DNA of 64,000 bases from Phycisphaeraceae bacterium (GTDB lineage: Bacteria > Planctomycetota > Phycisphaerae > Phycisphaerales > Phycisphaeraceae): assembly GCA_963674705.1 (NCBI GenBank), contig OY771506.1:1792001-1856000 (forward strand). Direction: 5' to 3'. Each line of letters begins with the position of its first letter. Position 1 is the first letter of the stretch. The position numbers and the translations under genes are program-made. This document shows positions 1-64,000 of the stretch, in pieces. The notes beneath the pieces are model-generated. The model had not been told where the DNA came from, made no database searches, and saw nothing but the letters and a program-made list of their open reading frames with translations.

Positions 1-140
1 CGCCGTGCCGCACCCAACGCCGGCAACAGGATCCCCACCAGTAGCGCAATGATCGAAATCACCACCAGCAACTCGATCAATGTGAAACCACAAACACGAG
101 AATCCGAATCCGCTGCCCGTAACCTGGTATGACTCGACAT
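1..140 (-). CDS. Prepilin-type N-terminal cleavage/methylation domain protein (DUF1559-like), runs off the window edge
   Basis: Manual translation from ATG at 140: MSSHTRLRAADSDSRVCGFTLIELLVVISIIALLVGILLPALGAAR, a classic G|FTLIELLVV motif. Confidence 0.9.
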   Translation of the reverse strand, partial: MSSHTRLRAADSDSRVCGFTLIELLVVISIIALLVGILLPALGAAR

Positions 141-378
141 GAAACTCACCACTCACTTCCAAGAGGTTTTAGAAAAACCACGTGAAACCAACGTCCGGCA
201 CAAAGACAAGCTCAAGCACGCAAACCGAGTTGCAGCACACATCTTTTCTCCATCTATTATTGACGACGGCCGTTAAAATTACAATCAATAAATGAATAAA
301 ATACCGTCAGACCTTCTACGATGCTCGATACTCGCATCATCCTTCCCGATGACAACAGCCCATGTTCCACACGATGTT

Positions 379-461
379 TTATCCCGAAGCCAGCAGTCAG
401 TAATTATCCCGAAGCCCGCAGTCAGTAATTATTCCGAAGCCCACGTTCGCCGAACGTGGGC
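379..461. repeat. 25-bp tandem repeat (about 2.5 copies) running into a palindrome
   Basis: ttatcccgaagcc(a/c)gcagtcagtaa at 379-403 and 404-428, partial copy 429-442, overlapping gcccacgttcg-c-cgaacgtgggc (439-461). Confidence 0.8.
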
Positions 462-547
462 AGCCATCAGATCCGCATCGCAATAATCATAGATGTGCAT
501 ATCCAGCAATCTCTACTCGCGACACTCAAAACCCACAAAAGTACATC

Positions 548-580
548 AAATAAAAAGGCTGACGCTCACACGCCAGCCTT
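548..580 (-). terminator. Intrinsic terminator downstream of parB
   Basis: Minus strand aaggctggcgtgtgagcgtcagcc hairpin followed by a T-rich tail, ~30 bp after the parB stop. Confidence 0.7.
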
Positions 581-610
581 ACCGCTTGTATGTATTGCTA
601 GCAGAAATAG

Positions 611-1777
611 TTAGTCCATCCTCACGCCCAGTTTCTGCGCCAGCGCATCGAACTGGTCCAGGTCGTAGAAGTCGATGATCAGGCTGCCGGTGCCCTTCTT
701 TCGGCCGGGCTTGATCGCGACCTTTGTCCCAAGCTGTTCGGTCATCTGCTTCTCAAGGTCGACCAAGTACGCAGCCTTGCCGGACGGCGTCTTGCTGCCG
801 CTACTCGTTGCAGGATCGCTCGGTGAGGTCAGCTTCCGCACCGCCGCCTCGACCTCACGCACGCTCAATCCCTTGCGGACCGCGCGCTCAGCCAACATTA
901 TTTGCTGGCCAACGTCCGATAATCCCGCAATTGCACGGGCCTGACCCATGGAAAGCAAATTTTCGATAATTAATTGTTTGACCGGTCCCGCCAGCGTCAG
1001 CAGGCGCAGATGGTTCGTGATGCTCGAGCGATCCATCCCCACACGCTTGCCCGCCTCCTCGTGGCTAAGCCCGAACTGATCGATCAGACGCGAGAAAGCC
1101 TCTGCCCTTTCGATCGGGTTCAGGTCTTCACGCTGGAGGTTCTCGATCAACGCCCACTCTGCGATCTGCCGATCGTTCAGCTTCCGCACGATCACCGGCA
1201 CCTTGTCCAGGCCGGCGATCTGGGCGGCACGCCAGCGACGCTCGCCTGCGACCACCTCATATCGTCCAGCACCCGAAACGCTTGGCCTGGCGATGATCGG
1301 CTGCATCACACCTTCCGAGGCGATCGAGTCCGCCAGCCGTTTCAAGCCCGCCTGGTCAAAATGCGTTCGCGGCTGATGACGGTTCGGCTCCAAAACAGCC
1401 ACCGACAAGAAAACAAGCCCATCCCCGGCCGGCTTAGCCTCAGCAGGGCGGTTAACCAGGTTGTTCGGCTGATACCCCCTGTCGCGTACCGGCATAATCG
1501 TCGGCTTGGCGAGCGACTCCGGCTTAGATGCTGTATTAACCTCAGAATGCACCGATTTATCAGGCTCAGCAACCGCAACAGGGGCCTCTTTAGAAGACAC
1601 TTCCGATGCTACCGCAGTAGACGCCGCTTCAGAGGTCGCCTTCTGGGACACTTCCGAAACTGCTTCTCGACCTGCTTCCTGGGGTTCCGCCACGGGCGGA
1701 AGAATCTGCACCGGCTTGGACATCAGACTGCTCAAACCCCGCCCCAGACGAGGAGACTTCTTCTTTTGATTCGTCAC
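611..1777 (-). CDS. parB: ParB/Spo0J chromosome partitioning protein with a long Ala/Ser/Glu-rich N-terminal linker
   Basis: RLGRGLSSL, QPRTHF, GERRWRAA, ALIENLQREDLNPIE motifs; GTG start at 1777 preceded by GGAGG. Confidence 0.95.
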   Translation of the reverse strand: MTNQKKKSPRLGRGLSSLMSKPVQILPPVAEPQEAGREAVSEVSQKATSEAASTAVASEVSSKEAPVAVAEPDKSVHSEVNTASKPESLAKPTIMPVRDRGYQPNNLVNRPAEAKPAGDGLVFLSVAVLEPNRHQPRTHFDQAGLKRLADSIASEGVMQPIIARPSVSGAGRYEVVAGERRWRAAQIAGLDKVPVIVRKLNDRQIAEWALIENLQREDLNPIERAEAFSRLIDQFGLSHEEAGKRVGMDRSSITNHLRLLTLAGPVKQLIIENLLSMGQARAIAGLSDVGQQIMLAERAVRKGLSVREVEAAVRKLTSPSDPATSSGSKTPSGKAAYLVDLEKQMTEQLGTKVAIKPGRKKGTGSLIIDFYDLDQFDALAQKLGVRMD

Positions 1778-1863
1778 AACGACCTCCGTGTCACAAAGGA
1801 TATGAAAACACCATTCAGCCAACAGTTTAGCGTTCTGCCCCGCTGAAGCCAAATCTGAACACG

Positions 1864-1879
1864 TGTTCCACGTGGAACA
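1864..1879. promoter_or_regulatory. parS: parS site 1
   Basis: Perfect palindrome TGTTCCACGTGGAACA matching the canonical parS consensus, upstream of parB. Confidence 0.95.
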
Positions 1880-2054
1880 TGGGACAAACAGGATAGGAAG
1901 AATTAGCCACAGATGAACACGGATGAAGACAGATGAAGAAGTATCAACAGATTCCAGCGATTTCACGGATCTCCCATGGCAAATATCCCACACCCGACAC
2001 CCTCATCACCTACGGATACATCCCTGAATCCTCATTTTTATCTATGCCTACCTG

Positions 2055-2070
2055 TGTTCCACGTGGAACA
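2055..2070. promoter_or_regulatory. parS: parS site 2
   Basis: Second perfect TGTTCCACGTGGAACA. Confidence 0.95.
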
Positions 2071-2093
2071 TGGGCCGAGCAGGGGAGGGTGGA

Positions 2094-2275
2094 ATTAGCC
2101 ACGGATGAACACGGATAAACACAGATGCAGAACCATCGCAGATTCCAGTGATTGCGCAGATCAACAAAGCCTAATAAAATACACCCCGCACCCCACACCC
2201 GACGCCCTAATTCTACAGATCACCTTCACTCCCCCTTACTCTTATCCGTGTTAATCTGTGTTCATCCTTGGCTGA
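2094..2275. repeat. Composite inverted-repeat element (TTAGCCAC.GAT family)
   Basis: Left arm ttagccacggatgaacacggataaacacagat, central ccccgcaccccacacccgacgccc, right arm atccgtgttaatctgtgttcatccttggctg; a left-arm-only copy lies at ~1903-2003. Confidence 0.75.
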
Positions 2276-2393
2276 ATAAACTCACAAATTCTTATTTCAT
2301 AATTACTTATACACAATTATTGCGTCGCGCTATTATTATCGGACCTTAAATATCGCTCCCAGTTTCAATACCTCCCTAGCCGATATTCACGAT

Positions 2394-3215
2394 ATGGCAG
2401 ACCCTCCCGCCAACGATCAGCCGGGCACATTCAGGCCCCCGACACCCACTCAGCAGTTGCTCGATGAGTTCGCGCGGGTTGAAGGGCAGTTCAGCCAAAT
2501 CAAGGAAGGGCTCTCCCAGCTCCAACGCCTCTCCACCATGGGCACACTCACCGCCACCGTCATCCATGAGGTCAACAACCTCCTCACCCCCGTCATCAGC
2601 TACGCCCAGCTTGCCCTGACCAAACCCGATGACAAAGCCCTTTCAGACAAGGCCCACCGCAAAGCCATCGAAGCCACTGAACGTGTTTCACAGCTTTGCT
2701 CCACGCTCCTGGGCTACGCCCGCGATGATGAAGATGGCATCACCAGTGATCTGCGTTCAGTCATCGAATCCGCCATCGCCTGTCTGGGCAGGGGGTTAGA
2801 AAAAGACGGCATCGAGCTGATCCTCGATGTTCCACCCATCGAAGTCGCCATGGCAGCGTCCAGCCTGGAACAGGTGCTGGTGAACATCGTTCTCAACGCC
2901 CGCAAGGCCATGGCCGAGCAGGGGGGTACTCTGACCATCCGCGCCCACGTGAACAATGATCACATCGACCTGGACATCTCCGACACCGGCCCGGGCATCC
3001 CGCCCGAAGTCGCCGACCGTTTGTTCGAGCCGTTCGTCACCTACAGCACCAACCCGCAGCTCGACGAACACAAAGGCACCGGCCTGGGCCTGAGCGTCTG
3101 CCGCGACCTCATCACCGCCGCCGGCGGCCGGATCACCGCCGACAGCCAACCCAACCAGGGCGCCACCTTCCACCTCACACTTCCCCGCCCGATCCCCCTG
3201 CGCCAAAGCGCATAA
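2394..3215 (+). CDS. Histidine kinase (HisKA + HATPase_c) without a sensor domain
   Basis: H-box HEVNNLLT, N-box QVLVNIVLNA, DTGPGI, LFEPFVT, GTGLGLS. Confidence 0.92.
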   Translation: MADPPANDQPGTFRPPTPTQQLLDEFARVEGQFSQIKEGLSQLQRLSTMGTLTATVIHEVNNLLTPVISYAQLALTKPDDKALSDKAHRKAIEATERVSQLCSTLLGYARDDEDGITSDLRSVIESAIACLGRGLEKDGIELILDVPPIEVAMAASSLEQVLVNIVLNARKAMAEQGGTLTIRAHVNNDHIDLDISDTGPGIPPEVADRLFEPFVTYSTNPQLDEHKGTGLGLSVCRDLITAAGGRITADSQPNQGATFHLTLPRPIPLRQSA

Positions 3216-3435
3216 CACAACGAACCCGACAATCTGATTTATATAGTCAGTCCCCGCGCGCCCACACCGATCGGTCATGACATTCATCGCACCCGCAACA
3301 ACCCTACCCGTTGAGCGCTACGGTATCTAAACACATACCACAAATCCCCACCTGTTTAGCGTGCGAACTTGTTCGCACCTGCATCTGTCCGAGATGCAGT
3401 TAACAACAAACATCACTACCAAACACAAACAATGA

Positions 3436-3688
3436 TTAGCCACGGATAAACACAGATGAACACGGATGAAAGAAGTATCCGCAGATGACGCAGATGGCGC
3501 AAATTTCTAAGACCAAAATAAAATCCCCACACCCCACACCCCACACCCCACACCCCACACCCCACACCCCACACCCCACACCCCACACCCCACACCCCCA
3601 ATCTCCAAATCCGCGACATCTGCTCAATCTACGGATCACCTCTGTTACTTCATCCTCATCCATCTCCATCCATCTTCATCTCTGGCTT
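3436..3688. repeat. Composite inverted-repeat element with a central (CCCCACA)x10 tract
   Basis: 9-mer-based left arm from 3436, ten perfect CCCCACA units at 3525-3594, complementary degenerate right arm to ~3688. Confidence 0.85.
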
Positions 3689-3818
3689 GATACCCCGCAG
3701 GATTATCAGCCGTACGTGCCTGAGTAACTTCATCGTGATTTCATCAAACAACCGATAGGGGTGCCACGCGACACATCGGTTTGCGGATCGCGGGGCCTTC
3801 AACCAAGAGGAATGCACG

Positions 3819-4754
3819 ATGAACAGATTAACCCACGCTCTGGCATGCTTCGTCGCCGTTCTGGCCACCGCAACGTCACACGCCGCCGTGACGCTCAACC
3901 TCGTGCCGGTTGACAATTCAAGTCAACTGACAGGCTATAACACGCTCGACCTGGAATTCGTTACCCCGAAACGCGACTGGCAGATTACCGTACTGTTTCT
4001 ACAACTCACCTCCGGCACGATCTACCAGGACCCGATGGGCAGTGACAGCCCACCGATTTCAGAAGTGGTCAACCTCGCACCAAGTGTGCAGTTCGATACC
4101 TACGTCGGCTTGCCCAACGGTTTTGTCGCAGGCGGCGCGGGCGATATAGAAAAAAAGCACGGCTACGAGTTCTCAACGACTTGCTTGAGCACAACCTTCT
4201 TCAACACAGACAAAAACGATATCGGCAACATTCCGATAGGACGCATCACGCTCTCCGATGATGCCGTCGGCACATGGGCAATGTATTCTTCGACATATGA
4301 TCTCATATACTTTTCTCATACAGGCTCCATCACGCAAGGCCTCATGGCAATCGATAGCGAAACGATCTTCGCCCAGACATACGCATATGCAGGGATCAAA
4401 GCGGCAGACAGCAGGACGGTGCTATTAACCCAATATGTCACCGACGAAGTGCGCGAGCAGGCCGGCAACGGATACCCGGGCAACGCTGCATATGAACATG
4501 CAGTGTTACATATTCTGTTAGACATGCTGGAAGAACAAGCGGCTGATCCCGACACGCCCGGATACGAACAGCTTCAAGATGGTGAATATTTTTGGCGTCA
4601 GCAAGACTACATCTACACCGAAGCCGAGTACCTCGAATACCTCGATTACCTCGACACCATCTCACTCGAATCCAACACCCCCTCGAATCCCGAGCCCGGC
4701 GCCTTATCACTACTGGCCCTCGGCAGCCTGGCACTGTTGCGTCGACGCGGTTGA
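3819..4754 (+). CDS. PEP-CTERM-type exported protein
   Basis: Signal peptide; C-terminal NPEPGALSLLALGSLALLRRRG; GAGG upstream. Confidence 0.88.
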   Translation: MNRLTHALACFVAVLATATSHAAVTLNLVPVDNSSQLTGYNTLDLEFVTPKRDWQITVLFLQLTSGTIYQDPMGSDSPPISEVVNLAPSVQFDTYVGLPNGFVAGGAGDIEKKHGYEFSTTCLSTTFFNTDKNDIGNIPIGRITLSDDAVGTWAMYSSTYDLIYFSHTGSITQGLMAIDSETIFAQTYAYAGIKAADSRTVLLTQYVTDEVREQAGNGYPGNAAYEHAVLHILLDMLEEQAADPDTPGYEQLQDGEYFWRQQDYIYTEAEYLEYLDYLDTISLESNTPSNPEPGALSLLALGSLALLRRRG

Positions 4755-4927
4755 GTTCAGCATAGATCCATGTCTGTTGCTGCATGCAAGCCCATACAAC
4801 CGAATCGAAAATCAGCCCCCGGCTTGCCGGGGGTGACCACACCATCCCACCAGAACCAAACAACACCACCCCCTCATCAGCCGCGACCATCGGTCTCGCT
4901 GCGGATGTGTGGCCATCCATCCCTTAC

Positions 4928-5059
4928 TCAGCCACAGATGAACACAGATAAACACGGATAGAAAAGAAGTATCCGCAGATGAAACAGATTGCGCAGATTT
5001 CTAAGACCAAATAAAATTCCCCAATCCCCAATCCCCAATCCCCAATCCCCAATCCCCAA
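4928..5059. repeat. Left arm of the composite repeat plus a (CCCCAAT)x~6 tract
   Basis: Near-identical to 3436-3524, followed by CCCCAAT units at 5019-5059. Confidence 0.85.
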
Positions 5060-5212
5060 CAAATACCCCGGAAACTTGCACGAAATAAACTGGGATCACC
5101 CGATTAATTTAGTACAATGCGGTCTGCTGATTTGATGGTCCGGGTCGCCACCTCCGTCCGATCTATCGGAGGCATCCGCCGGGGCCGGGGTCTTATTGGA
5201 AAAGGGAACGAG

Positions 5213-6544
5213 ATGATCAAAACGACTTCCTCGCTGGCCTGTCTTGTCAGCGCATTGCTGTTTGCGCCCGTCACGCAAGCCGCTGTGTTAGTAGAACAGC
5301 CGTACGCAATCGAATGGTCCGCGCAGATCGGCACGTCCGCAGTCGACCAAAGTGTTTCAGTCGCGGTGGATAGCTCGGGTAATACTTACATCAGTGGTGT
5401 TACCGGCGGTGACCTCGACGGCACCAACGCGGGGTCTGCAGACGCCTTCCTGACCAAGTTCGATGCGTCCGGCAATGTGCTCTGGACCCGGCAGATCGGC
5501 ACGGCGAAGTTCGATGGCTGCAGAGCCGTGGCGGTTGACAGCGCAGGCTACATCTACATCAGTGGGGGAACGAGTGGCAGTCTCGGTGGTACCTACGCTG
5601 GTGCAGGCGACACCTACCTCACGAAGTTTGATCCTTCGGGTAATGTGCTGTGGTCCCGGCAGATCGGTACAACGAAAAGCGATGAAAGCTTTGGCGTGGC
5701 CGTGGACGGATCGAGTAACGTTTACATCACAGGCACAACCAGCGGTAGCCTCGGTGGAGCCAATGAAGGTGAGGACGATATCTACCTGACCAAGTTCGAT
5801 TCATCGGGTAATGTCGTGTGGACGCAACAGATCGGAACAGAAGACGACGACTTTGCACAGTCCGTGACAGTGGACAGTTCGGGCAACATCTACATCAGCG
5901 GCGGGACATACGGCAGCCTCGACGGGACTAACGCGGGATCTGTCGACGCCTTCCTGACGAAGTTTGATACCTCCGGCAATGAACTATGGACCGAGCAACT
6001 CGGTACAGCATACACCGATGGCAGTAATGCCGTAGCGACGGATAGTGCGGGCAACGTTTACATCAGCGGTATCACCGCAGGCGATCTTGGCGGAACCAAC
6101 GCAGGTGCAAATGACGCCTTTCTGACAAAGTACGATGCCTCCGGCAACCTCCAATGGAGCCGTCAGATCGGCACAATATCCGACGACCGTAGCTACAGCG
6201 TAGCTGTGGACAGCTCCGGCAACATCTTCATCAGCGGCTTTACAAGGGGGGACCTTAATGGGGGAACGAACGCGGGTAATTATGACGCCTTCGTGGCAAA
6301 ATACGACGCCTCCGGCAGCCTGCTCTGGACCCAACTATTCGGCACGACGGACGTTGATGAGAGCCATGCATTGGCAGTTGACAGCGAGGGCAACGTGTAC
6401 AGCAGCGGTTACACATACGGCGACCTCGGCGGAACCAACGCGGGAGACTTCGATGCCTTTCTCGTCAAGTTCACCGTCCCCGAACCCACAAGCCTCAGCC
6501 TCCTCGCATTAGGCGCGTTGGCGCTGCTGCGACGACGCGGTTGA
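5213..6544 (+). CDS. SBBP-repeat beta-propeller protein with a PEP-CTERM sorting signal
   Basis: Seven repeats of the type VAVDSSGNxYISG..DAFLTKFDxSGNxLW; signal peptide from ATG 5213; VPEPTSLSLLALGALALLRRRG. Confidence 0.93.
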   Translation: MIKTTSSLACLVSALLFAPVTQAAVLVEQPYAIEWSAQIGTSAVDQSVSVAVDSSGNTYISGVTGGDLDGTNAGSADAFLTKFDASGNVLWTRQIGTAKFDGCRAVAVDSAGYIYISGGTSGSLGGTYAGAGDTYLTKFDPSGNVLWSRQIGTTKSDESFGVAVDGSSNVYITGTTSGSLGGANEGEDDIYLTKFDSSGNVVWTQQIGTEDDDFAQSVTVDSSGNIYISGGTYGSLDGTNAGSVDAFLTKFDTSGNELWTEQLGTAYTDGSNAVATDSAGNVYISGITAGDLGGTNAGANDAFLTKYDASGNLQWSRQIGTISDDRSYSVAVDSSGNIFISGFTRGDLNGGTNAGNYDAFVAKYDASGSLLWTQLFGTTDVDESHALAVDSEGNVYSSGYTYGDLGGTNAGDFDAFLVKFTVPEPTSLSLLALGALALLRRRG

Positions 6545-6605
6545 AGCAAACGCAGGCCAGAGTCTGATCATGCATCCGATCCAACCGTACGACCGGATCG
6601 TCATT

Positions 6606-6784
6606 AGCCCCCGGCTTGCCGGGGGTGGCTGCACAGAGCTACACGAACCAAACAATCCCGCTCACACCTTCATCAGCCGCGAACCGCCGGCTCGCGCGCC
6701 CCATTCGTCCAACACACGTCACGCACCAGACACACCTCACATCCAACACCCCATTCACCACCACCCCCGGCAAGCCGGGGGCTA
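6606..6784. repeat. Inverted pair of REP-like palindromes
   Basis: agcccccggcttgccgggggtg (~6606) and cccccggcaagccgggggct (~6764-6783); a further copy at ~4813. Confidence 0.75.
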
Positions 6785-6813
6785 ACTAGATTCAATCCGA
6801 ATTCATCCGACAC

Positions 6814-6906
6814 AATCTCCGAATCTGCGTCATCTGCGCAATCTGCGGATCACTCTCTTCTTGCCTTCCCTCTTATCTGTGTTCATCCGTGTTCATCGGT
6901 GGCTAA
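6814..6906. repeat. Right arm of the composite repeat
   Basis: aatctccgaatctgcgtcatctgcgcaatctgcggat...atctgtgttcatccgtgttcatcggtggctaa, complementary to the 4928 arm. Confidence 0.8.
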
Positions 6907-7156
6907 ATCTTCTTCACTAACAAGCGACCCATCCCCACCCTCGCCGCAAACCTATAACCACATCTACGTCAGCCAGTTGCCCGCAGCACAACCGGCGGGG
7001 CGGCCGGGTGAGATCCGTTTTCCAACAAGTAATCCACAATCCACATCAGCCCAAGTGGATATCTTGTCGGCAACTTTTGCGCTGCAACGTCCGATAGTGC
7101 CGATACACATACCAGGGGGCCAGAAACGCTGTTTGGTGGAGAATTTTTAAAGAAAT

Positions 7157-7202
7157 GTGAAGCATGGAGGCAAATAGTGTTGAGCAGAGGGGCAAAGTGG
7201 GG
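7157..7202 (+). promoter_or_regulatory. Probable MraZ-binding repeats
   Basis: G[T/A]G boxes in exact 10-bp phase: 7157 gtga, 7167 gagg, 7177 gtgt, 7187 gagg, 7197 gtgggg, directly upstream of mraZ. Confidence 0.6.
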
Positions 7203-7234
7203 TATATTCCCCTCGTCCTGAAGCGAGTAACACC

Positions 7235-7735
7235 TTGGTTTTTACCGGAACCTATGACCACACGATCGACACAAAGAATCGCCTGGCCATACCGGCCGAA
7301 GTCAGAGCGCAAATCAAGCGCTCGACCAAGGCCAAGGCGGGCGACCCGGTATACCTCTATGTGACACTCGGGACGGACGGGACGCTTTGCCTCTATACGG
7401 AGCAAGGCTACGAGCAGCGGGCCGATGAGCTGGACAACTCGGAAATGGATGCCGAGCAGCTTCTGGAGTATGAACGGATGTTCTACTCCTTGTCCAAACT
7501 CGTCGAGCTCGACAAGCAGGGACGCGTGACTTTGCCCGCCGACCTGTTGACCCGCTCGGGACTGGGCAGCGACGTCGTGCTCATCGGTGTGAAGGACCAC
7601 ATCGAGATCCGCGACAGGCAGGCCTGGAACGAGCACTTGCAGCGGATGTTGGCCGAAAGGCCTGACATCCTCATGAACCCGCGACTCGCGATGCGCAGAC
7701 GAAGGACCGACAGTCAAGGCCAGGATGGCCCGTAA
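7235..7735 (+). CDS. mraZ: Transcriptional regulator MraZ
   Basis: FTGTYDHTIDTKNRLAIP and ELDKQGRVTLP...VVLIGVKDHIEI duplicated SpoVT/AbrB motifs; TTG start. Confidence 0.92.
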   Translation: MVFTGTYDHTIDTKNRLAIPAEVRAQIKRSTKAKAGDPVYLYVTLGTDGTLCLYTEQGYEQRADELDNSEMDAEQLLEYERMFYSLSKLVELDKQGRVTLPADLLTRSGLGSDVVLIGVKDHIEIRDRQAWNEHLQRMLAERPDILMNPRLAMRRRRTDSQGQDGP

Positions 7736-8481
7736 GATCAGGAACACTTAACCAAACGATCAAGGGGTACACCAGCACAACAAACACAAGCCCGAACGCA
7801 CGCGAGCCAAGGCCGGCCCGCAACGTGAAAAGGGCGACAAACATCGGCAAATTCCGCACTTTTTTTATGAATTTGCCCCAGCACCAGCGGAGGTCATGGA
7901 ACGGACTCCAGCCTGTTCGACGTGACCGCATACCAGCCCGCCTGACCAAGGACGGATCGGCGGATAACTGGGCCAAACGCCAGAGCATCAGTGATCGGGT
8001 GCCTTGCAACCGTAATCGATCTGGCGTACGCGGACACGACCGACGGCACCTCTGCTGTTTGTTTGGATTGCACCACGCAAGTCGGCGCCTGTGAAAACGC
8101 GCCCGGTTTGCCCAACCGGTGCAGCATGACTTCCGCCTGTTGTCCGCCAACATTCAAGCAGGTTTTTCTATCCGCGGTCGAACCTTTCTCGACCTGATTG
8201 CGTAGTAAAGATAGGTAAAACAACGGTCGGGCTGAAAAGCCCGTGTACGGTCCCACAACGACTCAAGCACCGTATCCTTCTCCTCCTAAGCCACGCCCGC
8301 CGGTCACCCTCCCGCTGAGCGTGGTTTTTTTACGTCCTGCTCACATGCAACCACATCTTTTTATAAAACAGCTACTTACAAGCACATTATTTGCCCATCC
8401 GTCGAATAAATGCTCGACAGCCCAGCAATCGCACGATAGTATTAAAGACGTGTTGAACTTTATTCCGTGAGGTGAACGACC

Positions 8482-9672
8482 ATGCGACTGACTCGGCTGA
8501 TGCTGCTGGCCTTGTTCATCGTTCTGGCGACGCCGGTCTTCTGGGAGGCGCAGCACTGCGCGTTCGGCTGAGGCGGTGGGTCGGGAGGATCGATCCGCCG
8601 TAGCGGTTCATCGATCCGTCTCACCTCTTCCGGTCGGAAGAGCTCCTCGAAACCAGAGTTGTCACAGGACCGGCGCGATAAGTGCGAACGTATGCTCGAC
8701 CTTGCCGAGCGCATGCTGTCCAATGACCGCCTGCCCGATGCGTATCGCTACGTCATGATCGCAGAGTCCATCGGCAAGTCCGACAGCAGTCTGCTCAGCA
8801 AAGTCAAGCAAACAGCGAACAACGTCAAGACCGCTGCCGAAAAGAAACTCGATGCGGCCGAACAATTCTACGAAAACGAGCAATACACCGAAGCGATCGA
8901 AGCCTACTCAAGCATCTCCGGCCTGCGCAAGCTCGATGTCGCGCGAGATGCGCGGATGAAACTTGCAGAGATACAGCGCAACCCCGCTGTCCGCGCAAGC
9001 ATGCGTGAGATCAGGGCCTGCCAACGGCTTGAAGATGTGCTCGAGATGATCGATATCACCAACATGGATATCGAAGTTGTCGACGACAGCGAACTGGAAA
9101 CCTGCAGCAGCGATGAAACGCTGCCAAGTCTTGCGATAGGGGACCAGGGCAACGACAGCCACGAATACGCGATCTTCGGCTCCGCACCCGCACAATTGGG
9201 CGACACGCAAACCGGCGCAAGCAACACGCAAAGCGGGTCATCGCACGACTACGCCGCATTCCCGTCGGCAGCCGCGTTCGCCGCGGCAAGCCCGCTGCCC
9301 GCTGAATCCGTCGAAGAAATGGAAGAGCTTGGCCTGTCTGAAGTAGAAGTTGCGCTGCTCTTGATTATTTGCGATCGCATCAAGTTCCTCGACAAACTCG
9401 AAGCCGTCGCCGACAACTACAGCGACACCAAGTCAGGCCAACGCGCACGCGACCTGGCGAACGACCTGCGTGCCTGCGATGCGTTTATGGACGGCCTGGA
9501 ATACCACCGCACCGAAGAACATGCCATGGAATACATCTCCATGGCCAAGCAATATGAACAGATCGGCAAGACCGACCTCGCGATCAAGTTCTACAAAGAT
9601 GCCATCCTCACCTGCCCGGATAGCGAATGGAGCAAAGCCGCCCAGGACGGGATCGATCAACTGAATAACTGA
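8482..9672 (+). CDS. Exported helical/TPR-like protein, candidate selenoprotein (in-frame TGA at 8569-8571)
   Basis: ATG 8482 with GAGGTG RBS and a signal peptide is in frame with ORF 8659-9672, separated only by TGA in HCAFG-*-GGG; the downstream part is clearly coding, readthrough is inferred. Confidence 0.6.
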
Positions 9673-9947
9673 TCAACAGTCACAAGCAATACCGGGTGTC
9701 GCACCTTGTTCGGTAGAACAAGGTGTGTTTTATATGAAGATGATTTAGCCACAGATGAACACAGATAAACACGGATGAAGGCGCCTGTATTACGTAGCTA
9801 TACAGTTATGTTGTGTGTTAATAGCACATTTGATTTCACTCCCTCTCCCCGCGGGAGAGGGCCGGGGTGAGGGCCGTATGTCATGTTGTGAACAATCGAG
9901 CAAATAACGCTTAATCAATCCAGCCCTCATCCTTGCCTTCTCCCGAG

Positions 9948-10934
9948 GCAACAAATTCGATCTACGCCCAAAAGTCTTGCCAAATAAACAGTTCGCCCTC
10001 ATGCTGGCGGTTTTGATCACGTTCCTTTGGCAAGGAGGCCAGCGATGGAAGGCGAACTGTGGGATCAACTGTATCACTGGGTGAAGACGGAGGCCAGCCG
10101 GTGGCCGCGCAGGCGGCGGGTGTGGTTCAGCGACGCGTGGATATTGCTCGTGTATCTCTGGTCGGTGCTGCACGATCGGCCTCAAGGCTGGGCCTGTCAA
10201 TCGCGGCACTGGCAGGCGTCGTTGTTGCGGGCCCGGCCGCTACCCAGCGTCTCGCGTTTGAGTGAACGGCTGCGTCAACCGTCACTGCGTCTGTTGTTTG
10301 AAGCGGTGATGCGTGAAGCACGCACGCATCTGCCGACGCGGTTGATCAAGTGCATCGACGCCAAGCCGCTGCCGGTCGGCGGTTACAGCAAAGACCGCGA
10401 CGCGAAGTGGGGCCAGGCCGCACGCACGAAAGCCCGAGGATACAAGCTGTTTGCGATCTACGAAGGCGCAGCGGTCGACAGCTGGCGGATCGGACCGATG
10501 AACGCATCGGAAACCTTGGTCGGCCGACAACTGCTACGCGAAGCGGCGCGTTACGGCGGCGGTTACCTGTTGGGCGACGGCTTGTATGACGCTAACCCTT
10601 TGCACGCTGTTTGTCATCAACACGAATTACAACTGGTTGCGCCCCGCAAACGACCGGGCACCGGGTTAGGTCATCAACCGCATGAGCCGCCGCGTCTGCG
10701 TTCGATCGAACTGCTGGAAGGTGGCGGTGTGTTTGGCCAAGCGTTGTTCGCTTGTCGCATCGGTATCGAACAACGCCTGGCCCAGGCCGGCAACCTCGGC
10801 TGCGGCTTAAGCCCGTTACCCAACTGGGTCCGCCGCCCCCACCGCGTCGCCGCTTGGATCGCAGCGAAGCTGCTGATCCTTACCGGCTGGAACTATAAGA
10901 AACAGACACTTACAGCGTAGATCGAATTTGTTGC
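9948..10934 (+). mobile_element. Complete insertion sequence (987 bp), DDE type (IS5/IS982-like; family not certain)
   Basis: Perfect 20-bp terminal inverted repeats gcaacaaattcgatctacgc / gcgtagatcgaatttgttgc; 3-bp direct repeat GAG at 9945-9947 and 10935-10937. Confidence 0.93.
10027..10920 (+). CDS. DDE transposase
   Basis: IDAKPL...GYKLF...LLGDGLYD...RIGIEQ (D-D-E); the stop codon lies in the right IR; the start may be ATG 10045. Confidence 0.9.
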   Translation: MARRPAMEGELWDQLYHWVKTEASRWPRRRRVWFSDAWILLVYLWSVLHDRPQGWACQSRHWQASLLRARPLPSVSRLSERLRQPSLRLLFEAVMREARTHLPTRLIKCIDAKPLPVGGYSKDRDAKWGQAARTKARGYKLFAIYEGAAVDSWRIGPMNASETLVGRQLLREAARYGGGYLLGDGLYDANPLHAVCHQHELQLVAPRKRPGTGLGHQPHEPPRLRSIELLEGGGVFGQALFACRIGIEQRLAQAGNLGCGLSPLPNWVRRPHRVAAWIAAKLLILTGWNYKKQTLTA

Positions 10935-11057
10935 GAGGGGAGAAGGGAGGAAGTTAATCCGATATGTGCATATATATGTACAAATGAAGCATCTGATTTG
11001 CAGCAGCATCTTTGATCATCTGTCTTTATCTGTGTTCATCTATGGCTAAATAACAAT

Positions 11058-11852
11058 TCAAAAAACCCGCTCCACCGCACCCGCCGCGATCAGCGCCGCA
11101 CCCAGCGCACCTGTGATCTGTGGCGTCTTGGGCATCACGATCTGCTTTTCAATCGCGTCGCTTAGCATCTTGTCCATCCTGTTGACGCGCGCTACGCCGC
11201 CGGTGAAAACGACGGGCTCTTTCAAGCGGTGTCCGCCCATGCCGGCGATGCGTCTTGAGATCGCGATCTGCACGCCTGCCGCGATATCACTTGGCTCATG
11301 ACCCGACGATAACAGGCCGATGATTTCCGTCTCCGCGAACACCGCACACATGCTCGATATCGTCGAGGGTTCTTTGCTTTGCGATGCGAGTTTGCCCAGC
11401 TCTTCAAGGTCTACATCCAAACGCTTGGCGACCATTTCAAGAAAGCATCCCGTCCCCGCGGCGCAGCGGTCGTTCATCGTAAAGTCTTCAACGCGCCCGC
11501 TTTCATCCAGGTGAATGACTTTCGAGTCCTGCCCGCCGATCTCGATGATCGATCTTGCATCGGGCAAAAGCATGCGTACGCCGCGCGCGTGGCAGGTGAT
11601 CTCGGTTACAGCTTTATCCGCAAAATCCAGCAGGTGGCGTGCGTATCCGGTCGCGACAACCGCTTCAATATCATCCAGAGACCTGTCGGCATCTTTGACC
11701 ACACGCTCGTACAACGCGCGCGACCGTTGTGCCTGGTTCGTCTGCGAATCATCAACGCCGCTTGCCAGAATCTCCGGCCCCTGGCCGTTCACCTCCAGCA
11801 ACACCACCTTGATGCTGCGCGAACCCGCATCGATACCCGCAAATAACATCAC
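11058..11852 (-). CDS. ATP-dependent activator/reductase of the 2-hydroxyacyl-CoA dehydratase family (HgdC/DCCP-R-like ASKHA ATPase)
   Basis: GIDAGSRSIK, ATGYAR, EITCHARG, IGGQDSK, MNDRCAAGTG, SSMCAVFAE. Confidence 0.93.
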   Translation of the reverse strand: MMLFAGIDAGSRSIKVVLLEVNGQGPEILASGVDDSQTNQAQRSRALYERVVKDADRSLDDIEAVVATGYARHLLDFADKAVTEITCHARGVRMLLPDARSIIEIGGQDSKVIHLDESGRVEDFTMNDRCAAGTGCFLEMVAKRLDVDLEELGKLASQSKEPSTISSMCAVFAETEIIGLLSSGHEPSDIAAGVQIAISRRIAGMGGHRLKEPVVFTGGVARVNRMDKMLSDAIEKQIVMPKTPQITGALGAALIAAGAVERVF

Positions 11853-13246
11853 TGCCTCCGCCCTCGCGCGGTTTCCATCAACGCCTCCAACCGCGTCCTC
11901 AGTGCCGGACGAACCGCATCAATCACAGTCGGCACCTCTACTTCAACAACAGGCAATCCCAAACCGTCACGCACCATCTTACCAATCACCTCGCCTTCAA
12001 ACGCACAGTGACTTGCGCCGGGGATTCGGCTGACGATCACCGCCTCGCAGCCGAACTTCTGAATCTCACGACAGATCATCCGCGCTCGATCGGCGGTCGG
12101 CCCAACCATCGGATCGCCCAGCGCCGTTCTCGCCAAGGCTTCAAAGGGTTCGACATCATCGGGGATCTGAGAAAGCGCGTGACAGAACATGTAATCCGTC
12201 CCGCTGATCCGCCCGCCGACTTCCTCAAGCAGGTTCATCACCTGAAGGTCCGCAACAGGATTCACCCAGAACACCCTGACCGCATCACCATCCAACACGC
12301 TGACATTCTGGTCAACGCGTCGCCTCGCCTCGGTTAGCAGTTCATCCAGCACCTCTACAGTCTGCTCGTAGTCGGAACAGTAATGTAGCGCAAGCATCTC
12401 CACTATGAGCATCTCAAGAGCGGGTAGCGGACACGGGTCGGAGGTATAAACCAGTTGCCGAAGCGAGCTGATCTTCTCGCGAACGGTGTTGGCTTTTCTT
12501 ATGCCCTCGGATAACTTGGCGCCGGTTAACGTTTGGCCCGTTGCTTTCTCGATTTCACCGGCAACACGCCTTAATTCATTACGCACCAAGTCGACTTGCG
12601 ATGATGCCGCGGTGAATCCGCTTGGTAATCGAACAGATGTTTCGTTAGCGCCCGCCAGTCGGCGCGGCGGCACTTCCCACCACAAGACCGGGTGTCCCAT
12701 CGCCTCGACGCGCTGCGCGATCGCGGAAAAATCATCGCACACCGCGCCGACGCTGCAGATAAGCAGGTCGGGTGTCGGGAAGTGGTTGCCCGTTTCAAAC
12801 GCGCCGACCATCGCACGCACCGGGCAGAACGATTCATCAATGCCCAGTTTATCCGCGACGCGCAGCAACCCCGCGCTGTGCTGCATCACGCACGGTATCC
12901 ACCACGCGCCGTCCGGATAGAACGTGGCCACGTTATCCAACGCGTACGCCATCACCGGCACCGTGCCCAGGTCCTTCATCGCGCCGATGATCGTCCGCCC
13001 GGCCTCGCGATCGGCCTGCAAACGATCTTCTTCACTCAATAGCAGATTCCACAATCGAAGCGCTGCCGGCGAATTGTCAAAACGCAACGACGCAAGACGC
13101 AGATCGCCATCCTCAAAGTGCCTGCCTAACGGGCCGTTGTAATCCGGGCCTGGCATCCCGGCTTTATATAAGCATTCGTAGCGTTCATCCCACTGCTGAA
13201 GCGTGATTGATTTAGGCTCATCCGAGATGTTGTGTTTCTCGTTCAT
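11849..13246 (-). CDS. 2-hydroxyacyl-CoA dehydratase family (HgdA/B-like) Fe-S protein
   Basis: FCPVRAM, AVCDDF, ASHCAFE, LRTRLEALME; ATGA overlap with the upstream gene at 13243-13246. Confidence 0.85.
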   Translation of the reverse strand: MNEKHNISDEPKSITLQQWDERYECLYKAGMPGPDYNGPLGRHFEDGDLRLASLRFDNSPAALRLWNLLLSEEDRLQADREAGRTIIGAMKDLGTVPVMAYALDNVATFYPDGAWWIPCVMQHSAGLLRVADKLGIDESFCPVRAMVGAFETGNHFPTPDLLICSVGAVCDDFSAIAQRVEAMGHPVLWWEVPPRRLAGANETSVRLPSGFTAASSQVDLVRNELRRVAGEIEKATGQTLTGAKLSEGIRKANTVREKISSLRQLVYTSDPCPLPALEMLIVEMLALHYCSDYEQTVEVLDELLTEARRRVDQNVSVLDGDAVRVFWVNPVADLQVMNLLEEVGGRISGTDYMFCHALSQIPDDVEPFEALARTALGDPMVGPTADRARMICREIQKFGCEAVIVSRIPGASHCAFEGEVIGKMVRDGLGLPVVEVEVPTVIDAVRPALRTRLEALMETARGRRQ

Positions 13247-14328
13247 CGCAACATCTCCAGGAATGCCGCGATGCGTCCCTCTGCGCGTTCGCATGTGGTG
13301 GCATCGACATCAAGGTCGATATCAATCACGGGGATCGGCGACAGTTGCTTGATGCGGTGCACCTCCGCGTGCCAGAGATCGCACCACAGACTTCTGCGCA
13401 GGATGATGCCTTTTACGTTGGTTTGTTTGATCGCATTAAGCAGCCAGTCGAAGAAGCGATCGTTCGGCCGTTGACGGATGTGCGGGATCTGCTGATAGGC
13501 GCTTGCCATCGCCTCGAACGGATCGTTATCGATCAGCGATTGGTCGATCGGTTCGGGCAGGCCGCGCTGGCCGTAGTCCGTTGCATCAAGCGCGACGTGG
13601 CCGCCGTGCTGCTTGATTGTGTCGAACAGCCACCACTGATAGCGAGGCAGCTCGGAACCAAGCAGGGCGATGGGGGTAGCAGATGAGTCCCGTGACTCCG
13701 TGGCGCGGGGTGCCACACTTTGACCCGAAGGGCAAAGTGTGTCTTCATGAGCACACTTTGCTGCTGCGCAGTCAAAGTGTGGCACCCGAGGCGCGCGATG
13801 CGCGTGTTCGGGTTTACCGTTGGTGTCACCATGCATTGCAGCTAAAGCCGTAGCGCGTTCCCGGCCGGTCATCGTTTGAAGTTGCATGCGGACGTCTTCT
13901 CGCTTGACTTCGTAAGCGATCAAGATGCTTTTCAAACGACCGGGCGTCGGTGATGTGCCGCCGATGGATTCGAGAAAGTTCCCGAGTCGATGCAGTTCAT
14001 CGCGATAACAACGCTGCGCTGATTCGCTCTGCCAGGTGGCCGGGATGTGCAGGAGCATTGTTGGTGTGTGATGCCTGCCGGGTGTATTCAATGCTTCACT
14101 GGAGCGTCGCAGTTGATCGCATATCGAAGCGACGATCACCGCTGCGACATTCTCGTGCATGGTTGCCTGTGTGATATACACCTGCGACCATGTGCAGCAC
14201 CCATCAACCGATATGGGTGCGCGGTTCTCATTGAATGGTTTGTGGTTGCACGGGCGGAACGGTTGAAAACCATGCGCCTCGATCCACTCGGGAGGGATGT
14301 ACGCCGAGTTGTAGCAGATTCGCTTCAT
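13243..14328 (-). CDS. 2-hydroxyacyl-CoA dehydratase family protein containing an in-frame palindromic repeat
   Basis: YIPPEWIEAHG, SICDQLRR, WCDLW, GRIAAFLEML. Confidence 0.85.
   Translation of the reverse strand: MKRICYNSAYIPPEWIEAHGFQPFRPCNHKPFNENRAPISVDGCCTWSQVYITQATMHENVAAVIVASICDQLRRSSEALNTPGRHHTPTMLLHIPATWQSESAQRCYRDELHRLGNFLESIGGTSPTPGRLKSILIAYEVKREDVRMQLQTMTGRERATALAAMHGDTNGKPEHAHRAPRVPHFDCAAAKCAHEDTLCPSGQSVAPRATESRDSSATPIALLGSELPRYQWWLFDTIKQHGGHVALDATDYGQRGLPEPIDQSLIDNDPFEAMASAYQQIPHIRQRPNDRFFDWLLNAIKQTNVKGIILRRSLWCDLWHAEVHRIKQLSPIPVIDIDLDVDATTCERAEGRIAAFLEMLR
13708..13787. repeat. 80-bp double-hairpin palindromic element (intragenic copy)
   Basis: gggtgccacactttg...caaagtgtggcaccc; same length and closely similar to the reverse complement of 22635-22714. 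Confidence 0.9.
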
Positions 14329-14349
14329 GGTTTGTCTGAAGTCGGGACG

Positions 14350-15591
14350 CTATGTTGGCTGTGCTGTCGGTCTTGTATTCACCATTTCGAACAATGCTTC
14401 AAGCCGTACCGCGATGCGCTGGCTGTCCGCCGGGGCGTAGTCTGTGACGATCTTCATGTAGGGCAAGCCGAAACGTTCTTCGCTCTGCTGCTTGAGTAGC
14501 GCCGCTTCGACTTCATAGGTCAGGCAGCCCTGCCAGATCAGTTCGACGATGCAGTCGGGTTTGTAGTCGTCAATCAACTTCTCGATCATGTCGAATCGCA
14601 ACGTGTTCGGCGTCATGACAGAACAGGGCAGGTGGAAGTACTTCTCAGCGAGCGCTTCCATCGGATCGGCGTCTTCACGCACATCATCAAGGATGGGTTT
14701 AAGCCCGGTGCAGTTTTCCATCGCAACGATGCGCCCACCGTTATCTTCGATCAGGTCGACGACGCGCTCCGCGCCGTGCGCGATGGGCACACCCGTGACG
14801 AGTACGCGCACTTCCCGGTTCTTGCTAGAAGTTTCGCCGCAGCATTCGGCGCTACCGAGCTTATCAAGGATGGTTTGATACTCGGCAAGGTCTTCGCATA
14901 TCCCGCTGATACTGCTCTTGAGATTAAGTAACTGTCGGCCGGTTAATGGCGGATTATCACGTTTCATCAATGCAGCAAGTTCGCGACGCAGGCGGCGCTC
15001 CTTGTTCATCAGCTCGATCGCGTCGCGGATCTTTTCATCCGTGATCTTGGTGTTGAACTGCTGTTCGAGTTTGGTTTTCAGTTTGTTCAGTTCGATGCGC
15101 CAAAGCGCAAGCGAATCGGGGTCGTCCGGCTTCTGTGGCAATTCAAGGATGTAGACCGGGCGAGATTCGGCCATCAGTTCGTACATCTTCTTCTTGCCGT
15201 CGCAGGTTGTTTCGGCAACGATGAGGTCCGCCATCTCGAGGAACGGATTGTTCTTCTGCATGTGATAGCCGAACGTGCTCTTGATAAGCGGGCACAACCC
15301 GGCGGGCAGAACGGACTCGGCGGCGAGCGCGGTTGTGTGTGATCCGCCACACAAACAGACGGGCACGGCTCCGGCGGCGAGGATCAATTCGCGTGGCGTG
15401 AACTCGCAGAGGATGCCGACGATCGGTTTACCATCGGCCTTGGCTCGCTCGGTGTAGGCCAAGCAGTTTTGGATCATATGGTCAAATCGGCAGGCGTTGG
15501 CGGCCGGGTTATCCACCACTGTTTGGGCGCACGCGTCTGTCGCGTTTGAGGTGCATGCGCACGGATTTGAACTCGGGCAGCAGTCGCTCAT
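14350..15591 (-). CDS. Double-cubane cluster protein (DCCP)-like anaerobic reductase with a Cys-rich N-terminal tail
   Basis: ILCEFTPRE, LCPLIKS, ETTCDGKKKMYE, MENCTG, LPCS, QGCLTY cysteine pattern; N-terminus MSDCCPSSNPCAC. Confidence 0.8.
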   Translation of the reverse strand: MSDCCPSSNPCACTSNATDACAQTVVDNPAANACRFDHMIQNCLAYTERAKADGKPIVGILCEFTPRELILAAGAVPVCLCGGSHTTALAAESVLPAGLCPLIKSTFGYHMQKNNPFLEMADLIVAETTCDGKKKMYELMAESRPVYILELPQKPDDPDSLALWRIELNKLKTKLEQQFNTKITDEKIRDAIELMNKERRLRRELAALMKRDNPPLTGRQLLNLKSSISGICEDLAEYQTILDKLGSAECCGETSSKNREVRVLVTGVPIAHGAERVVDLIEDNGGRIVAMENCTGLKPILDDVREDADPMEALAEKYFHLPCSVMTPNTLRFDMIEKLIDDYKPDCIVELIWQGCLTYEVEAALLKQQSEERFGLPYMKIVTDYAPADSQRIAVRLEALFEMVNTRPTAQPT

Positions 15592-15593
15592 GA

Positions 15594-16403
15594 TCAGGCC
15601 TCCCGTTTGTGCGCGATGAAGCGCGCCTGGATGATCCGCTTCTCGTGCGCCAAGGTGCGCACAAACCCAAGCTCGCCGGCGATCTGCTGTAGCAGCGATT
15701 GATCGAAGCCGATGATCTTCAGCGCATCGTACGTCAGTTGTTTACTGACCATATCTATATAAAGATCGACATGCGGCGGGAACTGGCCGGTGTCGTCGGC
15801 TTCGAGGACGTCGCAGTTGTTGGCTTCAAGCAGATGCCGATAGTCATCGCATGTGGCGAAGGAGGGGAACTTCATGAAGGCGAGGAAACGCTGGGCCTGC
15901 TCATCAGACAAGCCGGCGGGGCCCTCGCACCAGTCGGTGAAGGCGATGGTGCCCCCGGGCTTGATAAGGCGAGTGGCTTCTTTTATAAGCGATGGTTTAT
16001 CATCAACATAGCACCACGCGTCCTCGCCCCAGACAAAGTCGAATTGCCCGTCGGGCAGGCCGGTATCGATCGCCTTGGCGAGTATGAACGTGGCCCGATC
16101 GGCGTAGCCCTCGTCGGCGCAGCGTTGCTTGCCGAGGTCGATCATGGCCGAGGTCATGTCGACGCCATGCATCCTGTCGACATCGCGGAATCGAAGCAGG
16201 AACCGCATGCCCGCGCCGCTGCAGCAGCAGAGGTCGACGCCGGTGGTTTGGGGCTTGATTTGGGCCTTTTCAGCGAGATGCATGGAGGAAGTCAGCCCGC
16301 CGATGTGGATCTGCTCGCCCATAAGCAGTTCCCAGAGCTTGCCTTCGGCCCCGCTGTAGACAGTTTGGATGTCGGATGATTGGATCGAGTCAAGTGAACG
16401 CAT
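15594..16403 (-). CDS. Class I SAM-dependent methyltransferase
   Basis: IHIGG, VDLCCCSGAG (motif I), GVDMT, FDFVW, LIKPGG. Confidence 0.9.
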   Translation of the reverse strand: MRSLDSIQSSDIQTVYSGAEGKLWELLMGEQIHIGGLTSSMHLAEKAQIKPQTTGVDLCCCSGAGMRFLLRFRDVDRMHGVDMTSAMIDLGKQRCADEGYADRATFILAKAIDTGLPDGQFDFVWGEDAWCYVDDKPSLIKEATRLIKPGGTIAFTDWCEGPAGLSDEQAQRFLAFMKFPSFATCDDYRHLLEANNCDVLEADDTGQFPPHVDLYIDMVSKQLTYDALKIIGFDQSLLQQIAGELGFVRTLAHEKRIIQARFIAHKREA

Positions 16404-16563
16404 GCTGGCTCCCGGGATTGATGCATGGTCGGAGTCGGTCCCGCCTCGGGGGATTGTACCAAGCTGCCGGCTATAAAGATATTGCTATCTGCAATAGGCG
16501 AGGCTATATTGGCGGGCATCTGAGACAGAGTCACGCATCAGTAAAACGAAAGGGGGCCGCAAC

Positions 16564-17967
16564 ATGCAACGTTTGATATGGTCATGCCTTACGGTGACGG
16601 CGGCGATTGTTGTATCCGCTGTGCCATCACCTGGTGGAGGCTCGGTAAGCGCAGCGGACGAAGCGCAGGGCGCGACGTGGCTGAGCTACTACCACAGCCA
16701 GGATGCCCGCAAGCGCCTAGGTTACGCGATCGGCGCGCGTGGGATGGAGATGACCGAGCAAAAGCCGGACGGTTTGAAACTGCCGGCGGACATCGGCGAG
16801 GACGTTCGGTACGGCAAGTGGGACACGCCGATGGATGAAGCGGGCTTCCGGTATGTGGCGCTTGCGCGCAGCGCGTACGGGCAGCTTTGCGATCAACTTG
16901 TCATCGATTCCGATGGTGACGGGCAACTCGATGATGAAACGATCTACGGCACGTACAACCTGCGTGTGTACGGCAGCGCGCGAGGTCGTGTGTACTTCGA
17001 TCCGGTTGCGATCGAACTTCAAACCGAAGACGGCCCGACGCTGTATCACTTGAACGTGAATGTGTATTGCGGCGGTCCCGGTTCGTACAACGTGACATAC
17101 AATGCGGGCGGCTGGTACCAGGGCACGGTGATGCTCAACGGCGAGCCGTTCGATTGCCAGCTATTGGACAACAACGCCAACGGCACGTTCAACGATACGT
17201 GCGAAGGTGATGAAGGATATGGCGACACCGATCGCGTTCGTTTCGGCGCTGCGAATACCGAAGCGATGATGACCGGGCATTACGTGAAGAACGCGGACAA
17301 ATTTTACGCGTTCAGTGCGGCGAAAGATGGCGCGTATGTTACGGTGAAAGATGCGGACGGTTTAGCGGTCGGCAAGATCATTGTGCCGGAGGACTTTGCG
17401 TTCGTGAAAGTGTTCGGACCGGAGGGTTCGTTCAACATCAAGGCCGACAGCGATCAGGAAGTGCCTTGCGGCGACTATCATCTTGTCGCCTGGCAGCGCG
17501 AGGTGAAAGATGTGGCCGGCAAAGACTGGCGCTTCAACGGCGGCGGTTTCCCGGAACATGAAGCGATTGAAGTTGGGACGGATGAGCCGGTCACGCTGGC
17601 GCTGAGCGATCCGTGGAACGCAAAGATTACGGATTATGAACGGCCCGGCCGACACACGTTCAACCAACAGATCACCGGACGCTACGGCGAACAGATCAGT
17701 GCGTCTTATTCCAACGGCGGCCGACCCCCGGCGCCGAGGATGCACATCGTCAGCGAGGATCAGCAGTACGAGCGGACGTTCAAGTTCGAGTATGGGTGAG
17801 GCGGGACCTGTTCGCTCTCATGGCGAGAGCCTTACAACCAGGTCGGCCCCTACACCGCAACCCTTCTGCTGGACTATCCGGTCCAGATCGAATGCGAAGA
17901 TCTGATCATCGGCAAAGCTGCTGAGGATGCTTCCGAAGCAGACAATGCTGTCACGTTGAATGAATAA
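16564..17967 (+). CDS. Exported protein, candidate selenoprotein A (Sec at TGA 17797-17799; 467 aa with readthrough)
   Basis: Signal peptide; FKFEYG-TGA-GGTCSLSWREPY... open to TAA 17965-17967; post-TGA sequence conserved with the paralog at 24751-26073. Confidence 0.82.
17814..17830 (+). promoter_or_regulatory. Candidate SECIS hairpin A
   Basis: gctctc-atggc-gagagc, at +15 to +31 after the TGA. Confidence 0.7.
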
Positions 17968-18047
17968 CAGCGTGGCGGCTGTGCTGTGGTGTGTGCGGTG
18001 TGTTTGAACTTTGTCTGAATCTATCTATTCAAACGAAAGGGGGCGTT

Positions 18048-20450
18048 ATGCGGATGCCTCATCTGATACTGTTCGGATTGGTTTTGTTGTTGAGCGCGGG
18101 GATCGCGCGTGCGGCTGAGTCGGAAGCTGTTACGTTCAAGGGGCGGGTAGTCGACGTCGATGGTAAAGCGATCGGGGGCGCGGATGTTGTCGTGCTTGGT
18201 GCTGATATTGATTTGTTTGTTGGGCCGCAGACCAAGCTTATTGCGCAGACGAAGGCTGATGATGAAGGTGCGTTTAATGTGGCTTCTGAGTCGGTCGGTA
18301 ACTGCGAGCGGATTTTAGTCGCGGCACGACACGACGGGCTTGCGCTTGGTTCGTGGAACGGCGCGTTAAGTGAATTGCCCGAAGCGCTGACGTTGAAACT
18401 TGGCAGCGCGCAGACGATCGCTGGCACGGTCGTGGATGAATCGGAGCAGCCTGTCGCCGGGGCGACGATCAAGGCGATGCTGCGTTGGAACGATGGTGAT
18501 CACGTCAATTCGTTGATCGCACATGAAGCGATCCCCGAGCTGATTGTGAAGACGGATGATGCGGGGCGGTTTGAGTTTCAAGCGGTGCCTGAGGGGGCGG
18601 GCGCGATCATGGCTGTACAGGCCAAAGGTTATGCGACGCAGTTGAAGCCCGAGTCTACTTTGCAAGGCATACCCGCGGGGACGGCAGATACAAAGATCGT
18701 CATGCTAAAAGGCTCGACGATCAACGGCCGGGTAACAGCCAACGTTGAGGACGCGACGCTAAAAGGCCTTACAGTGGTTGGACAGTTCAACAGGTATCCT
18801 TACCTGACAGACGAACGTGCGGTGACGGATGCGGACGGCAAGTTCACGTTGACGGACCTGCCTGCCGGTGAAGTGAAGCTGATCGTTGTGCCCGGGAAGG
18901 TTGATCTGTCACAGGAACTAAGCGAAGCCGACCTGCCGTTTGCGTGTGTCGATGAGGTGAAGGTGGCCGGGCCTGGCAGCGAGCAGGATGTGACGCTGGC
19001 GCTTCAGCGCATGGCGATACTCGAAACGACCGTGATGAATCGTATGTCACAGGAGCCGGTTGCGGATGCGACGTTCCACTATGAGCATCGGCAGGACAAG
19101 CTGAAAAGCACGGTGCAGACGGATGAAAAAGGGAACGGTCGGGCGTTGGTGTTGCCCGGGCCTTACCTGGTTTATGCGGAGCATCCGGACTTTACGCGCA
19201 ACGGCGTTCGTCGGATCGTGACACTCGGTGAAGGTCAGACGATGCAGGTGCCGGTCGGCCTGGTGCAGGCGCAGATGTTGACCGGCACGGTGAAGGATGC
19301 GCAGGGCAACCCGATCAAGGACGCGAAGGTGGAGGCTATGCCTTCAAGTCAATATCCATCGGTCAAGACTGATGCGGATGGCAGGTTCAAGATGCAGTGG
19401 GAGCCCGCGAACTGGGGGCAGGACATCACATCACTACTGATCGTGCGTGATATGAAGAATGATCGGGCGATCGCGGTCCCGATCGACGATACGTTCAAAT
19501 CGTTCGACCTGACGCTACAAAAGGGTGCGTCGTTTACCGGGCGCGTTCTGACGGAAGAGGGCGAACCTTTAGAAAACGCGACTGTTTCAATTACCCTCTT
19601 CGGCGGTAATTGGGGCAGCAGTCTTTCCGGAGAGAACACGGTCCGTTCGGATGCGGACGGGCGATTCAAGGTTGTCGGCCTGCCGGCACAGGCTGGTTAT
19701 CACCTCTCGGCTACCGCGGATGGGTACGGCCAATTCACCTGGCGGTTCGACAACGTCGAGTCGACCGAGAATGTCCTGGATGATGCGAAGCTGCTCAAGG
19801 CCGATCAGACACTGACGGGCACGGTCGTGGATTCCAATGGCAAACCCGTCGCCAAGGCGCGCGTGCAGGTGTATGGAGACGACCAAGTCAACAAGAACGT
19901 TGAAGCCGATGACGAAGGTAAGTTCAAGATCGAAGGTTTGTGCAAGGGGTATGCGAACCTGTTCGTGCAGTCTCAGGGCGCGCCGCACATGTACGGCCAG
20001 TACTATGCGAAGGTGGATCAGAAAGAAGTGAAGATCGTGATTTCCGAGCAGGGGATGAACCAGGAGCCTGCGGCGGAAGTGATACCCGAATCGATTGAGG
20101 GACAGCAGGCGCCTGACTTGAGCACGTTGGGTCTTGAAACGGCGCCGGAAGGCAAGCCGGTGTTGGTGCTTTTTATAGATGCGAAGCAGAGATCCTCACG
20201 GCATGCGTTGTCTGATCTGCTCAAGAAGATGGGTGGCAGCAATAGCGCGCATGTCGTCGTTGTGCAGGTCGGTGAGGCGGATGATGCGTTGATCAAGGCG
20301 CAGAACATCAAGCTGCCGGTGGCGCGCGTGACGGAAGATGTGGAAGATGTATGTGTGAAGTGGGGCGTTCCGGCGGTGCCGTGGTACGTGCTGGCCGATC
20401 CGAAGGGGAACGTCGTGCACAGCGGCGCAACACTTTCAGCGGCGCAGTAA
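18048..20450 (+). CDS. Exported protein with tandem carboxypeptidase-regulatory-like beta-sandwich repeats and a C-terminal thioredoxin-like domain lacking CxxC
   Basis: Repeated GxVVDxxGxPVxxA...TDxxGRF units; C-terminal GKPVLVLFIDAKQRSSR...WGVPAVPWYVLADPKGNV. Confidence 0.82.
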   Translation: MRMPHLILFGLVLLLSAGIARAAESEAVTFKGRVVDVDGKAIGGADVVVLGADIDLFVGPQTKLIAQTKADDEGAFNVASESVGNCERILVAARHDGLALGSWNGALSELPEALTLKLGSAQTIAGTVVDESEQPVAGATIKAMLRWNDGDHVNSLIAHEAIPELIVKTDDAGRFEFQAVPEGAGAIMAVQAKGYATQLKPESTLQGIPAGTADTKIVMLKGSTINGRVTANVEDATLKGLTVVGQFNRYPYLTDERAVTDADGKFTLTDLPAGEVKLIVVPGKVDLSQELSEADLPFACVDEVKVAGPGSEQDVTLALQRMAILETTVMNRMSQEPVADATFHYEHRQDKLKSTVQTDEKGNGRALVLPGPYLVYAEHPDFTRNGVRRIVTLGEGQTMQVPVGLVQAQMLTGTVKDAQGNPIKDAKVEAMPSSQYPSVKTDADGRFKMQWEPANWGQDITSLLIVRDMKNDRAIAVPIDDTFKSFDLTLQKGASFTGRVLTEEGEPLENATVSITLFGGNWGSSLSGENTVRSDADGRFKVVGLPAQAGYHLSATADGYGQFTWRFDNVESTENVLDDAKLLKADQTLTGTVVDSNGKPVAKARVQVYGDDQVNKNVEADDEGKFKIEGLCKGYANLFVQSQGAPHMYGQYYAKVDQKEVKIVISEQGMNQEPAAEVIPESIEGQQAPDLSTLGLETAPEGKPVLVLFIDAKQRSSRHALSDLLKKMGGSNSAHVVVVQVGEADDALIKAQNIKLPVARVTEDVEDVCVKWGVPAVPWYVLADPKGNVVHSGATLSAAQ

Positions 20451-20788
20451 CCACGAAAAGGTAATAAGTGTTTTTAAGCAGCCCCATGCGGGAGCGTGGG
20501 GTTGTTTTTATTTAGCCACGAAAAGGCACAGAAGACACAAAAAGAGCTGGGTATTGGAATCTTTGGAAGCAGGGATATTCAGGCGGGTTTTCTGCGATAT
20601 AAAGATTATGAGATGGGGCTCGTTTTGTGTCTTCTGTGCTTTTTTGTGGCTGAAGTTCTGCTCTGCTTTTTGCCAGAAAAATGCACAAGAATCACAAAAG
20701 GGCGGGTGTTTGGAATCCGCGGAGCTTGGATTCATCAAGAGTACAAGTCTGTGTGTTCAACTTGGTATTGATTGAACTGTATGAAGAT

Positions 20789-20994
20789 CGCCCCATAGGG
20801 GCGTCGGGTTGTAGCCACGGGTCTAGCGAAGCGTAACCCGTGGAAGTTAGTGTTATACATTTTACGTCGCCCCGGAAGGGGTGAAGGCGGTGTTCCTGCC
20901 ATCCCTGTCGGGGCGGAGCGGATTTATCACTATCTCATATCCACGGGTTACGCTGCGCTGCACCCGTGGCTACATGCTGTAACCCCTTCGGGGT
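20789..20994. repeat. REPIN/MITE-like multi-hairpin palindromic element
   Basis: tgtagccacgggt...acccgtgg and ccacgggt...acccgtggctaca inverted arms with internal cgcccc..gggg hairpins; bracketed by ttagccacgaaaaggcaca-type repeats (~20511-20652, ~21063-21090). Confidence 0.7.
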
Positions 20995-21188
20995 ATGCCT
21001 TGCTCTGTATCTGGGATAGTCTCAGGTTTTCTGAGATACAAGTCTTAGATTGCCGGCTACATTTTGTGTTTTCTACACTATTTTGTGGCTGAACTCCTGT
21101 TTCAAAGACTGACTTTTATGGCATACTCAGTACTGTATCCGTAGATACCGATAGGGTATGATGGTCAGACTTTCTGTGGAGGTTCGTC

Positions 21189-22604
21189 GTGACATCAGCG
21201 ATACATCGTGATCTGCTTCGACAGTTGCCTTCGGTTAATGATCTGCTGGCTGATGCGCGGACGGTCGCGTGGCTGGCGGAGCATCCAAGGGAGCTGGTGA
21301 CGGACTGCCTGCGTACGGCGGTGGATACGCTGCGCGAGCAGATCCTTTCCGACCAGGCTGGGCGGTGCGGGGTTCAGCATGTCAATATGGAATCGGTGCT
21401 CGACCGTGCGGAGGCCGAAGTCGCGAAGCGCACTTCGCCGAACATGCACGCGGCGATCAACGCGACGGGGATCATCCTGCATACGGGGTTAGGCAGAGCG
21501 GTGTTGCCAGCCCGCGCGGTCGAAGCGATCGGGCAGGAGTTGAAAGGTTACGTCACGCTTGCGGTCGACCGCGAGACGGGCGAGCGGATCAACCGCGACC
21601 AGATGGTCGAATCACTGCTATGCGAACTGACCGGCGCGGAGGCGGCGACGGTCGTGAACAACAACGCGGCGGGGACGATGCTCGTGCTTGCGGCGCTTGG
21701 CGCGGGGCGTGAAGTGATCGTTTCGCGTGGTGAGCTTATTGAGATCGGCGGCGCGTTCCGCCTGCCTGACGTGATGGCGCAGAGCCAGTCGAAGATGGTG
21801 GAGGTCGGCACGACAAACCGCACGCACCTGCGCGATTACGAAAACGCGATGACGGAAGACACGTCGCTTTTGTTTAGAGCGCATCCGAGTAATTACCGGA
21901 TCGTCGGATTTACGAGCGCGGTACCGATCGAATCGCTGGCGGAGCTGGCGCATGGGCGCGGGCTTGCGGTGGTGGATGATCTTGGCGCGGGGGCGTTGGT
22001 GGGGTTGGAGAAGTTTGGATTGCCGCACGAGCCGACGATGCGTGAATCGATCGAAGCCGGTGCGGATATCGTGCTGGCGAGTACGGATAAACTGATCGGT
22101 GCGGGGCAGGGGGGCGTGATCGTCGGCAAGAAAGAACTGATAAAGAAGATTAGAAAACATCCTCTAGCGCGTGCGATGCGTGTAGATAAGACCTGTTTGA
22201 TGGCGCTTGAGCGTACGCTGCCGCTATTCAGGGATATCAAGCTATTGAAGCGCGAGCATCCGACGTACATGATGCTGTCGTCGCCGATGGAAACATTGAC
22301 CGAGCGTGCGGAAGCGCTGGCGGCCGCGATCCGAAAGGTGTTGGCGACTGCTGAGGTCGAGGTTTGCGAGGATGTGGGATATCTGGGGTCGGGTTCGCTG
22401 CCGAGCGAGGCGCTACCTTCGATGGCGGTGCGTTTGCGCGTGGCTTCGATGAAGGTTGCGCATCTAGCCAAGGCGCTTCGGCTTGATGATGCGTGTGTGT
22501 TTACGCGTGTGACGGATCAGACAGTGGTGATGGATACACGCACGATCACGGATGAACAGGTGGAATTGATCGCCGCCGCGGTGAAGCGGTGCGTGGGATC
22601 GTGA
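21189..22604 (+). CDS. selA: L-seryl-tRNA(Sec) selenium transferase
   Basis: INATGIILHTGLGRA, VVNNNA, VSRGELIEIGG, EVGTTNRTH, HPSNY, DLGAG, STDKLIG. Confidence 0.97.
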   Translation: MTSAIHRDLLRQLPSVNDLLADARTVAWLAEHPRELVTDCLRTAVDTLREQILSDQAGRCGVQHVNMESVLDRAEAEVAKRTSPNMHAAINATGIILHTGLGRAVLPARAVEAIGQELKGYVTLAVDRETGERINRDQMVESLLCELTGAEAATVVNNNAAGTMLVLAALGAGREVIVSRGELIEIGGAFRLPDVMAQSQSKMVEVGTTNRTHLRDYENAMTEDTSLLFRAHPSNYRIVGFTSAVPIESLAELAHGRGLAVVDDLGAGALVGLEKFGLPHEPTMRESIEAGADIVLASTDKLIGAGQGGVIVGKKELIKKIRKHPLARAMRVDKTCLMALERTLPLFRDIKLLKREHPTYMMLSSPMETLTERAEALAAAIRKVLATAEVEVCEDVGYLGSGSLPSEALPSMAVRLRVASMKVAHLAKALRLDDACVFTRVTDQTVVMDTRTITDEQVELIAAAVKRCVGS

Positions 22605-22634
22605 AGTGTTATACAAGTTTAATCCTCCGGATAT

Positions 22635-22714
22635 GGGTGCCACACTTTGACCGCGCAGCGGCAAAGTGTGTGGTACGAAGCGCACTTTGCCCTTCGAGAT
22701 AAAGTGTGGCACCC
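22635..22714. repeat. 80-bp double-hairpin palindromic element (intergenic copy between selA and selB)
   Basis: gggtgccacactttgaccgcgcagcggcaaagtgtg...aaagtgtggcaccc. Confidence 0.9.
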
Positions 22715-22763
22715 GAAGGTGTACAAAACAGTTTGATGTATTAGTAACTTCCGGGGTGCGATT

Positions 22764-24707
22764 ATGCCTGATAAACATAAGAACATCATGCTTGGTACGG
22801 CCGGTCACGTCGATCACGGCAAGACGTCGCTGGTGAAGCTGCTGACCGGTTGTGATACGGATCGATTAGCTGAAGAAAAACGGCGCGGCTTGACGATCGA
22901 GCTCGGCTTTGCGCCATGCAAGATGACGGACGATCGGATCGTCGGCATCGTGGATGTGCCGGGGCATGTTTCTTTTATCCGGCACATGGTCGCGGGGGCG
23001 CATGGGGTTGATGTGATCATTCTTGTGGTTGCTGCGGACGACGGTGTGATGCCTCAGACGCGCGAGCATCTGGATGTGATGACGTTGATGGGGGCGCGTC
23101 GTGGGTTGGTTGCGCTGACGAAGATCGATCTTGTTGATGAAGAAATGCGCGAGCTTGCGATAGAGGATGTACGCGGCGCGTTGGCGGAGACGTTTTTAGC
23201 TGATGCGCCGATCTGCCCGGTATCGAACGTGACGGGCGAAGGGTTTGAAGGATTTTTCAAGGCACTGGATGAGCAGGTCGCGGCGTGCGAGCCGCGCGTT
23301 TCGTTTGGGCCTTACCGGCAGTGGGTGGAGCGGTCGTTTATCGCGCATGGTTTTGGCGTGGTCGCGTCGGGGATACCGACGACGGGGGAATTGAAGGTTG
23401 GGGAGTATGTGCGTGTTTTGCCGGGCGATCTGAAGCTTCGCGTACGGGGGCTGCAGGTGTATGGCGATGATGCGCAGGTCGCGCGGTTGGGCGAATGCGC
23501 TGCGGTGAACCTGGCGGATGTGGACCTGGAACGTTTGCCGCGCGGCGTGGTGTTGACGACCTCGACGACGCTTGGCACGGTATCGCAGTGCGCGGCACGT
23601 TTGCGGACGCTTGGGCGCTCGAAGCGAGCGCTTCGTGACGGGACAGAGGTGCATCTGCATGTAGGGACGGAGTATGTGCAAGCGAAAGTGATTGCGCTGG
23701 AAGGGGGTCCGATCGAACCGAGCGATGAAGCGCTGGTGCAGTTGCGATTTGAACGGGAGTTACCGGTTTCGCCGGGCGATCGGTTTGTTGTAAGGACGCA
23801 TGTTGAAGAAGCCGGCGGCTTGACGACGATCGGCGGGGGCGTGGTGCTGGACACGACGGATAAACGTATGCGGCGGAAGCGCGTGGAGGTATTGGAGCCT
23901 TTAAAGAAGCGTGAGGCGGCGCTGGGTGATCCGGCGGCATGGTGTTTGGCGCTGCTTGAGGAGGTGGAAGAGTCGATGACGGTGGAAGCGCTAGTGGAGC
24001 GCGCGGTGTTGCTTGAATGCGAGGTTGAGCCGGCGCTTGATGCATTGAAGCAGCGAGAGGATGTGGTGGCGCTGGATGATCGGCGCGTGTTGGCGAAGCG
24101 CGTGATCGAACGCGCGGGCGAGAAGATTGTTGAGCGGTTGCGTGAAGAGCATGCGGCGAATCCTGATAAGTTCGGCTTGACGACAGCGATATTGGTTAAC
24201 GCGCTTGAAATGGATGGGGATGTTGCTGCGAATGCGGTGGCGGGGTTGTGCGATAGCGGCACCATGACGCGGCAGGGGGAGTTGCTTGCGCTGGCGGAGC
24301 ATCGGCCTGCGATCAGCGCGGCGGATCAGAAGTTGCTTGATGCGATAGTTGATCTATATAAGAAGGATCACTTCGCGGCGAAGCGGCCGAGCGAGGCGGC
24401 GGAGGCGCTGGGCGAGCCGATGAAGCGCGTGCAGCCGATGGTGAAGATGCTGATCGAGCGTGGGGATCTGGTGAAGCTGACAGACCAGATCGTGATGCAT
24501 CGTGACGCGGTCACGGCGGCGGTGGGCGTGGTGCGGGATTTGTTTGAGAAGTCAGAGCGCTTTTCTACGGCCGAATTCCGCGATGCGCTGGGCGCAAGCC
24601 GTAAGTATGTAATCCCCTTGCTTGACTATTTTGACCACGAACGTCTGACGATCCGCCACGGCAGCGAGCGAAAGCCCGGGGCAAAGTTGCGGGAAGAGGT
24701 CGGCTGA
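22764..24707 (+). CDS. selB: Selenocysteine-specific translation elongation factor
   Basis: GTAGHVDHGKT, EEKRRGLTIELGFA, DVPGH, TKID; C-terminal winged helix FRDALGASRKYVIPLLDYFD. Confidence 0.97.
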   Translation: MPDKHKNIMLGTAGHVDHGKTSLVKLLTGCDTDRLAEEKRRGLTIELGFAPCKMTDDRIVGIVDVPGHVSFIRHMVAGAHGVDVIILVVAADDGVMPQTREHLDVMTLMGARRGLVALTKIDLVDEEMRELAIEDVRGALAETFLADAPICPVSNVTGEGFEGFFKALDEQVAACEPRVSFGPYRQWVERSFIAHGFGVVASGIPTTGELKVGEYVRVLPGDLKLRVRGLQVYGDDAQVARLGECAAVNLADVDLERLPRGVVLTTSTTLGTVSQCAARLRTLGRSKRALRDGTEVHLHVGTEYVQAKVIALEGGPIEPSDEALVQLRFERELPVSPGDRFVVRTHVEEAGGLTTIGGGVVLDTTDKRMRRKRVEVLEPLKKREAALGDPAAWCLALLEEVEESMTVEALVERAVLLECEVEPALDALKQREDVVALDDRRVLAKRVIERAGEKIVERLREEHAANPDKFGLTTAILVNALEMDGDVAANAVAGLCDSGTMTRQGELLALAEHRPAISAADQKLLDAIVDLYKKDHFAAKRPSEAAEALGEPMKRVQPMVKMLIERGDLVKLTDQIVMHRDAVTAAVGVVRDLFEKSERFSTAEFRDALGASRKYVIPLLDYFDHERLTIRHGSERKPGAKLREEVG

Positions 24708-24750
24708 AAAGACATGAGATTTTATTGTATTATGTGGGTAAGCAACTACA

Positions 24751-26073
24751 ATGGTGGACAGTTGCCGCGGCGGTTTTGCCGTGATTCCGAAAGGGTTTTT
24801 TGTGATTGTATTACGCCGATTAGCCGCTGCGATGTTGCTGGCCGGCGGTGTAATTGTGTGTGCGGATGTGCAGGCGGAAATCAGTTTCCGTGCTGCTGAC
24901 CCGAGGGCGACGTTATGCCACGCGCCGCGTGTGGTGGATACGTTCACAGCATCATCGGCGGGGAGGCTGAGCAGTTCGGCGGTGGTGGGGACATTGAATA
25001 CACATTACGGGCCTATCCATGTCGCGATCGATCCGCGCGGCACGAGTGAGCCTTACAACGTGACGTTTGATTTCACCGGCACGGGCAGGTTTGAAGACCC
25101 GACCGAGGTGCGCGTCATCGCACGCAAGCATGGCGACTACTTCTGGGGTGAGTTGACGCCGACGGTCGTGGAACTTTCACGTGGCGGGCATAAGATCAGC
25201 GTCGGCATCATGGGGATGGTGTATCGCTCAAGCGACAGCCAATCGGTCGATGTGATGTTCGGCGCCATGATGGAAACGTCGTGTGCGTTCGGCTCGCAGA
25301 CGCTTGATGTCGACATTATGGACGGCGATCAGAACTTCTACTTTGGTGATAAGTCAGCAAAGCGCGGGTTCAAGGTCGAGGTCGGCGACACACTGGTTGT
25401 GCATAAGGACAATCAACGGTACATGGTTTTGGTCGGCCAGCCGGTGCAGATCGATGGTGCGTGGTACGACATCGTCGTGCATGAAGATTATTCACTTGAA
25501 GCGAAGCCTGTGAATATCACGGTGGGCAAGTTACAGATCGATAAGGGCGACTGGTCCGCGATCTTTGTCGGCAGGCGGTATGTCTGCGGCGCAAAGGGTG
25601 GGACGGAGGCGGTCACGCTGCCGGCTGATTCTTACACCATCGTGCGCTACGATGAACGCAGCGGCACCGCGATGGTGTCGTGTCAGAGTGATAACGGCCC
25701 GAGCGCGTCGGTGCAGGCTGGACAGACGGCGCAGGTGAGTATCGGCACGCCGATCGCGGGCATCCCGGTCATGTTCCAGCAGGGCGATACCGTCAGCATC
25801 CGCGCGAAGATGATCGATTCAAGCGGGATGAACGTGACGGAACTTCGGCTTGAAAGTGGATTGCGTCCGGAGCCGCCTGTCGTGGCGGTGTTTGATAGTA
25901 GCGGTCACGTGCTGCATCAGGCCGCACTGGAATATGGGTGAGGTGGCATATGTTCGCACTCATGGCGGGTGCCATCCAATGCAGGCCGGGGCGGATCGCT
26001 GACAGCGGTCATGAAGTACGAGGCGAAGCCGTTCACGGTCAAGCTCGGACGGACGGACTTCAACGTGCGCTGA
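24751..26073 (+). CDS. Exported protein, candidate selenoprotein B (Sec at TGA 25939-25941), paralog of A
   Basis: Signal-like N-terminus (start possibly GTG ~24802); AALEYG-TGA-GGICSHSWRVPS... open to TGA 26071-26073; located between selB and selD. Confidence 0.82.
25956..25972 (+). promoter_or_regulatory. Candidate SECIS hairpin B
   Basis: gcactc-atggc-gggtgc at +15 to +31 after the TGA; same loop as hairpin A, with stem-preserving substitutions. Confidence 0.7.
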
Positions 26074-26167
26074 ATTATTTTGTGATTCACACGCGCGGCA
26101 GCGCGCAGGCGCAGGCACAATCGCAATCCTGTTTACTTTTCCTTTCCTCTTTCCCCCTTAAAACAAC

Positions 26168-27748
26168 ATGAAAATTGACTACACCAAGCGACGCCAGGTG
26201 ATGGCCCGATCGCGCAAGCTCGGGCATTGTATTTGTGATCCACGCAGGCCTTGCCCGTGCGATGTGTTTACCGAGCAGGGCATCTGCCCCTGTGCCGGGG
26301 AAAGGCCGGACCCGATCCCCGCCGATCAGGTGAAGCTGACGGACCTGGTGCGCAACGCAGGTTGTGCATCGAAGATTGCGCCGGGCGATCTGGATACGGT
26401 GTTGTCGCGCTTGCCGGAGATCACGGACCCGCGCGTGTTGTGCGGCGTCGCGGCGGGGGACGATGCGGGTGTGTATCAACTCGATGGCGAGTGCCTGGTG
26501 CAGACGGTTGATGTGATGACGCCTTGCGTAGACGATGCGCGGATGTTCGGGCGGATATGCGCCGCCAATTGCGTGTCGGATATTTATGCGATGGGCGGGA
26601 CACCACGTTCCGCGCTGAGCGTTCTTGCTTTCCCGACAGAAACGCTTTCCGGGCAGATCATGTACGAGATGATGAGCGGCGCGATGGAAGTGCTGGCAGA
26701 AGCAGGTGTCGCGCTGATCGGCGGGCACAGTATCAAGGACGAGCAGATCATGCTCGGCTTTGCGATCACCGGCACGATCGACCCGAAGCGCGTCACACAG
26801 CGCGGCACCGCGCGCGTCGGCGATGTCCTGGTACTGACCAAACCGCTAGGCACGGGCGTATTGAACTTTGCACGCCAGATCGGTAGAGCGCCGCAGGAAG
26901 GTTTAGCACAAGCGGAAACCTCAATGGCGACGCTTAACCGTGCGGCCGCGGAAGCCATGGTGCAATGCGATGCCTCTGCATGCACGGACGTCACCGGTTT
27001 TGGTTTGTTCGGCCACCTCGCGGGCATGGTCCGTCACTCCAAAGTCACCGCCGAGATCGACCTGGATACGCTTCCTTCTTTCGATGGCGCACTCGATCTG
27101 TTGGCAAGCGGCATGATCCCCGGCGCGGTCGAGCGTAATAAAGAATACGTCGGCGATGATATTATTTTTGCCGAAGATGTGGATGAACCACGCCTGCACC
27201 TCGGATTCGATGCGCAGACGTCGGGTGGTTTGCTGATCGCGGTCGAGCCGAAGCACGTGGATGAATTGCTAAAAATGCTATCCGCTGATGGCGTGACGGG
27301 ATACGCTGTCGGGCGAATCACCGAAAAGTCGGACGGCCGGATTGTGGCTCAATCCATGGGGGCGACGGTCACAACGCCGGCGGCAAACGAAGCCGAAGAA
27401 GTTGTCGCTTCGCACGCTGCCGTGCAAACACACGAAGCTGTGCCCGTCGGCATCGGTGAATCCCGCCGCGCGTTCGGCGCATTGATGCGCTCGACATCGC
27501 AGGCCGGCACGATCGATGAGAAGACCAAGACACTGATCAACATCTCCCTCGTGACATTGCAGCGCTGCGGCCCCTGTTTGAAGTCACACCTCGGCAAGGC
27601 ACAAAAACTGGGCATCGATGAGAACCGCATCGATGAAGCCATCTGGTGCGCGATAGCGATGGGCGGCGCGTGCGTGAAGGTGTTTTATGATGAGTTTAAG
27701 CAGAATGAATCCGGCGGGGGTGATGGTGGAGTGTATTCGTGTTGTTGA
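26168..27748 (+). CDS. selD: Selenide, water dikinase (Cys-type) fused to an N-terminal Cys-rich domain and a C-terminal AhpD/CMD-like domain
   Basis: KLTDLVRNAGCASKI, DDAGVY, VQTVD, GGHSI, LTKPLGTG, TDVTGFGL, DAQTSGGLL; extra CICDPRRPCPC..CPC and QRCGPCLKSH. Confidence 0.95.
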   Translation: MKIDYTKRRQVMARSRKLGHCICDPRRPCPCDVFTEQGICPCAGERPDPIPADQVKLTDLVRNAGCASKIAPGDLDTVLSRLPEITDPRVLCGVAAGDDAGVYQLDGECLVQTVDVMTPCVDDARMFGRICAANCVSDIYAMGGTPRSALSVLAFPTETLSGQIMYEMMSGAMEVLAEAGVALIGGHSIKDEQIMLGFAITGTIDPKRVTQRGTARVGDVLVLTKPLGTGVLNFARQIGRAPQEGLAQAETSMATLNRAAAEAMVQCDASACTDVTGFGLFGHLAGMVRHSKVTAEIDLDTLPSFDGALDLLASGMIPGAVERNKEYVGDDIIFAEDVDEPRLHLGFDAQTSGGLLIAVEPKHVDELLKMLSADGVTGYAVGRITEKSDGRIVAQSMGATVTTPAANEAEEVVASHAAVQTHEAVPVGIGESRRAFGALMRSTSQAGTIDEKTKTLINISLVTLQRCGPCLKSHLGKAQKLGIDENRIDEAIWCAIAMGGACVKVFYDEFKQNESGGGDGGVYSCC

Positions 27749-27911
27749 ATGGGTGAAAAGAATTAGCCACGAAAAGACACAGAATACACAAAAAGGGCTG
27801 GGATTTGTGTCTTTGATAGCCGCATTGCGATGCTATGCGGCGGTAACAGAAGTTGTTGAGCATTTGGGATAACGTCGCGGCGATCTGCGAACGTACGCTA
27901 CTCGGGAGGGT

Positions 27912-28116
27912 ATAGCCGCGACCAGTGGTCGCGCAGGTATTGTGTTTGTTGAATGTGAAGAGCGCGACCGATGGTCGCGGCTATACAGGCGGTTGGAAAT
28001 GGCGAATGCACGAATGTCGAATGACGGATTACAAATGACGAGTGTGTGAGTAGGTCATTTGGCATTTGTCATTTGAGCATTCTTTCGTTATTCGACATTC
28101 TTTAATCGTGCATTTC
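27912..28116. repeat. REP-like palindrome pair plus a degenerate 7-mer (CGAATGA-like) inverted array
   Basis: tagccgcgaccagtggtcgcgc / gcgcgaccgatggtcgcggcta; then cgaatgcacgaatgtcgaatgac... facing ...tcatttggcatttgtcatt...ttcgacattc; related REP copies at ~4878 and ~6674. Confidence 0.65.
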
Positions 28117-28127
28117 AAGCACTCAGG

Positions 28128-28160
28128 CCCTCACCCCGGCCCTCTCCCGAGGGGAGAGGG
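28128..28160. repeat. CCCTCACCCCGGCCCTCTCCC..GGGAGAGGG hairpin repeat family
   Basis: Other copies at ~9841, ~9924 (interrupted by the IS), ~29873, ~31247, ~37760 and ~37846. Confidence 0.8.
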
Positions 28161-28253
28161 GGTAGATGCATATAACATTGTGTGAACAGCCCCACGCGGG
28201 AGCGTGGTGTTAATTACCCGACCAGGATGGTCGGGCTATATCTAATGCAGTTG

Positions 28254-29105
28254 TTATTTGCCGGGCACGGGTTGGGGTGGGTTTGCTTCTGGGGTCTTCG
28301 GGGTTTTGCCGGCGACAGTCAGTGTGATGGCGGGGCAGTTGGTGCATTCCATGCAGCGGATGCAGGATGCGTTGTTGATGGATTGATCGAGTTTGACATC
28401 GTACTTGCATCGGCTGCGGCAGAGGTTGCATTCGGTGCACTTGGGGGCGTTGTAGTGCAGGTAGAGGAGGCTGAATCGGTTGAAGATCGCGAAGATGCCG
28501 CCGAGCGGGCAGAAGATTCGGCACCACGGGCGGTAGGTGAAGAAAGCTAAGAAGAGGACGACGCCGGTGACGATGAGTTTGATCGTGTTGGGGATGAACA
28601 GTTGTCCGCGATAGATTGATTGGCCAAGCGCGGCTTCGAGCGCGCCGGCGGGGCAGACGTTACAGAAGAAAAGCGGGTGTTCGTCGCCGAAGAAGAAGGG
28701 GATGAGCAGGACGAGTCCGATGAGCGTGACGAATCGGCCGTAGCCTAGCCAGCTTGGGATGGAGTATTTGGGTGTGGGGATTTTCCCGAGCAGGTCCTGG
28801 AAGAAGCCGAAGGGGCATGCCCAACCGCAGACGGCTGTGCCGAAGATCCCGCCGACGGTGATCAGCACGCCGAGGATCATCAGCGGCCACATGTGCATCG
28901 CGGCGAACTGCGACATGAGCCCAATCGGGCAAGCGACTGTTGCGAGCGGGCATGCGTAGCAGTGGAAGACGCAGCCGGGCACGGAATGCCAACGCAGTAG
29001 AAGTGGGTCGAGCCAGACAGCGAGAAAAGCGGTCTGCACCCAGGGGCGTAGTTTGCCGAGGTTCAGTCGGCGACGGGGGATGTTTGGTTTGGATGATTCG
29101 GCCAT
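28254..29105 (-). CDS. Membrane 4Fe-4S binding protein (NapH/RdxA/YccM-like)
   Basis: CVFHCYACP..ACPIG, CGWACPFG, FCNVCPAG, WCRIFCPLG, CTECNLCRSRC, CIRCMEC; hydrophobic segments. Confidence 0.92.
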   Translation of the reverse strand: MAESSKPNIPRRRLNLGKLRPWVQTAFLAVWLDPLLLRWHSVPGCVFHCYACPLATVACPIGLMSQFAAMHMWPLMILGVLITVGGIFGTAVCGWACPFGFFQDLLGKIPTPKYSIPSWLGYGRFVTLIGLVLLIPFFFGDEHPLFFCNVCPAGALEAALGQSIYRGQLFIPNTIKLIVTGVVLFLAFFTYRPWCRIFCPLGGIFAIFNRFSLLYLHYNAPKCTECNLCRSRCKYDVKLDQSINNASCIRCMECTNCPAITLTVAGKTPKTPEANPPQPVPGK

Positions 29106-29127
29106 GGCACGCATGACCCGGCGGGGG

Positions 29128-29511
29128 TCACTTCACTCACGTCGGGCAAAAATCGTTCGGGGTCGTTTCGCCAGACTTCTTCGCGTCTTGCGGGCCCTGA
29201 TCCGTAAGCGCGTCGGCCTGATCACCCAGGAATTGTTGGATCGCCAGATCGAGTTCTGATTTTGGTGGTGGCGGCGGCGGTGGTTTGCGTGGTCCGCCGA
29301 CGGTGACGGCTTGAATGAGCTGCCCTTCCGAGAGGACGACCTTGCCGTCGTTGAAGATATCGTGCTTGCGGGTGGTGGCGAAGCCCGCCAGCGCGATGCC
29401 GATGATGACAAGCATTGCGGCGACCCACCACGAGCGTGTGCCCGAGGGATGGCCCCACTTGTCGATGGGCGGCTGTGGCTTGATCCGCATTTTTTTCTTT
29501 TTGCGTGCCAC
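29128..29511 (-). CDS. Small membrane-anchored Pro-rich protein ending FCPT-TGA; possible C-terminal CxxU selenoprotein (ends at 29137 if there is no readthrough)
   Basis: TM segment WWVAAMLVIIGIALAGF; directly downstream of tRNA-Sec and upstream of the 4Fe-4S gene; the ORF is plausible, readthrough is uncertain. Confidence 0.6.
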
Positions 29512-29571
29512 CGGTAAAACGCCTTTCAATGCACGGCTGCAACGTGTCAATACACGCGCGGCCTGCGGGAA

Positions 29572-29664
29572 CGGAGGTGCATGGGAATCGAACCCACCCG
29601 GGACCGTTAAAGCCCCACACTGGTTTTGAAGACCAGGAGCGTCACCAGACCGCCGATCACCTCC
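29572..29664 (-). tRNA. selC: tRNA-Sec (anticodon UCA)
   Basis: Minus strand GGAGGTGATCGGCGGTCTGGTGACGCTCCTGGTC-TTCAA-AACCAGTGTGGGGCTTTAACGGTCCCGGGTGGGTTCGATTCCCATGCACCTCCG: UCA anticodon, long variable arm, T-loop; no encoded CCA. Confidence 0.96.
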
Positions 29665-30207
29665 CGCGGCTGGTGCATTTTATCAGGTATCGGCATGTGG
29701 GGATATGTTGGGGTTTTTATTTTTTGGTATTAGCCACAGATCAACACAGATTAAGCGGAAGCCTGGCGAACTTGCGTGGCATCATTTTTAGCCACGAAAA
29801 GGCACAAAATACACAGAAGGTTTTGAGAAGGGCGTTTGATATTGATGGGTGTTGAACCCATAAGGAACCCGGCCCTCACCCGGGCCATATTCCGGGGGCT
29901 CCCGCGGGGAGAGGGAGCTCATCTATATAGATACGGGATTAGATCGGTGCGATACATCGGGTTGATCTGGCGATCAGTTTGTGTGATGAAGTGCATTGAT
30001 TGAGTGTAAGCCTGTGAACTAAAGAAGTTATTTATATCTTGGGGGGGTTTGTTAGAATAGGGTGAGTCATATTGCTACGGGCGGTCGGTAAATCAGGAGA
30101 AAGCAGTGCGGGGCCGTTGGCCGGGCGGGCGGTGTTTCGTGGCATGTCTGTAAAAAGTAAACGGGAAGGGGAGCAAGGCAATCTCGCGGGCGGTAGAACA
30201 ATCCGAA

Positions 30208-31191
30208 GTGACCCAACTGGCTGGGGGCGGTATCACTGCGCCGCCAATGGTCGGCCAGGCGCCGGCGATGTGCGAGTTGCGCAAGCGTGTGGCGGCGGTG
30301 GCGGGCCGGCGGTGCACGGTATTGATCCGGGGGCAAACGGGGACGGGCAAGGAACTGGTTGCTAGGCATATCCATGCGGGCAGTTCAAAGCGGGGTGGGC
30401 CTTTCATCCCGATCGATTGTTCGACGCTGCCGCAGTCGCTGTTTGAATCGCAGATGTTCGGGCATGTGAAAGGTTCTTTCACGGGGGCGCAGCAGAGCAC
30501 GCTTGGGTTTATCCGGTCGGCGGACGGGGGGACTTTGTTTCTGGATGAGGTGGGTGAGTTACCTTTGGCGGCGCAGGCGAAGTTGTTACGTTGCATCCAG
30601 GAGCGGGCGGTCGTGCCTGTTGGTGGGGTGAAGCCGATCGGCGTGGATGTGCGGATCATCGCAGCGACGCACCGTGACTTGCGTGCGATGGTGGAGGGGG
30701 GGACTTTCAGGCAGGATTTGTATTACAGACTTGATGTGGCGCAGATCAACACGCCGACGCTGTATGAGCGACGGGAAGATATTGGGTTGCTTGTAAGGCA
30801 CTTCATTGAAGAGTTGGCCCGGTTGTATGAAGAGCCGGCGAAGTGTGCGGGGGATGGATTGATCGAGACGCTTGAGGCGCATGAGTGGCAGGGTAATATC
30901 CGGGAGTTGAGTAACGCGGTGGAGCACGCGTTTATTTTCTGCGGGACGGATGTGATTCGGTCTGAGGATCTTCCGGAGTCTGTGAGACGTGTTGAAGTGA
31001 AGGAAGCACGGCAGCGTGTTGAAGGCTTGATGACTTTAGAGCAGGCGGAGCGCGCGTTGATTGAGCATGCGCTGCGCGTAGCGGAGGGGAACCAGAGCAG
31101 GGCCGCGGAGCTGATCGATGTGGAACGGCATCGGCTGCGAAGAAAGATCGTGCGCTACGGGTTGGAAGGGATGACGCAGAACGGGAAGTGA
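30208..31191 (+). CDS. Sigma-54-dependent Fis-family activator (AAA+ and HTH only, no N-terminal regulatory domain)
   Basis: GQTGTGKE, ESQMFGHVKGSFTGA, GGTLFLDEVGE, FRQDLYYRL, WQGNIREL, C-terminal HTH. Confidence 0.93.
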   Translation: MTQLAGGGITAPPMVGQAPAMCELRKRVAAVAGRRCTVLIRGQTGTGKELVARHIHAGSSKRGGPFIPIDCSTLPQSLFESQMFGHVKGSFTGAQQSTLGFIRSADGGTLFLDEVGELPLAAQAKLLRCIQERAVVPVGGVKPIGVDVRIIAATHRDLRAMVEGGTFRQDLYYRLDVAQINTPTLYERREDIGLLVRHFIEELARLYEEPAKCAGDGLIETLEAHEWQGNIRELSNAVEHAFIFCGTDVIRSEDLPESVRRVEVKEARQRVEGLMTLEQAERALIEHALRVAEGNQSRAAELIDVERHRLRRKIVRYGLEGMTQNGK

Positions 31192-31547
31192 CCGAGTTTG
31201 TATTGTCTGAACTGATAATGTGATTCCGGGTACATGTTTAATACGGCCCTCACCCTTGCCCTCTGCCGGGGGGAGAGGGGATAGGTGGTGTTTCATATCG
31301 ATATGCAAGGTATACGAGGTTTGTTTTTTTGTGATATTGATTGGAAGGTTTTGTACCGGCTGGTGTATTTTGCATCAGGTGTAGATAAATGGTTTGCTGT
31401 GATGAGTTTGTTTCAGGATTAGGTTTGAAGTGGTTTGTTTTGTGCCGATGAGCTTGAAGTTCGGATTTGGTTGATCATTTTTTTTGTTTTGTTGCAAATC
31501 ATCTCTGTTAACGGGGTTTATAAAAACTTTGGGATGAAGTGCGTGCA

Positions 31548-31563
31548 CGGCACGGGCTTCGCT
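31548..31563 (+). promoter_or_regulatory. Sigma-54 (-24/-12) promoter
   Basis: cGGcacgggcttcGCt with GG-N10-GC spacing, 44 bp before ATG 31607, preceded by an AT-rich tract. Confidence 0.7.
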
Positions 31564-31606
31564 ATATATCAGGTGCAAACGCATCGAAGACGAAACGGAG
31601 GGCGAC

Positions 31607-32056
31607 ATGATCTGCATACAACTCAACTCCGTGCTCCTGATCACGCCGAGAGACGAATCGAATCAGGGCCAGCCAGAACAAACGGGCGATACATCATGGA
31701 TGCGGATCGAAACACAGACCGTCGGCGATGCACTTCGGCAAGTGAGGTTTTACAAACCCAGCGTGCTGGTTTTCGACCTGACCGGGGAAGAAGTCGCAAC
31801 CGAAGACCTTCATCGCATGTTGCGCGTCATGTCCTCGGTGAGGACACGGGTTCCGAGCACATCGATCGTCGTGCTGGGCACGGGGGAGGATGAGAAGCTG
31901 GAGCAGGCGGCGCGGCGGAACGGCGCAGCGGTGTACCTGCCGATCTCATCGGAAGGCGGGCGCGGCGAAGTCAGCGAGATCATCCAATCGCTTTATGCAC
32001 GCCCCGGGCCAAACGCGGCTCACGCACCGCCTCGCAGCGGTGTGCCCCCGCGATAG
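31607..32056 (+). CDS. Degenerate response-regulator receiver-like protein
   Basis: KPSVLVFDL...IVVLG...EQAARRNGAAVYLP receiver-like pattern; GGAGG RBS. Confidence 0.6.
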   Translation: MICIQLNSVLLITPRDESNQGQPEQTGDTSWMRIETQTVGDALRQVRFYKPSVLVFDLTGEEVATEDLHRMLRVMSSVRTRVPSTSIVVLGTGEDEKLEQAARRNGAAVYLPISSEGGRGEVSEIIQSLYARPGPNAAHAPPRSGVPPR

Positions 32057-32166
32057 CAACCGTAACAAGAACCCATACACAGTTCCCACAGATTCAAACT
32101 CAACCATCGACTCACACACACCGGCGACCCACAACGCCGGCCAAACCACGGGGGAGGAGAGAAACC

Positions 32167-32370
32167 ATGCTGACAGTGAACAACACACAACGTTTACGGC
32201 AAATGAGCGGCGAAGAACTTTTGCTCCAGGCCATCTTCTGCAAGGAAAACCTGAAGAAGCGGATCGATCACGAACTCGATCGTCGGGCGCACTGCGATCT
32301 GCCCGCTGGCCGTGGCGTATCACCGCATGCAGGAAAACCGTTCGCATCCTTCTCGGGCTATGCCGCATAA
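32167..32370 (+). CDS. Small hypothetical protein (67 aa)
   Basis: Strong GGAGGAG RBS; helical, protein-like sequence. Confidence 0.55.
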   Translation: MLTVNNTQRLRQMSGEELLLQAIFCKENLKKRIDHELDRRAHCDLPAGRGVSPHAGKPFASFSGYAA

Positions 32371-32596
32371 GGCGAGCAGAAACAATCCAGCGCGGGGCGG
32401 CCGCAACAAGCGGAGGGTATCGGTCGGCCGCCCCGGGATCAACAGGCTACACACGCGGGGGAGAAAGTCAGGGCCATGCAACGACGTGACCTATGCCGTC
32501 TACAACAACACTTGCACGCGATCCATTGCGGGCAATTGCCCACAGGATTCCACCGTACTCACCATGAATGACTTCCACTTGAATAAGGGTAGAACC

Positions 32597-33205
32597 ATGT
32601 ATACGAACCTGAAACACATTATGTCGATGTTTGTTCTCGTCGTGCTCGTGACAAGCAACAGCGTCTTTGCACAAGGAACCGCGAACGGGCCCAACACGTT
32701 GCACACCGTCGATCCCGGCCCCATCGTGGTGATTGGCAATCCCACCAATCCCATGCCGATCGATCTCGATCCCGTGGGGCAACCCTGGACAAAGACCATC
32801 ACCGACCCCAACTTCCTGATACTCAACGGTGGGCCGTTGAATCTCAACGAATCCATCATCAACGTCGGCTCGGAGCCCTGGTATGACTGGCATGAACACA
32901 TCCTGCCGGACGCGACGGGCGCTTATCCCGGCGACTGGAGCTTCGTGCAGATGTCGGTCAATGGCAATCCGATCACGTTCAACGCCTTGGGTATCGGCAC
33001 ACCGAATCTCTGGCTGGACACGTTCTCGCAACCTGTTCTTCCCGGTGACATCCTGAACATCCGCAAGATCATCGATGTGGTTCCGGGCATCCCCGGGATC
33101 GTGCAGCAGCCCATCGTCATCCAGGAATACCCGACTCCGGAGCCGGCCAGCGCCGCGCTGATTGGGATAGGCTCGCTCGTGCTGATGGCAAGACGCAAGA
33201 CCTGA
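32597..33205 (+). CDS. PEP-CTERM protein, 'EPWYDWHE' paralog 1
   Basis: Signal peptide from ATG 32597; EYPTPEPASAALIGIGSLVLMARRK. Confidence 0.9.
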   Translation: MYTNLKHIMSMFVLVVLVTSNSVFAQGTANGPNTLHTVDPGPIVVIGNPTNPMPIDLDPVGQPWTKTITDPNFLILNGGPLNLNESIINVGSEPWYDWHEHILPDATGAYPGDWSFVQMSVNGNPITFNALGIGTPNLWLDTFSQPVLPGDILNIRKIIDVVPGIPGIVQQPIVIQEYPTPEPASAALIGIGSLVLMARRKT

Positions 33206-33361
33206 AACATCATCAAGACGGGCCCCGTCGGCACGTGGGGAGACGCGCCGGCGGGGTTCAACTTAACGATGCATTACTTAACCACCCATAACTGTAATCA
33301 AGGCAATACGACAAGAACTAATTCTGCAGTGTGGACAACACCGCACGAAGGGAGAACTGCC

Positions 33362-34666
33362 ATGCAACCATTCAAACACAGCAAGAAGACTGACGGCAGA
33401 AAGACATATGCAACGCGAGGCGTTATCACAACAAGTTTGGCCGCGATTCTGATAAGCACTGGGCCATCGATGGCACAAACCGGCGTCACCTTCTCGATCG
33501 ACTTCCAGGGCCCGACGGCGGGTAACCTGCCCGGGCCGTTCGCAGGACTGGCGGATACTTTCACCGGTGCGGCAATTGATGAAGGCTCGATCCTGACACC
33601 GTTCTTCCCCGGCCCGGTGGGACCGAATCCGGCATCACCCGGAGCATTGCCCACACCGGGGATGATGACCTCATCGATGCTCTTTGCAGGTGGCTCTGTA
33701 CCAGGCGGCGTGGGTATCGTGCCGGGACCCGTGCCTGGTCTGGAATTGGATGCGCTTTCTTACGGCCATGACAACGGCACACAACTCGTGTTCTCTGTAG
33801 ACGAGTTTGCCGTCGGCATCCCGGCGGCTCCGGCATTCCCCAACGTGACCAGTGAAGGTGCATTTGGTTCCCTTGAGGCCTCGGCCGACATCTTCCAATA
33901 CCTGGGCCCGGTCGTTGCGACAGTACCCGGACCAGTTTGGGGTAACAAAGCCATTATTGACGGAGATGGCATAGCGCCGTGGGGCGGACCGGGGCTGGGT
34001 CTGCTTGAACCCAATCCGCCTGCCGGCGGCGCGCCGTTCGATCAGGGCGACAACCTCGATGCGGTTGATGTCGATACTTCGCTTGCTGATCTTCACGGCC
34101 CAGTCTTCTTCTCGATGGATTCGTTTTTTGCCGATCCGATCGAAGGCGCACCGGCTAACACTGGCACTGCGATGTCGAACGGATTTGTCGGTGGCGACGT
34201 GGTCGTCACCCCCGCCATCGGCAGCGGTTTAATTGGTGTCTATGCGCCGGCACTGACGTTGGGGTTGGATACTTTCGGCAGTGACACCGACGATCTGGAT
34301 GCGCTGATTCTTCGTGATGACGGTGCCGTGGATGCGGTGGGCCTGCCGTACTTCAATCCCGGGAAAGACTTCATCCTGTTCAGTGTGCGGCGAGGCTCGG
34401 CGATCATCGGCACACCCGATAGCCGGCTGGGCCTGCCGATCGAAGAGGGCGACGTACTGACGATCCCGGCCACAGGCTCGTTCGTGCCGCAGATTTACAT
34501 CCCCGCCGAGAGCATGGGTCTGATGACGGCACGTTACAACGGTGCAGTGGGCGACGAACTCGACGCCTTGGATCTGGCTGTCCCCGAGCCTGCGAGCCTG
34601 GCGCTACTGGGACTGGGCAGCCTGTTCATCTTCAACAGGGGGAGAAAGGTCGGCTGCACGGCGTAA
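33362..34666 (+). CDS. PEP-CTERM protein, Pro/Gly-rich with repeated (D/E)xDA(L/V) motifs
   Basis: ELDALS, DNLDAVD, DDLDALI, DELDALD; VPEPASLALLGLGSLFIFNRGRK. Confidence 0.88.
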   Translation: MQPFKHSKKTDGRKTYATRGVITTSLAAILISTGPSMAQTGVTFSIDFQGPTAGNLPGPFAGLADTFTGAAIDEGSILTPFFPGPVGPNPASPGALPTPGMMTSSMLFAGGSVPGGVGIVPGPVPGLELDALSYGHDNGTQLVFSVDEFAVGIPAAPAFPNVTSEGAFGSLEASADIFQYLGPVVATVPGPVWGNKAIIDGDGIAPWGGPGLGLLEPNPPAGGAPFDQGDNLDAVDVDTSLADLHGPVFFSMDSFFADPIEGAPANTGTAMSNGFVGGDVVVTPAIGSGLIGVYAPALTLGLDTFGSDTDDLDALILRDDGAVDAVGLPYFNPGKDFILFSVRRGSAIIGTPDSRLGLPIEEGDVLTIPATGSFVPQIYIPAESMGLMTARYNGAVGDELDALDLAVPEPASLALLGLGSLFIFNRGRKVGCTA

Positions 34667-34758
34667 GGCAGTACACATACACAGGTCCGCCCAACAGCGC
34701 ACCTGTGACTTTTAAAGCACCTGGCTGAATTGATTACGGACACATGAAAGGAAACATC

Positions 34759-35376
34759 ATGCATGCTTACACGACAAAACTTCTCGGTTCATTGGCCATA
34801 GTTCTTACATTGGTTCTCACACAAGGAACCGTGTTGGCACAGGGCACAGCCAGCGGCCCGTTCACCATCCACGAGGTCGAGCCCGGCCCGGTCGTCAATA
34901 TCGGCAGTCTGATCGACCCGATCCCGATCGATCTTGATCCTTTGGGGCCGCCGTGGTTCAAGAACATTGGTGATCCATTTGGCTACGTGACCGCCCCGAG
35001 TGACCTTCAGTTCAACGAGACGATCATCAACGTCGGCACAGAGCCCTGGTATGACTGGCACGAGTTCATCCTCGATCCCCCGGTGGGTATGTCGCAGAGC
35101 AGTTGGCAGACGGTAAAGGTGCTGGTTAACGGCACGCCGATCGGCTTTAGCTCTTCGGGCCTGGGCACACCGTCGCTCGACCTCTTCGACTTCTCCCAGC
35201 CGGTACTGCCCGGCGACATCCTTCAGATTCAGAAAACCATCGACGTGTACGACACCACGGGCAACAGCGGAGCGTTCCTCCGCATCCTCGAATACCCCAC
35301 CCCCGAACCGGCCAGCGCGTTGCTGATGATTACCGGCGCCACGGGTTTGCTGCTGCGGCAGCGTGAAAGGAACTGA
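34759..35376 (+). CDS. PEP-CTERM protein, 'EPWYDWHE' paralog 2
   Basis: Signal peptide; EYPTPEPASALLMITGATGLLLRQR. Confidence 0.9.
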   Translation: MHAYTTKLLGSLAIVLTLVLTQGTVLAQGTASGPFTIHEVEPGPVVNIGSLIDPIPIDLDPLGPPWFKNIGDPFGYVTAPSDLQFNETIINVGTEPWYDWHEFILDPPVGMSQSSWQTVKVLVNGTPIGFSSSGLGTPSLDLFDFSQPVLPGDILQIQKTIDVYDTTGNSGAFLRILEYPTPEPASALLMITGATGLLLRQRERN

Positions 35377-35378
35377 GC

Positions 35379-36221
35379 ATGTTTCGCTCACTGAAATACA
35401 ACCTGGTATCAGCAATGTGTGTTAGTGTTTCGCTTTCGATCATTGAGGACACACTCGCCGCCAATCTCGCGTTCGATAGTGCCGCCGATCCGGTTTACAA
35501 CGACGGCTGGCAATCGGGAGACAACGGCGGATATGGTTTCGCGCCATGGGCCTTGTTGACGCTCGGCTCCAGCTCGGGGCACTTCCTGGCCAGCTCCACC
35601 GGTAACGGGGACGGCCTTGACGACGGCAACATCAACGGCGCCGCGAATGACCACGACATCGATACTGCCGGCCGCGCCTGGGGAATGTATGCCTCGTTTG
35701 ACTCTTCGGCAGACGGCGCCGGTGCGGTCCGGAATCTGACAGGCGGGGCGCTGACTGTCGGGCAGTCCATATCGATCGACATGGACAACGGGTACATCAA
35801 CAGCTCCGGCTACAACTACGTCGGCATCACATTTGTGTCCAGCAGTGATTCAGTGCTCTTCCGCTTTGAGGGCGGCGATGCCAACTACGAGGTCTACTCG
35901 AATAACCTCGCGACACTGACGCCCACGACGCTCCCCTTTGCGGATGAAGGTTTGACGCTGAGCCTTACACGGACCGGCTTCAGCACGATCGACCTGACCG
36001 CGACGTTACGCAACGGCGCAACACAGACACTGCCTTTGATTCTTAGCGGCGCAACCGGTGCTGATATCCAAGCGGTGCTGTTGGCCAACGACAGCGCGGG
36101 CCAGGGGCCGCCTCACGACGCTTACTTCAACAGCATCACGGTCACGCCTGAGCCGGCAAGCGCGGCACTGCTGGGGCTGGGCGCGATGGCACTGGTGAGT
36201 CGACGAAGGGATGTGCTCTAA
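35379..36221 (+). CDS. PEP-CTERM protein
   Basis: YNDGWQSGDNGGYGFAPW; TPEPASAALLGLGAMALVSRRR. Confidence 0.88.
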   Translation: MFRSLKYNLVSAMCVSVSLSIIEDTLAANLAFDSAADPVYNDGWQSGDNGGYGFAPWALLTLGSSSGHFLASSTGNGDGLDDGNINGAANDHDIDTAGRAWGMYASFDSSADGAGAVRNLTGGALTVGQSISIDMDNGYINSSGYNYVGITFVSSSDSVLFRFEGGDANYEVYSNNLATLTPTTLPFADEGLTLSLTRTGFSTIDLTATLRNGATQTLPLILSGATGADIQAVLLANDSAGQGPPHDAYFNSITVTPEPASAALLGLGAMALVSRRRDVL

Positions 36222-36348
36222 GCAACCACATCTTCATTCTCTATCGAACCCATCGTCGGCATGCTGAAAAGTGTGTCGGCGGATTCGAGAACGCCATTAC
36301 GGAACGTCAAGCCTAATCAATAGAACTCAAGCATAAGGAAACACAATC

Positions 36349-37020
36349 ATGACTTCGAACACAACGCTAATAATCGCCGGCGGCATCGCAACCTCGATGC
36401 TGTTGACTGCTCAACACGCTTCTGCGGGTCAGATCCTCGGCTTTACCTGGTCGTCCGGCATCGCCTCGATCGCTGGTGAACCGGTGGACCCGCCGATTGA
36501 CGCAAACAATGACAACGTCGTTGGCGCATCACCGAACGAGTTGATCGTGACACAGAAAGACTTCTTCGGCGTCAACGGTGTTGCGGATATCGTCTTTTAC
36601 GTCATAGACTCGGGCGGTACGACGGAGTATGCGGTCTTTGAAGGGGTAAGTAACTCCTCCGGCATCGACTGGGACCAGTACCGGATCGAGCTTGGTTTCG
36701 GCGAGGGTGTCGGTTTCGTGCCATCTACCCCCGGCGACGGGCTTGACTTTGATACGCCTGATGAAGATTCGCCTTTCGACTTCTCCGCGTTTTTCTCATC
36801 GCCGACGCTTGTAAATGAGGATGTGATCCTGGCGGAAGGCGGCCTCTTCCCGTACCTGGCATTTACCACACCGTTGTTCCAGTTTTCGATCGATGTGCCG
36901 GATGGGATCGATAGTTTCACACTGCGTCAGATCCCGATCGCGGTACCCGAACCGGCAAGCGCCTTGTTGCTTGCGTCGATATCTGTGCTCGCGGTCAAAC
37001 GCCGCCGGATCATTCACTGA
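36349..37020 (+). CDS. PEP-CTERM protein (possibly choice-of-anchor F-like)
   Basis: GTTEY...IELGFGEG..F...GDGLDFD; VPEPASALLLASISVLAVKRRR. Confidence 0.85.
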   Translation: MTSNTTLIIAGGIATSMLLTAQHASAGQILGFTWSSGIASIAGEPVDPPIDANNDNVVGASPNELIVTQKDFFGVNGVADIVFYVIDSGGTTEYAVFEGVSNSSGIDWDQYRIELGFGEGVGFVPSTPGDGLDFDTPDEDSPFDFSAFFSSPTLVNEDVILAEGGLFPYLAFTTPLFQFSIDVPDGIDSFTLRQIPIAVPEPASALLLASISVLAVKRRRIIH

Positions 37021-37055
37021 TACAGAAAAACCATTCATACAAAGGATAAACAAAC

Positions 37056-37691
37056 ATGAAACGCATCTTCACCATAACGTCGATCGCCATCTGCACGATT
37101 ATGTTCTTCACGACCGCTGCGCTGGCGCAAGGCACAGCGACGGGCCCGAGTACTTTTCACTATGCCGATCCGGGCGGCGTCGTTTACGTCGGTGGGCCTA
37201 ACGATTTGATAAACGGCCCGGCTCCTTTCCCGATCGATTTGGACGCAAGCGGCCCGCCCTGGCGCAAAGCGATTCTCAGCGATCCGGCTTCGGGCTTCGG
37301 GTCCGGCAACATCACCATGATCGAGACGGTATTAAATGTCGGGACCGAGCCCTGGTATGACTGGCACGAGCAAGTCATCCCTGATGCCGTCGGTGCGGCA
37401 TGGTCGGGTGTTAATTCGGTATTGATAAACGGCCTTCCGATCACGTTTAATCAGATGATCACCGGCAGCAGCCTTACGATCGATGGATTCTCACAACCCG
37501 TGTTACCCGGCGATGTGCTGGTGATTGAGAAAGAACTGTACACGACAGCCAACCTGGTGGGGCCGGGCAAGAAGCTGGTCGATGTGCTTGAATACCCGAC
37601 TCCCGAGCCGGGCAGTGCGTCTCTGATGGGTGTTGGGGCGTTACTCTTATGCAAGCGGCGGCTGCGTCGGAATCAGGCAGGTTGGTTGTAG
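37056..37691 (+). CDS. PEP-CTERM protein, 'EPWYDWHE' paralog 3
   Basis: Signal peptide; EYPTPEPGSASLMGVGALLLCKRR. Confidence 0.9.
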   Translation: MKRIFTITSIAICTIMFFTTAALAQGTATGPSTFHYADPGGVVYVGGPNDLINGPAPFPIDLDASGPPWRKAILSDPASGFGSGNITMIETVLNVGTEPWYDWHEQVIPDAVGAAWSGVNSVLINGLPITFNQMITGSSLTIDGFSQPVLPGDVLVIEKELYTTANLVGPGKKLVDVLEYPTPEPGSASLMGVGALLLCKRRLRRNQAGWL

Positions 37692-37927
37692 CGTGTATGG
37701 CTGGTATATTTGGGTGCGATAAAGCTATCCTGTCACATGTGAGAAGTTTCCGAATTAATTCCTTTTCCCCTTGGGAGAAGGTTAGGAAGAGAGCCGGATT
37801 GATTAGGTGATCAGAACACATTTTCTGCTTGCACACTGAACCCGGCCCTCACCCCGACCCTGTCCCAAGGGGAGAGGGAGTGAACCAAAGACCTTATCAC
37901 ACTCATGCAATAGGCGCAGTGTCCGCC

Positions 37928-39409
37928 ATGAAAAGCAGAAAGAGATTAGCGTTGACCCTGACCGCGTTTGTCGGCCTGACTGAGATGTTGATGTATGCAC
38001 CGATGCCCGAAGCCAGCGGCGAAGGTCAAACTGCCCAAACGTTTCACAGCTTCGCGCCGACGCCGCCGATGGGCTGGAACAGTTGGGATTGCTACGGCTC
38101 GTCGGTCGTCGAGCAAGAAGTGCGCGCTAACGCCGAGTTCATGGCCAAGAACCTGAAGCAGTTCGGCTGGGAGTATGTGGTCGTCGATATCCGCTGGTAT
38201 GTGGAGAATCCGAACACGCCGCCGCATCGTCCTTACAACCAGCACGATGCGATCTATTCGTTTAACGCTAACGGGATCCTGACACCGGCGATGAACCGCT
38301 TCCCCTCAGCGAAGGGCGACAACGGGCAGAACCTCGGTTTCAAACCACTGGCCGATGACATCCATGAGATGGGATTGAAGTTCGGCGTGCACCTGATGCG
38401 CGGGATCAACAAAAAGGTCTGGGAAGCCGACCTGTCGATCCCGGGTTCGGACTTTACGACCAGGGACATCGAACGTAACACTTGGGCGAACGGCGAAACA
38501 GATACCGGCGCAGCGTGGCTGAAAGATAACTACGGGATGAAGAAGTCCCCGGCCGCACAGGCGTATTACGATGCGATGTTCGCGGAGTATGCCAGGTGGG
38601 GTATCGACTATGTGAAGATCGACGACATGCTGCGCGATTATTCGCACCCGGATGATTCTTACTATGCGGGTGAGATCGAGATGATCCGCACAGCGATCGA
38701 CAAGACGGGCCGGCCGATGGTGTTGAGCTTATCACCCGGCGCAGCGCCGCTTGCCAGGGCGGAACACCTGGTTGATAACGCAAACCTCTGGCGGATCACG
38801 GATGATCTGTGGGACAACTGGCACGATGTGTTCGTGATGTTTGATAGAGCCAAGGAGTGGACGCCTTACTGTGGGCCGGGGCATTGGCCTGACAATGACA
38901 TGCTGCCGTTAGGCAGGCTTTCGATCCGTGGCGAGCGAGGTGAATTCAATCGCGACTCGAATCTGACGCAAGACGAGCAGCGGACGCTGATGTCGCTGTG
39001 GTTTATTTCGCGTTCGCCTTTGATGTTCGGCGGGGATTTGCCGCATATCAGGAAGACCAACGATGCGTTTACATTGTCACTACTGAATAATCCGGAAGCA
39101 ATCGCGGTAAACCAGGCGAGTGCGAACAACCACGAGCTAAGCCGATCGCAGGACGGCGTCGAGGTTGTCTGGCTGGCGGATGCGACGGGTGAGTACGCGG
39201 GAGCAAAGTACGTGGGGCTGTTTAACCGTGGCGATGCGGTGCGAAAGATAAGCGTGTCGGTCGATGCGTTGGGCTTGGATGGCAAGAAGAAACTGATTGT
39301 TCGCGATGTCTGGGCATGTGAGGATCTGGCTGACGCACAGAGCGATGGCAAGATTATCCTTGACGTGCCTGCCCATGGCTCGCGTTTGCTTCGGGTGTCC
39401 GGCAATTAA
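37928..39409 (+). CDS. Glycoside hydrolase family 27 (alpha-galactosidase/beta-L-arabinopyranosidase-like)
   Basis: TPPMGWNSW, YVVVDIRW, WGIDYVKIDD, WRITDD, HWPDNDMLPLG. Confidence 0.92.
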   Translation: MKSRKRLALTLTAFVGLTEMLMYAPMPEASGEGQTAQTFHSFAPTPPMGWNSWDCYGSSVVEQEVRANAEFMAKNLKQFGWEYVVVDIRWYVENPNTPPHRPYNQHDAIYSFNANGILTPAMNRFPSAKGDNGQNLGFKPLADDIHEMGLKFGVHLMRGINKKVWEADLSIPGSDFTTRDIERNTWANGETDTGAAWLKDNYGMKKSPAAQAYYDAMFAEYARWGIDYVKIDDMLRDYSHPDDSYYAGEIEMIRTAIDKTGRPMVLSLSPGAAPLARAEHLVDNANLWRITDDLWDNWHDVFVMFDRAKEWTPYCGPGHWPDNDMLPLGRLSIRGERGEFNRDSNLTQDEQRTLMSLWFISRSPLMFGGDLPHIRKTNDAFTLSLLNNPEAIAVNQASANNHELSRSQDGVEVVWLADATGEYAGAKYVGLFNRGDAVRKISVSVDALGLDGKKKLIVRDVWACEDLADAQSDGKIILDVPAHGSRLLRVSGN

Positions 39410-39625
39410 AGCATTTTTAGCCACAGATGAACACGGATAAACACGGATGAAGAAAAAGTGTTTCTTGGCAATATCTTCATCCGTATGCATCTGTGTTCAT
39501 CCGTGGCTATAAATAATGGTTTTGTTATTTTGGGGCCAATCTTTTCATAGCGTGGGTATGTGATTACCATGGCTGTCTCAATAGAGCGGCCGGTGGTCGC
39601 TGTTCTTTGGTTTGAGGAATTACAC

Positions 39626-41866
39626 ATGAATGACTTGATGATCGTCTGTAGCGTCGTGTTGCTGGCGTCGTTGTTGATTGGGATGGCAAGCTCGGAGGTG
39701 TCGGCACAATCGATGTTGACGCGGTGGGCGGACGATCTGAATCCCGATGCGCCGTTGCCGGAGTATCCCCGGCCGCAGATGGTGCGTCAGGCGTGGGAGA
39801 ACCTGAACGGCCGGTGGGATTATGCCATTGTGGATAGCAAGGCGTCGGCTCCCGAGAAGTGGGATGGCAAGATCACCGTGCCGTTCGCGGTTGAATCGCA
39901 GTTATCGGGCGTGATGAAGCGTGTGGGCGATGATGAAGCGCTATGGTATCGCAGGACGTTTGCAACGCCGAAGCTTCATGATGCCGGGCGATTGCTATTG
40001 CACTTCGGCGCGGTCGACTGGCATGCAACTGTATGGGTGAACGGCAAACGGGTCGGCGAACATCGCGGAGGCTACGATGCGTTCACGTTTGATATCACCG
40101 ATGCGCTCGATGCAAGCGGTGAGAATGAACTATTGGTGAAAGTCGTTGATCCGACGGACGGCGGCACACAGCCGCATGGCAAGCAGATCCGTAAGCCGCA
40201 CGGCATCTGGTACACACCCGTGACCGGCATCTGGCAGACGGTCTGGTTGGAGCCCGTATCAAGTGGATATATCAAGTCCATCAAGATCACGCCTGACCTG
40301 GACAGCCATACGGTTTCGATCGTTGTCGATGCGGTTGGTGCCGAAGGTTTGAAGGCAATAGTGATTTCGGAAAAAGACAATACTTCTACGACAGGTAAAC
40401 CGGGCGAAGCGATCGAATTGAAGCTGGATGCATCGTCGTATGACACGCCCTGGAGTCCGGATTCGCCGCAGCTTTATGACATGACAATCGAACTGGTGCG
40501 CGACAGCGAAGTGGTCGATGTGGTGGCCAGTTACTTTGCGCTGCGCAAGATCGAGGTGCGTAAAACTTCGGACGGTTTTAATCGTTTGTTTTTGAATAAC
40601 AAGCCGGTGTTCCAGTATGGGCCATTGGATCAGGGGTGGTGGCCCGACGGTTTGTACACCGCGCCGACGGATAAAGCGCTTGCGTACGATATCCAAATCA
40701 CCAGGGCGATGGGCTTTAACATGGCGCGCAAGCACGTGAAGGTTGAGCCTGCGCGCTGGTACTACCATGCGGATCGTTTGGGATTGCTGGTCTGGCAGGA
40801 CATGCCCAATGGTGATGCGAGTATCGGCCCGGGTAAGCCTGACATCACGCGCTCGGCGGAGTCGGAAGCGATCTATCGTGAAGAGTGGGAGCAGATCGTC
40901 ACGCAGTTCTACAACCACCCGTGCATTGTTGTGTGGGTGCCGTTCAACGAAGGTTGGGGGCAGTTCAAGACGAACGAGATACTCGCATGGACGAAGCAGC
41001 TAGATCCGACGCGCCTGGTGAATGGTCCCAGCGGCTGGGAAGACCGCGGCGAAGGTGATATGCACGACATGCACAACTACCCCGGGCCCGGCATGTTCCC
41101 TGTGGAAGACAAACGCGCATCGGTATTGGGTGAGTTCGGTGGATTGGGCCTACCACTTGCCGGCCACCTCTGGCAGGAAAAAGAGAACTGGGGCTATCGC
41201 AGCTTCGATAACGCGGAAGCTCTAACCAAACGCTACGAGCAAGCTGTTAATGAATTGCGTCTGCTGATCGGGCAAGGTTTAGCTGCGGCGGTGTATACGC
41301 AGACGACGGACGTCGAGGGCGAAGTTAACGGCCTGCTGACGTATGATCGCGACATCATCAAGATGCCTGCGGAATCGCTACACAAACTGCACGCGCCGCT
41401 TTATACCGAGCCGCCAAAGGTGGTTGAGCTTGTGCCGACCAGTGAAGATGAAGCGTTGACCTGGTCTTATACGTTTGAGCAACCGGCCGACGGTTGGGAG
41501 AAGGGCGGCTTTGATGACAGCGCATGGCAGCAGGGGCCGGCGGGCTTCGGCACGGAGCACACGCCGCGCACGACGGTCCGAACGGTATGGGATAACAGCG
41601 ACATCTGGATCCGCCGTGGTTTTGAGTTGAAGGACGTCCCGGCCGGCGAGTTGTGTCTGCGTGTGTATCACGATGAAGATGCCGAGGTGTATATCAACGG
41701 GCTGCATGTCATACAGGTGCAGGGCTACAGCGGGCAGTATATGTATCGCATCACGCAACAGGATGCGAAGGATGTTTTGCAAAAAGGAAGTAACACGATC
41801 GCGGTGCACTGCAAGCAGACCAAGGGCGGGCAGTACATCGATGTGGGTTTAAGCGTGCTGGAATAG
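39626..41866 (+). CDS. Glycoside hydrolase family 2 with a C-terminal beta-sandwich
   Basis: PEYPRPQM, LHFGAVDW, GPLDQGWWPDG, RKHVKVEP, WVPFNEGWGQ, GEFGG. Confidence 0.92.
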   Translation: MNDLMIVCSVVLLASLLIGMASSEVSAQSMLTRWADDLNPDAPLPEYPRPQMVRQAWENLNGRWDYAIVDSKASAPEKWDGKITVPFAVESQLSGVMKRVGDDEALWYRRTFATPKLHDAGRLLLHFGAVDWHATVWVNGKRVGEHRGGYDAFTFDITDALDASGENELLVKVVDPTDGGTQPHGKQIRKPHGIWYTPVTGIWQTVWLEPVSSGYIKSIKITPDLDSHTVSIVVDAVGAEGLKAIVISEKDNTSTTGKPGEAIELKLDASSYDTPWSPDSPQLYDMTIELVRDSEVVDVVASYFALRKIEVRKTSDGFNRLFLNNKPVFQYGPLDQGWWPDGLYTAPTDKALAYDIQITRAMGFNMARKHVKVEPARWYYHADRLGLLVWQDMPNGDASIGPGKPDITRSAESEAIYREEWEQIVTQFYNHPCIVVWVPFNEGWGQFKTNEILAWTKQLDPTRLVNGPSGWEDRGEGDMHDMHNYPGPGMFPVEDKRASVLGEFGGLGLPLAGHLWQEKENWGYRSFDNAEALTKRYEQAVNELRLLIGQGLAAAVYTQTTDVEGEVNGLLTYDRDIIKMPAESLHKLHAPLYTEPPKVVELVPTSEDEALTWSYTFEQPADGWEKGGFDDSAWQQGPAGFGTEHTPRTTVRTVWDNSDIWIRRGFELKDVPAGELCLRVYHDEDAEVYINGLHVIQVQGYSGQYMYRITQQDAKDVLQKGSNTIAVHCKQTKGGQYIDVGLSVLE

Positions 41867-41908
41867 GGATTCCGATCTATCAGCCAATCAAACAAAGCGA
41901 GGTTCCGG

Positions 41909-42532
41909 ATGGCGCGTCACGTTTGTCTTTTACGGGTGATTATCTGTTTGGCATGTTGTGCGGTGTTGGCGATACATGTGCCGGTGTTCGCAGCGGAAAC
42001 AGACGAATTGGAAGCGGAGCATGATGCGCTGCGAGCATTTAAGACGTTGTTTGAACAGGCGGTAAATTCGAATCAACTGGAGATGTTGCAGCCGCACCTG
42101 CACGATCCCTTTTCAGTGGTGACGTACACGGACCGTGAGTTTTCCGACTTCGATGCGTTTAAAGTACGCTGGCAGAAGACGCGGGACGAGATGCTGCAGG
42201 GCGGGTCGTACACGGTCGAGCTTTTGCCGGACAGCAGCCAGATCTTCGGCGATATCGCGATCGCGAAGGGGGATTCGAATAACGTGCTCGTCACCGGCAG
42301 CGGTCAGGAGCACCGGTTCACCTCAAAGTGGACAGTGGTGTTCCGCAAGGTGGATGGCAATTGGAAGATTCTCCGCGTGCACAGCACGTTGAACCCGTTC
42401 GACAATTCGATGATCAGATCGCACGTGCAAGGCTTGCTGATCAAGTCAATCGGCGCAGCATTACTGGGCGGATTGATTCTGGGCTGGCTGCTGCGGATGT
42501 TTGTCGGCCGAAGTAAACGGGCTGCGGTCTGA
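41909..42532 (+). CDS. NTF2-like (DUF4440/SnoaL) exported protein with a C-terminal TM anchor
   Basis: Signal peptide; WTVVFRKVDGNWKILRVHS; hydrophobic C-terminus. Confidence 0.8.
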   Translation: MARHVCLLRVIICLACCAVLAIHVPVFAAETDELEAEHDALRAFKTLFEQAVNSNQLEMLQPHLHDPFSVVTYTDREFSDFDAFKVRWQKTRDEMLQGGSYTVELLPDSSQIFGDIAIAKGDSNNVLVTGSGQEHRFTSKWTVVFRKVDGNWKILRVHSTLNPFDNSMIRSHVQGLLIKSIGAALLGGLILGWLLRMFVGRSKRAAV

Positions 42533-42558
42533 GCATCATTCAACATAAGGTGCTGCCG

Positions 42559-42933
42559 ATGCAGAATACACCGCTGGTTTCGATTGTTTGCGTTCTTATC
42601 GCCTCGGTTTTGGGTGCGGGCGGGCAATACCTGTTTAAAGCGGGAACGGATCGCATGTCGGGAGGGCCGATGTCGTTCCTGTTCTCGCCGTGGGTGTGGG
42701 TGGGGATGCTCTGCTACATCGCGGTGATGTTTTTCTTCACGTATGCGTTTAAAAAAGGCGGGACGGTAACGGTGCTGTACCCGATCTATGCGTCGACGTT
42801 TATCTGGTCGGCGGTGATGGGCTGGATGATTAACCAGCAGCCGATCCGTGCGGTGCATGTGCTGGGGATGCTGCTGCTGATCGTGGGGATGTACCTGATG
42901 GGGATCGGCAACGCGGCGGCAGGCAAGACATGA
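42559..42933 (+). CDS. Small EamA/SMR-type membrane protein (ArnE/F-like)
   Basis: Four TM segments; GQYLFK, VTVLYPI. Confidence 0.8.
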   Translation: MQNTPLVSIVCVLIASVLGAGGQYLFKAGTDRMSGGPMSFLFSPWVWVGMLCYIAVMFFFTYAFKKGGTVTVLYPIYASTFIWSAVMGWMINQQPIRAVHVLGMLLLIVGMYLMGIGNAAAGKT

Positions 42934-42978
42934 TAAGCGTAAGTGAACCTGTTCATATGAAGTACGTAGGTAACGAGC

Positions 42979-43677
42979 ATGGGTGATTATCAGCCGACAT
43001 CACGACGCGCCATTGCGGATGTATTTCGTAAGACAGCAAACAGCGCGGTGCGTTTGTGCGTTCGACTTGAAGTGTCACCCGACGCGGTGTCGTACAGTTC
43101 GATTGTTGCGGCAGCCGGGGCTGCGGTGTGTTTCTGGCAGTCGGGCAGGATAGCGGCGCTATTGATCCCGGCGGTCGCGCTGTGTTATCTGCGGCTGTGG
43201 TTTAACATGCTCGACGGCATGGTCGCGCTGGCATCGGGCAAGGCAAGCCGGCGGGGCGAAGTGATTAACGAATTGCCCGATCGCATTTCAGATGTACTGA
43301 TATTTGTGGGTGTCGCGCACAGCGGGTTGTGCCAGCCGATCATCGCGTACTGGGTGGCGATCCTGAGCGTGATGGTGGCATACATCGGGATACTCGGCCA
43401 AGCGGTGGGCGTGCAGCGCGAGTTCAGCGGGGTGATGTCCAAACCCTGGCGGATGGTGGTGCTGCACGCGGGGGCGTGGATGACGTTGGCGCTGATTTGG
43501 TGGGGTAATAGCGCGTATGTCTTCGGCGGATTAACGGTGCTGGACTGGACACATCTGCTCATCATTGCCGGTTGTCTGCAGACTTCGGCCATTCGACTCA
43601 TGCATATGATGCGTGCGCTTAATGCAAGCGCTGAATCTGCAGACGCGCTGCAGACGCCAACGGAGAAAGATGCATGA
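42979..43677 (+). CDS. CDP-alcohol phosphatidyltransferase (YnbA-like)
   Basis: NMLDGMVA...GEVINELPDRISD. Confidence 0.9.
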   Translation: MGDYQPTSRRAIADVFRKTANSAVRLCVRLEVSPDAVSYSSIVAAAGAAVCFWQSGRIAALLIPAVALCYLRLWFNMLDGMVALASGKASRRGEVINELPDRISDVLIFVGVAHSGLCQPIIAYWVAILSVMVAYIGILGQAVGVQREFSGVMSKPWRMVVLHAGAWMTLALIWWGNSAYVFGGLTVLDWTHLLIIAGCLQTSAIRLMHMMRALNASAESADALQTPTEKDA

Positions 43678-44621
43678 GTCCGCGTGCTGCGATGGATAGC
43701 CAGGTGTTTTTGATCTACCTGGCGATTCTTGTGTCGATCCTGATTGTAGCCGGCGGCACGATCTCGCTATTGCGCTGGGGGCTTAAGAAAGAGGTTGGGC
43801 ATGCGTGGGCGTCGTACCGCGGCTGGTTGGTGATGGTGCCGTTGGTTTTGGTGTGTCTATTTCTTGGGCGGATTGCGACGATTGTGGGCCTGACGCTTGT
43901 TGCGGTGCATAGTATGAAGGAATACGCTCGTGCGACGGGGCTCTATCGCGATTGGACGATGACGAGCGTGTTGTACCTGGGCGTGATCGGCTGCGGCGTA
44001 ACCGCGTTGGTGACGGACCCGTTCCTGCACGTGCCGGGGTGGTACGGCTTGTTCATGACGTTGCCCGCCTACACGATCGCGGCGATCCTCCTGGTCCCGA
44101 TCGTTCGTAACAAGGCGGCCGGTCAGTTGCAGGCGATCGCGCTGGCGGTGGTGGGCTTCATCTACATCGGCTGGATGTTCGGGCACGTGATCTTTCTTGC
44201 CAATTCATCCAACGCGTACGGGTATCTTCTGTATTTGTTGTTTGCAGTGCAGATCAATGATGTGTCGGCTTACGTGTTTGGCAAGTGTTTCGGCCGACAT
44301 CCGCTTCGCCGCAACATCAGCCCGAAGAAAACATGGGAAGGTTCGCTCGGGGCGTTTGCGGTGTCGATGGTGCTGCCTTGGGTGATGCATTTTTCTTTCC
44401 CGCACTTTACGGCCGTGCAGTGCGTGCTGACCGGGTTGATCGTCGGGATTGGCGGACAGCTTGGCGATTTATCGATGAGCGTGATCAAGCGCGATATCGG
44501 GATCAAGGACATGGGCAACCTGATCACGGGCCACGGCGGCGTATTGGACCGGATCGACAGCCTCATTTACACCGCTCCCCTGTTTTTCCACATGGTGCGT
44601 TATTTTCACGATATTTATTGA
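43674..44621 (+). CDS. Phosphatidate cytidylyltransferase (YnbB/CdsA-like)
   Basis: ISPKKTWEG, GDLSMSVIKRDIGIKD, GHGGVLDRIDS. Confidence 0.93.
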   Translation: MSPRAAMDSQVFLIYLAILVSILIVAGGTISLLRWGLKKEVGHAWASYRGWLVMVPLVLVCLFLGRIATIVGLTLVAVHSMKEYARATGLYRDWTMTSVLYLGVIGCGVTALVTDPFLHVPGWYGLFMTLPAYTIAAILLVPIVRNKAAGQLQAIALAVVGFIYIGWMFGHVIFLANSSNAYGYLLYLLFAVQINDVSAYVFGKCFGRHPLRRNISPKKTWEGSLGAFAVSMVLPWVMHFSFPHFTAVQCVLTGLIVGIGGQLGDLSMSVIKRDIGIKDMGNLITGHGGVLDRIDSLIYTAPLFFHMVRYFHDIY

Positions 44622-44759
44622 CCGGTGAACCGGACCGTGAGACACGACGTACGGGTCTGTAGAATGGGGTCGTGATATAATCCCTGCCTGGCCTTGGGGC
44701 CTAGATTCCGGGATGTCGATATACCCGCGCTGTTGCGGGTTGTTGCAGGGGATGCAACG

Positions 44760-45521
44760 ATGCAGGATTGGACCTACCAGACCGCGGAAGATATCGATCA
44801 ATCCGTGAAGGATCGATTGCGGCGATTCCCGCGCGAGCCCGACCTGATGGTCTATACCATGCGGTCGGCGGCGGCGTGCCTGATCCGTGCTTGGATGCAC
44901 GCTTATCACGGTTTAACAATCGTCGGCAGAGAAAACCTGCCGCGTGAAAGATCGTGTGTCCTGGTAGCGAATCATACGAGCCATCTGGATACACTCAGCG
45001 TATTGTCTGCGTTTCCGATCCACATGCTGCACCGTGTGTTTCCCGCGGCGGCGAAGGATTTTTTCTTTGAGTCTTTGCCGAGGGTTGCGTTCTCCGCGGT
45101 GATGGTCAATGCCCTGCCGTTCGATCGGCAGACGAGCATTCGACAGAGCCTGAGTTTATGCAGGAACCTGCTTGATCGGCCGAACACGACCTTGCTTTTA
45201 TTTCCGGAAGGGACACGGGCTGTGAGCGGGGTGATGGGGGACTTTAAGCCGGGGATCGGCTATCTGCTGGCGGGTTCGGACACGCCGGTGTGCCCGTGCC
45301 ATATCGACGGCGCGTTTGAAGCTTTGCCCAAAGGCGCATGGCTACCTCGGCCGAAACGTATCCGGATATCGATCGGCGAGCCCCGAACGTATGCACATCT
45401 TAACCGTGGTAAAGAATCTGTACGAGCGATCTGTGATGAACTGCGTGAAAGCATCCAGCAGCTTGCGAAGCCTAAATCGCGGGTTGCTGATGCTGTTGTT
45501 AACCGGGAGCACTTGACATGA
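44760..45521 (+). CDS. Lysophospholipid/1-acyl-glycerol-3-phosphate acyltransferase (PlsC family)
   Basis: NHTSHLD, FPEGTR, FKPG. Confidence 0.92.
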   Translation: MQDWTYQTAEDIDQSVKDRLRRFPREPDLMVYTMRSAAACLIRAWMHAYHGLTIVGRENLPRERSCVLVANHTSHLDTLSVLSAFPIHMLHRVFPAAAKDFFFESLPRVAFSAVMVNALPFDRQTSIRQSLSLCRNLLDRPNTTLLLFPEGTRAVSGVMGDFKPGIGYLLAGSDTPVCPCHIDGAFEALPKGAWLPRPKRIRISIGEPRTYAHLNRGKESVRAICDELRESIQQLAKPKSRVADAVVNREHLT

Positions 45522-47311
45522 CACAACTACATGAGCCGGGACTGATACAAGACGAACGTCAGGAGTCAGATGGCGCGACGGAACATACGCTGAGAATGTG
45601 GGACGGCACGGAATTGTTTTACCGTGCCTGGCTGCCTCAAACACCTGCAAAGAAAGCGTTGTTTCTTTTTCACCGCGGGCACGAACACTCGGGGCGGTTC
45701 AGTGATGTCGTAAAGGAGTTGGATCTGTGGGATACTGCCATATTCGCATGGGATGCGCGCGGGCATGGCAGGTCGCCCGGCGAGCGCGGGTATGCACCCA
45801 GTCTGAGTTATATCGTCAAGGACATCGATTACTTCGTAAAGCAAGTGTTGAAGCTGCATAGCATCCCGGTGGAAGATACGTCCGTGATTGCGCACAGCGT
45901 GGGAGCGGTGACGGTCGCGGCGTGGGTGCATGATTATGCGCCACCGATCCGGTCGCTCGTGCTGGTGACGCCGGCGTTGCGTGTGAAGCTCTATGTACCT
46001 TTTGCGATGCCGGGGCTGCGCCTGCTTCAGAAGATCCGCGGTAAGGCGTTTATCAAGAGTTACGTCAAAGCGAAGATGCTGACGCACGATCCCGAACAGG
46101 CGAGGCGATATAACGAGGACCCGTTAATCGAGCGGTCGATCGCGGTGAATATCCTGCTGGGTTTGTTTGATACTGCGACAAGATTGATCGCGGATGCGGG
46201 CGCGATCCGTGTACCCACGCTTGTTTTATCCGGCGGAGCGGACTGGGTTGTGAAGGTGAAGGCCCAACGCACGTTTTATGGACGGCTCGGTTCAACCAAA
46301 AAACGCATGCGCCACTTCGACGGGATGTACCACGACATCCTTCACGAGAAAGGCCGCGCCGAGGTGCTGGAGGAGATCCGGCGGTTTATCGATAGTGTCC
46401 ATGAAAGCGATGACAAGCGACGACCGATGCTGGATGCGGATCATTTCGGCTACACGCGGGACGAGTACGATCGCTTGAATGAGCCGTTGAAAAATCTATC
46501 GCCGAAGGGCTTGTTCTTCGGCGCTCAGCGTTTATCGATGAAGACGCTTGGGTTACTGAGTAAAGGTATACGGCTGGGTTGGCGGACGGGTTTTGATTCC
46601 GGGCAGACGCTTGACTATGTCTACGAAAACCGATCGCGAGGGAGCCTGCTTCTCGGCAAGTTGTTCGATCGGATGTACCTGAATAACATCGGCTGGTGTG
46701 CGGTCCGCCAGCGGAAGGTGCATGTTGAGCGGTTGTTGAAGCAGACGATTACGCAACTCAAGCAATCGGGCAAGCCGGTGCATGTCGTGGATATCGCGGC
46801 CGGGCAGGGGCGATACGTGCTGGATACGCTTAAGGATTTGAACGATGCGGATGTGACTGCGGTCCTGCGTGATTACCAGGGATCGAACCTCGTTGCCGGG
46901 CGAAAGCTCGTTAAAGCGATGGGCCTGGAGAATGTGAGTTTTGAGTTGGACGATGCGTTTGATGAGCGGTCGCTGGCTGCGATGGACCCGCCCCCGACGG
47001 TTGTGATCGTGTGCGGCTTGTACGAACTGTACCCGGAGAATGCTTATCTGCGCAGGTCGTTACGCGGGATCGCACAGGCGATGAAAAACGGCGGCTACCT
47101 GATCTATGATGGCCAGCCCTGGCACCCGGGCGTGGAGATGATCGCGCGCGTACTGACCAATCGCGAGGGCGACCCATGGATCATGCGCAGGCGCACACAG
47201 GAAGAGCTGGATGATCTGGTGCGCGATGCAGGGTTTGAAAAGCAGACGATGGAGATTGATGAAGAGGGGATATTCACGGTCTCGGTTGCGAAGATTGGCG
47301 GCGTTTCATGA
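45518..47311 (+). CDS. Bifunctional alpha/beta hydrolase - class I SAM methyltransferase (YnbC-like)
   Basis: HRGHEHSGR, WDARGHGRS, AHSVG nucleophile elbow; GFDSGQTLDYVY, DIAAGQGRY, QPWHP, MRRRTQ. Confidence 0.9.
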   Translation: MTQLHEPGLIQDERQESDGATEHTLRMWDGTELFYRAWLPQTPAKKALFLFHRGHEHSGRFSDVVKELDLWDTAIFAWDARGHGRSPGERGYAPSLSYIVKDIDYFVKQVLKLHSIPVEDTSVIAHSVGAVTVAAWVHDYAPPIRSLVLVTPALRVKLYVPFAMPGLRLLQKIRGKAFIKSYVKAKMLTHDPEQARRYNEDPLIERSIAVNILLGLFDTATRLIADAGAIRVPTLVLSGGADWVVKVKAQRTFYGRLGSTKKRMRHFDGMYHDILHEKGRAEVLEEIRRFIDSVHESDDKRRPMLDADHFGYTRDEYDRLNEPLKNLSPKGLFFGAQRLSMKTLGLLSKGIRLGWRTGFDSGQTLDYVYENRSRGSLLLGKLFDRMYLNNIGWCAVRQRKVHVERLLKQTITQLKQSGKPVHVVDIAAGQGRYVLDTLKDLNDADVTAVLRDYQGSNLVAGRKLVKAMGLENVSFELDDAFDERSLAAMDPPPTVVIVCGLYELYPENAYLRRSLRGIAQAMKNGGYLIYDGQPWHPGVEMIARVLTNREGDPWIMRRRTQEELDDLVRDAGFEKQTMEIDEEGIFTVSVAKIGGVS

Positions 47312-48288
47312 TTGATGAAGTGAAGATGCGAGCCGACTACTTTCGGCTGATGAATATGAACGGCGCGGCGCATGTGTATCGAGAGGCTGTGCGGCAAGGA
47401 GTCTTGGATGCGCTGGTGAAGGAGCCGATGAATGCGGCGGAACTTTCGCGGGTTTGTGGGACGCAGGAGAAGCCGACAAGTTTATTGCTCGAAGTCCTAG
47501 CTGCGCTCGGCCTGGTGGATGCCGTTGATGAAGCATATACCCTGACGCCGTTGGCGGGGATGCTGATCGCGGGTGGGTATCGTGAGTTGGGCGATCTTTA
47601 CTGGGCGCACCTGTCGGAGTTTTTGAAGACCGGCAAGCCCATGGCGACGATGGACGCGCTTCAGCAGAGTGAATCGCATTACCAGAAGCAGGCGGCGGCG
47701 CTTGGCTGGATGCTCGGGCCCGCAGCGGAAGCGGCTGCGCAACTCTTGAACAATCAACAGCAGCCGATCGAAAAGGTGCTGGATATCGGCGCCGGCTCTG
47801 CGATCTGGAGCTTGTCGCTGGCTAAGCACGCGGCGAGCGCGACGGTGAGAGCGGTGGATTGGCCTGCCGTATTGGAAGTGGCGAAGCAGACGGCCGCGCG
47901 GTTTGGTTTATCCGATCGCCTGGAATTGATTGCCGGCAACTATCACGAAGTCGACTTGCCCGCTGATAGTTTTGATTTGGCGATCGTTGGCAACGTGACG
48001 CATCTTGAGACAGTTGAAGGCAACCTGAAGCTGTTTAGGAAACTGCACGCGGCAATCAAATCCGGCGGGCGGATCGCGGTGATGGATATCTTCCCGGGGC
48101 AGGCGGAAGGGGATGTGAACCGAGCGCTATACGCGCTAGGGTTGGCATTACGCACGCAGCAGGGGCAGGTACACACACCGCAAGCCTTGGAAGCTCTTTT
48201 GGCTGGGGCTGGATTCGGCCAGGTTTCGCTGTGTGAGTTGCCCGTGCCGCCCTACGCGGTTGGCATGATGATGGGTTCAAAGCTGTGA
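47308..48288 (+). CDS. O-methyltransferase (dimerisation domain + Methyltransf_2)
   Basis: VLDIGAGSAIWS, VDWPAV, IAGNY, GGRIAVMD. Confidence 0.88.
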   Translation: MIDEVKMRADYFRLMNMNGAAHVYREAVRQGVLDALVKEPMNAAELSRVCGTQEKPTSLLLEVLAALGLVDAVDEAYTLTPLAGMLIAGGYRELGDLYWAHLSEFLKTGKPMATMDALQQSESHYQKQAAALGWMLGPAAEAAAQLLNNQQQPIEKVLDIGAGSAIWSLSLAKHAASATVRAVDWPAVLEVAKQTAARFGLSDRLELIAGNYHEVDLPADSFDLAIVGNVTHLETVEGNLKLFRKLHAAIKSGGRIAVMDIFPGQAEGDVNRALYALGLALRTQQGQVHTPQALEALLAGAGFGQVSLCELPVPPYAVGMMMGSKL

Positions 48289-48407
48289 GGCCGCCTGCGT
48301 CATTTGTGCTGTAACTGATTATCTGATAAAGATTAATGATGGCAATAGCGATTCTGATCGGATTTTCTGGCGATCCTATCGGCGTTTGATTGGCTTGACA
48401 GGCCAGA

Positions 48408-48426
48408 TAGTGTATATTATACACTA
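48408..48426. promoter_or_regulatory. NrtR operator overlapping the pncB promoter
   Basis: Perfect palindrome tagtgtata-t-tatacacta (GTGT-N7-ACAC); TTGACA at 48395-48400. Confidence 0.85.
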
Positions 48427-48441
48427 AGTAAGGAGTTAAGT

Positions 48442-49932
48442 ATGGGACAACTCAATGCGATCTACCGGACCCCGCTGGGGCTGCTGACCGACCTGTACCA
48501 ACTGACGATGGCGTACGGCTATTGGAAGCTGGGGCGGGCGGATCAGCAGGCGGCGTTTCATCTGTTCTTCCGCAAGCCGCCGTTCGGCGGGGGGTACGCG
48601 ATCGCGGCGGGGCTGTCGCACGTGGTGGACCTGCTGCGTTCATTTAAGTTTGAAGCCTGCGATCTGGAATACCTGGCGACGCTTGAAGGCAACGATGGTC
48701 GGCCGCTGTTTGAAAAAGGATTCCTGGATTACCTTGGCGAGCTTCGATTCAGTTGCGATGTGGATGCGGTGCCGGAAGGCACGGCTGTATTCGGTAACGA
48801 GCCGATGGTGCGCGTGCGCGGGCCGATCCTGCAGGGGCAGTTGCTTGAGACGGCGTTATTGAACCTGGTGAACTTCCAGACTTTGATAGCGACGAAGGCG
48901 GCGCGGGTTTGTCATGCGGCCAAGGGGGACTCGGTATTAGAGTTTGGCTTACGAAGAGCGCAGGGCGTGGATGGTTCACTGGCGGCGAGCCGAGCTGCGT
49001 ATATCGGGGGTTGCCATGCGACGAGTAACGTGCTTGCGGGGAAGCTGTACGGCATCCCGGTCAAGGGGACGCATGCACATAGCTGGGTGATGAGTTTTGA
49101 AGATGAGCTGGCGTCGTTCGATGCGTATGCTGAGGCAATGCCGAACAATTGTGTTTTTCTGGTAGATACGTACGACACGATCGCCGGCGTGCGTAACGCG
49201 ATCGAAGCGGGCCTGAAGCTGCGTGATCGTGGCTACGAGATGGCAGGCCTACGCCTCGATTCGGGCGACCTGGCGTACCTGAGCATCGAAGCACGTCGGC
49301 TGCTCGATGAAGCGGGATTCGAGAAGGCGGCCATCGTCGCGTCGAACGATCTGGATGAGCACATCATCCAGGACCTGAAGCAGCAGGGCGCGACGATCGC
49401 GGTCTGGGGCGTCGGTACGAAGCTGGCGACGGCTTACGATCAGCCGGCGCTTGGGGGCGTGTATAAACTCGGCGCGATATGCGATGAAGGTGGCGAATGG
49501 GAACACCGCGTCAAGCTATCCGAGCAAGCGATCAAGACGAGTATCCCCGGTATGTTGCAGGTTCGCCGATTTGAAAACAATAATGGCCACGTAGCGGACA
49601 TGATCTACGATGAACTCCTGGGTGTGGATGATGCGAGGCTGATCGTCGATCCAAAAGACCCGACACGACGCAAGAAGATCAGCGCAAAGGCAAGTGTGCG
49701 TGATCTATTGATCCCGATCGCTCGTGATGGGAAGATCATGTTTGAGGATGAGCCTTTGGAAGTATTGCGTGATCGGGCGCAAGCGGAGCTTGCCAAAGTG
49801 CATCCGGGGACGCAGCGGTTTATGAATCCGCATGAGTATCCGGTCGGGCTTGAGCCGGGCCTGCACGAGTTGCGTAACAGGATGATCGATGACACGCGCG
49901 AGCGCGGGCTCGCCCAGGCGGAGTTGGATTGA
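48442..49932 (+). CDS. pncB: Nicotinate phosphoribosyltransferase
   Basis: [43 protein letters not shown]. Confidence 0.95.
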
Positions 49933-50864
49933 TGTTGCTATTCAGCACCGAGCGATATGCGTACATGCTAGACGGTTTGGCGTCGGAAGCGCGCGTTGAT
50001 AAAGGCGAGATCGAACGCAAGACGTTTCTCGATGGTGAACGGTATCACCGCATCATGAGCAATGTTGACGATCAGCATGTTGCTATCGTCGGCGGAACGT
50101 GCAGCGACAGCGATACGCTTGAGCTGTTCGACTTATCGTGCGGTCTGGTGCAGGAGGGGGCGCGATCGCTGACGCTTGTCTTGCCTTACCTCGGTTATGC
50201 GACGATGGATCGGGCGGTCAAGAGCGGCGAGATCGTCAAGGCGAAGACGCGGGCGCGTTTGCTTTCATCGATCCCGCACGGCGTTCAGGCAAACCGGATC
50301 GTCTTGCTGGACCTGCATGCTGAGGGGATACAGTATTACTTTGAAGGGCCTTCGCACCCGGTGCATGTGTATGCAAAACCGCTTGTCACCGAGGCGATAC
50401 GAGAGTTGGGCGGCGAACGGTACGTACTTGCGTGTACGGATGCGGGGCGCGCGAAGTGGGTGGAATCGCTTGCCAATGAACTGAACGTGCCCGCAAGTTT
50501 CGTATTTAAACGCAGGAAAGAAGACGGCAACCCGGAAGTCACCGCGATGAGCGCGGATGTCACGGAGCAGAACGTGGTGATCTACGACGATATGGTGCGC
50601 TCCGGTGATTCTCTGTTGAACGCCGCGCGGGCTTATCTGGATGCGGGTGCGAAGTGTGTCAAAGCCGTCACAACGCACGGCCTGTTCCCGGGAGATTCGA
50701 TCAAGAAGCTGAAAGCTTCGGGCTTGCTCGAAGCGATCGTCTGCACGGATAGTCATCCAAGCGCGCTGCAAGCGGCGGAGTTGAGCGAAGGGTTTCTTGA
50801 TATCCGAACGGTTTCGCCGATCCTTGCGTCGGCGCTTAATCGTGGTAAAGGGGCGCGGCTATGA
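49932..50864 (+). CDS. prs: Ribose-phosphate pyrophosphokinase family protein
   Basis: FLDGERY, PYLGY..DR, DLHA, DAG, YDDMVRSG, THGLF. Confidence 0.88.
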   Translation: MLLFSTERYAYMLDGLASEARVDKGEIERKTFLDGERYHRIMSNVDDQHVAIVGGTCSDSDTLELFDLSCGLVQEGARSLTLVLPYLGYATMDRAVKSGEIVKAKTRARLLSSIPHGVQANRIVLLDLHAEGIQYYFEGPSHPVHVYAKPLVTEAIRELGGERYVLACTDAGRAKWVESLANELNVPASFVFKRRKEDGNPEVTAMSADVTEQNVVIYDDMVRSGDSLLNAARAYLDAGAKCVKAVTTHGLFPGDSIKKLKASGLLEAIVCTDSHPSALQAAELSEGFLDIRTVSPILASALNRGKGARL

Positions 50865-52819
50865 AACTCATCCGTATGGGTGCGGCCGCGTTGAACCAGA
50901 CGCCTTTGGATTGGGATAACAACGCGGCGAATATTGCAGAAGCAATAGAGCAGGCGCGGCAGCGCGGGGTGTCGCTGTTGTGTCTGCCCGAGTTGTGCTT
51001 GTGTGGCTATGGCTGTGAAGATGCGTTCTTCGCCCCGGCGACGCGGCGGATGGCTCGGCGTGTATTGGAAGAGTTGTTACCCAAGACGCGCGGGCTCGCG
51101 GTGACGCTTGGTTTGCCGATCATGCATCAGGGATCGCTGTTTAATGCATGTGTGCTGGTGGTCGACGAGCGCGTTGTCGGTGTTGTGCCGAAGCAGCACC
51201 TGGCTGGCGATGGACTGCACTATGAACCGAGATGGTTCAAGCCCTGGCCACATCGTGTGGTGACGCAGATCGAGTTCGACGAGCATCGCGTGCCTTGCGG
51301 TGACCTTGTGTTTGATCTGCATGGCATCCGTATCGGTTTTGAAATCTGCGAAGACGCATGGGCGGCGGATCGGCCGGGCACGGGTCTGGCGGATCGAAGC
51401 GTGGATGTGATTCTCAATCCAAGCGCCAGCCACTTCGCGTTCGGCAAACAGGAAGTCCGCAAGCGACTGGTCGTCGACGGCTCGCGCGCGTTCGGCGTCA
51501 GTTATATCTACAGCAACTTACTGGGCAATGAAGCGGGGCGTGCGATTTATGACGGTGGTGCGTTGATCGGCAGCGGCGGCGTGCTTGTCGCGCAGGGGCC
51601 GCGGTTCAGTTACAGGCCCGTAGTGCTGACCGATGCGGTGGTGGATATCGACGCAACGCGCACGCAGCGATCACAACTCGCCAGCCGATTGCCACATCTT
51701 GAAGCGGATGCGGGATTGGTGGAAGTGGATTATGCATTGCCTGCGGGTCAGCCGGAGGTGTCACAATCCGAGGTTGAGCCTTGGGAGGCATCCGACTTTA
51801 TCGAGCAGGAGGCATTTACACGCGCGATTGCGCTGGGATTGTTTGATTATGCACGTAAGAGCAAGTCGCAGGGCTTCGTCGTTTCATTAAGCGGGGGAGC
51901 GGACTCGACGGCGGTGGCGTGTCTTGTTCGTTTGATGGTTGATCTTGGTTTGGCAGAACTTGGGGCCGATGGCTTTGCGAAACGGTTCGGGATCGATACC
52001 GCCGATACCAAAGCGGTAAGCAATACATCCAAACTGTTGATTACTGCGTACCAGGCGACACGCAACAGCTCGGACAAGACGCGTGATGCGGCTCGTAAGG
52101 TGGCAGAAGCAATCGGTTCAACGCATTACGAACTCGATATCGATGCGCTCAATCAAGGCTACATCAATTTAATCGAAGGCGCGATCGGTCGCGATCTTTC
52201 GTGGGAGCGGGACGATATCGCGTTGCAGAATATCCAGGCGCGCGTGCGGGCACCGGGTGTGTGGATGCTGGCGAACCTTCAGAACAAGTTACTGCTGGCA
52301 ACCAGCAACCGCTCCGAGGCGGCGGTGGGTTATACAACGATGGATGGCGACACCTGCGGCGGGATCAGCCCGATCGCCGGTATCGACAAAGCGTTTCTGC
52401 GCCAATGGCTTGTCTGGCTTGAGCGGTTTGGTCCTGATGGTGTCGGGCCTATCGAAGCCGTGAGCGCGGTGAATCAGTTAGCGCCGACAGCAGAACTGCG
52501 ACCCGAAGATAAGAAGCAGACGGATGAAGATGATCTGATGCCTTACGACGTGCTGGACGCGATCGAACACGAAGCGATCGGCCGCAAGCGTTCCCCTGCC
52601 GAGGCGCTGGCGGAACTGCAGACGCGGTTCCCGCAGTACCAGCCGCAGGTCTTAGGCAAATGGGTGCAGCGCTTCTTCTCCCTCTGGAGCCGAAACCAGT
52701 GGAAGCGCGAGCGGTTCGCCCCCAGCTTCCACGTGGACGACAAAAACCTGGACCCCAAAACCTGGTGCCGATTCCCGATCCTCTCAGGCGGATTTAAGCG
52801 CGAGCTGCGTGAGTTATAA
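50861..52819 (+). CDS. nadE: Glutamine-dependent NAD+ synthetase
   Basis: Nitrilase domain (PELCLCGY, EICED) plus SLSGGADS, QNIQAR, NRSE, PTAEL, DEDDLMPY. Confidence 0.95.
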   Translation: MKLIRMGAAALNQTPLDWDNNAANIAEAIEQARQRGVSLLCLPELCLCGYGCEDAFFAPATRRMARRVLEELLPKTRGLAVTLGLPIMHQGSLFNACVLVVDERVVGVVPKQHLAGDGLHYEPRWFKPWPHRVVTQIEFDEHRVPCGDLVFDLHGIRIGFEICEDAWAADRPGTGLADRSVDVILNPSASHFAFGKQEVRKRLVVDGSRAFGVSYIYSNLLGNEAGRAIYDGGALIGSGGVLVAQGPRFSYRPVVLTDAVVDIDATRTQRSQLASRLPHLEADAGLVEVDYALPAGQPEVSQSEVEPWEASDFIEQEAFTRAIALGLFDYARKSKSQGFVVSLSGGADSTAVACLVRLMVDLGLAELGADGFAKRFGIDTADTKAVSNTSKLLITAYQATRNSSDKTRDAARKVAEAIGSTHYELDIDALNQGYINLIEGAIGRDLSWERDDIALQNIQARVRAPGVWMLANLQNKLLLATSNRSEAAVGYTTMDGDTCGGISPIAGIDKAFLRQWLVWLERFGPDGVGPIEAVSAVNQLAPTAELRPEDKKQTDEDDLMPYDVLDAIEHEAIGRKRSPAEALAELQTRFPQYQPQVLGKWVQRFFSLWSRNQWKRERFAPSFHVDDKNLDPKTWCRFPILSGGFKRELREL

Positions 52820-52855
52820 AGATATGGCTTACGATCTGCATATGAGTAAAAAGGC

Positions 52856-53686
52856 TCAGATGCGCTGCCTTTCGATATCGATAATCCGACGCCACATACT
52901 CAGAGGTGACACGCCTGCGTACCCACTGTCCTGTCCATCATTACATTCGATAACGATCCAGTCTCCAATGACGGTTTGTGCGATGTCGATCACAACAAAG
53001 ACCACATTGAGTCGTCGGGCGGCCTCTTCTGCGAGATCGCGAATTTGTTTTAACTCACCATCCGTCGGCGCAAAGCTTTCGGAGACCCAGTAGCGTCCCA
53101 CAGCGACACACTCACCCCTCCAACAGAATGTGCGGAACTCATAACTCTTAGGGAATCCAACTGACGCAGGACCAACCGGACGCAAGGGCACAAATTCACG
53201 GCATACGACCTTCTGCCAACGCAGAATCTCATCGTCATCCCATCGTGTCATAAGCGATTCAAAGTGTTTCGCCCCGTCAATGATTGACGTATCCTTATTG
53301 TGGCGGTTTGTCTGTCTTTGGCCTTTCACAAACACGGGCCATTGGAAGTGCTGTTCGACTTCTTTGCTTGCAGGTTTGTGATCAAACCAGACACTGCGAG
53401 GCGTCAAGTCTTTCAACAGTGAGTACCAGGTTGGTAGTTCACTGGTTCGCTGATACTCAGCGGGGGTATGTATCAGCCTTACACCCAACGATTCAAACTC
53501 ATTAAATCGCTGTTCGTAGTCCGGCGCAGTACCCAGGCGAGCGACAGCCACCACCGGCTCATCCAGATTCCATGGATGGCGGCATGAGAAAAACTGCTCG
53601 AAAGAAAAGTCGTAAGCTGGGAGCCCTATTGGCTTTGTAACACACCAGAGCGATTCTTCGATGTGGATTAATCCCGAAATATTCAT
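52856..53686 (-). CDS. ATP-grasp domain protein (DUF4343/R2K-like)
   Basis: WPVFVKG, EFRTF, FVVIDIA..WIVIECNDGQDSG. Confidence 0.8.
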   Translation of the reverse strand: MNISGLIHIEESLWCVTKPIGLPAYDFSFEQFFSCRHPWNLDEPVVAVARLGTAPDYEQRFNEFESLGVRLIHTPAEYQRTSELPTWYSLLKDLTPRSVWFDHKPASKEVEQHFQWPVFVKGQRQTNRHNKDTSIIDGAKHFESLMTRWDDDEILRWQKVVCREFVPLRPVGPASVGFPKSYEFRTFCWRGECVAVGRYWVSESFAPTDGELKQIRDLAEEAARRLNVVFVVIDIAQTVIGDWIVIECNDGQDSGYAGVSPLSMWRRIIDIERQRI

Positions 53687-53741
53687 TCCCCTAGTCTAAA
53701 AGAAAGGGCATTTGACGGAAAATCAAATAATCCGCTTGACA

Positions 53742-53783
53742 TAGTGTAATATATACACGAAACTAAGTGTAAATAAGACACGA
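53742..53783. promoter_or_regulatory. Tandem NrtR operators upstream of nrtR
   Basis: tagtgtaatatatacacga (53742-53760) and aagtgtaaataagacacga (53765-53783); TTGACA at 53736-53741. Confidence 0.85.
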
Positions 53784-53794
53784 AGAGGTGTGTG

Positions 53795-54484
53795 ATGGCT
53801 AAGACATACGAATTTCCGCGAGCGGCGCTGACGGTGGACATCGTTGTTTTTGCGCTGGATGAGGATGACCTGAAGGTGATGCTGATCGAGCGCGACCTTG
53901 AGCCTTTCGCGGGGCGGTGGGCGATTCCGGGGGGCTTCGTCCGTGTGGATGAGACGCTGGACGAAGCGGCCCGCCGCGAGCTTGAGGAGGAGACCGGCTT
54001 GAGCGAGATCTACCTCGAGCAGCTCTACACGTTCGGCGAAGTTGATCGCGACCCGCGCGAACGAGTGGTGACCGTCGCCTATTACGCGCTGGTGAATCTT
54101 GAGGGCCACAACGTGCATGCCAGCACCGATGCGCGCAACGCAGCCTGGTTCGCGATCAACGACCTGCCGGCCCTGGCGTTCGATCATGAAAAGATCCTGG
54201 ACGTCGCGCTCGAGCGTTTGCGTGGCAAGCTGCGGTATCAGCCGATCGGGTTTGAGCTGCTGCCCGACAAGTTCCCGCTGCGAATGCTGCAACACCTGTA
54301 CGAGATAGTGCTCGACCGTGAACTGGACAAGCGCAACTTTCGCAAAAAGATCCTGAGCATGGACATTCTTATTGAGATGAATGAAATCGAAAAGGATGTC
54401 GCGCATCGCGCAGCGAAGCTGTACCGGTTTGATAAAGCGAAGTATGACAAGAAGACGCGCGAAGGTTTTAACTTCGAGATATAG
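53795..54484 (+). CDS. nrtR: NrtR-family Nudix + winged-helix transcriptional regulator
   Basis: [56 protein letters not shown]. Confidence 0.92.
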
Positions 54485-54486
54485 CC

Positions 54487-54993
54487 ATGCAGTATGTTGA
54501 AGCGCCATTCGAATATCAAGCGGATGAACCGAGCGTGTTTCTTGCTGGGGGTGTAGGGGATATCGAGTCCTGGCAGATGAAGATCGCTTCAATGTTATGC
54601 GGGACGCGTTGGGTGGTGTTGAATCCGAGATGGCTGTCTTATCCGCATGGGGATCATGAAGTCGACAGACAGCAGATTGCTTGGGAAGAACGGCATATGA
54701 ACAAAGCCTCGTTGATCGCGTTCTGGTTCCCCGGCAAGTCGGTGTGTCCAATCACGTTTTTTGAATTAGGGCTTGTGCTGAACACGAACAAGCCGATCGT
54801 CGTCGGGGCGCACCCAAGTTATCCGAGGCGGTTTGATCTGGAGGAGCATGTCAGATTGAGACGGCCAGCGATAGATGTCGTGGATTCGATCGATGCTTTA
54901 GTGGCTGGAGTTATTGAAGCTTATCCAGAGGAATTGGTAGAGGGTGCTTGTAGCGGATCGCAAGAGTACGAAGCTGTAACGGTTGATGTGTGA
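54487..54993 (+). CDS. Nucleoside 2-deoxyribosyltransferase-like protein
   Basis: SVFLAGG...WQ...VLNPR...QIAWE...FWF...PITFFELG. Confidence 0.8.
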   Translation: MQYVEAPFEYQADEPSVFLAGGVGDIESWQMKIASMLCGTRWVVLNPRWLSYPHGDHEVDRQQIAWEERHMNKASLIAFWFPGKSVCPITFFELGLVLNTNKPIVVGAHPSYPRRFDLEEHVRLRRPAIDVVDSIDALVAGVIEAYPEELVEGACSGSQEYEAVTVDV

Positions 54994-56051
54994 TGGATCG
55001 TTTTGAACACATTCAGGGTTGCCTTTTCGGCACGGCGGTTGGCGATGCGATCGGCTTGCCACGCGAGGGTTTGCATCCGCGTCGAGCGAAGCGGCTGTTT
55101 GGTGAAGCGCCGTTACACCATGCATTAGTAGGTCGGCGTGGTTTGTGCAGCGATGATACGGAGCACACAGTCATGGTTGCACAGTCGCTGATTGGTTCTG
55201 CGGGTGAAGCTGAAAGTTTCCTGGGAGAATTTTCCCGTCGACTGCGTTGGTGGTTTTTGCGATTACCGGGCGGCGTCGGGTTTGGGACGCTACGGGCATG
55301 CGTGAAGTTGTGGTTAGGCGTTTCACCGGAGCGGAGCGGTGTGAACAGTGCGGGCAATGGGCCGGCGATGAGAAGTGCATTGTTGGGATTGTTCGCTCAT
55401 TCAAGAGAGCATATGGAAGCGCTGGTTAAGGTGTCGACTCGGATAACGCATTCTGATCCACGTGCGGAAGTAGGTGCAGCGGTGATTGCGGGGCTTGCGC
55501 GCATGATAGGTGACGCAGATAGCAAGACTCTGACTGCGCACGATATCACCCGCGAGGTAATTGAACGTGTGAAAGATCAGGCACTTCGTGAGCGTTTACA
55601 GCATGCTATTGAAGCGGTAGATCGCAACAGTGATACAAGTGTATATGTGCAGGAAGCAGGCTTGGAAAGTGGTGTCAGTGGATTTGTTAATCATACGGTC
55701 CCCTCTGCGGTTTACTGCTGGTTCAAGCATCAAGGCGATTTCCGGTCAGCAGTGGAGGCGGCCGTTATGTTGGGTGGAGACACCGATACCGTCGCTGCAA
55801 TTACTGGAGCGCTTGCGGGGGCACAGGTTGGTAAGCAAGGCATCCCAGGGGAGTGGGTCAATGGTATATCGGAGTGGCCTTGCACGATAAGGTGGATGGA
55901 TGCTTCGGCACAACGCTTGGCGGATGTCTGTGAAAGCGGGGAAAACGATTCGCCGCCGGAGTTGTCGCCGATCAAACTGTTTTTGAGAAACATTGTTTTT
56001 ATCGCGATTGTTTTGATTCACGGGCTTCGCAGGTTGCTGCCCCCGTATTGA
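54993..56051 (+). CDS. ADP-ribosylglycohydrolase (DraG/ARH family)
   Basis: GTAVGDAIG, SDDTE, SAGNGPAMR, ITH, GGDTDT. Confidence 0.93.
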   Translation: MDRFEHIQGCLFGTAVGDAIGLPREGLHPRRAKRLFGEAPLHHALVGRRGLCSDDTEHTVMVAQSLIGSAGEAESFLGEFSRRLRWWFLRLPGGVGFGTLRACVKLWLGVSPERSGVNSAGNGPAMRSALLGLFAHSREHMEALVKVSTRITHSDPRAEVGAAVIAGLARMIGDADSKTLTAHDITREVIERVKDQALRERLQHAIEAVDRNSDTSVYVQEAGLESGVSGFVNHTVPSAVYCWFKHQGDFRSAVEAAVMLGGDTDTVAAITGALAGAQVGKQGIPGEWVNGISEWPCTIRWMDASAQRLADVCESGENDSPPELSPIKLFLRNIVFIAIVLIHGLRRLLPPY

Positions 56052-56063
56052 TTGGAGTTAGTT

Positions 56064-56672
56064 ATGAAAGCGTTACTACTCGTTGATATCCAGAACGACT
56101 TTACGCCCGGTGAAACCGGCGGGGCGCTTGCTGTGCCGAAGGGTGATGAGGTGATTGCTGTCGCGAACCGTTTGATGCCGGCGTATGAACTGGTCGTTGC
56201 GACGCAGGACTGGCATCCGGCGGGGCACAAGTCGTTTGCAAGTTCACATCCCGGGCACGAGGTCGGCGAGGTGATTGAATGGGACGGCCTGCAGCAGATC
56301 CTTTGGCCGGACCATTGCGTGCAGGGGACGGTCGGTGCAGAGTTCTGCGCCGGGCTGGATGTTGTGAGGATCAATGAAGTGGTTCAGAAAGGAACCGATC
56401 TCAACATCGACAGCTACAGCGGCTTCTACGACAACGGCCATCGTAAATCGACCGGCCTTGCAGACCTGTTGCGATCTCGCGGCGTGACTGAGGTTGATGT
56501 GATGGGCCTGGCAACGGATTACTGCGTGAAGTTCACCGCGTTGGATGCGGTGAAAGAAGGGTTTGAAACGCGATTGATATTAGAAGGTTGCCAAGGCGTT
56601 GAACTGAAGCCGGGCGATTGTGAAAAGGCGGTGGATGAGATGCGTAATGTAGGTATTCAAGTTGTGGTCTAG
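56064..56672 (+). CDS. pncA: Nicotinamidase/pyrazinamidase
   Basis: VDIQNDF, TQDWHP, WPDHCVQGT, KG...DSYSGF, GLATDYCV. Confidence 0.95.
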   Translation: MKALLLVDIQNDFTPGETGGALAVPKGDEVIAVANRLMPAYELVVATQDWHPAGHKSFASSHPGHEVGEVIEWDGLQQILWPDHCVQGTVGAEFCAGLDVVRINEVVQKGTDLNIDSYSGFYDNGHRKSTGLADLLRSRGVTEVDVMGLATDYCVKFTALDAVKEGFETRLILEGCQGVELKPGDCEKAVDEMRNVGIQVVV

Positions 56673-56704
56673 TAGCAGCATGAGAACTATCTTAGAGGTG
56701 CTTT

Positions 56705-57181
56705 GTGTTACGTATAGTTACTGGAGATGCAACTCAACCATTAGGTAGCGATCCTCGGGTTATCGTCCATGTTTGTAATGACGAGGGCGGTTGGGGACGA
56801 GGTTTTGTTGTTGCTTTGTCTGCACGATGGAAGATTCCTGAGGCTGCATATCGATCGTGGTTTAAGAAAGGTGAGGCGGGCGGGTTTGCCCTTGGAAGTG
56901 TTGATTTTGTTGAAGTGGAACCATCACTATGGGTCGCAAACTTAATTGGACAGCACAAGACAAGGTCTATTAAAGGTGTCCCACCCGTGCGTTATGAAGC
57001 TATTCGATTGGGACTGGAAGTGATTAGACGATTCTGCGAAGAGAATCAAGCGTCGGTGCATATGCCAAGGATTGGTTGTGGCTTGGCGGGAGGTAGTTGG
57101 GAAAAAGTTGAATCATTGATCAGAGATGAATTGATTGGCTATGACATTGATGTGACTGTTTACGATCTTCCTACGGATTAA
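56705..57181 (+). CDS. Macro domain protein (Poa1p/TARG1-like)
   Basis: GDAT, HVCNDEGGWGRGF, HMPRIGCGLAGGSW; start codon uncertain. Confidence 0.88.
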   Translation: MLRIVTGDATQPLGSDPRVIVHVCNDEGGWGRGFVVALSARWKIPEAAYRSWFKKGEAGGFALGSVDFVEVEPSLWVANLIGQHKTRSIKGVPPVRYEAIRLGLEVIRRFCEENQASVHMPRIGCGLAGGSWEKVESLIRDELIGYDIDVTVYDLPTD

Positions 57182-57202
57182 AAACCATAAGTTGAGGTCT
57201 TT

Positions 57203-58039
57203 ATGAATCGATTAAACAGAAAGAGTCTTGCCGAAGATATGCTTCGGATTGTTGAGTGTGGCGAGTATGAGCCGCGGCCGGGGGTTGTCGTTCGGATTGC
57301 GGATGCGGTGGAGGCGGCGGTGGGGGAGACGCGATTGTTTACGCCGAGTGAATTGAATCGGTTGACGAAGTGGGCGCCTGAGCCGGTTGAAGGCGGCACG
57401 CGGATCGAGGTTTGTAATGAGACGACGTTGAGCGCGGCGCATCGGTTGGTGGTAGAGGAAGGTTTGGGGGAAGTGTTGTGCCTGAACTTCGCATCGGCGA
57501 AGAATCCGGGCGGCGGATTTCTTGGTGGCAGCCAGGCACAGGAAGAAAGCCTGGCCCGTTCCTCGGCTTTGTATGCGTGCCTGACCGCAGCGCCTATGTA
57601 TTACGAAGTGAACCGGTCATGCAGGACCACGATGTATACGGATCATATGATTCTGAGCCCGGATGTACCCGTGTTTCGCCTTGACGATGGTGGGTTGCTT
57701 GATGAGCCTTATGAGGTTTCATTCATCACCGCGCCGGCGGTTAATGCGGGGGCGGTCGCGCGGAATGAGCCGAGATGTATTGAGCAGATCGTCCCGACGA
57801 TGCGTCGTCGTATCGCGATGGTGCTTGCGCTGGCTGCGAGTGAGGGTTATAAGCAACTGGTGCTTGGCGCCTGGGGTTGCGGCGTATTCCGTAATGATCC
57901 GGAAGAGATCGCGGGCCTGTTTGCTGAGCAATTGCTGGCAGGGGGCGTATATGCCCAATGTTTTGAGCGTATTGTGTTTGCGGTGTTGGATCACCCGGGT
58001 GGCGAGAGCATTGAAGCGTTTGAGCAGCGGTTCAGCTAA
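57203..58039 (+). CDS. TIGR02452-family bacterial poly(ADP-ribose) glycohydrolase-like protein
   Basis: LNFASAKNPGGGFLGGSQAQEESL, LVLGAWGCGVFRNDP. Confidence 0.92.
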   Translation: MNRLNRKSLAEDMLRIVECGEYEPRPGVVVRIADAVEAAVGETRLFTPSELNRLTKWAPEPVEGGTRIEVCNETTLSAAHRLVVEEGLGEVLCLNFASAKNPGGGFLGGSQAQEESLARSSALYACLTAAPMYYEVNRSCRTTMYTDHMILSPDVPVFRLDDGGLLDEPYEVSFITAPAVNAGAVARNEPRCIEQIVPTMRRRIAMVLALAASEGYKQLVLGAWGCGVFRNDPEEIAGLFAEQLLAGGVYAQCFERIVFAVLDHPGGESIEAFEQRFS

Positions 58040-58102
58040 GAATGAATTGGATGAAGTATCCATAGACAAAGGTCTGGTCAAGATTTTGAAGGATTATCAA
58101 AT

Positions 58103-58672
58103 ATGACTGCATCAAATCCTGATACGCTCTATAAGGGCCGATTCCTGAACCTTATGCAAACCGGTCAGTGGGAATATGTCACGCGTATCGGCTCGAGCGG
58201 GGTGGTGGCGATTGTAGCGCTGCATGATGACGGGCGGATTGTTCTGGTGGAACAGCTCAGGCCGGCGGTGGGGGGGCGTGTGATTGAGTTGCCGGCCGGG
58301 CTTGCGGGGGATGTGGATGAAGATGAGAGTTTATTGGTTGCGGCCAAGCGCGAGCTGGAAGAAGAGACGGGGTATTCAGCTTCGCAATGGCGGCGGCTGT
58401 TTACCGGGTATTCCTCGGCGGGTTTGACGGACGAAGCGGTCACGTTTTTCCTAGCAACAGGCTTGGCCAGGACCGGGCCAGGCGGGGGAGACGACAAGGA
58501 AGATATCCGGGTGCATGAAGTGCCTGTCGATGTATTAATGGATTGGATCAAGCAGTGGGATCAGGCGGGGGGCCATGTAGATGCCAAGTTGTATTCCGGC
58601 GTGTATGCTGGTTTGGCTCTATTTAAGAAGGACGCGGAAGATGGGGCAGGAAAAGATAAAGAAAGTCAGTAA
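58103..58672 (+). CDS. Nudix hydrolase (ADP-ribose pyrophosphatase-like)
   Basis: [33 protein letters not shown]. Confidence 0.9.
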   Translation: MTASNPDTLYKGRFLNLMQTGQWEYVTRIGSSGVVAIVALHDDGRIVLVEQLRPAVGGRVIELPAGLAGDVDEDESLLVAAKRELEEETGYSASQWRRLFTGYSSAGLTDEAVTFFLATGLARTGPGGGDDKEDIRVHEVPVDVLMDWIKQWDQAGGHVDAKLYSGVYAGLALFKKDAEDGAGKDKESQ

Positions 58673-59189
58673 GTCGTTGAGCTATGTTCTGCGGCATAGG
58701 CCGGACACGATCGGCCTGATGCTGGGGGAGAACGGCTGGGTAGCGGTCGATGCTCTATTACGAGCGTTTGAAGAGCATGACCCGTTTTACTCGCGCGAGT
58801 TAATCGAGCGTGTCGTAGCCGAGAGTGATAAGCAGCGGTTTGAATTGAGCGCCGATCGCAAACAGATCCGTGCCCGGCAGGGGCATTCGGTGGAGATTGA
58901 CCTGGGGTATGAGCCGGCGGTTCCGCCTGATGTGTTGTATCACGGCACAGCCACGCGGAATCTGGAGTCGATCTTCGATAGTGGCATAAACAAAGGCAAT
59001 CGCCATCACGTGCATATGTCAACAAACAAGCAGACGATGCTCGCTGTCGGGATGCGTCATGGCAAGCCGGCCCTTCTTGCAATCGATGCCAAACGGATGC
59101 ACGAGCAGGGCTACACGTTTTACGTCACAGGCAACAACGTCTGGCTGACCGAGCACGTGCCCGCTGAGTTTATCGAGCAAACGGAATAA
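58641..59189 (+). CDS. kptA: RNA 2'-phosphotransferase (Tpt1/KptA)
   Basis: SYVLRH, KQRF, IRARQGHS, LYHGT, RHHVHMS, NNVWLT. Confidence 0.93.
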   Translation: MGQEKIKKVSKSLSYVLRHRPDTIGLMLGENGWVAVDALLRAFEEHDPFYSRELIERVVAESDKQRFELSADRKQIRARQGHSVEIDLGYEPAVPPDVLYHGTATRNLESIFDSGINKGNRHHVHMSTNKQTMLAVGMRHGKPALLAIDAKRMHEQGYTFYVTGNNVWLTEHVPAEFIEQTE

Positions 59190-59196
59190 ACCTCAG

Positions 59197-59709
59197 ATGA
59201 CGCGTTGGGCAGTACATCACGGCGATATCTTTGATGTGCAGGCTGAAGCATTGATCTGCTCGGCCAATGTGTTTCTCACATTGTCAGGTGGTGTTGGCGG
59301 TGAGTTGTTGCGTCGATACGGCAATACGATGCAGGATCGGTTGAACGCCTATTTAAGCGAGCAAGGTCTTCGGCATGTACCACGCGGAACGGTTGTTGCG
59401 GCAGATGCAAGCGGGACGCCTTACCGTGTGATACTGCACGCGGTCGCGGTCGATGGGATGTATGAATCCAGTCCGGAGGTTGTGGCGGAAGTTATTAGCC
59501 GTGCAACAGCGATGGCTGCGGAGCATGGCGTTACCACCGCAGTGTTACCCGCGCTTGCCACGGGCTATGGCAAGCTGAGTGTGCAAGCGTGTATTCAAGG
59601 AATTCGTCATGCCGCTCAGCAGATAACCGATGTGGCGTGTGTTACCGTCGCGGTTCGTGATTGTGATACGGCAGGTCGTCTACGGGAAGCCATTGCAGAT
59701 TTTGTTTAA
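59197..59709 (+). CDS. Macro domain protein
   Basis: GDIFDVQAEALICSAN...GGVGG, ILHAV, PALATGYG. Confidence 0.88.
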   Translation: MTRWAVHHGDIFDVQAEALICSANVFLTLSGGVGGELLRRYGNTMQDRLNAYLSEQGLRHVPRGTVVAADASGTPYRVILHAVAVDGMYESSPEVVAEVISRATAMAAEHGVTTAVLPALATGYGKLSVQACIQGIRHAAQQITDVACVTVAVRDCDTAGRLREAIADFV

Positions 59710-59815
59710 TCTGAAAACGTAAAAACGAGCCCTATGAATAACTAATGGATTGCTTTATTCAGTATTCGCACAGGGCCGTGCAATGATTTTTCTTGGGGAT
59801 AGGCCCCCTTTCAAG

Positions 59816-60640
59816 TTACTGCGAACCCAGCCACTTTTCGATCAATCGATCGAGTGTGCCGTCGGCACGCATGTCAGTCAGTGCCTGGTTGACTTGGGCG
59901 AGCAGTTCGTCGTTGTCCGGGTGGACGGCCCAGGCGATGGATTCTTGATTTAACAAGTCCGGCGGGCTTGTGAACATTTGTTCGGGGTCTTGCCTGATGA
60001 TCCACGCGACGGCGGGTGCATCGTAAATGACCGCGGAGACTTTGTTTTGTCGTAAGGCTTCGACCGCGTTCGCGAGCGTCGGGTAGTCAACGACCTCTGC
60101 TTGTTTGAAAGCGTCATGTGCGAAGATCGAGCCGGTTGAGCTGTTTTCCGCGCCGATGCGGTTGCCTGCCCGGTCCAAGGTGTCCGCATTGAGGTTGCTG
60201 TCCGTGCGGAAAAGCAGGCGCTGGCCGGCGTTCAGATAAGGCTCGGAGAATGCCATGGTTTCCTGGCGTGTGGCGGTGACGGTCATCCCGGCCATGATGA
60301 TGTCGATACGCTTGCGCCTCAGTTCAAGCGGCAGGTTATCAAAGTAGATGGAAACGATGCGCGGCTGACGTTTGAGTCGTTTTGCCAGTTCATCAGCCAG
60401 ATCGATCTCAAGGCCGACAACTTCACTGTCACTTTTAAATACCAGTGGTGGAGCGGATGCGGCCGTGCCTATACGCAACACCGGTAGCGCATTGTTACCA
60501 GCATCCGGCTTCATTTGAGCATCGCGTGAACCTGTCTGGCAGCCTGATGTGAATAGTAATAAGACGACTGCACAGAACGCTGCTAGAAACAGCTTCACGG
60601 TATGCCTGCACATCATCGACGGTGAATTGTTGTCTGCCAT
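59816..60640 (-). CDS. Amino-acid ABC transporter substrate-binding (lipo)protein
   Basis: Lipobox-like FTSGC; LRIG..APP..GLEIDLA, IDIIMAGMTVT..R..FSEPY, DGTLDRLIEKW. Confidence 0.9.
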   Translation of the reverse strand: MADNNSPSMMCRHTVKLFLAAFCAVVLLLFTSGCQTGSRDAQMKPDAGNNALPVLRIGTAASAPPLVFKSDSEVVGLEIDLADELAKRLKRQPRIVSIYFDNLPLELRRKRIDIIMAGMTVTATRQETMAFSEPYLNAGQRLLFRTDSNLNADTLDRAGNRIGAENSSTGSIFAHDAFKQAEVVDYPTLANAVEALRQNKVSAVIYDAPAVAWIIRQDPEQMFTSPPDLLNQESIAWAVHPDNDELLAQVNQALTDMRADGTLDRLIEKWLGSQ

Positions 60641-61321
60641 CCGACTTCTCCTGCAAGATGCTATGCGAGGTGATGGATCAATCTATGTTCCCGATCGGGG
60701 CGGATCGTTCTCTGAAAGTCAAGCCTTTGATTTGTGTCATACGAAAGGCTGGTAATGCTATTAAGGCACAATCTGGTCAAATATGTTAATCGTCTTCAGG
60801 TCTCAATGCCTCGTGAAACAGCTATCTGATAGGACGTTTTGTTCTCAACGTATCGTTGCCATAGTGCCGAAATCAGGTTTTTAATATCTTATTGATGGTG
60901 AGTTGTGGGATCAAATAGTAGCTCGAGCGGTACAAATTCTCTAGTCAATTCCTTCGATCCCTATAACAGCTGTGAAACTTCAATACAGGCTATCGATCGA
61001 CACGTGTAATGGTCATAAGCACCGCAGTGTCAACCGATCATGCGACAGGCGTGTGATTGCCGAGAGTTGAATCTATCCGGGTGTTGAGCTTCAAGCGCAC
61101 GACATCGGTGAATCCAGCGATGTGGCTGTCAATCGATTGCCATCTTATTGGCATCACAAGCAGGGCCTGCTGTCAGTGTGAAAAATGAACCATAACTCCT
61201 CATTCGCCTGGAAATACGCCTTTTCGGGCATTGATTCACACCCGGGCGGGTCAACTTGCATTGATTATCTGCCAATCAAGATTAGAATGGAGCATCACAT
61301 CGAACCTCAGGCGGCCAAACA

Positions 61322-62488
61322 ATGGATGGTATACGAACCATTCCGAGCGAGCGATTCAAACCGGGTGGATGGTTATTGGTGACGGCCAGTTTCATCGGGT
61401 TGTTGGTTGCTGTGTGTCAGGGCCAGGTCGTAGAGATACGTTATGGCGTAATCGATCCGCCGGTCGTCGCCCAGCAGGACATTACGATGAACCTGCTTAC
61501 GTCGATCCACCCGCAGGACCCGGAGCCCAAACCGTTGGAGTGTTCCAGCGTCGCGTGGGCGGGCGATCGGATGGTGATGGCCAGTGACCGACACAGCCAT
61601 GTCATCCTGACTTTAACCACGGATCTAACCGGCGGCCAGATAGTCATTGGATCACCCGAAGCACAGGTGGTGGTTGACAACGAAAAGCTTTTGCTGATGG
61701 ATGCCGAAGCCATGGCGGTCAGGCCGGCTGCCGGTGGTGGGCACGAAGTGTTGGTGGTCTGTTCGTTGAGCAATGATGTTGATGGAACCCACCGGATCAA
61801 GCGAGAGCACTTGGCGCGTATTTACATGGACGAAACCGGTCGGGTCGATAAACGCAGGGTCAGCGTGATTTCAGGCGACGCGATCCGGACTTCGCTGGAT
61901 GCGCACTTCGATGCGTTGCATGTGTCTCGCTACAGTTCATACAACGTATCACGAAACGAGAACACAGCACGCTGGGGTAACGTGGAGGGTATTTGCTGGA
62001 CACCGGATCGGCGCGCGCTCTTGTGTGGTTTGCGCAATCCTCAAGCCGATGAAGACGCATTGCTGTTTGTGCTTGAAGGTGTTGAAAAAGCGTTTGATGC
62101 CAATGATTCGCAGTTATTGCAGGTTACAGACCTTTTCCGGCTAGACCTGGGCGGGCGGGGCGTGACGGACCTGACTTGGGACCCGGTGACCAGCGGGTAC
62201 CTGATTACCGCAGCGTTGAGTAACGGCCCCAAACTTGGCGACGAGCAGGCGTACCCCTTGGTAAATCTCGACTCAGCCCTGTACTGGTGGAGTGGTAACA
62301 AGCAGGACTCCCCAAAACTGGTTGCGCGGGTCCGGGACCTGAATGTCGACAGTGTGTGCCGTATCGATTCCACCGACTTTATCGCGCTGGTTTCAGATGA
62401 AGGCGACGTTAGTGAGGAACGTCGTGGCAGGCAAAGCGTGCTGACGCTGATGTACTTCCGGGGTCTGACGCCGGAGGCTGAACCTTGA
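61322..62488 (+). CDS. Exported hypothetical protein (DUF3616/phytase-like beta-propeller)
   Basis: Signal-like N-terminus; DAEAM, NVEGICW..GLRNP, LDLGGRGVTDL, VSDEG. Confidence 0.7.
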   Translation: MDGIRTIPSERFKPGGWLLVTASFIGLLVAVCQGQVVEIRYGVIDPPVVAQQDITMNLLTSIHPQDPEPKPLECSSVAWAGDRMVMASDRHSHVILTLTTDLTGGQIVIGSPEAQVVVDNEKLLLMDAEAMAVRPAAGGGHEVLVVCSLSNDVDGTHRIKREHLARIYMDETGRVDKRRVSVISGDAIRTSLDAHFDALHVSRYSSYNVSRNENTARWGNVEGICWTPDRRALLCGLRNPQADEDALLFVLEGVEKAFDANDSQLLQVTDLFRLDLGGRGVTDLTWDPVTSGYLITAALSNGPKLGDEQAYPLVNLDSALYWWSGNKQDSPKLVARVRDLNVDSVCRIDSTDFIALVSDEGDVSEERRGRQSVLTLMYFRGLTPEAEP

Positions 62489-64000
62489 TCGATCCTGATT
62501 CTCATGAAATCGGATTAGCCGACTCTAAGGAGTTCAGTGAGTCCTTGTTGGACCTTGATCCAGAGGAGACGGCTCTCTGTGGGCCGGACGATCAGACGCG
62601 CGTGATCGGTGTGGACGAGGGTGTGCATAAATGGATCGGCAAGAAACTGGGACACTTCAAACTCATGCGGCCGTTAGGCGAAGGCGGAATGGGCATGGTC
62701 GTGCAGGCGATGGACACCAACCTCGACCGGATTGTTGCGTTGAAGGTTCTTCGCAAGCGCATCAAGGGCATGGATGACGATCGTAGTGTCCGGCAGTTTC
62801 TGCGCGAGGCTCGTGCAGCGGCTAAACTCGACCACCCCAATGCCGCGCATATCTATGAGATCAACGAGCACATGGGCTGGTGGTACATCGCCAGCGAGAT
62901 GATCGAAGGCGGGACGCTCGAACAGGTTGTCAAATCAGCGGGCAAACTGCCACCGGCCGCGGCCTGCCCGTTGATTGCCGACGCGGCATCACTTCTGACA
63001 GTTGCACACCGGCTTAACATTATCCACCGCGACATCAAGCCTCATAACCTGATGCTCACGCGCGACGGCCGATGCAAGGTGGTCGACTTCGGGCTGGTCC
63101 GTTGGGAAGACCCCAACGACCCGTTCGACTTCACACGCCGGGCGGTGGGCACGCCGCATTACCTGCCGCCAGAAGCCGAGCCCGGATGCGAGCCCACCGG
63201 CGCCTACGACATCTATTCACTCGGGGCGACCCTTTACTACGCGCTGACCGGCCAGCCGCCGTTCAAAGGCACGAAACTCAAGGAAATCATCGACCAACAC
63301 CGTCATGCGCCCCGGCCCGATCCACGCGATCACAACCCGGAGTGTTCTGAACGATTGGCCCTGCTGGTGCAAAGGACGTTGGCCATCGATCCGGATAAAC
63401 GCCCGACCGCGGCCGACCTTGCCGCGGCGCTACGTTTGGAAAACATAGGACTGGCGGTTGATCCTGCCTCGCTGGTGATCAATCCACACGCCGCTGCCAG
63501 AGCAGCTGCGGAAAATCGCTCCGGCCTCACAGGACTCAGCGGAGCGCTGACCAGCTCATCCACTCAACGCACACACATGCTCTCGAGCAGCGGCCAGACG
63601 CTTGTGCTCACCCCAGCCAAAACGCTGATATGGGTCTGGATCGTCCGCATCGCCGCCGTGTTGTTGATCCTGTCTGTGGTGGCGGCTGTAGGTAAGTGGG
63701 CCGTGGATAGCTACCGGCAATCCAAGACAAACATCCAGGCCCTTCCTGTCGAGGCTTTTTCTGAACGCTTCCCCGATGCACCGGAATCTTACGGGACGAG
63801 GCCGTCCGGACAGATCGCTACAGCGCCGACGCAACTCAAGCCGCCGGCCTTCAGTTGGGTCGGCCGTGTTGATCCCGGCGACAACCGCTTTGTGTCCAGC
63901 CAACTCGGGCAAACAGCCTATCCGTTGGATCATCCATTAGCCAGCCTGATCCCCGCAGAGCAAGTCGAATTCTACGCTGATGCTTCGGCCCTGCGGGCTG
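62485..64000 (+). CDS. Membrane Ser/Thr protein kinase, runs off the window edge (absent from the ORF track)
   Basis: Manual translation: LGEGGMG, VALKVL, FLREARAAA, IHRDIKPHN, DFGL, GTPHYLPPE, DIYSLG; TM segment near 63625-63700; probable TTG start at 62485 after GGAGG. Confidence 0.92.
   Translation, partial: MIDPDSHEIGLADSKEFSESLLDLDPEETALCGPDDQTRVIGVDEGVHKWIGKKLGHFKLMRPLGEGGMGMVVQAMDTNLDRIVALKVLRKRIKGMDDDRSVRQFLREARAAAKLDHPNAAHIYEINEHMGWWYIASEMIEGGTLEQVVKSAGKLPPAAACPLIADAASLLTVAHRLNIIHRDIKPHNLMLTRDGRCKVVDFGLVRWEDPNDPFDFTRRAVGTPHYLPPEAEPGCEPTGAYDIYSLGATLYYALTGQPPFKGTKLKEIIDQHRHAPRPDPRDHNPECSERLALLVQRTLAIDPDKRPTAADLAAALRLENIGLAVDPASLVINPHAAARAAAENRSGLTGLSGALTSSSTQRTHMLSSSGQTLVLTPAKTLIWVWIVRIAAVLLILSVVAAVGKWAVDSYRQSKTNIQALPVEAFSERFPDAPESYGTRPSGQIATAPTQLKPPAFSWVGRVDPGDNRFVSSQLGQTAYPLDHPLASLIPAEQVEFYADASALRA

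Follow-up and report, generated by a model that had tools for sequence, protein, structure and literature searches.

A candidate family of probably exported selenoproteins with a predicted immunoglobulin-like domain, encoded among the selenocysteine genes of a Phycisphaeraceae bacterium

The window analyzed here is a 64,000-nucleotide stretch of the Phycisphaeraceae bacterium assembly GCA_963674705.1 (contig OY771506.1). It contains two open reading frames, 16564-17799 and 24751-25941, that both end in E-Y-G-TGA, as the preliminary description had claimed, and every feature named there was found in the sequence on re-inspection. Beyond the TGA, the frames remain open for 55 and 43 codons and are closed by a TAA (17965-17967) and a TGA (26071-26073), respectively. 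These genes, their hairpins and their neighbors are as follows.

11058..11852, minus strand: ATP-dependent activase (TIGR00241)
11849..13294 and 13243..14328, minus strand: two more HGD-D family genes (PF06050)
14350..15591, minus strand: double-cubane-cluster anaerobic reductase (NF040772, 418 bits, cut-off 350)
15594..16403, minus strand: SAM methyltransferase (PF08241), a conserved neighbor, divergent from gene 1
16564..17967, plus strand: gene 1, a 467-aa read-through protein with a hydrophobic N-terminus, an all-beta body and a C-terminal Ig/FnIII-like domain
17797..17799, plus strand: in-frame UGA of gene 1, predicted selenocysteine (Sec) codon
17814..17830, plus strand: SECIS-like hairpin of gene 1, GCTCTC-ATGGC-GAGAGC (6-bp stem, loop AUGGC, UGA-to-loop distance 20 nt)
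17991..20450, plus strand: 819-aa protein with PF13620 (carboxypeptidase-regulatory-like) repeats and, at its C-terminus, a thioredoxin-like domain
21189..22604, plus strand: selA (TIGR00474, 518.6 bits, cut-off 267.9)
22764..24707, plus strand: selB (TIGR00475, 305.6 bits, cut-off 242.25), with a C-terminal winged-helix domain (PF09107)
24751..26073, plus strand: gene 2, a 440-aa read-through paralog with U397-G-G-I-C401
25939..25941, plus strand: in-frame UGA of gene 2, predicted Sec codon
25956..25972, plus strand: SECIS-like hairpin of gene 2, GCACTC-ATGGC-GGGTGC (position and loop as in gene 1)
26168..27748, plus strand: selD in its Cys form, joined to a Cys-rich extension at the N-terminus and a CMD/AhpD domain at the C-terminus
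28254..29114, minus strand: membrane 4Fe-4S protein (PF12801, weakly NapH/MauN-like), a conserved neighbor
29572..29664, minus strand: tRNA-Sec (selC), anticodon UCA (Rfam RF01852, 71.5 bits)

The gene order is as first described, with gene 2 between selB and selD and gene 1 two genes upstream of selA; selA, selB, selC and selD all lie within 12 kb of both UGA codons. The 819-aa protein, whose gene is a conserved neighbor of gene 1 orthologs, has a thioredoxin-like domain with the motif D-x-x-Q-R-[PS]-S-R and without CxxC. In the gene 1 product, the all-beta body contains two D-x-D/N-x-D/N-G loops and the Ig/FnIII-like domain bears U412-G-G-T-C416. The N-termini of homologs place the start of gene 2 probably at a GTG near 24802. 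Signal peptides of both proteins were assessed from hydrophobicity only, and export of the family proteins is very likely. The proposed distant paralogy was evident around the UGA (pairwise BLASTP E 1e-7), whereas the N-terminal regions gave no direct pairwise match and are connected via shared homologs.

A pattern of UGA plus hairpin was seen twice in the window, against 0.13 occurrences expected by chance. By themselves, open frames count for little, as 176 of the 835 long TGA-ending open reading frames of the source genome also continue for at least 37 codons after the stop. As the isolated hairpins are not unusually stable either, it is the homologs that carry the force of the observation. 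An assembly error was discarded because contigs of run X1 span both UGA sites with no differing letter; run X6 contributed a 371-base contig across the second site with 12 differences. Single contig differences were listed in part, and the codon identity at the UGA sites rests on the homologs. None of the listed sequencing runs was an RNA run holding the locus.

Across homologs, the codon at this site is almost always TGA, and TAA or TAG was found in none of the class, phylum, profile and free-codon searches. One TGA was carried by 117 of 120 matches in 301 genomes of the class and by 81 of 97 matches in 401 genomes of the phylum. The profile search returned TGA in 143 of the 150 matches listed, out of 176, and a pattern scan that left the codon free returned it in 128 of 129 genome matches, the remaining one not being a homolog. 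Downstream coding is likewise conserved, with at least 37 open codons after the UGA in all 112 TGA loci. Beyond the hairpin, substitutions by codon position (1710/1337/2911) favor third positions, and 31 loci run on past the UGA into a membrane domain of 5 to 8 helices. The claim that the frame after the UGA is the more conserved part held for the 11 codons overlapping the hairpin, where the mean frequency of the top residue is 0.78, and not further on (0.43, compared with 0.39 before the UGA). Cys-for-Sec homologs also exist: the U column holds Cys more often than any other residue, in 26 of 101 full-length homolog domains, and Cys was found in addition at loci L039, L070 and L072. The remaining full-length homologs (75/101) lack both Cys and Sec at this position, so the Ig/FnIII-like domain also serves without a redox pair; some of these have a BlaR1-type peptidase or Ser/Thr kinase domain as a fusion partner. 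Viral contigs gave no match to the family.

The hairpins of both genes occupy positions +15 to +31 after the UGA and differ, as reported earlier, at two pairs, one where U-A is swapped for A-U and one where U-A has become U-G. Covariation is also seen among the homologs. The 6-bp stem is paired in 390 of 390 cells, 59 of them through compensatory change, and covariation was found at four of the six stem pairs, a result that none of 500 shuffles and no slid register came near. All six pairs were present in 124 of the 128 free-codon pattern loci, pairing having been no part of the pattern. The exact hairpin occurs in 95 of 112 TGA loci and in none of 15 non-TGA homolog loci; the 17 TGA loci that depart from the 6-bp register are mostly distant ones. 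Synonymous sites under the hairpin are fixed as well (Ser TCR 77/77, Arg CGA 74/77, wobble G 77/77), CGA making up 12% of Arg codons in the source genome. Stem pairing imposes covariation on the encoded amino acids (L-E, Y-V, H-V, C-A, R-A, Y-I).

It is important to consider how this element relates to the canonical bSECIS, whose geometry comprises a loop of 3-9 nt, an upper stem of 4-16 bp and a UGA-to-loop distance of 16-37 nt, as given for the consensus model of bacterial SelB recoding in PMC13188914. The 5-nt loop and 6-bp stem fall within these ranges, as does the distance of 20 nt in 106 of 112 loci. A canonical G in the first two loop positions is present in neither window copy, as AUGGC has its G in third place; the loop GUGGC, which agrees with this rule, occurs in 97 of 128 homologs. 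The window hairpins are a variant of the canonical model. Isolated 17-nt hairpins have minimum free energies of -8.2 (gene 1) and -7.1 kcal/mol (gene 2), so that gene 2 alone falls short of the canonical cut-off of -7.5 kcal/mol or lower, and longer windows fold lower. The stability of 54-nt windows around them is not unusual (z of -1.4 and +0.95). A deiodinase-like gene at locus L046, used as a positive control, has an in-frame UGA followed by a different hairpin, which indicates that the family hairpin is family-specific and not a genome-wide SECIS.

The association with the Sec machinery is also seen between genomes, and because these genomes are related, the following co-occurrence statistics overstate independence. 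selA is present in 50 of 52 genomes with the TGA family and in 62 of the other 249, it lies within 10 kb of the family in 32 of those 50, and it is absent from the four genomes with only non-TGA forms. The double-cubane protein NF040772 was matched in 33 of the 50 selA-positive genomes with the TGA family versus 3 of the 62 without it. In the source genome, two crude and insensitive scans found no other selenoprotein (gene 2 itself was absent from the top 90 rows of one), and no internal stops occurred in its molybdopterin, AhpC/TSA, deiodinase-like and thioredoxin matches.

Taken together, the conserved UGA, the covarying hairpin, the downstream coding, the linkage to sel genes and the Cys homologs strongly support the selenoprotein reading put forward in the preliminary description, and insertion of Sec at the internal UGA of both genes appears almost certain from the comparative evidence. 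Genes 1 and 2 most likely represent a selenoprotein family that is absent from catalogues and whose members are probably exported. As many as about 10 paralogs occur in a single genome, and the family was found in Planctomycetota and several other phyla; the family tree is a rough one (100 residues, FastTree, hairpin-constrained segment unmasked). No existing selenoprotein HMM was found for the family, NCBIfam giving zero matches for both proteins and for 62 aligned member domains. A 2026 catalogue of 119 selenoprotein families has no such entry, and searches of the literature, the candidate lists of Haft and Tolstoy (2025) and Deng et al. (2026) apart, turned up no account of it. Pfam matches among 98 members were weak (GEVED in 12, MG2 in 5), and assignment of gene 2 to the MG2 macroglobulin domain (PF01835) was rejected at 17 bits versus a gathering threshold of 32.8. 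The 'hypothetical protein DG' (NF049953, GUxG motif) shares the G-U-x-G tetrapeptide, but its HMM (cut-off 130 bits) matches neither gene, even at E <= 1.

The C-terminal domain split by the UGA is predicted to be Ig/FnIII-like (AF2 pLDDT 94, pTM 0.90), the last strands of the modeled sandwich being contributed by the part after the UGA. The proposal of a redox pair outside a thioredoxin fold agrees with the all-beta models and with the U-x-x-x-C spacing, as opposed to UxxC/CxxU. The putative pair is not universal: Cys stands at U+4 in 92 of 112 TGA loci and in 31 of 31 membrane forms, whereas it is missing in 20 of the 112; 16 of the 112 are free of Cys all the way from U to the conserved Trp. 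A redox role would be consistent with a C-x-x-x-C subfamily fused to AhpC/TSA-redoxin domains, most of them with CxCxxC. Foldseek searches gave no match at E <= 0.001 (the N-terminal 320 residues formed no separate query in fold searches), ESM Atlas queried with the truncated homolog P0003 returned unnamed clusters only, and no solved relative was found by sequence (best E 0.073). A complex prediction pairing the Ig domain with the redoxin domain of a natural Cys-form fusion scored 0.11, which speaks neither for nor against an interaction.

Several known systems offer points of comparison. Like E. coli fdhF-type SelB recoding, the locus combines an in-frame UGA, a G-containing loop 20 nt downstream, SelA/SelB/SelD/tRNA-Sec and Cys homologs; unlike it, the family is new, the loop is R-U-G-G-C (the AUGGC variant has its G in third place), the stem dictates amino acid covariation, and up to some 10 paralogs per genome are interleaved with sel genes. 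Thioredoxin-fold UxxC/CxxU selenoproteins also place Sec near a Cys, but here the model is all-beta, the spacing is U-x-x-x-C and the protein is probably exported. The N-terminal domain of DsbD (nDsbD, PF11412) has an established Ig fold, and its active dithiol undergoes exchange with a thioredoxin domain (PMC3137068). Our proteins would resemble it as extracytoplasmic Ig-fold domains with a predicted redox pair, and related forms are fused to multi-pass membrane or thioredoxin-fold domains. They differ in the U-x3-C spacing (Cys103-x5-Cys109 in nDsbD), in selenium and in the large N-terminal beta body. Sequence similarity to nDsbD was not found: PF11412 matched 0 of 98 members, and the family profile scored a 5% probability against one DsbD_N-like domain of the source genome. 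In the fold search, nDsbD was not among the 50 VIA-align matches listed, a listing too short to speak against a shared fold. Among the family forms, no single chain joining Ig, membrane and thioredoxin parts was seen. nDsbD is at most a working analogue.

The favored explanation is that the adjacent SelA, SelB, SelD and tRNA-Sec decode the internal UGA as selenocysteine through the covarying 6-bp hairpin. Sec would then be placed in a predicted beta-hairpin loop of the Ig/FnIII-like domain, where it would likely pair reversibly, through an Se-S bond, with the Cys at U+4 and hand electrons on outside the cytoplasm. As a whole, this explanation is evenly balanced between right and wrong. That the Se-S pair cycles with partners of thioredoxin fold or in the membrane, much as the DsbD N-terminal Ig domain does, has slightly less than an even chance by analogy. 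We suggest only tentatively that the co-inherited module of double-cubane protein, activase, methyltransferase and membrane ferredoxin is its electron source or client.

These results have to be weighed against other ways of reading the UGA and of using the selenium. A true stop with a conserved RNA element, or a UGA read as Cys, Trp or Gly, could be suspected from the modest stability of the isolated hairpins and from four TGA-bearing genomes in which selA was not detected (G064, G238, G361 and G678, the first three being fragmented assemblies). This is highly improbable given the complete lack of TAA and TAG, the third-position bias past the hairpin and the long conserved continuations. Truncation would moreover take away the last strands of the sandwich, and the window has just one UCA tRNA, which is scored as tRNA-Sec and is located alongside selA and selD. 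A genome-wide reading of UGA as Trp or Gly was rejected because TGA is the commonest stop of the source genome (1830 of 3999 called genes).

If Sec is inserted, the domain may instead bind a soft metal, metalloid or selenium species at the surface or in the periplasm and pass it to genes for uptake and reduction linked to it, along the lines suggested for the selenocysteine-assisted organometallic (SAO) system. In the preprint of Haft and Gwadz (10.1101/2022.07.06.499078), the SAO selenoprotein locus is linked to double-cubane proteins; the NF040772 association and the adjacent gene here recall it. Ligand binding would also fit the many paralogs with variable N-terminal bodies and the members without a second Cys, and homologous loci include a methyltransferase, SsuA/SaoX-like ABC subunits, outer-membrane beta-barrel-type proteins and SaoA/P/X-like matches, the Sao-type ones all below cut-off. 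Nevertheless, none of SaoA/B/C/L/P/T/X was above cut-off among the 13 window proteins scanned, no ABC transporter adjoins the locus in the window, 17 of 50 carriers have no double-cubane match, and the redoxin fusions of Cys forms indicate thiol exchange. SAO selenoproteins are, in addition, a MerB-like lyase, ABC subunits or a thioredoxin, as opposed to Ig-domain proteins in other phyla with the sel machinery inside the locus. We regard ligand capture as rather unlikely. Still less probable is a selenol acting as a redox switch or covalent cross-linker, not as a catalytic carrier, in a structural or sensory module of an adhesin-like or receptor-like surface protein; the tight linkage to selA and the reductase module is unexpected for generic adhesins, and the U+4 Cys is invariant in membrane forms.

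A broader version of the preferred electron-transfer reading, which we consider doubtful, is a mobile selenium island whose Sec machinery is there mainly to produce this family. The U-x3-C Ig domain would then act as a plug-in module for selenium redox chemistry outside the cytoplasm, and would be the first counterpart of the DsbD Ig domain to use selenium. The membrane ferredoxin would wire it to the cytoplasmic double-cubane reductase, activase and methyltransferase in the service of some low-potential or metalloid pathway, and the family could account for the dominant part of the selenoproteome in anaerobic Planctomycetota and neighboring phyla, a part that annotation misses altogether.

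If the selenoprotein reading is true, a large family with an Ig/FnIII fold and a probable extracytoplasmic location is missing from the 2026 catalogue, in phyla unmentioned in its text. Since the source genome has a Cys-type SelD and no other selenoprotein was found there, the family is a candidate reason for retention of the Sec machinery in many Phycisphaerae. It would also open a new genomic route to the so far unexplained connection of double-cubane proteins with selenium, and provide a SECIS alignment of unusual clarity, with amino acid covariation set by RNA pairing; its AUGGC variant would escape the standard SECIS rule. The truncation by standard annotation that had been anticipated is already visible, as the protein database entry for gene 2 is a 396-aa product that stops at EYG. 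Hundreds of database proteins end at EYG in this way, some of them thereby without a whole membrane domain.

In both window genes an open reading frame ends in E-Y-G-TGA, with the frame open for 55 (gene 1) and 43 (gene 2) further codons, and a hairpin follows at +15 to +31, as the preliminary description had read them. The surrounding selA, selB and selD all score above NCBIfam cut-offs, and the SelB encoded in the window has its winged-helix domain.

Short features of the two genes and of the selenocysteine (Sec) machinery in the window
17814-17830, forward strand: hairpin of gene 1, 6-bp stem, loop AUGGC
25956-25972, forward strand: hairpin of gene 2, 6-bp stem, loop AUGGC
29572-29664: tRNA-Sec

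The motif occurs at only two places in the 5.5-Mb genome, genes 1 and 2, and the UGA-plus-hairpin pattern was observed twice in the window against 0.13 expected. Taken alone, the two genes are only a suggestive case of recoding, since at least 37 open codons follow 176 of the 835 long TGA-ending ORFs of the source genome and the stability of the two hairpins is not unusual. A non-exhaustive search of this genome found no further selenoproteins.

Comparison with relatives, by contrast with the two genes alone, makes a near-decisive case for a predicted selenoprotein family. A domain search of 301 genomes of the source's class, where the named homologs are Phycisphaerae, gave 120 matches, spread over 53 genomes; 117 matches had one TGA and 3 were stop-free, and none had TAA or TAG at the predicted Sec site (U). 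A 62-sequence profile retrieved 176 matches in 59 class genomes (143 with TGA and 7 stop-free among the 150 listed), and in a phylum sample of 401 genomes 81 of 97 matches carried TGA and 16 were stop-free. A DNA pattern that left the codon free, which favours genes keeping S-W-R and therefore under-samples Cys forms, matched at least 129 loci; 128 of those listed had TGA and one GGA, the latter rejected by the profile as a non-homolog. The proposed test for exclusivity of TGA came out in favour, every other homolog listed in these samples lacking a stop at the site, and Cys-for-Sec homologs exist. The 80 titled pattern records comprise 62 from Planctomycetota, 9 from Verrucomicrobiota or Kiritimatiellia, 2 from BRC1/Sumerlaeota, 1 each from Riflebacteria and Hydrogenedentota, 4 unclassified and 1 false hit. 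TGA copies range from 1 to about 10 per genome.

The hairpin covaries, as had been suggested from two copies: in 65 aligned loci 390 of 390 cells are paired, 59 through two-sided changes, which affect four of the six pairs. No shuffled alignment or slid register of these loci came near this pairing, and RNAalifold recovered the identical helix unaided. All six pairs form in 124 of 128 pattern loci, pairing being no part of the pattern, and in 95 of 112 TGA loci, compared with at most three in all 15 non-TGA loci; 106 of the 112 share a spacing of 20 nt. Synonymous sites are frozen (Ser TCR in 77/77, Arg CGA in 74/77, an invariant wobble G), CGA making up 12% of Arg codons in the source genome, and the stem imposes amino-acid covariation (L-E as CTC/GAG, Y-V as TAC/GTA, H-V, C-A, R-A and Y-I). 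A covariance model hit 6 held-out TGA loci, all from other phyla or orders, whereas 10 non-TGA loci gave no hit; this is a weak control because the model also encodes protein conservation. Stem, loop size and spacing conform to the consensus bSECIS model as presented in PMC13188914; the AUGGC loops of both window genes fail its G rule, whereas GUGGC loops, present in 97 of 128 pattern homologs, conform. Consequently, SECIS-based tools may miss some members. Six distant TGA members (loci L100, L101, L102, L103, L104 and L088) have Y-G-U-G-G/S, no second Cys and another hairpin register, which may mark a second SECIS type; another member (L108:4802-6007) has a C-U dipeptide at the U site.

Coding continues beyond the UGA, with at least 37 open codons in 112 of 112 loci. 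Among 228 pairs, substitutions beyond the hairpin, where conserved G-x-F and G-P-F motifs also occur, favour the third codon position (1710/1337/2911; upstream, 1014/883/2216). The 189 complete tails divide into 132 short, 31 with a multi-pass membrane domain, 19 with one or two helices and 7 long soluble; one runs into a LamG domain. The truncation expected of standard annotation was found: 42 examined proteins end at x-[YF]-G, and the database record of the gene 2 product has 396 aa. In the membrane subfamily (L044:4250-6232, L047:17757-19775, L048:5255-6574 and 28 further loci) a domain of 5 to 8 helices follows the Sec domain, with a single conserved Cys in 25 of the 31; standard annotation would drop this domain or split it off as its own gene.

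Family and machinery also co-occur, given here as counts rather than p-values because the genomes are related and not independent. In the class, selA is present in 112 of 301 genomes (including one fragment at a contig end) and in 50 of 52 with TGA forms, a tally based on matches listed and leaving out 3 further profile-positive genomes; in 32 of those 50 a family gene lies no more than 10 kb away from it, and it is absent from all 4 genomes carrying non-TGA forms only. In the phylum sample selA occurs in 36 of 37 TGA genomes and is absent from 3 of 5 with non-TGA forms only; among carriers from other phyla it occurs in 4 of 5. It went undetected in four TGA-bearing genomes (G064, G238, G361 and G678), the first three of which are fragmented assemblies.

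The case for recoding is built on the conservation of the UGA, covariation in the hairpin, selection on the coding sequence, linkage to sel genes and the existence of Cys homologs, and Sec is almost certainly inserted at the UGA of family genes, the two window genes included, as first proposed. SelB would, with high confidence, bind the hairpin and bring Sec-tRNA, a recoding of the known SelB/SECIS kind; the products would be precursors of 467 and 440 residues, probably exported.

What the Sec does is less certain. Of the suggested U-x-x-x-C redox pair, a Cys four residues on (U+4) stood in most loci, and the pair itself is a prediction. Sec and this Cys could form a reversible Se-S bond across the loop of a beta-hairpin and take part in exchange with membrane partners or thioredoxin-fold proteins, in the manner of the dithiol on the Ig-fold N-terminal domain of DsbD (nDsbD; PMC3137068). 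We give the redox reading close to an even chance. Against it, the U+4 Cys is missing in 20 of 112 loci, neither residue is found in most full-length homologs, and the thioredoxin-like domain of a neighbouring gene has no CxxC. The main rival, in which the domain would capture a soft metal, a metalloid or a selenium species and supply it to the linked genes for uptake and reduction, appears less probable; an SsuA/SaoX-like ABC transporter and proteins of beta-barrel type are extra neighbours at some homologous loci. A switch with a structural or sensory role seems improbable.

Recurrent neighbours of family members are selA, selB, a SelD fusion, a methyltransferase, a membrane 4Fe-4S protein, a double-cubane protein accompanied by an activase and two more HGD-D (PF06050) genes, and a repeat protein ending in a thioredoxin-like domain without CxxC. 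The double-cubane reductase model NF040772 matches 33 of 50 selA-positive genomes with the family versus 3 of 62 without. A tentative, rather unlikely reading is a selenium island centred on a Sec-Ig redox module that would work outside the cytoplasm and be coupled to double-cubane reactions. In the window, the thioredoxin-like end (20061-20450) of the 819-aa repeat protein has D-x-x-Q-R-[PS]-S-R replacing CxxC, as in 5 homologous loci.

No description of the family was found in the literature, in line with its supposed novelty, and unpublished candidate lists (Deng et al. 2026) may include members. Identity with thioredoxin-fold selenoproteins, with the selenocysteine-assisted organometallic (SAO) system or with NF049953 was rejected, and no NCBIfam model matches any of 62 members. 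A profile comparison (PF11412) does not place the family in nDsbD, which it may resemble in how it works. The table in PMC13188914 holds 119 selenoprotein families, including those of Haft and Tolstoy 2025 with NCBIfam accessions, but none like this one, and a term search of its available text gave no mention of Planctomycetes. The accessible portions of deep-Sep (PMC12013277), BSepDB (PMC13326102), SelCysML (PMC13745706) and the Haft and Gwadz preprint yielded no description either. The family is a large, multi-copy one. Its predicted fold and probable compartment have no counterpart in listings of bacterial selenoproteins; the mechanism of recoding is a known one, and the function is what we infer.

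The window SelD is of the Cys form, and the ends of its gene (26168-26320 and 27460-27748) encode a conserved N-terminal extension bearing three CxC motifs and, at the C terminus, a CMD/AhpD domain; Cys-type motif and extension occur in 15 of 15 SelD matches seen. The extension has no match in Pfam, and its CPC-x8-CxC spacing presumably resembles that of ferredoxin-thioredoxin reductase; the extension may serve as an integral module for reducing selenium.

The locus may be an acquired island, since a DDE transposase gene (PF01609, 10027-10920) flanks it on one side and tRNA-Sec on the other, and among 12 same-family genomes the domain occurs in none and selA in one. Inverted repeats lie by the transposase gene (9936-9967 and 10915-10946), and the locus shows no shift in GC content. 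REP-like intergenic repeats of several families, direct and inverted, flank the sel genes (9743-9876, 20464-21099, 27763-28211 and 29730-29898). An 84-base palindromic element (13706-13789), whose Rfam MIR7486 match is below threshold, lies within the coding sequence of an HGD-D gene (13243-14328), and the selA-selB interval holds a related copy (22635-22714). At another locus (L046, near 9413, minus strand), a deiodinase-like gene adjoins two family members; it encodes S-Y-T-U-P-P-F and has a hairpin of its own that differs from theirs. Elsewhere in the window, seven PEP-CTERM-type exported proteins stand in tandem (32312-37691) downstream of a sigma-54 activator (30208-31191), and 48442-59189 holds what we take, from translations, to be a cluster for NAD salvage and the handling of ADP-ribose (nicotinate phosphoribosyltransferase-like, PRPP synthetase-like, NAD synthetase, Nudix regulator, ADP-ribosylglycohydrolase-like, nicotinamidase, macro-like and Tpt1-like).
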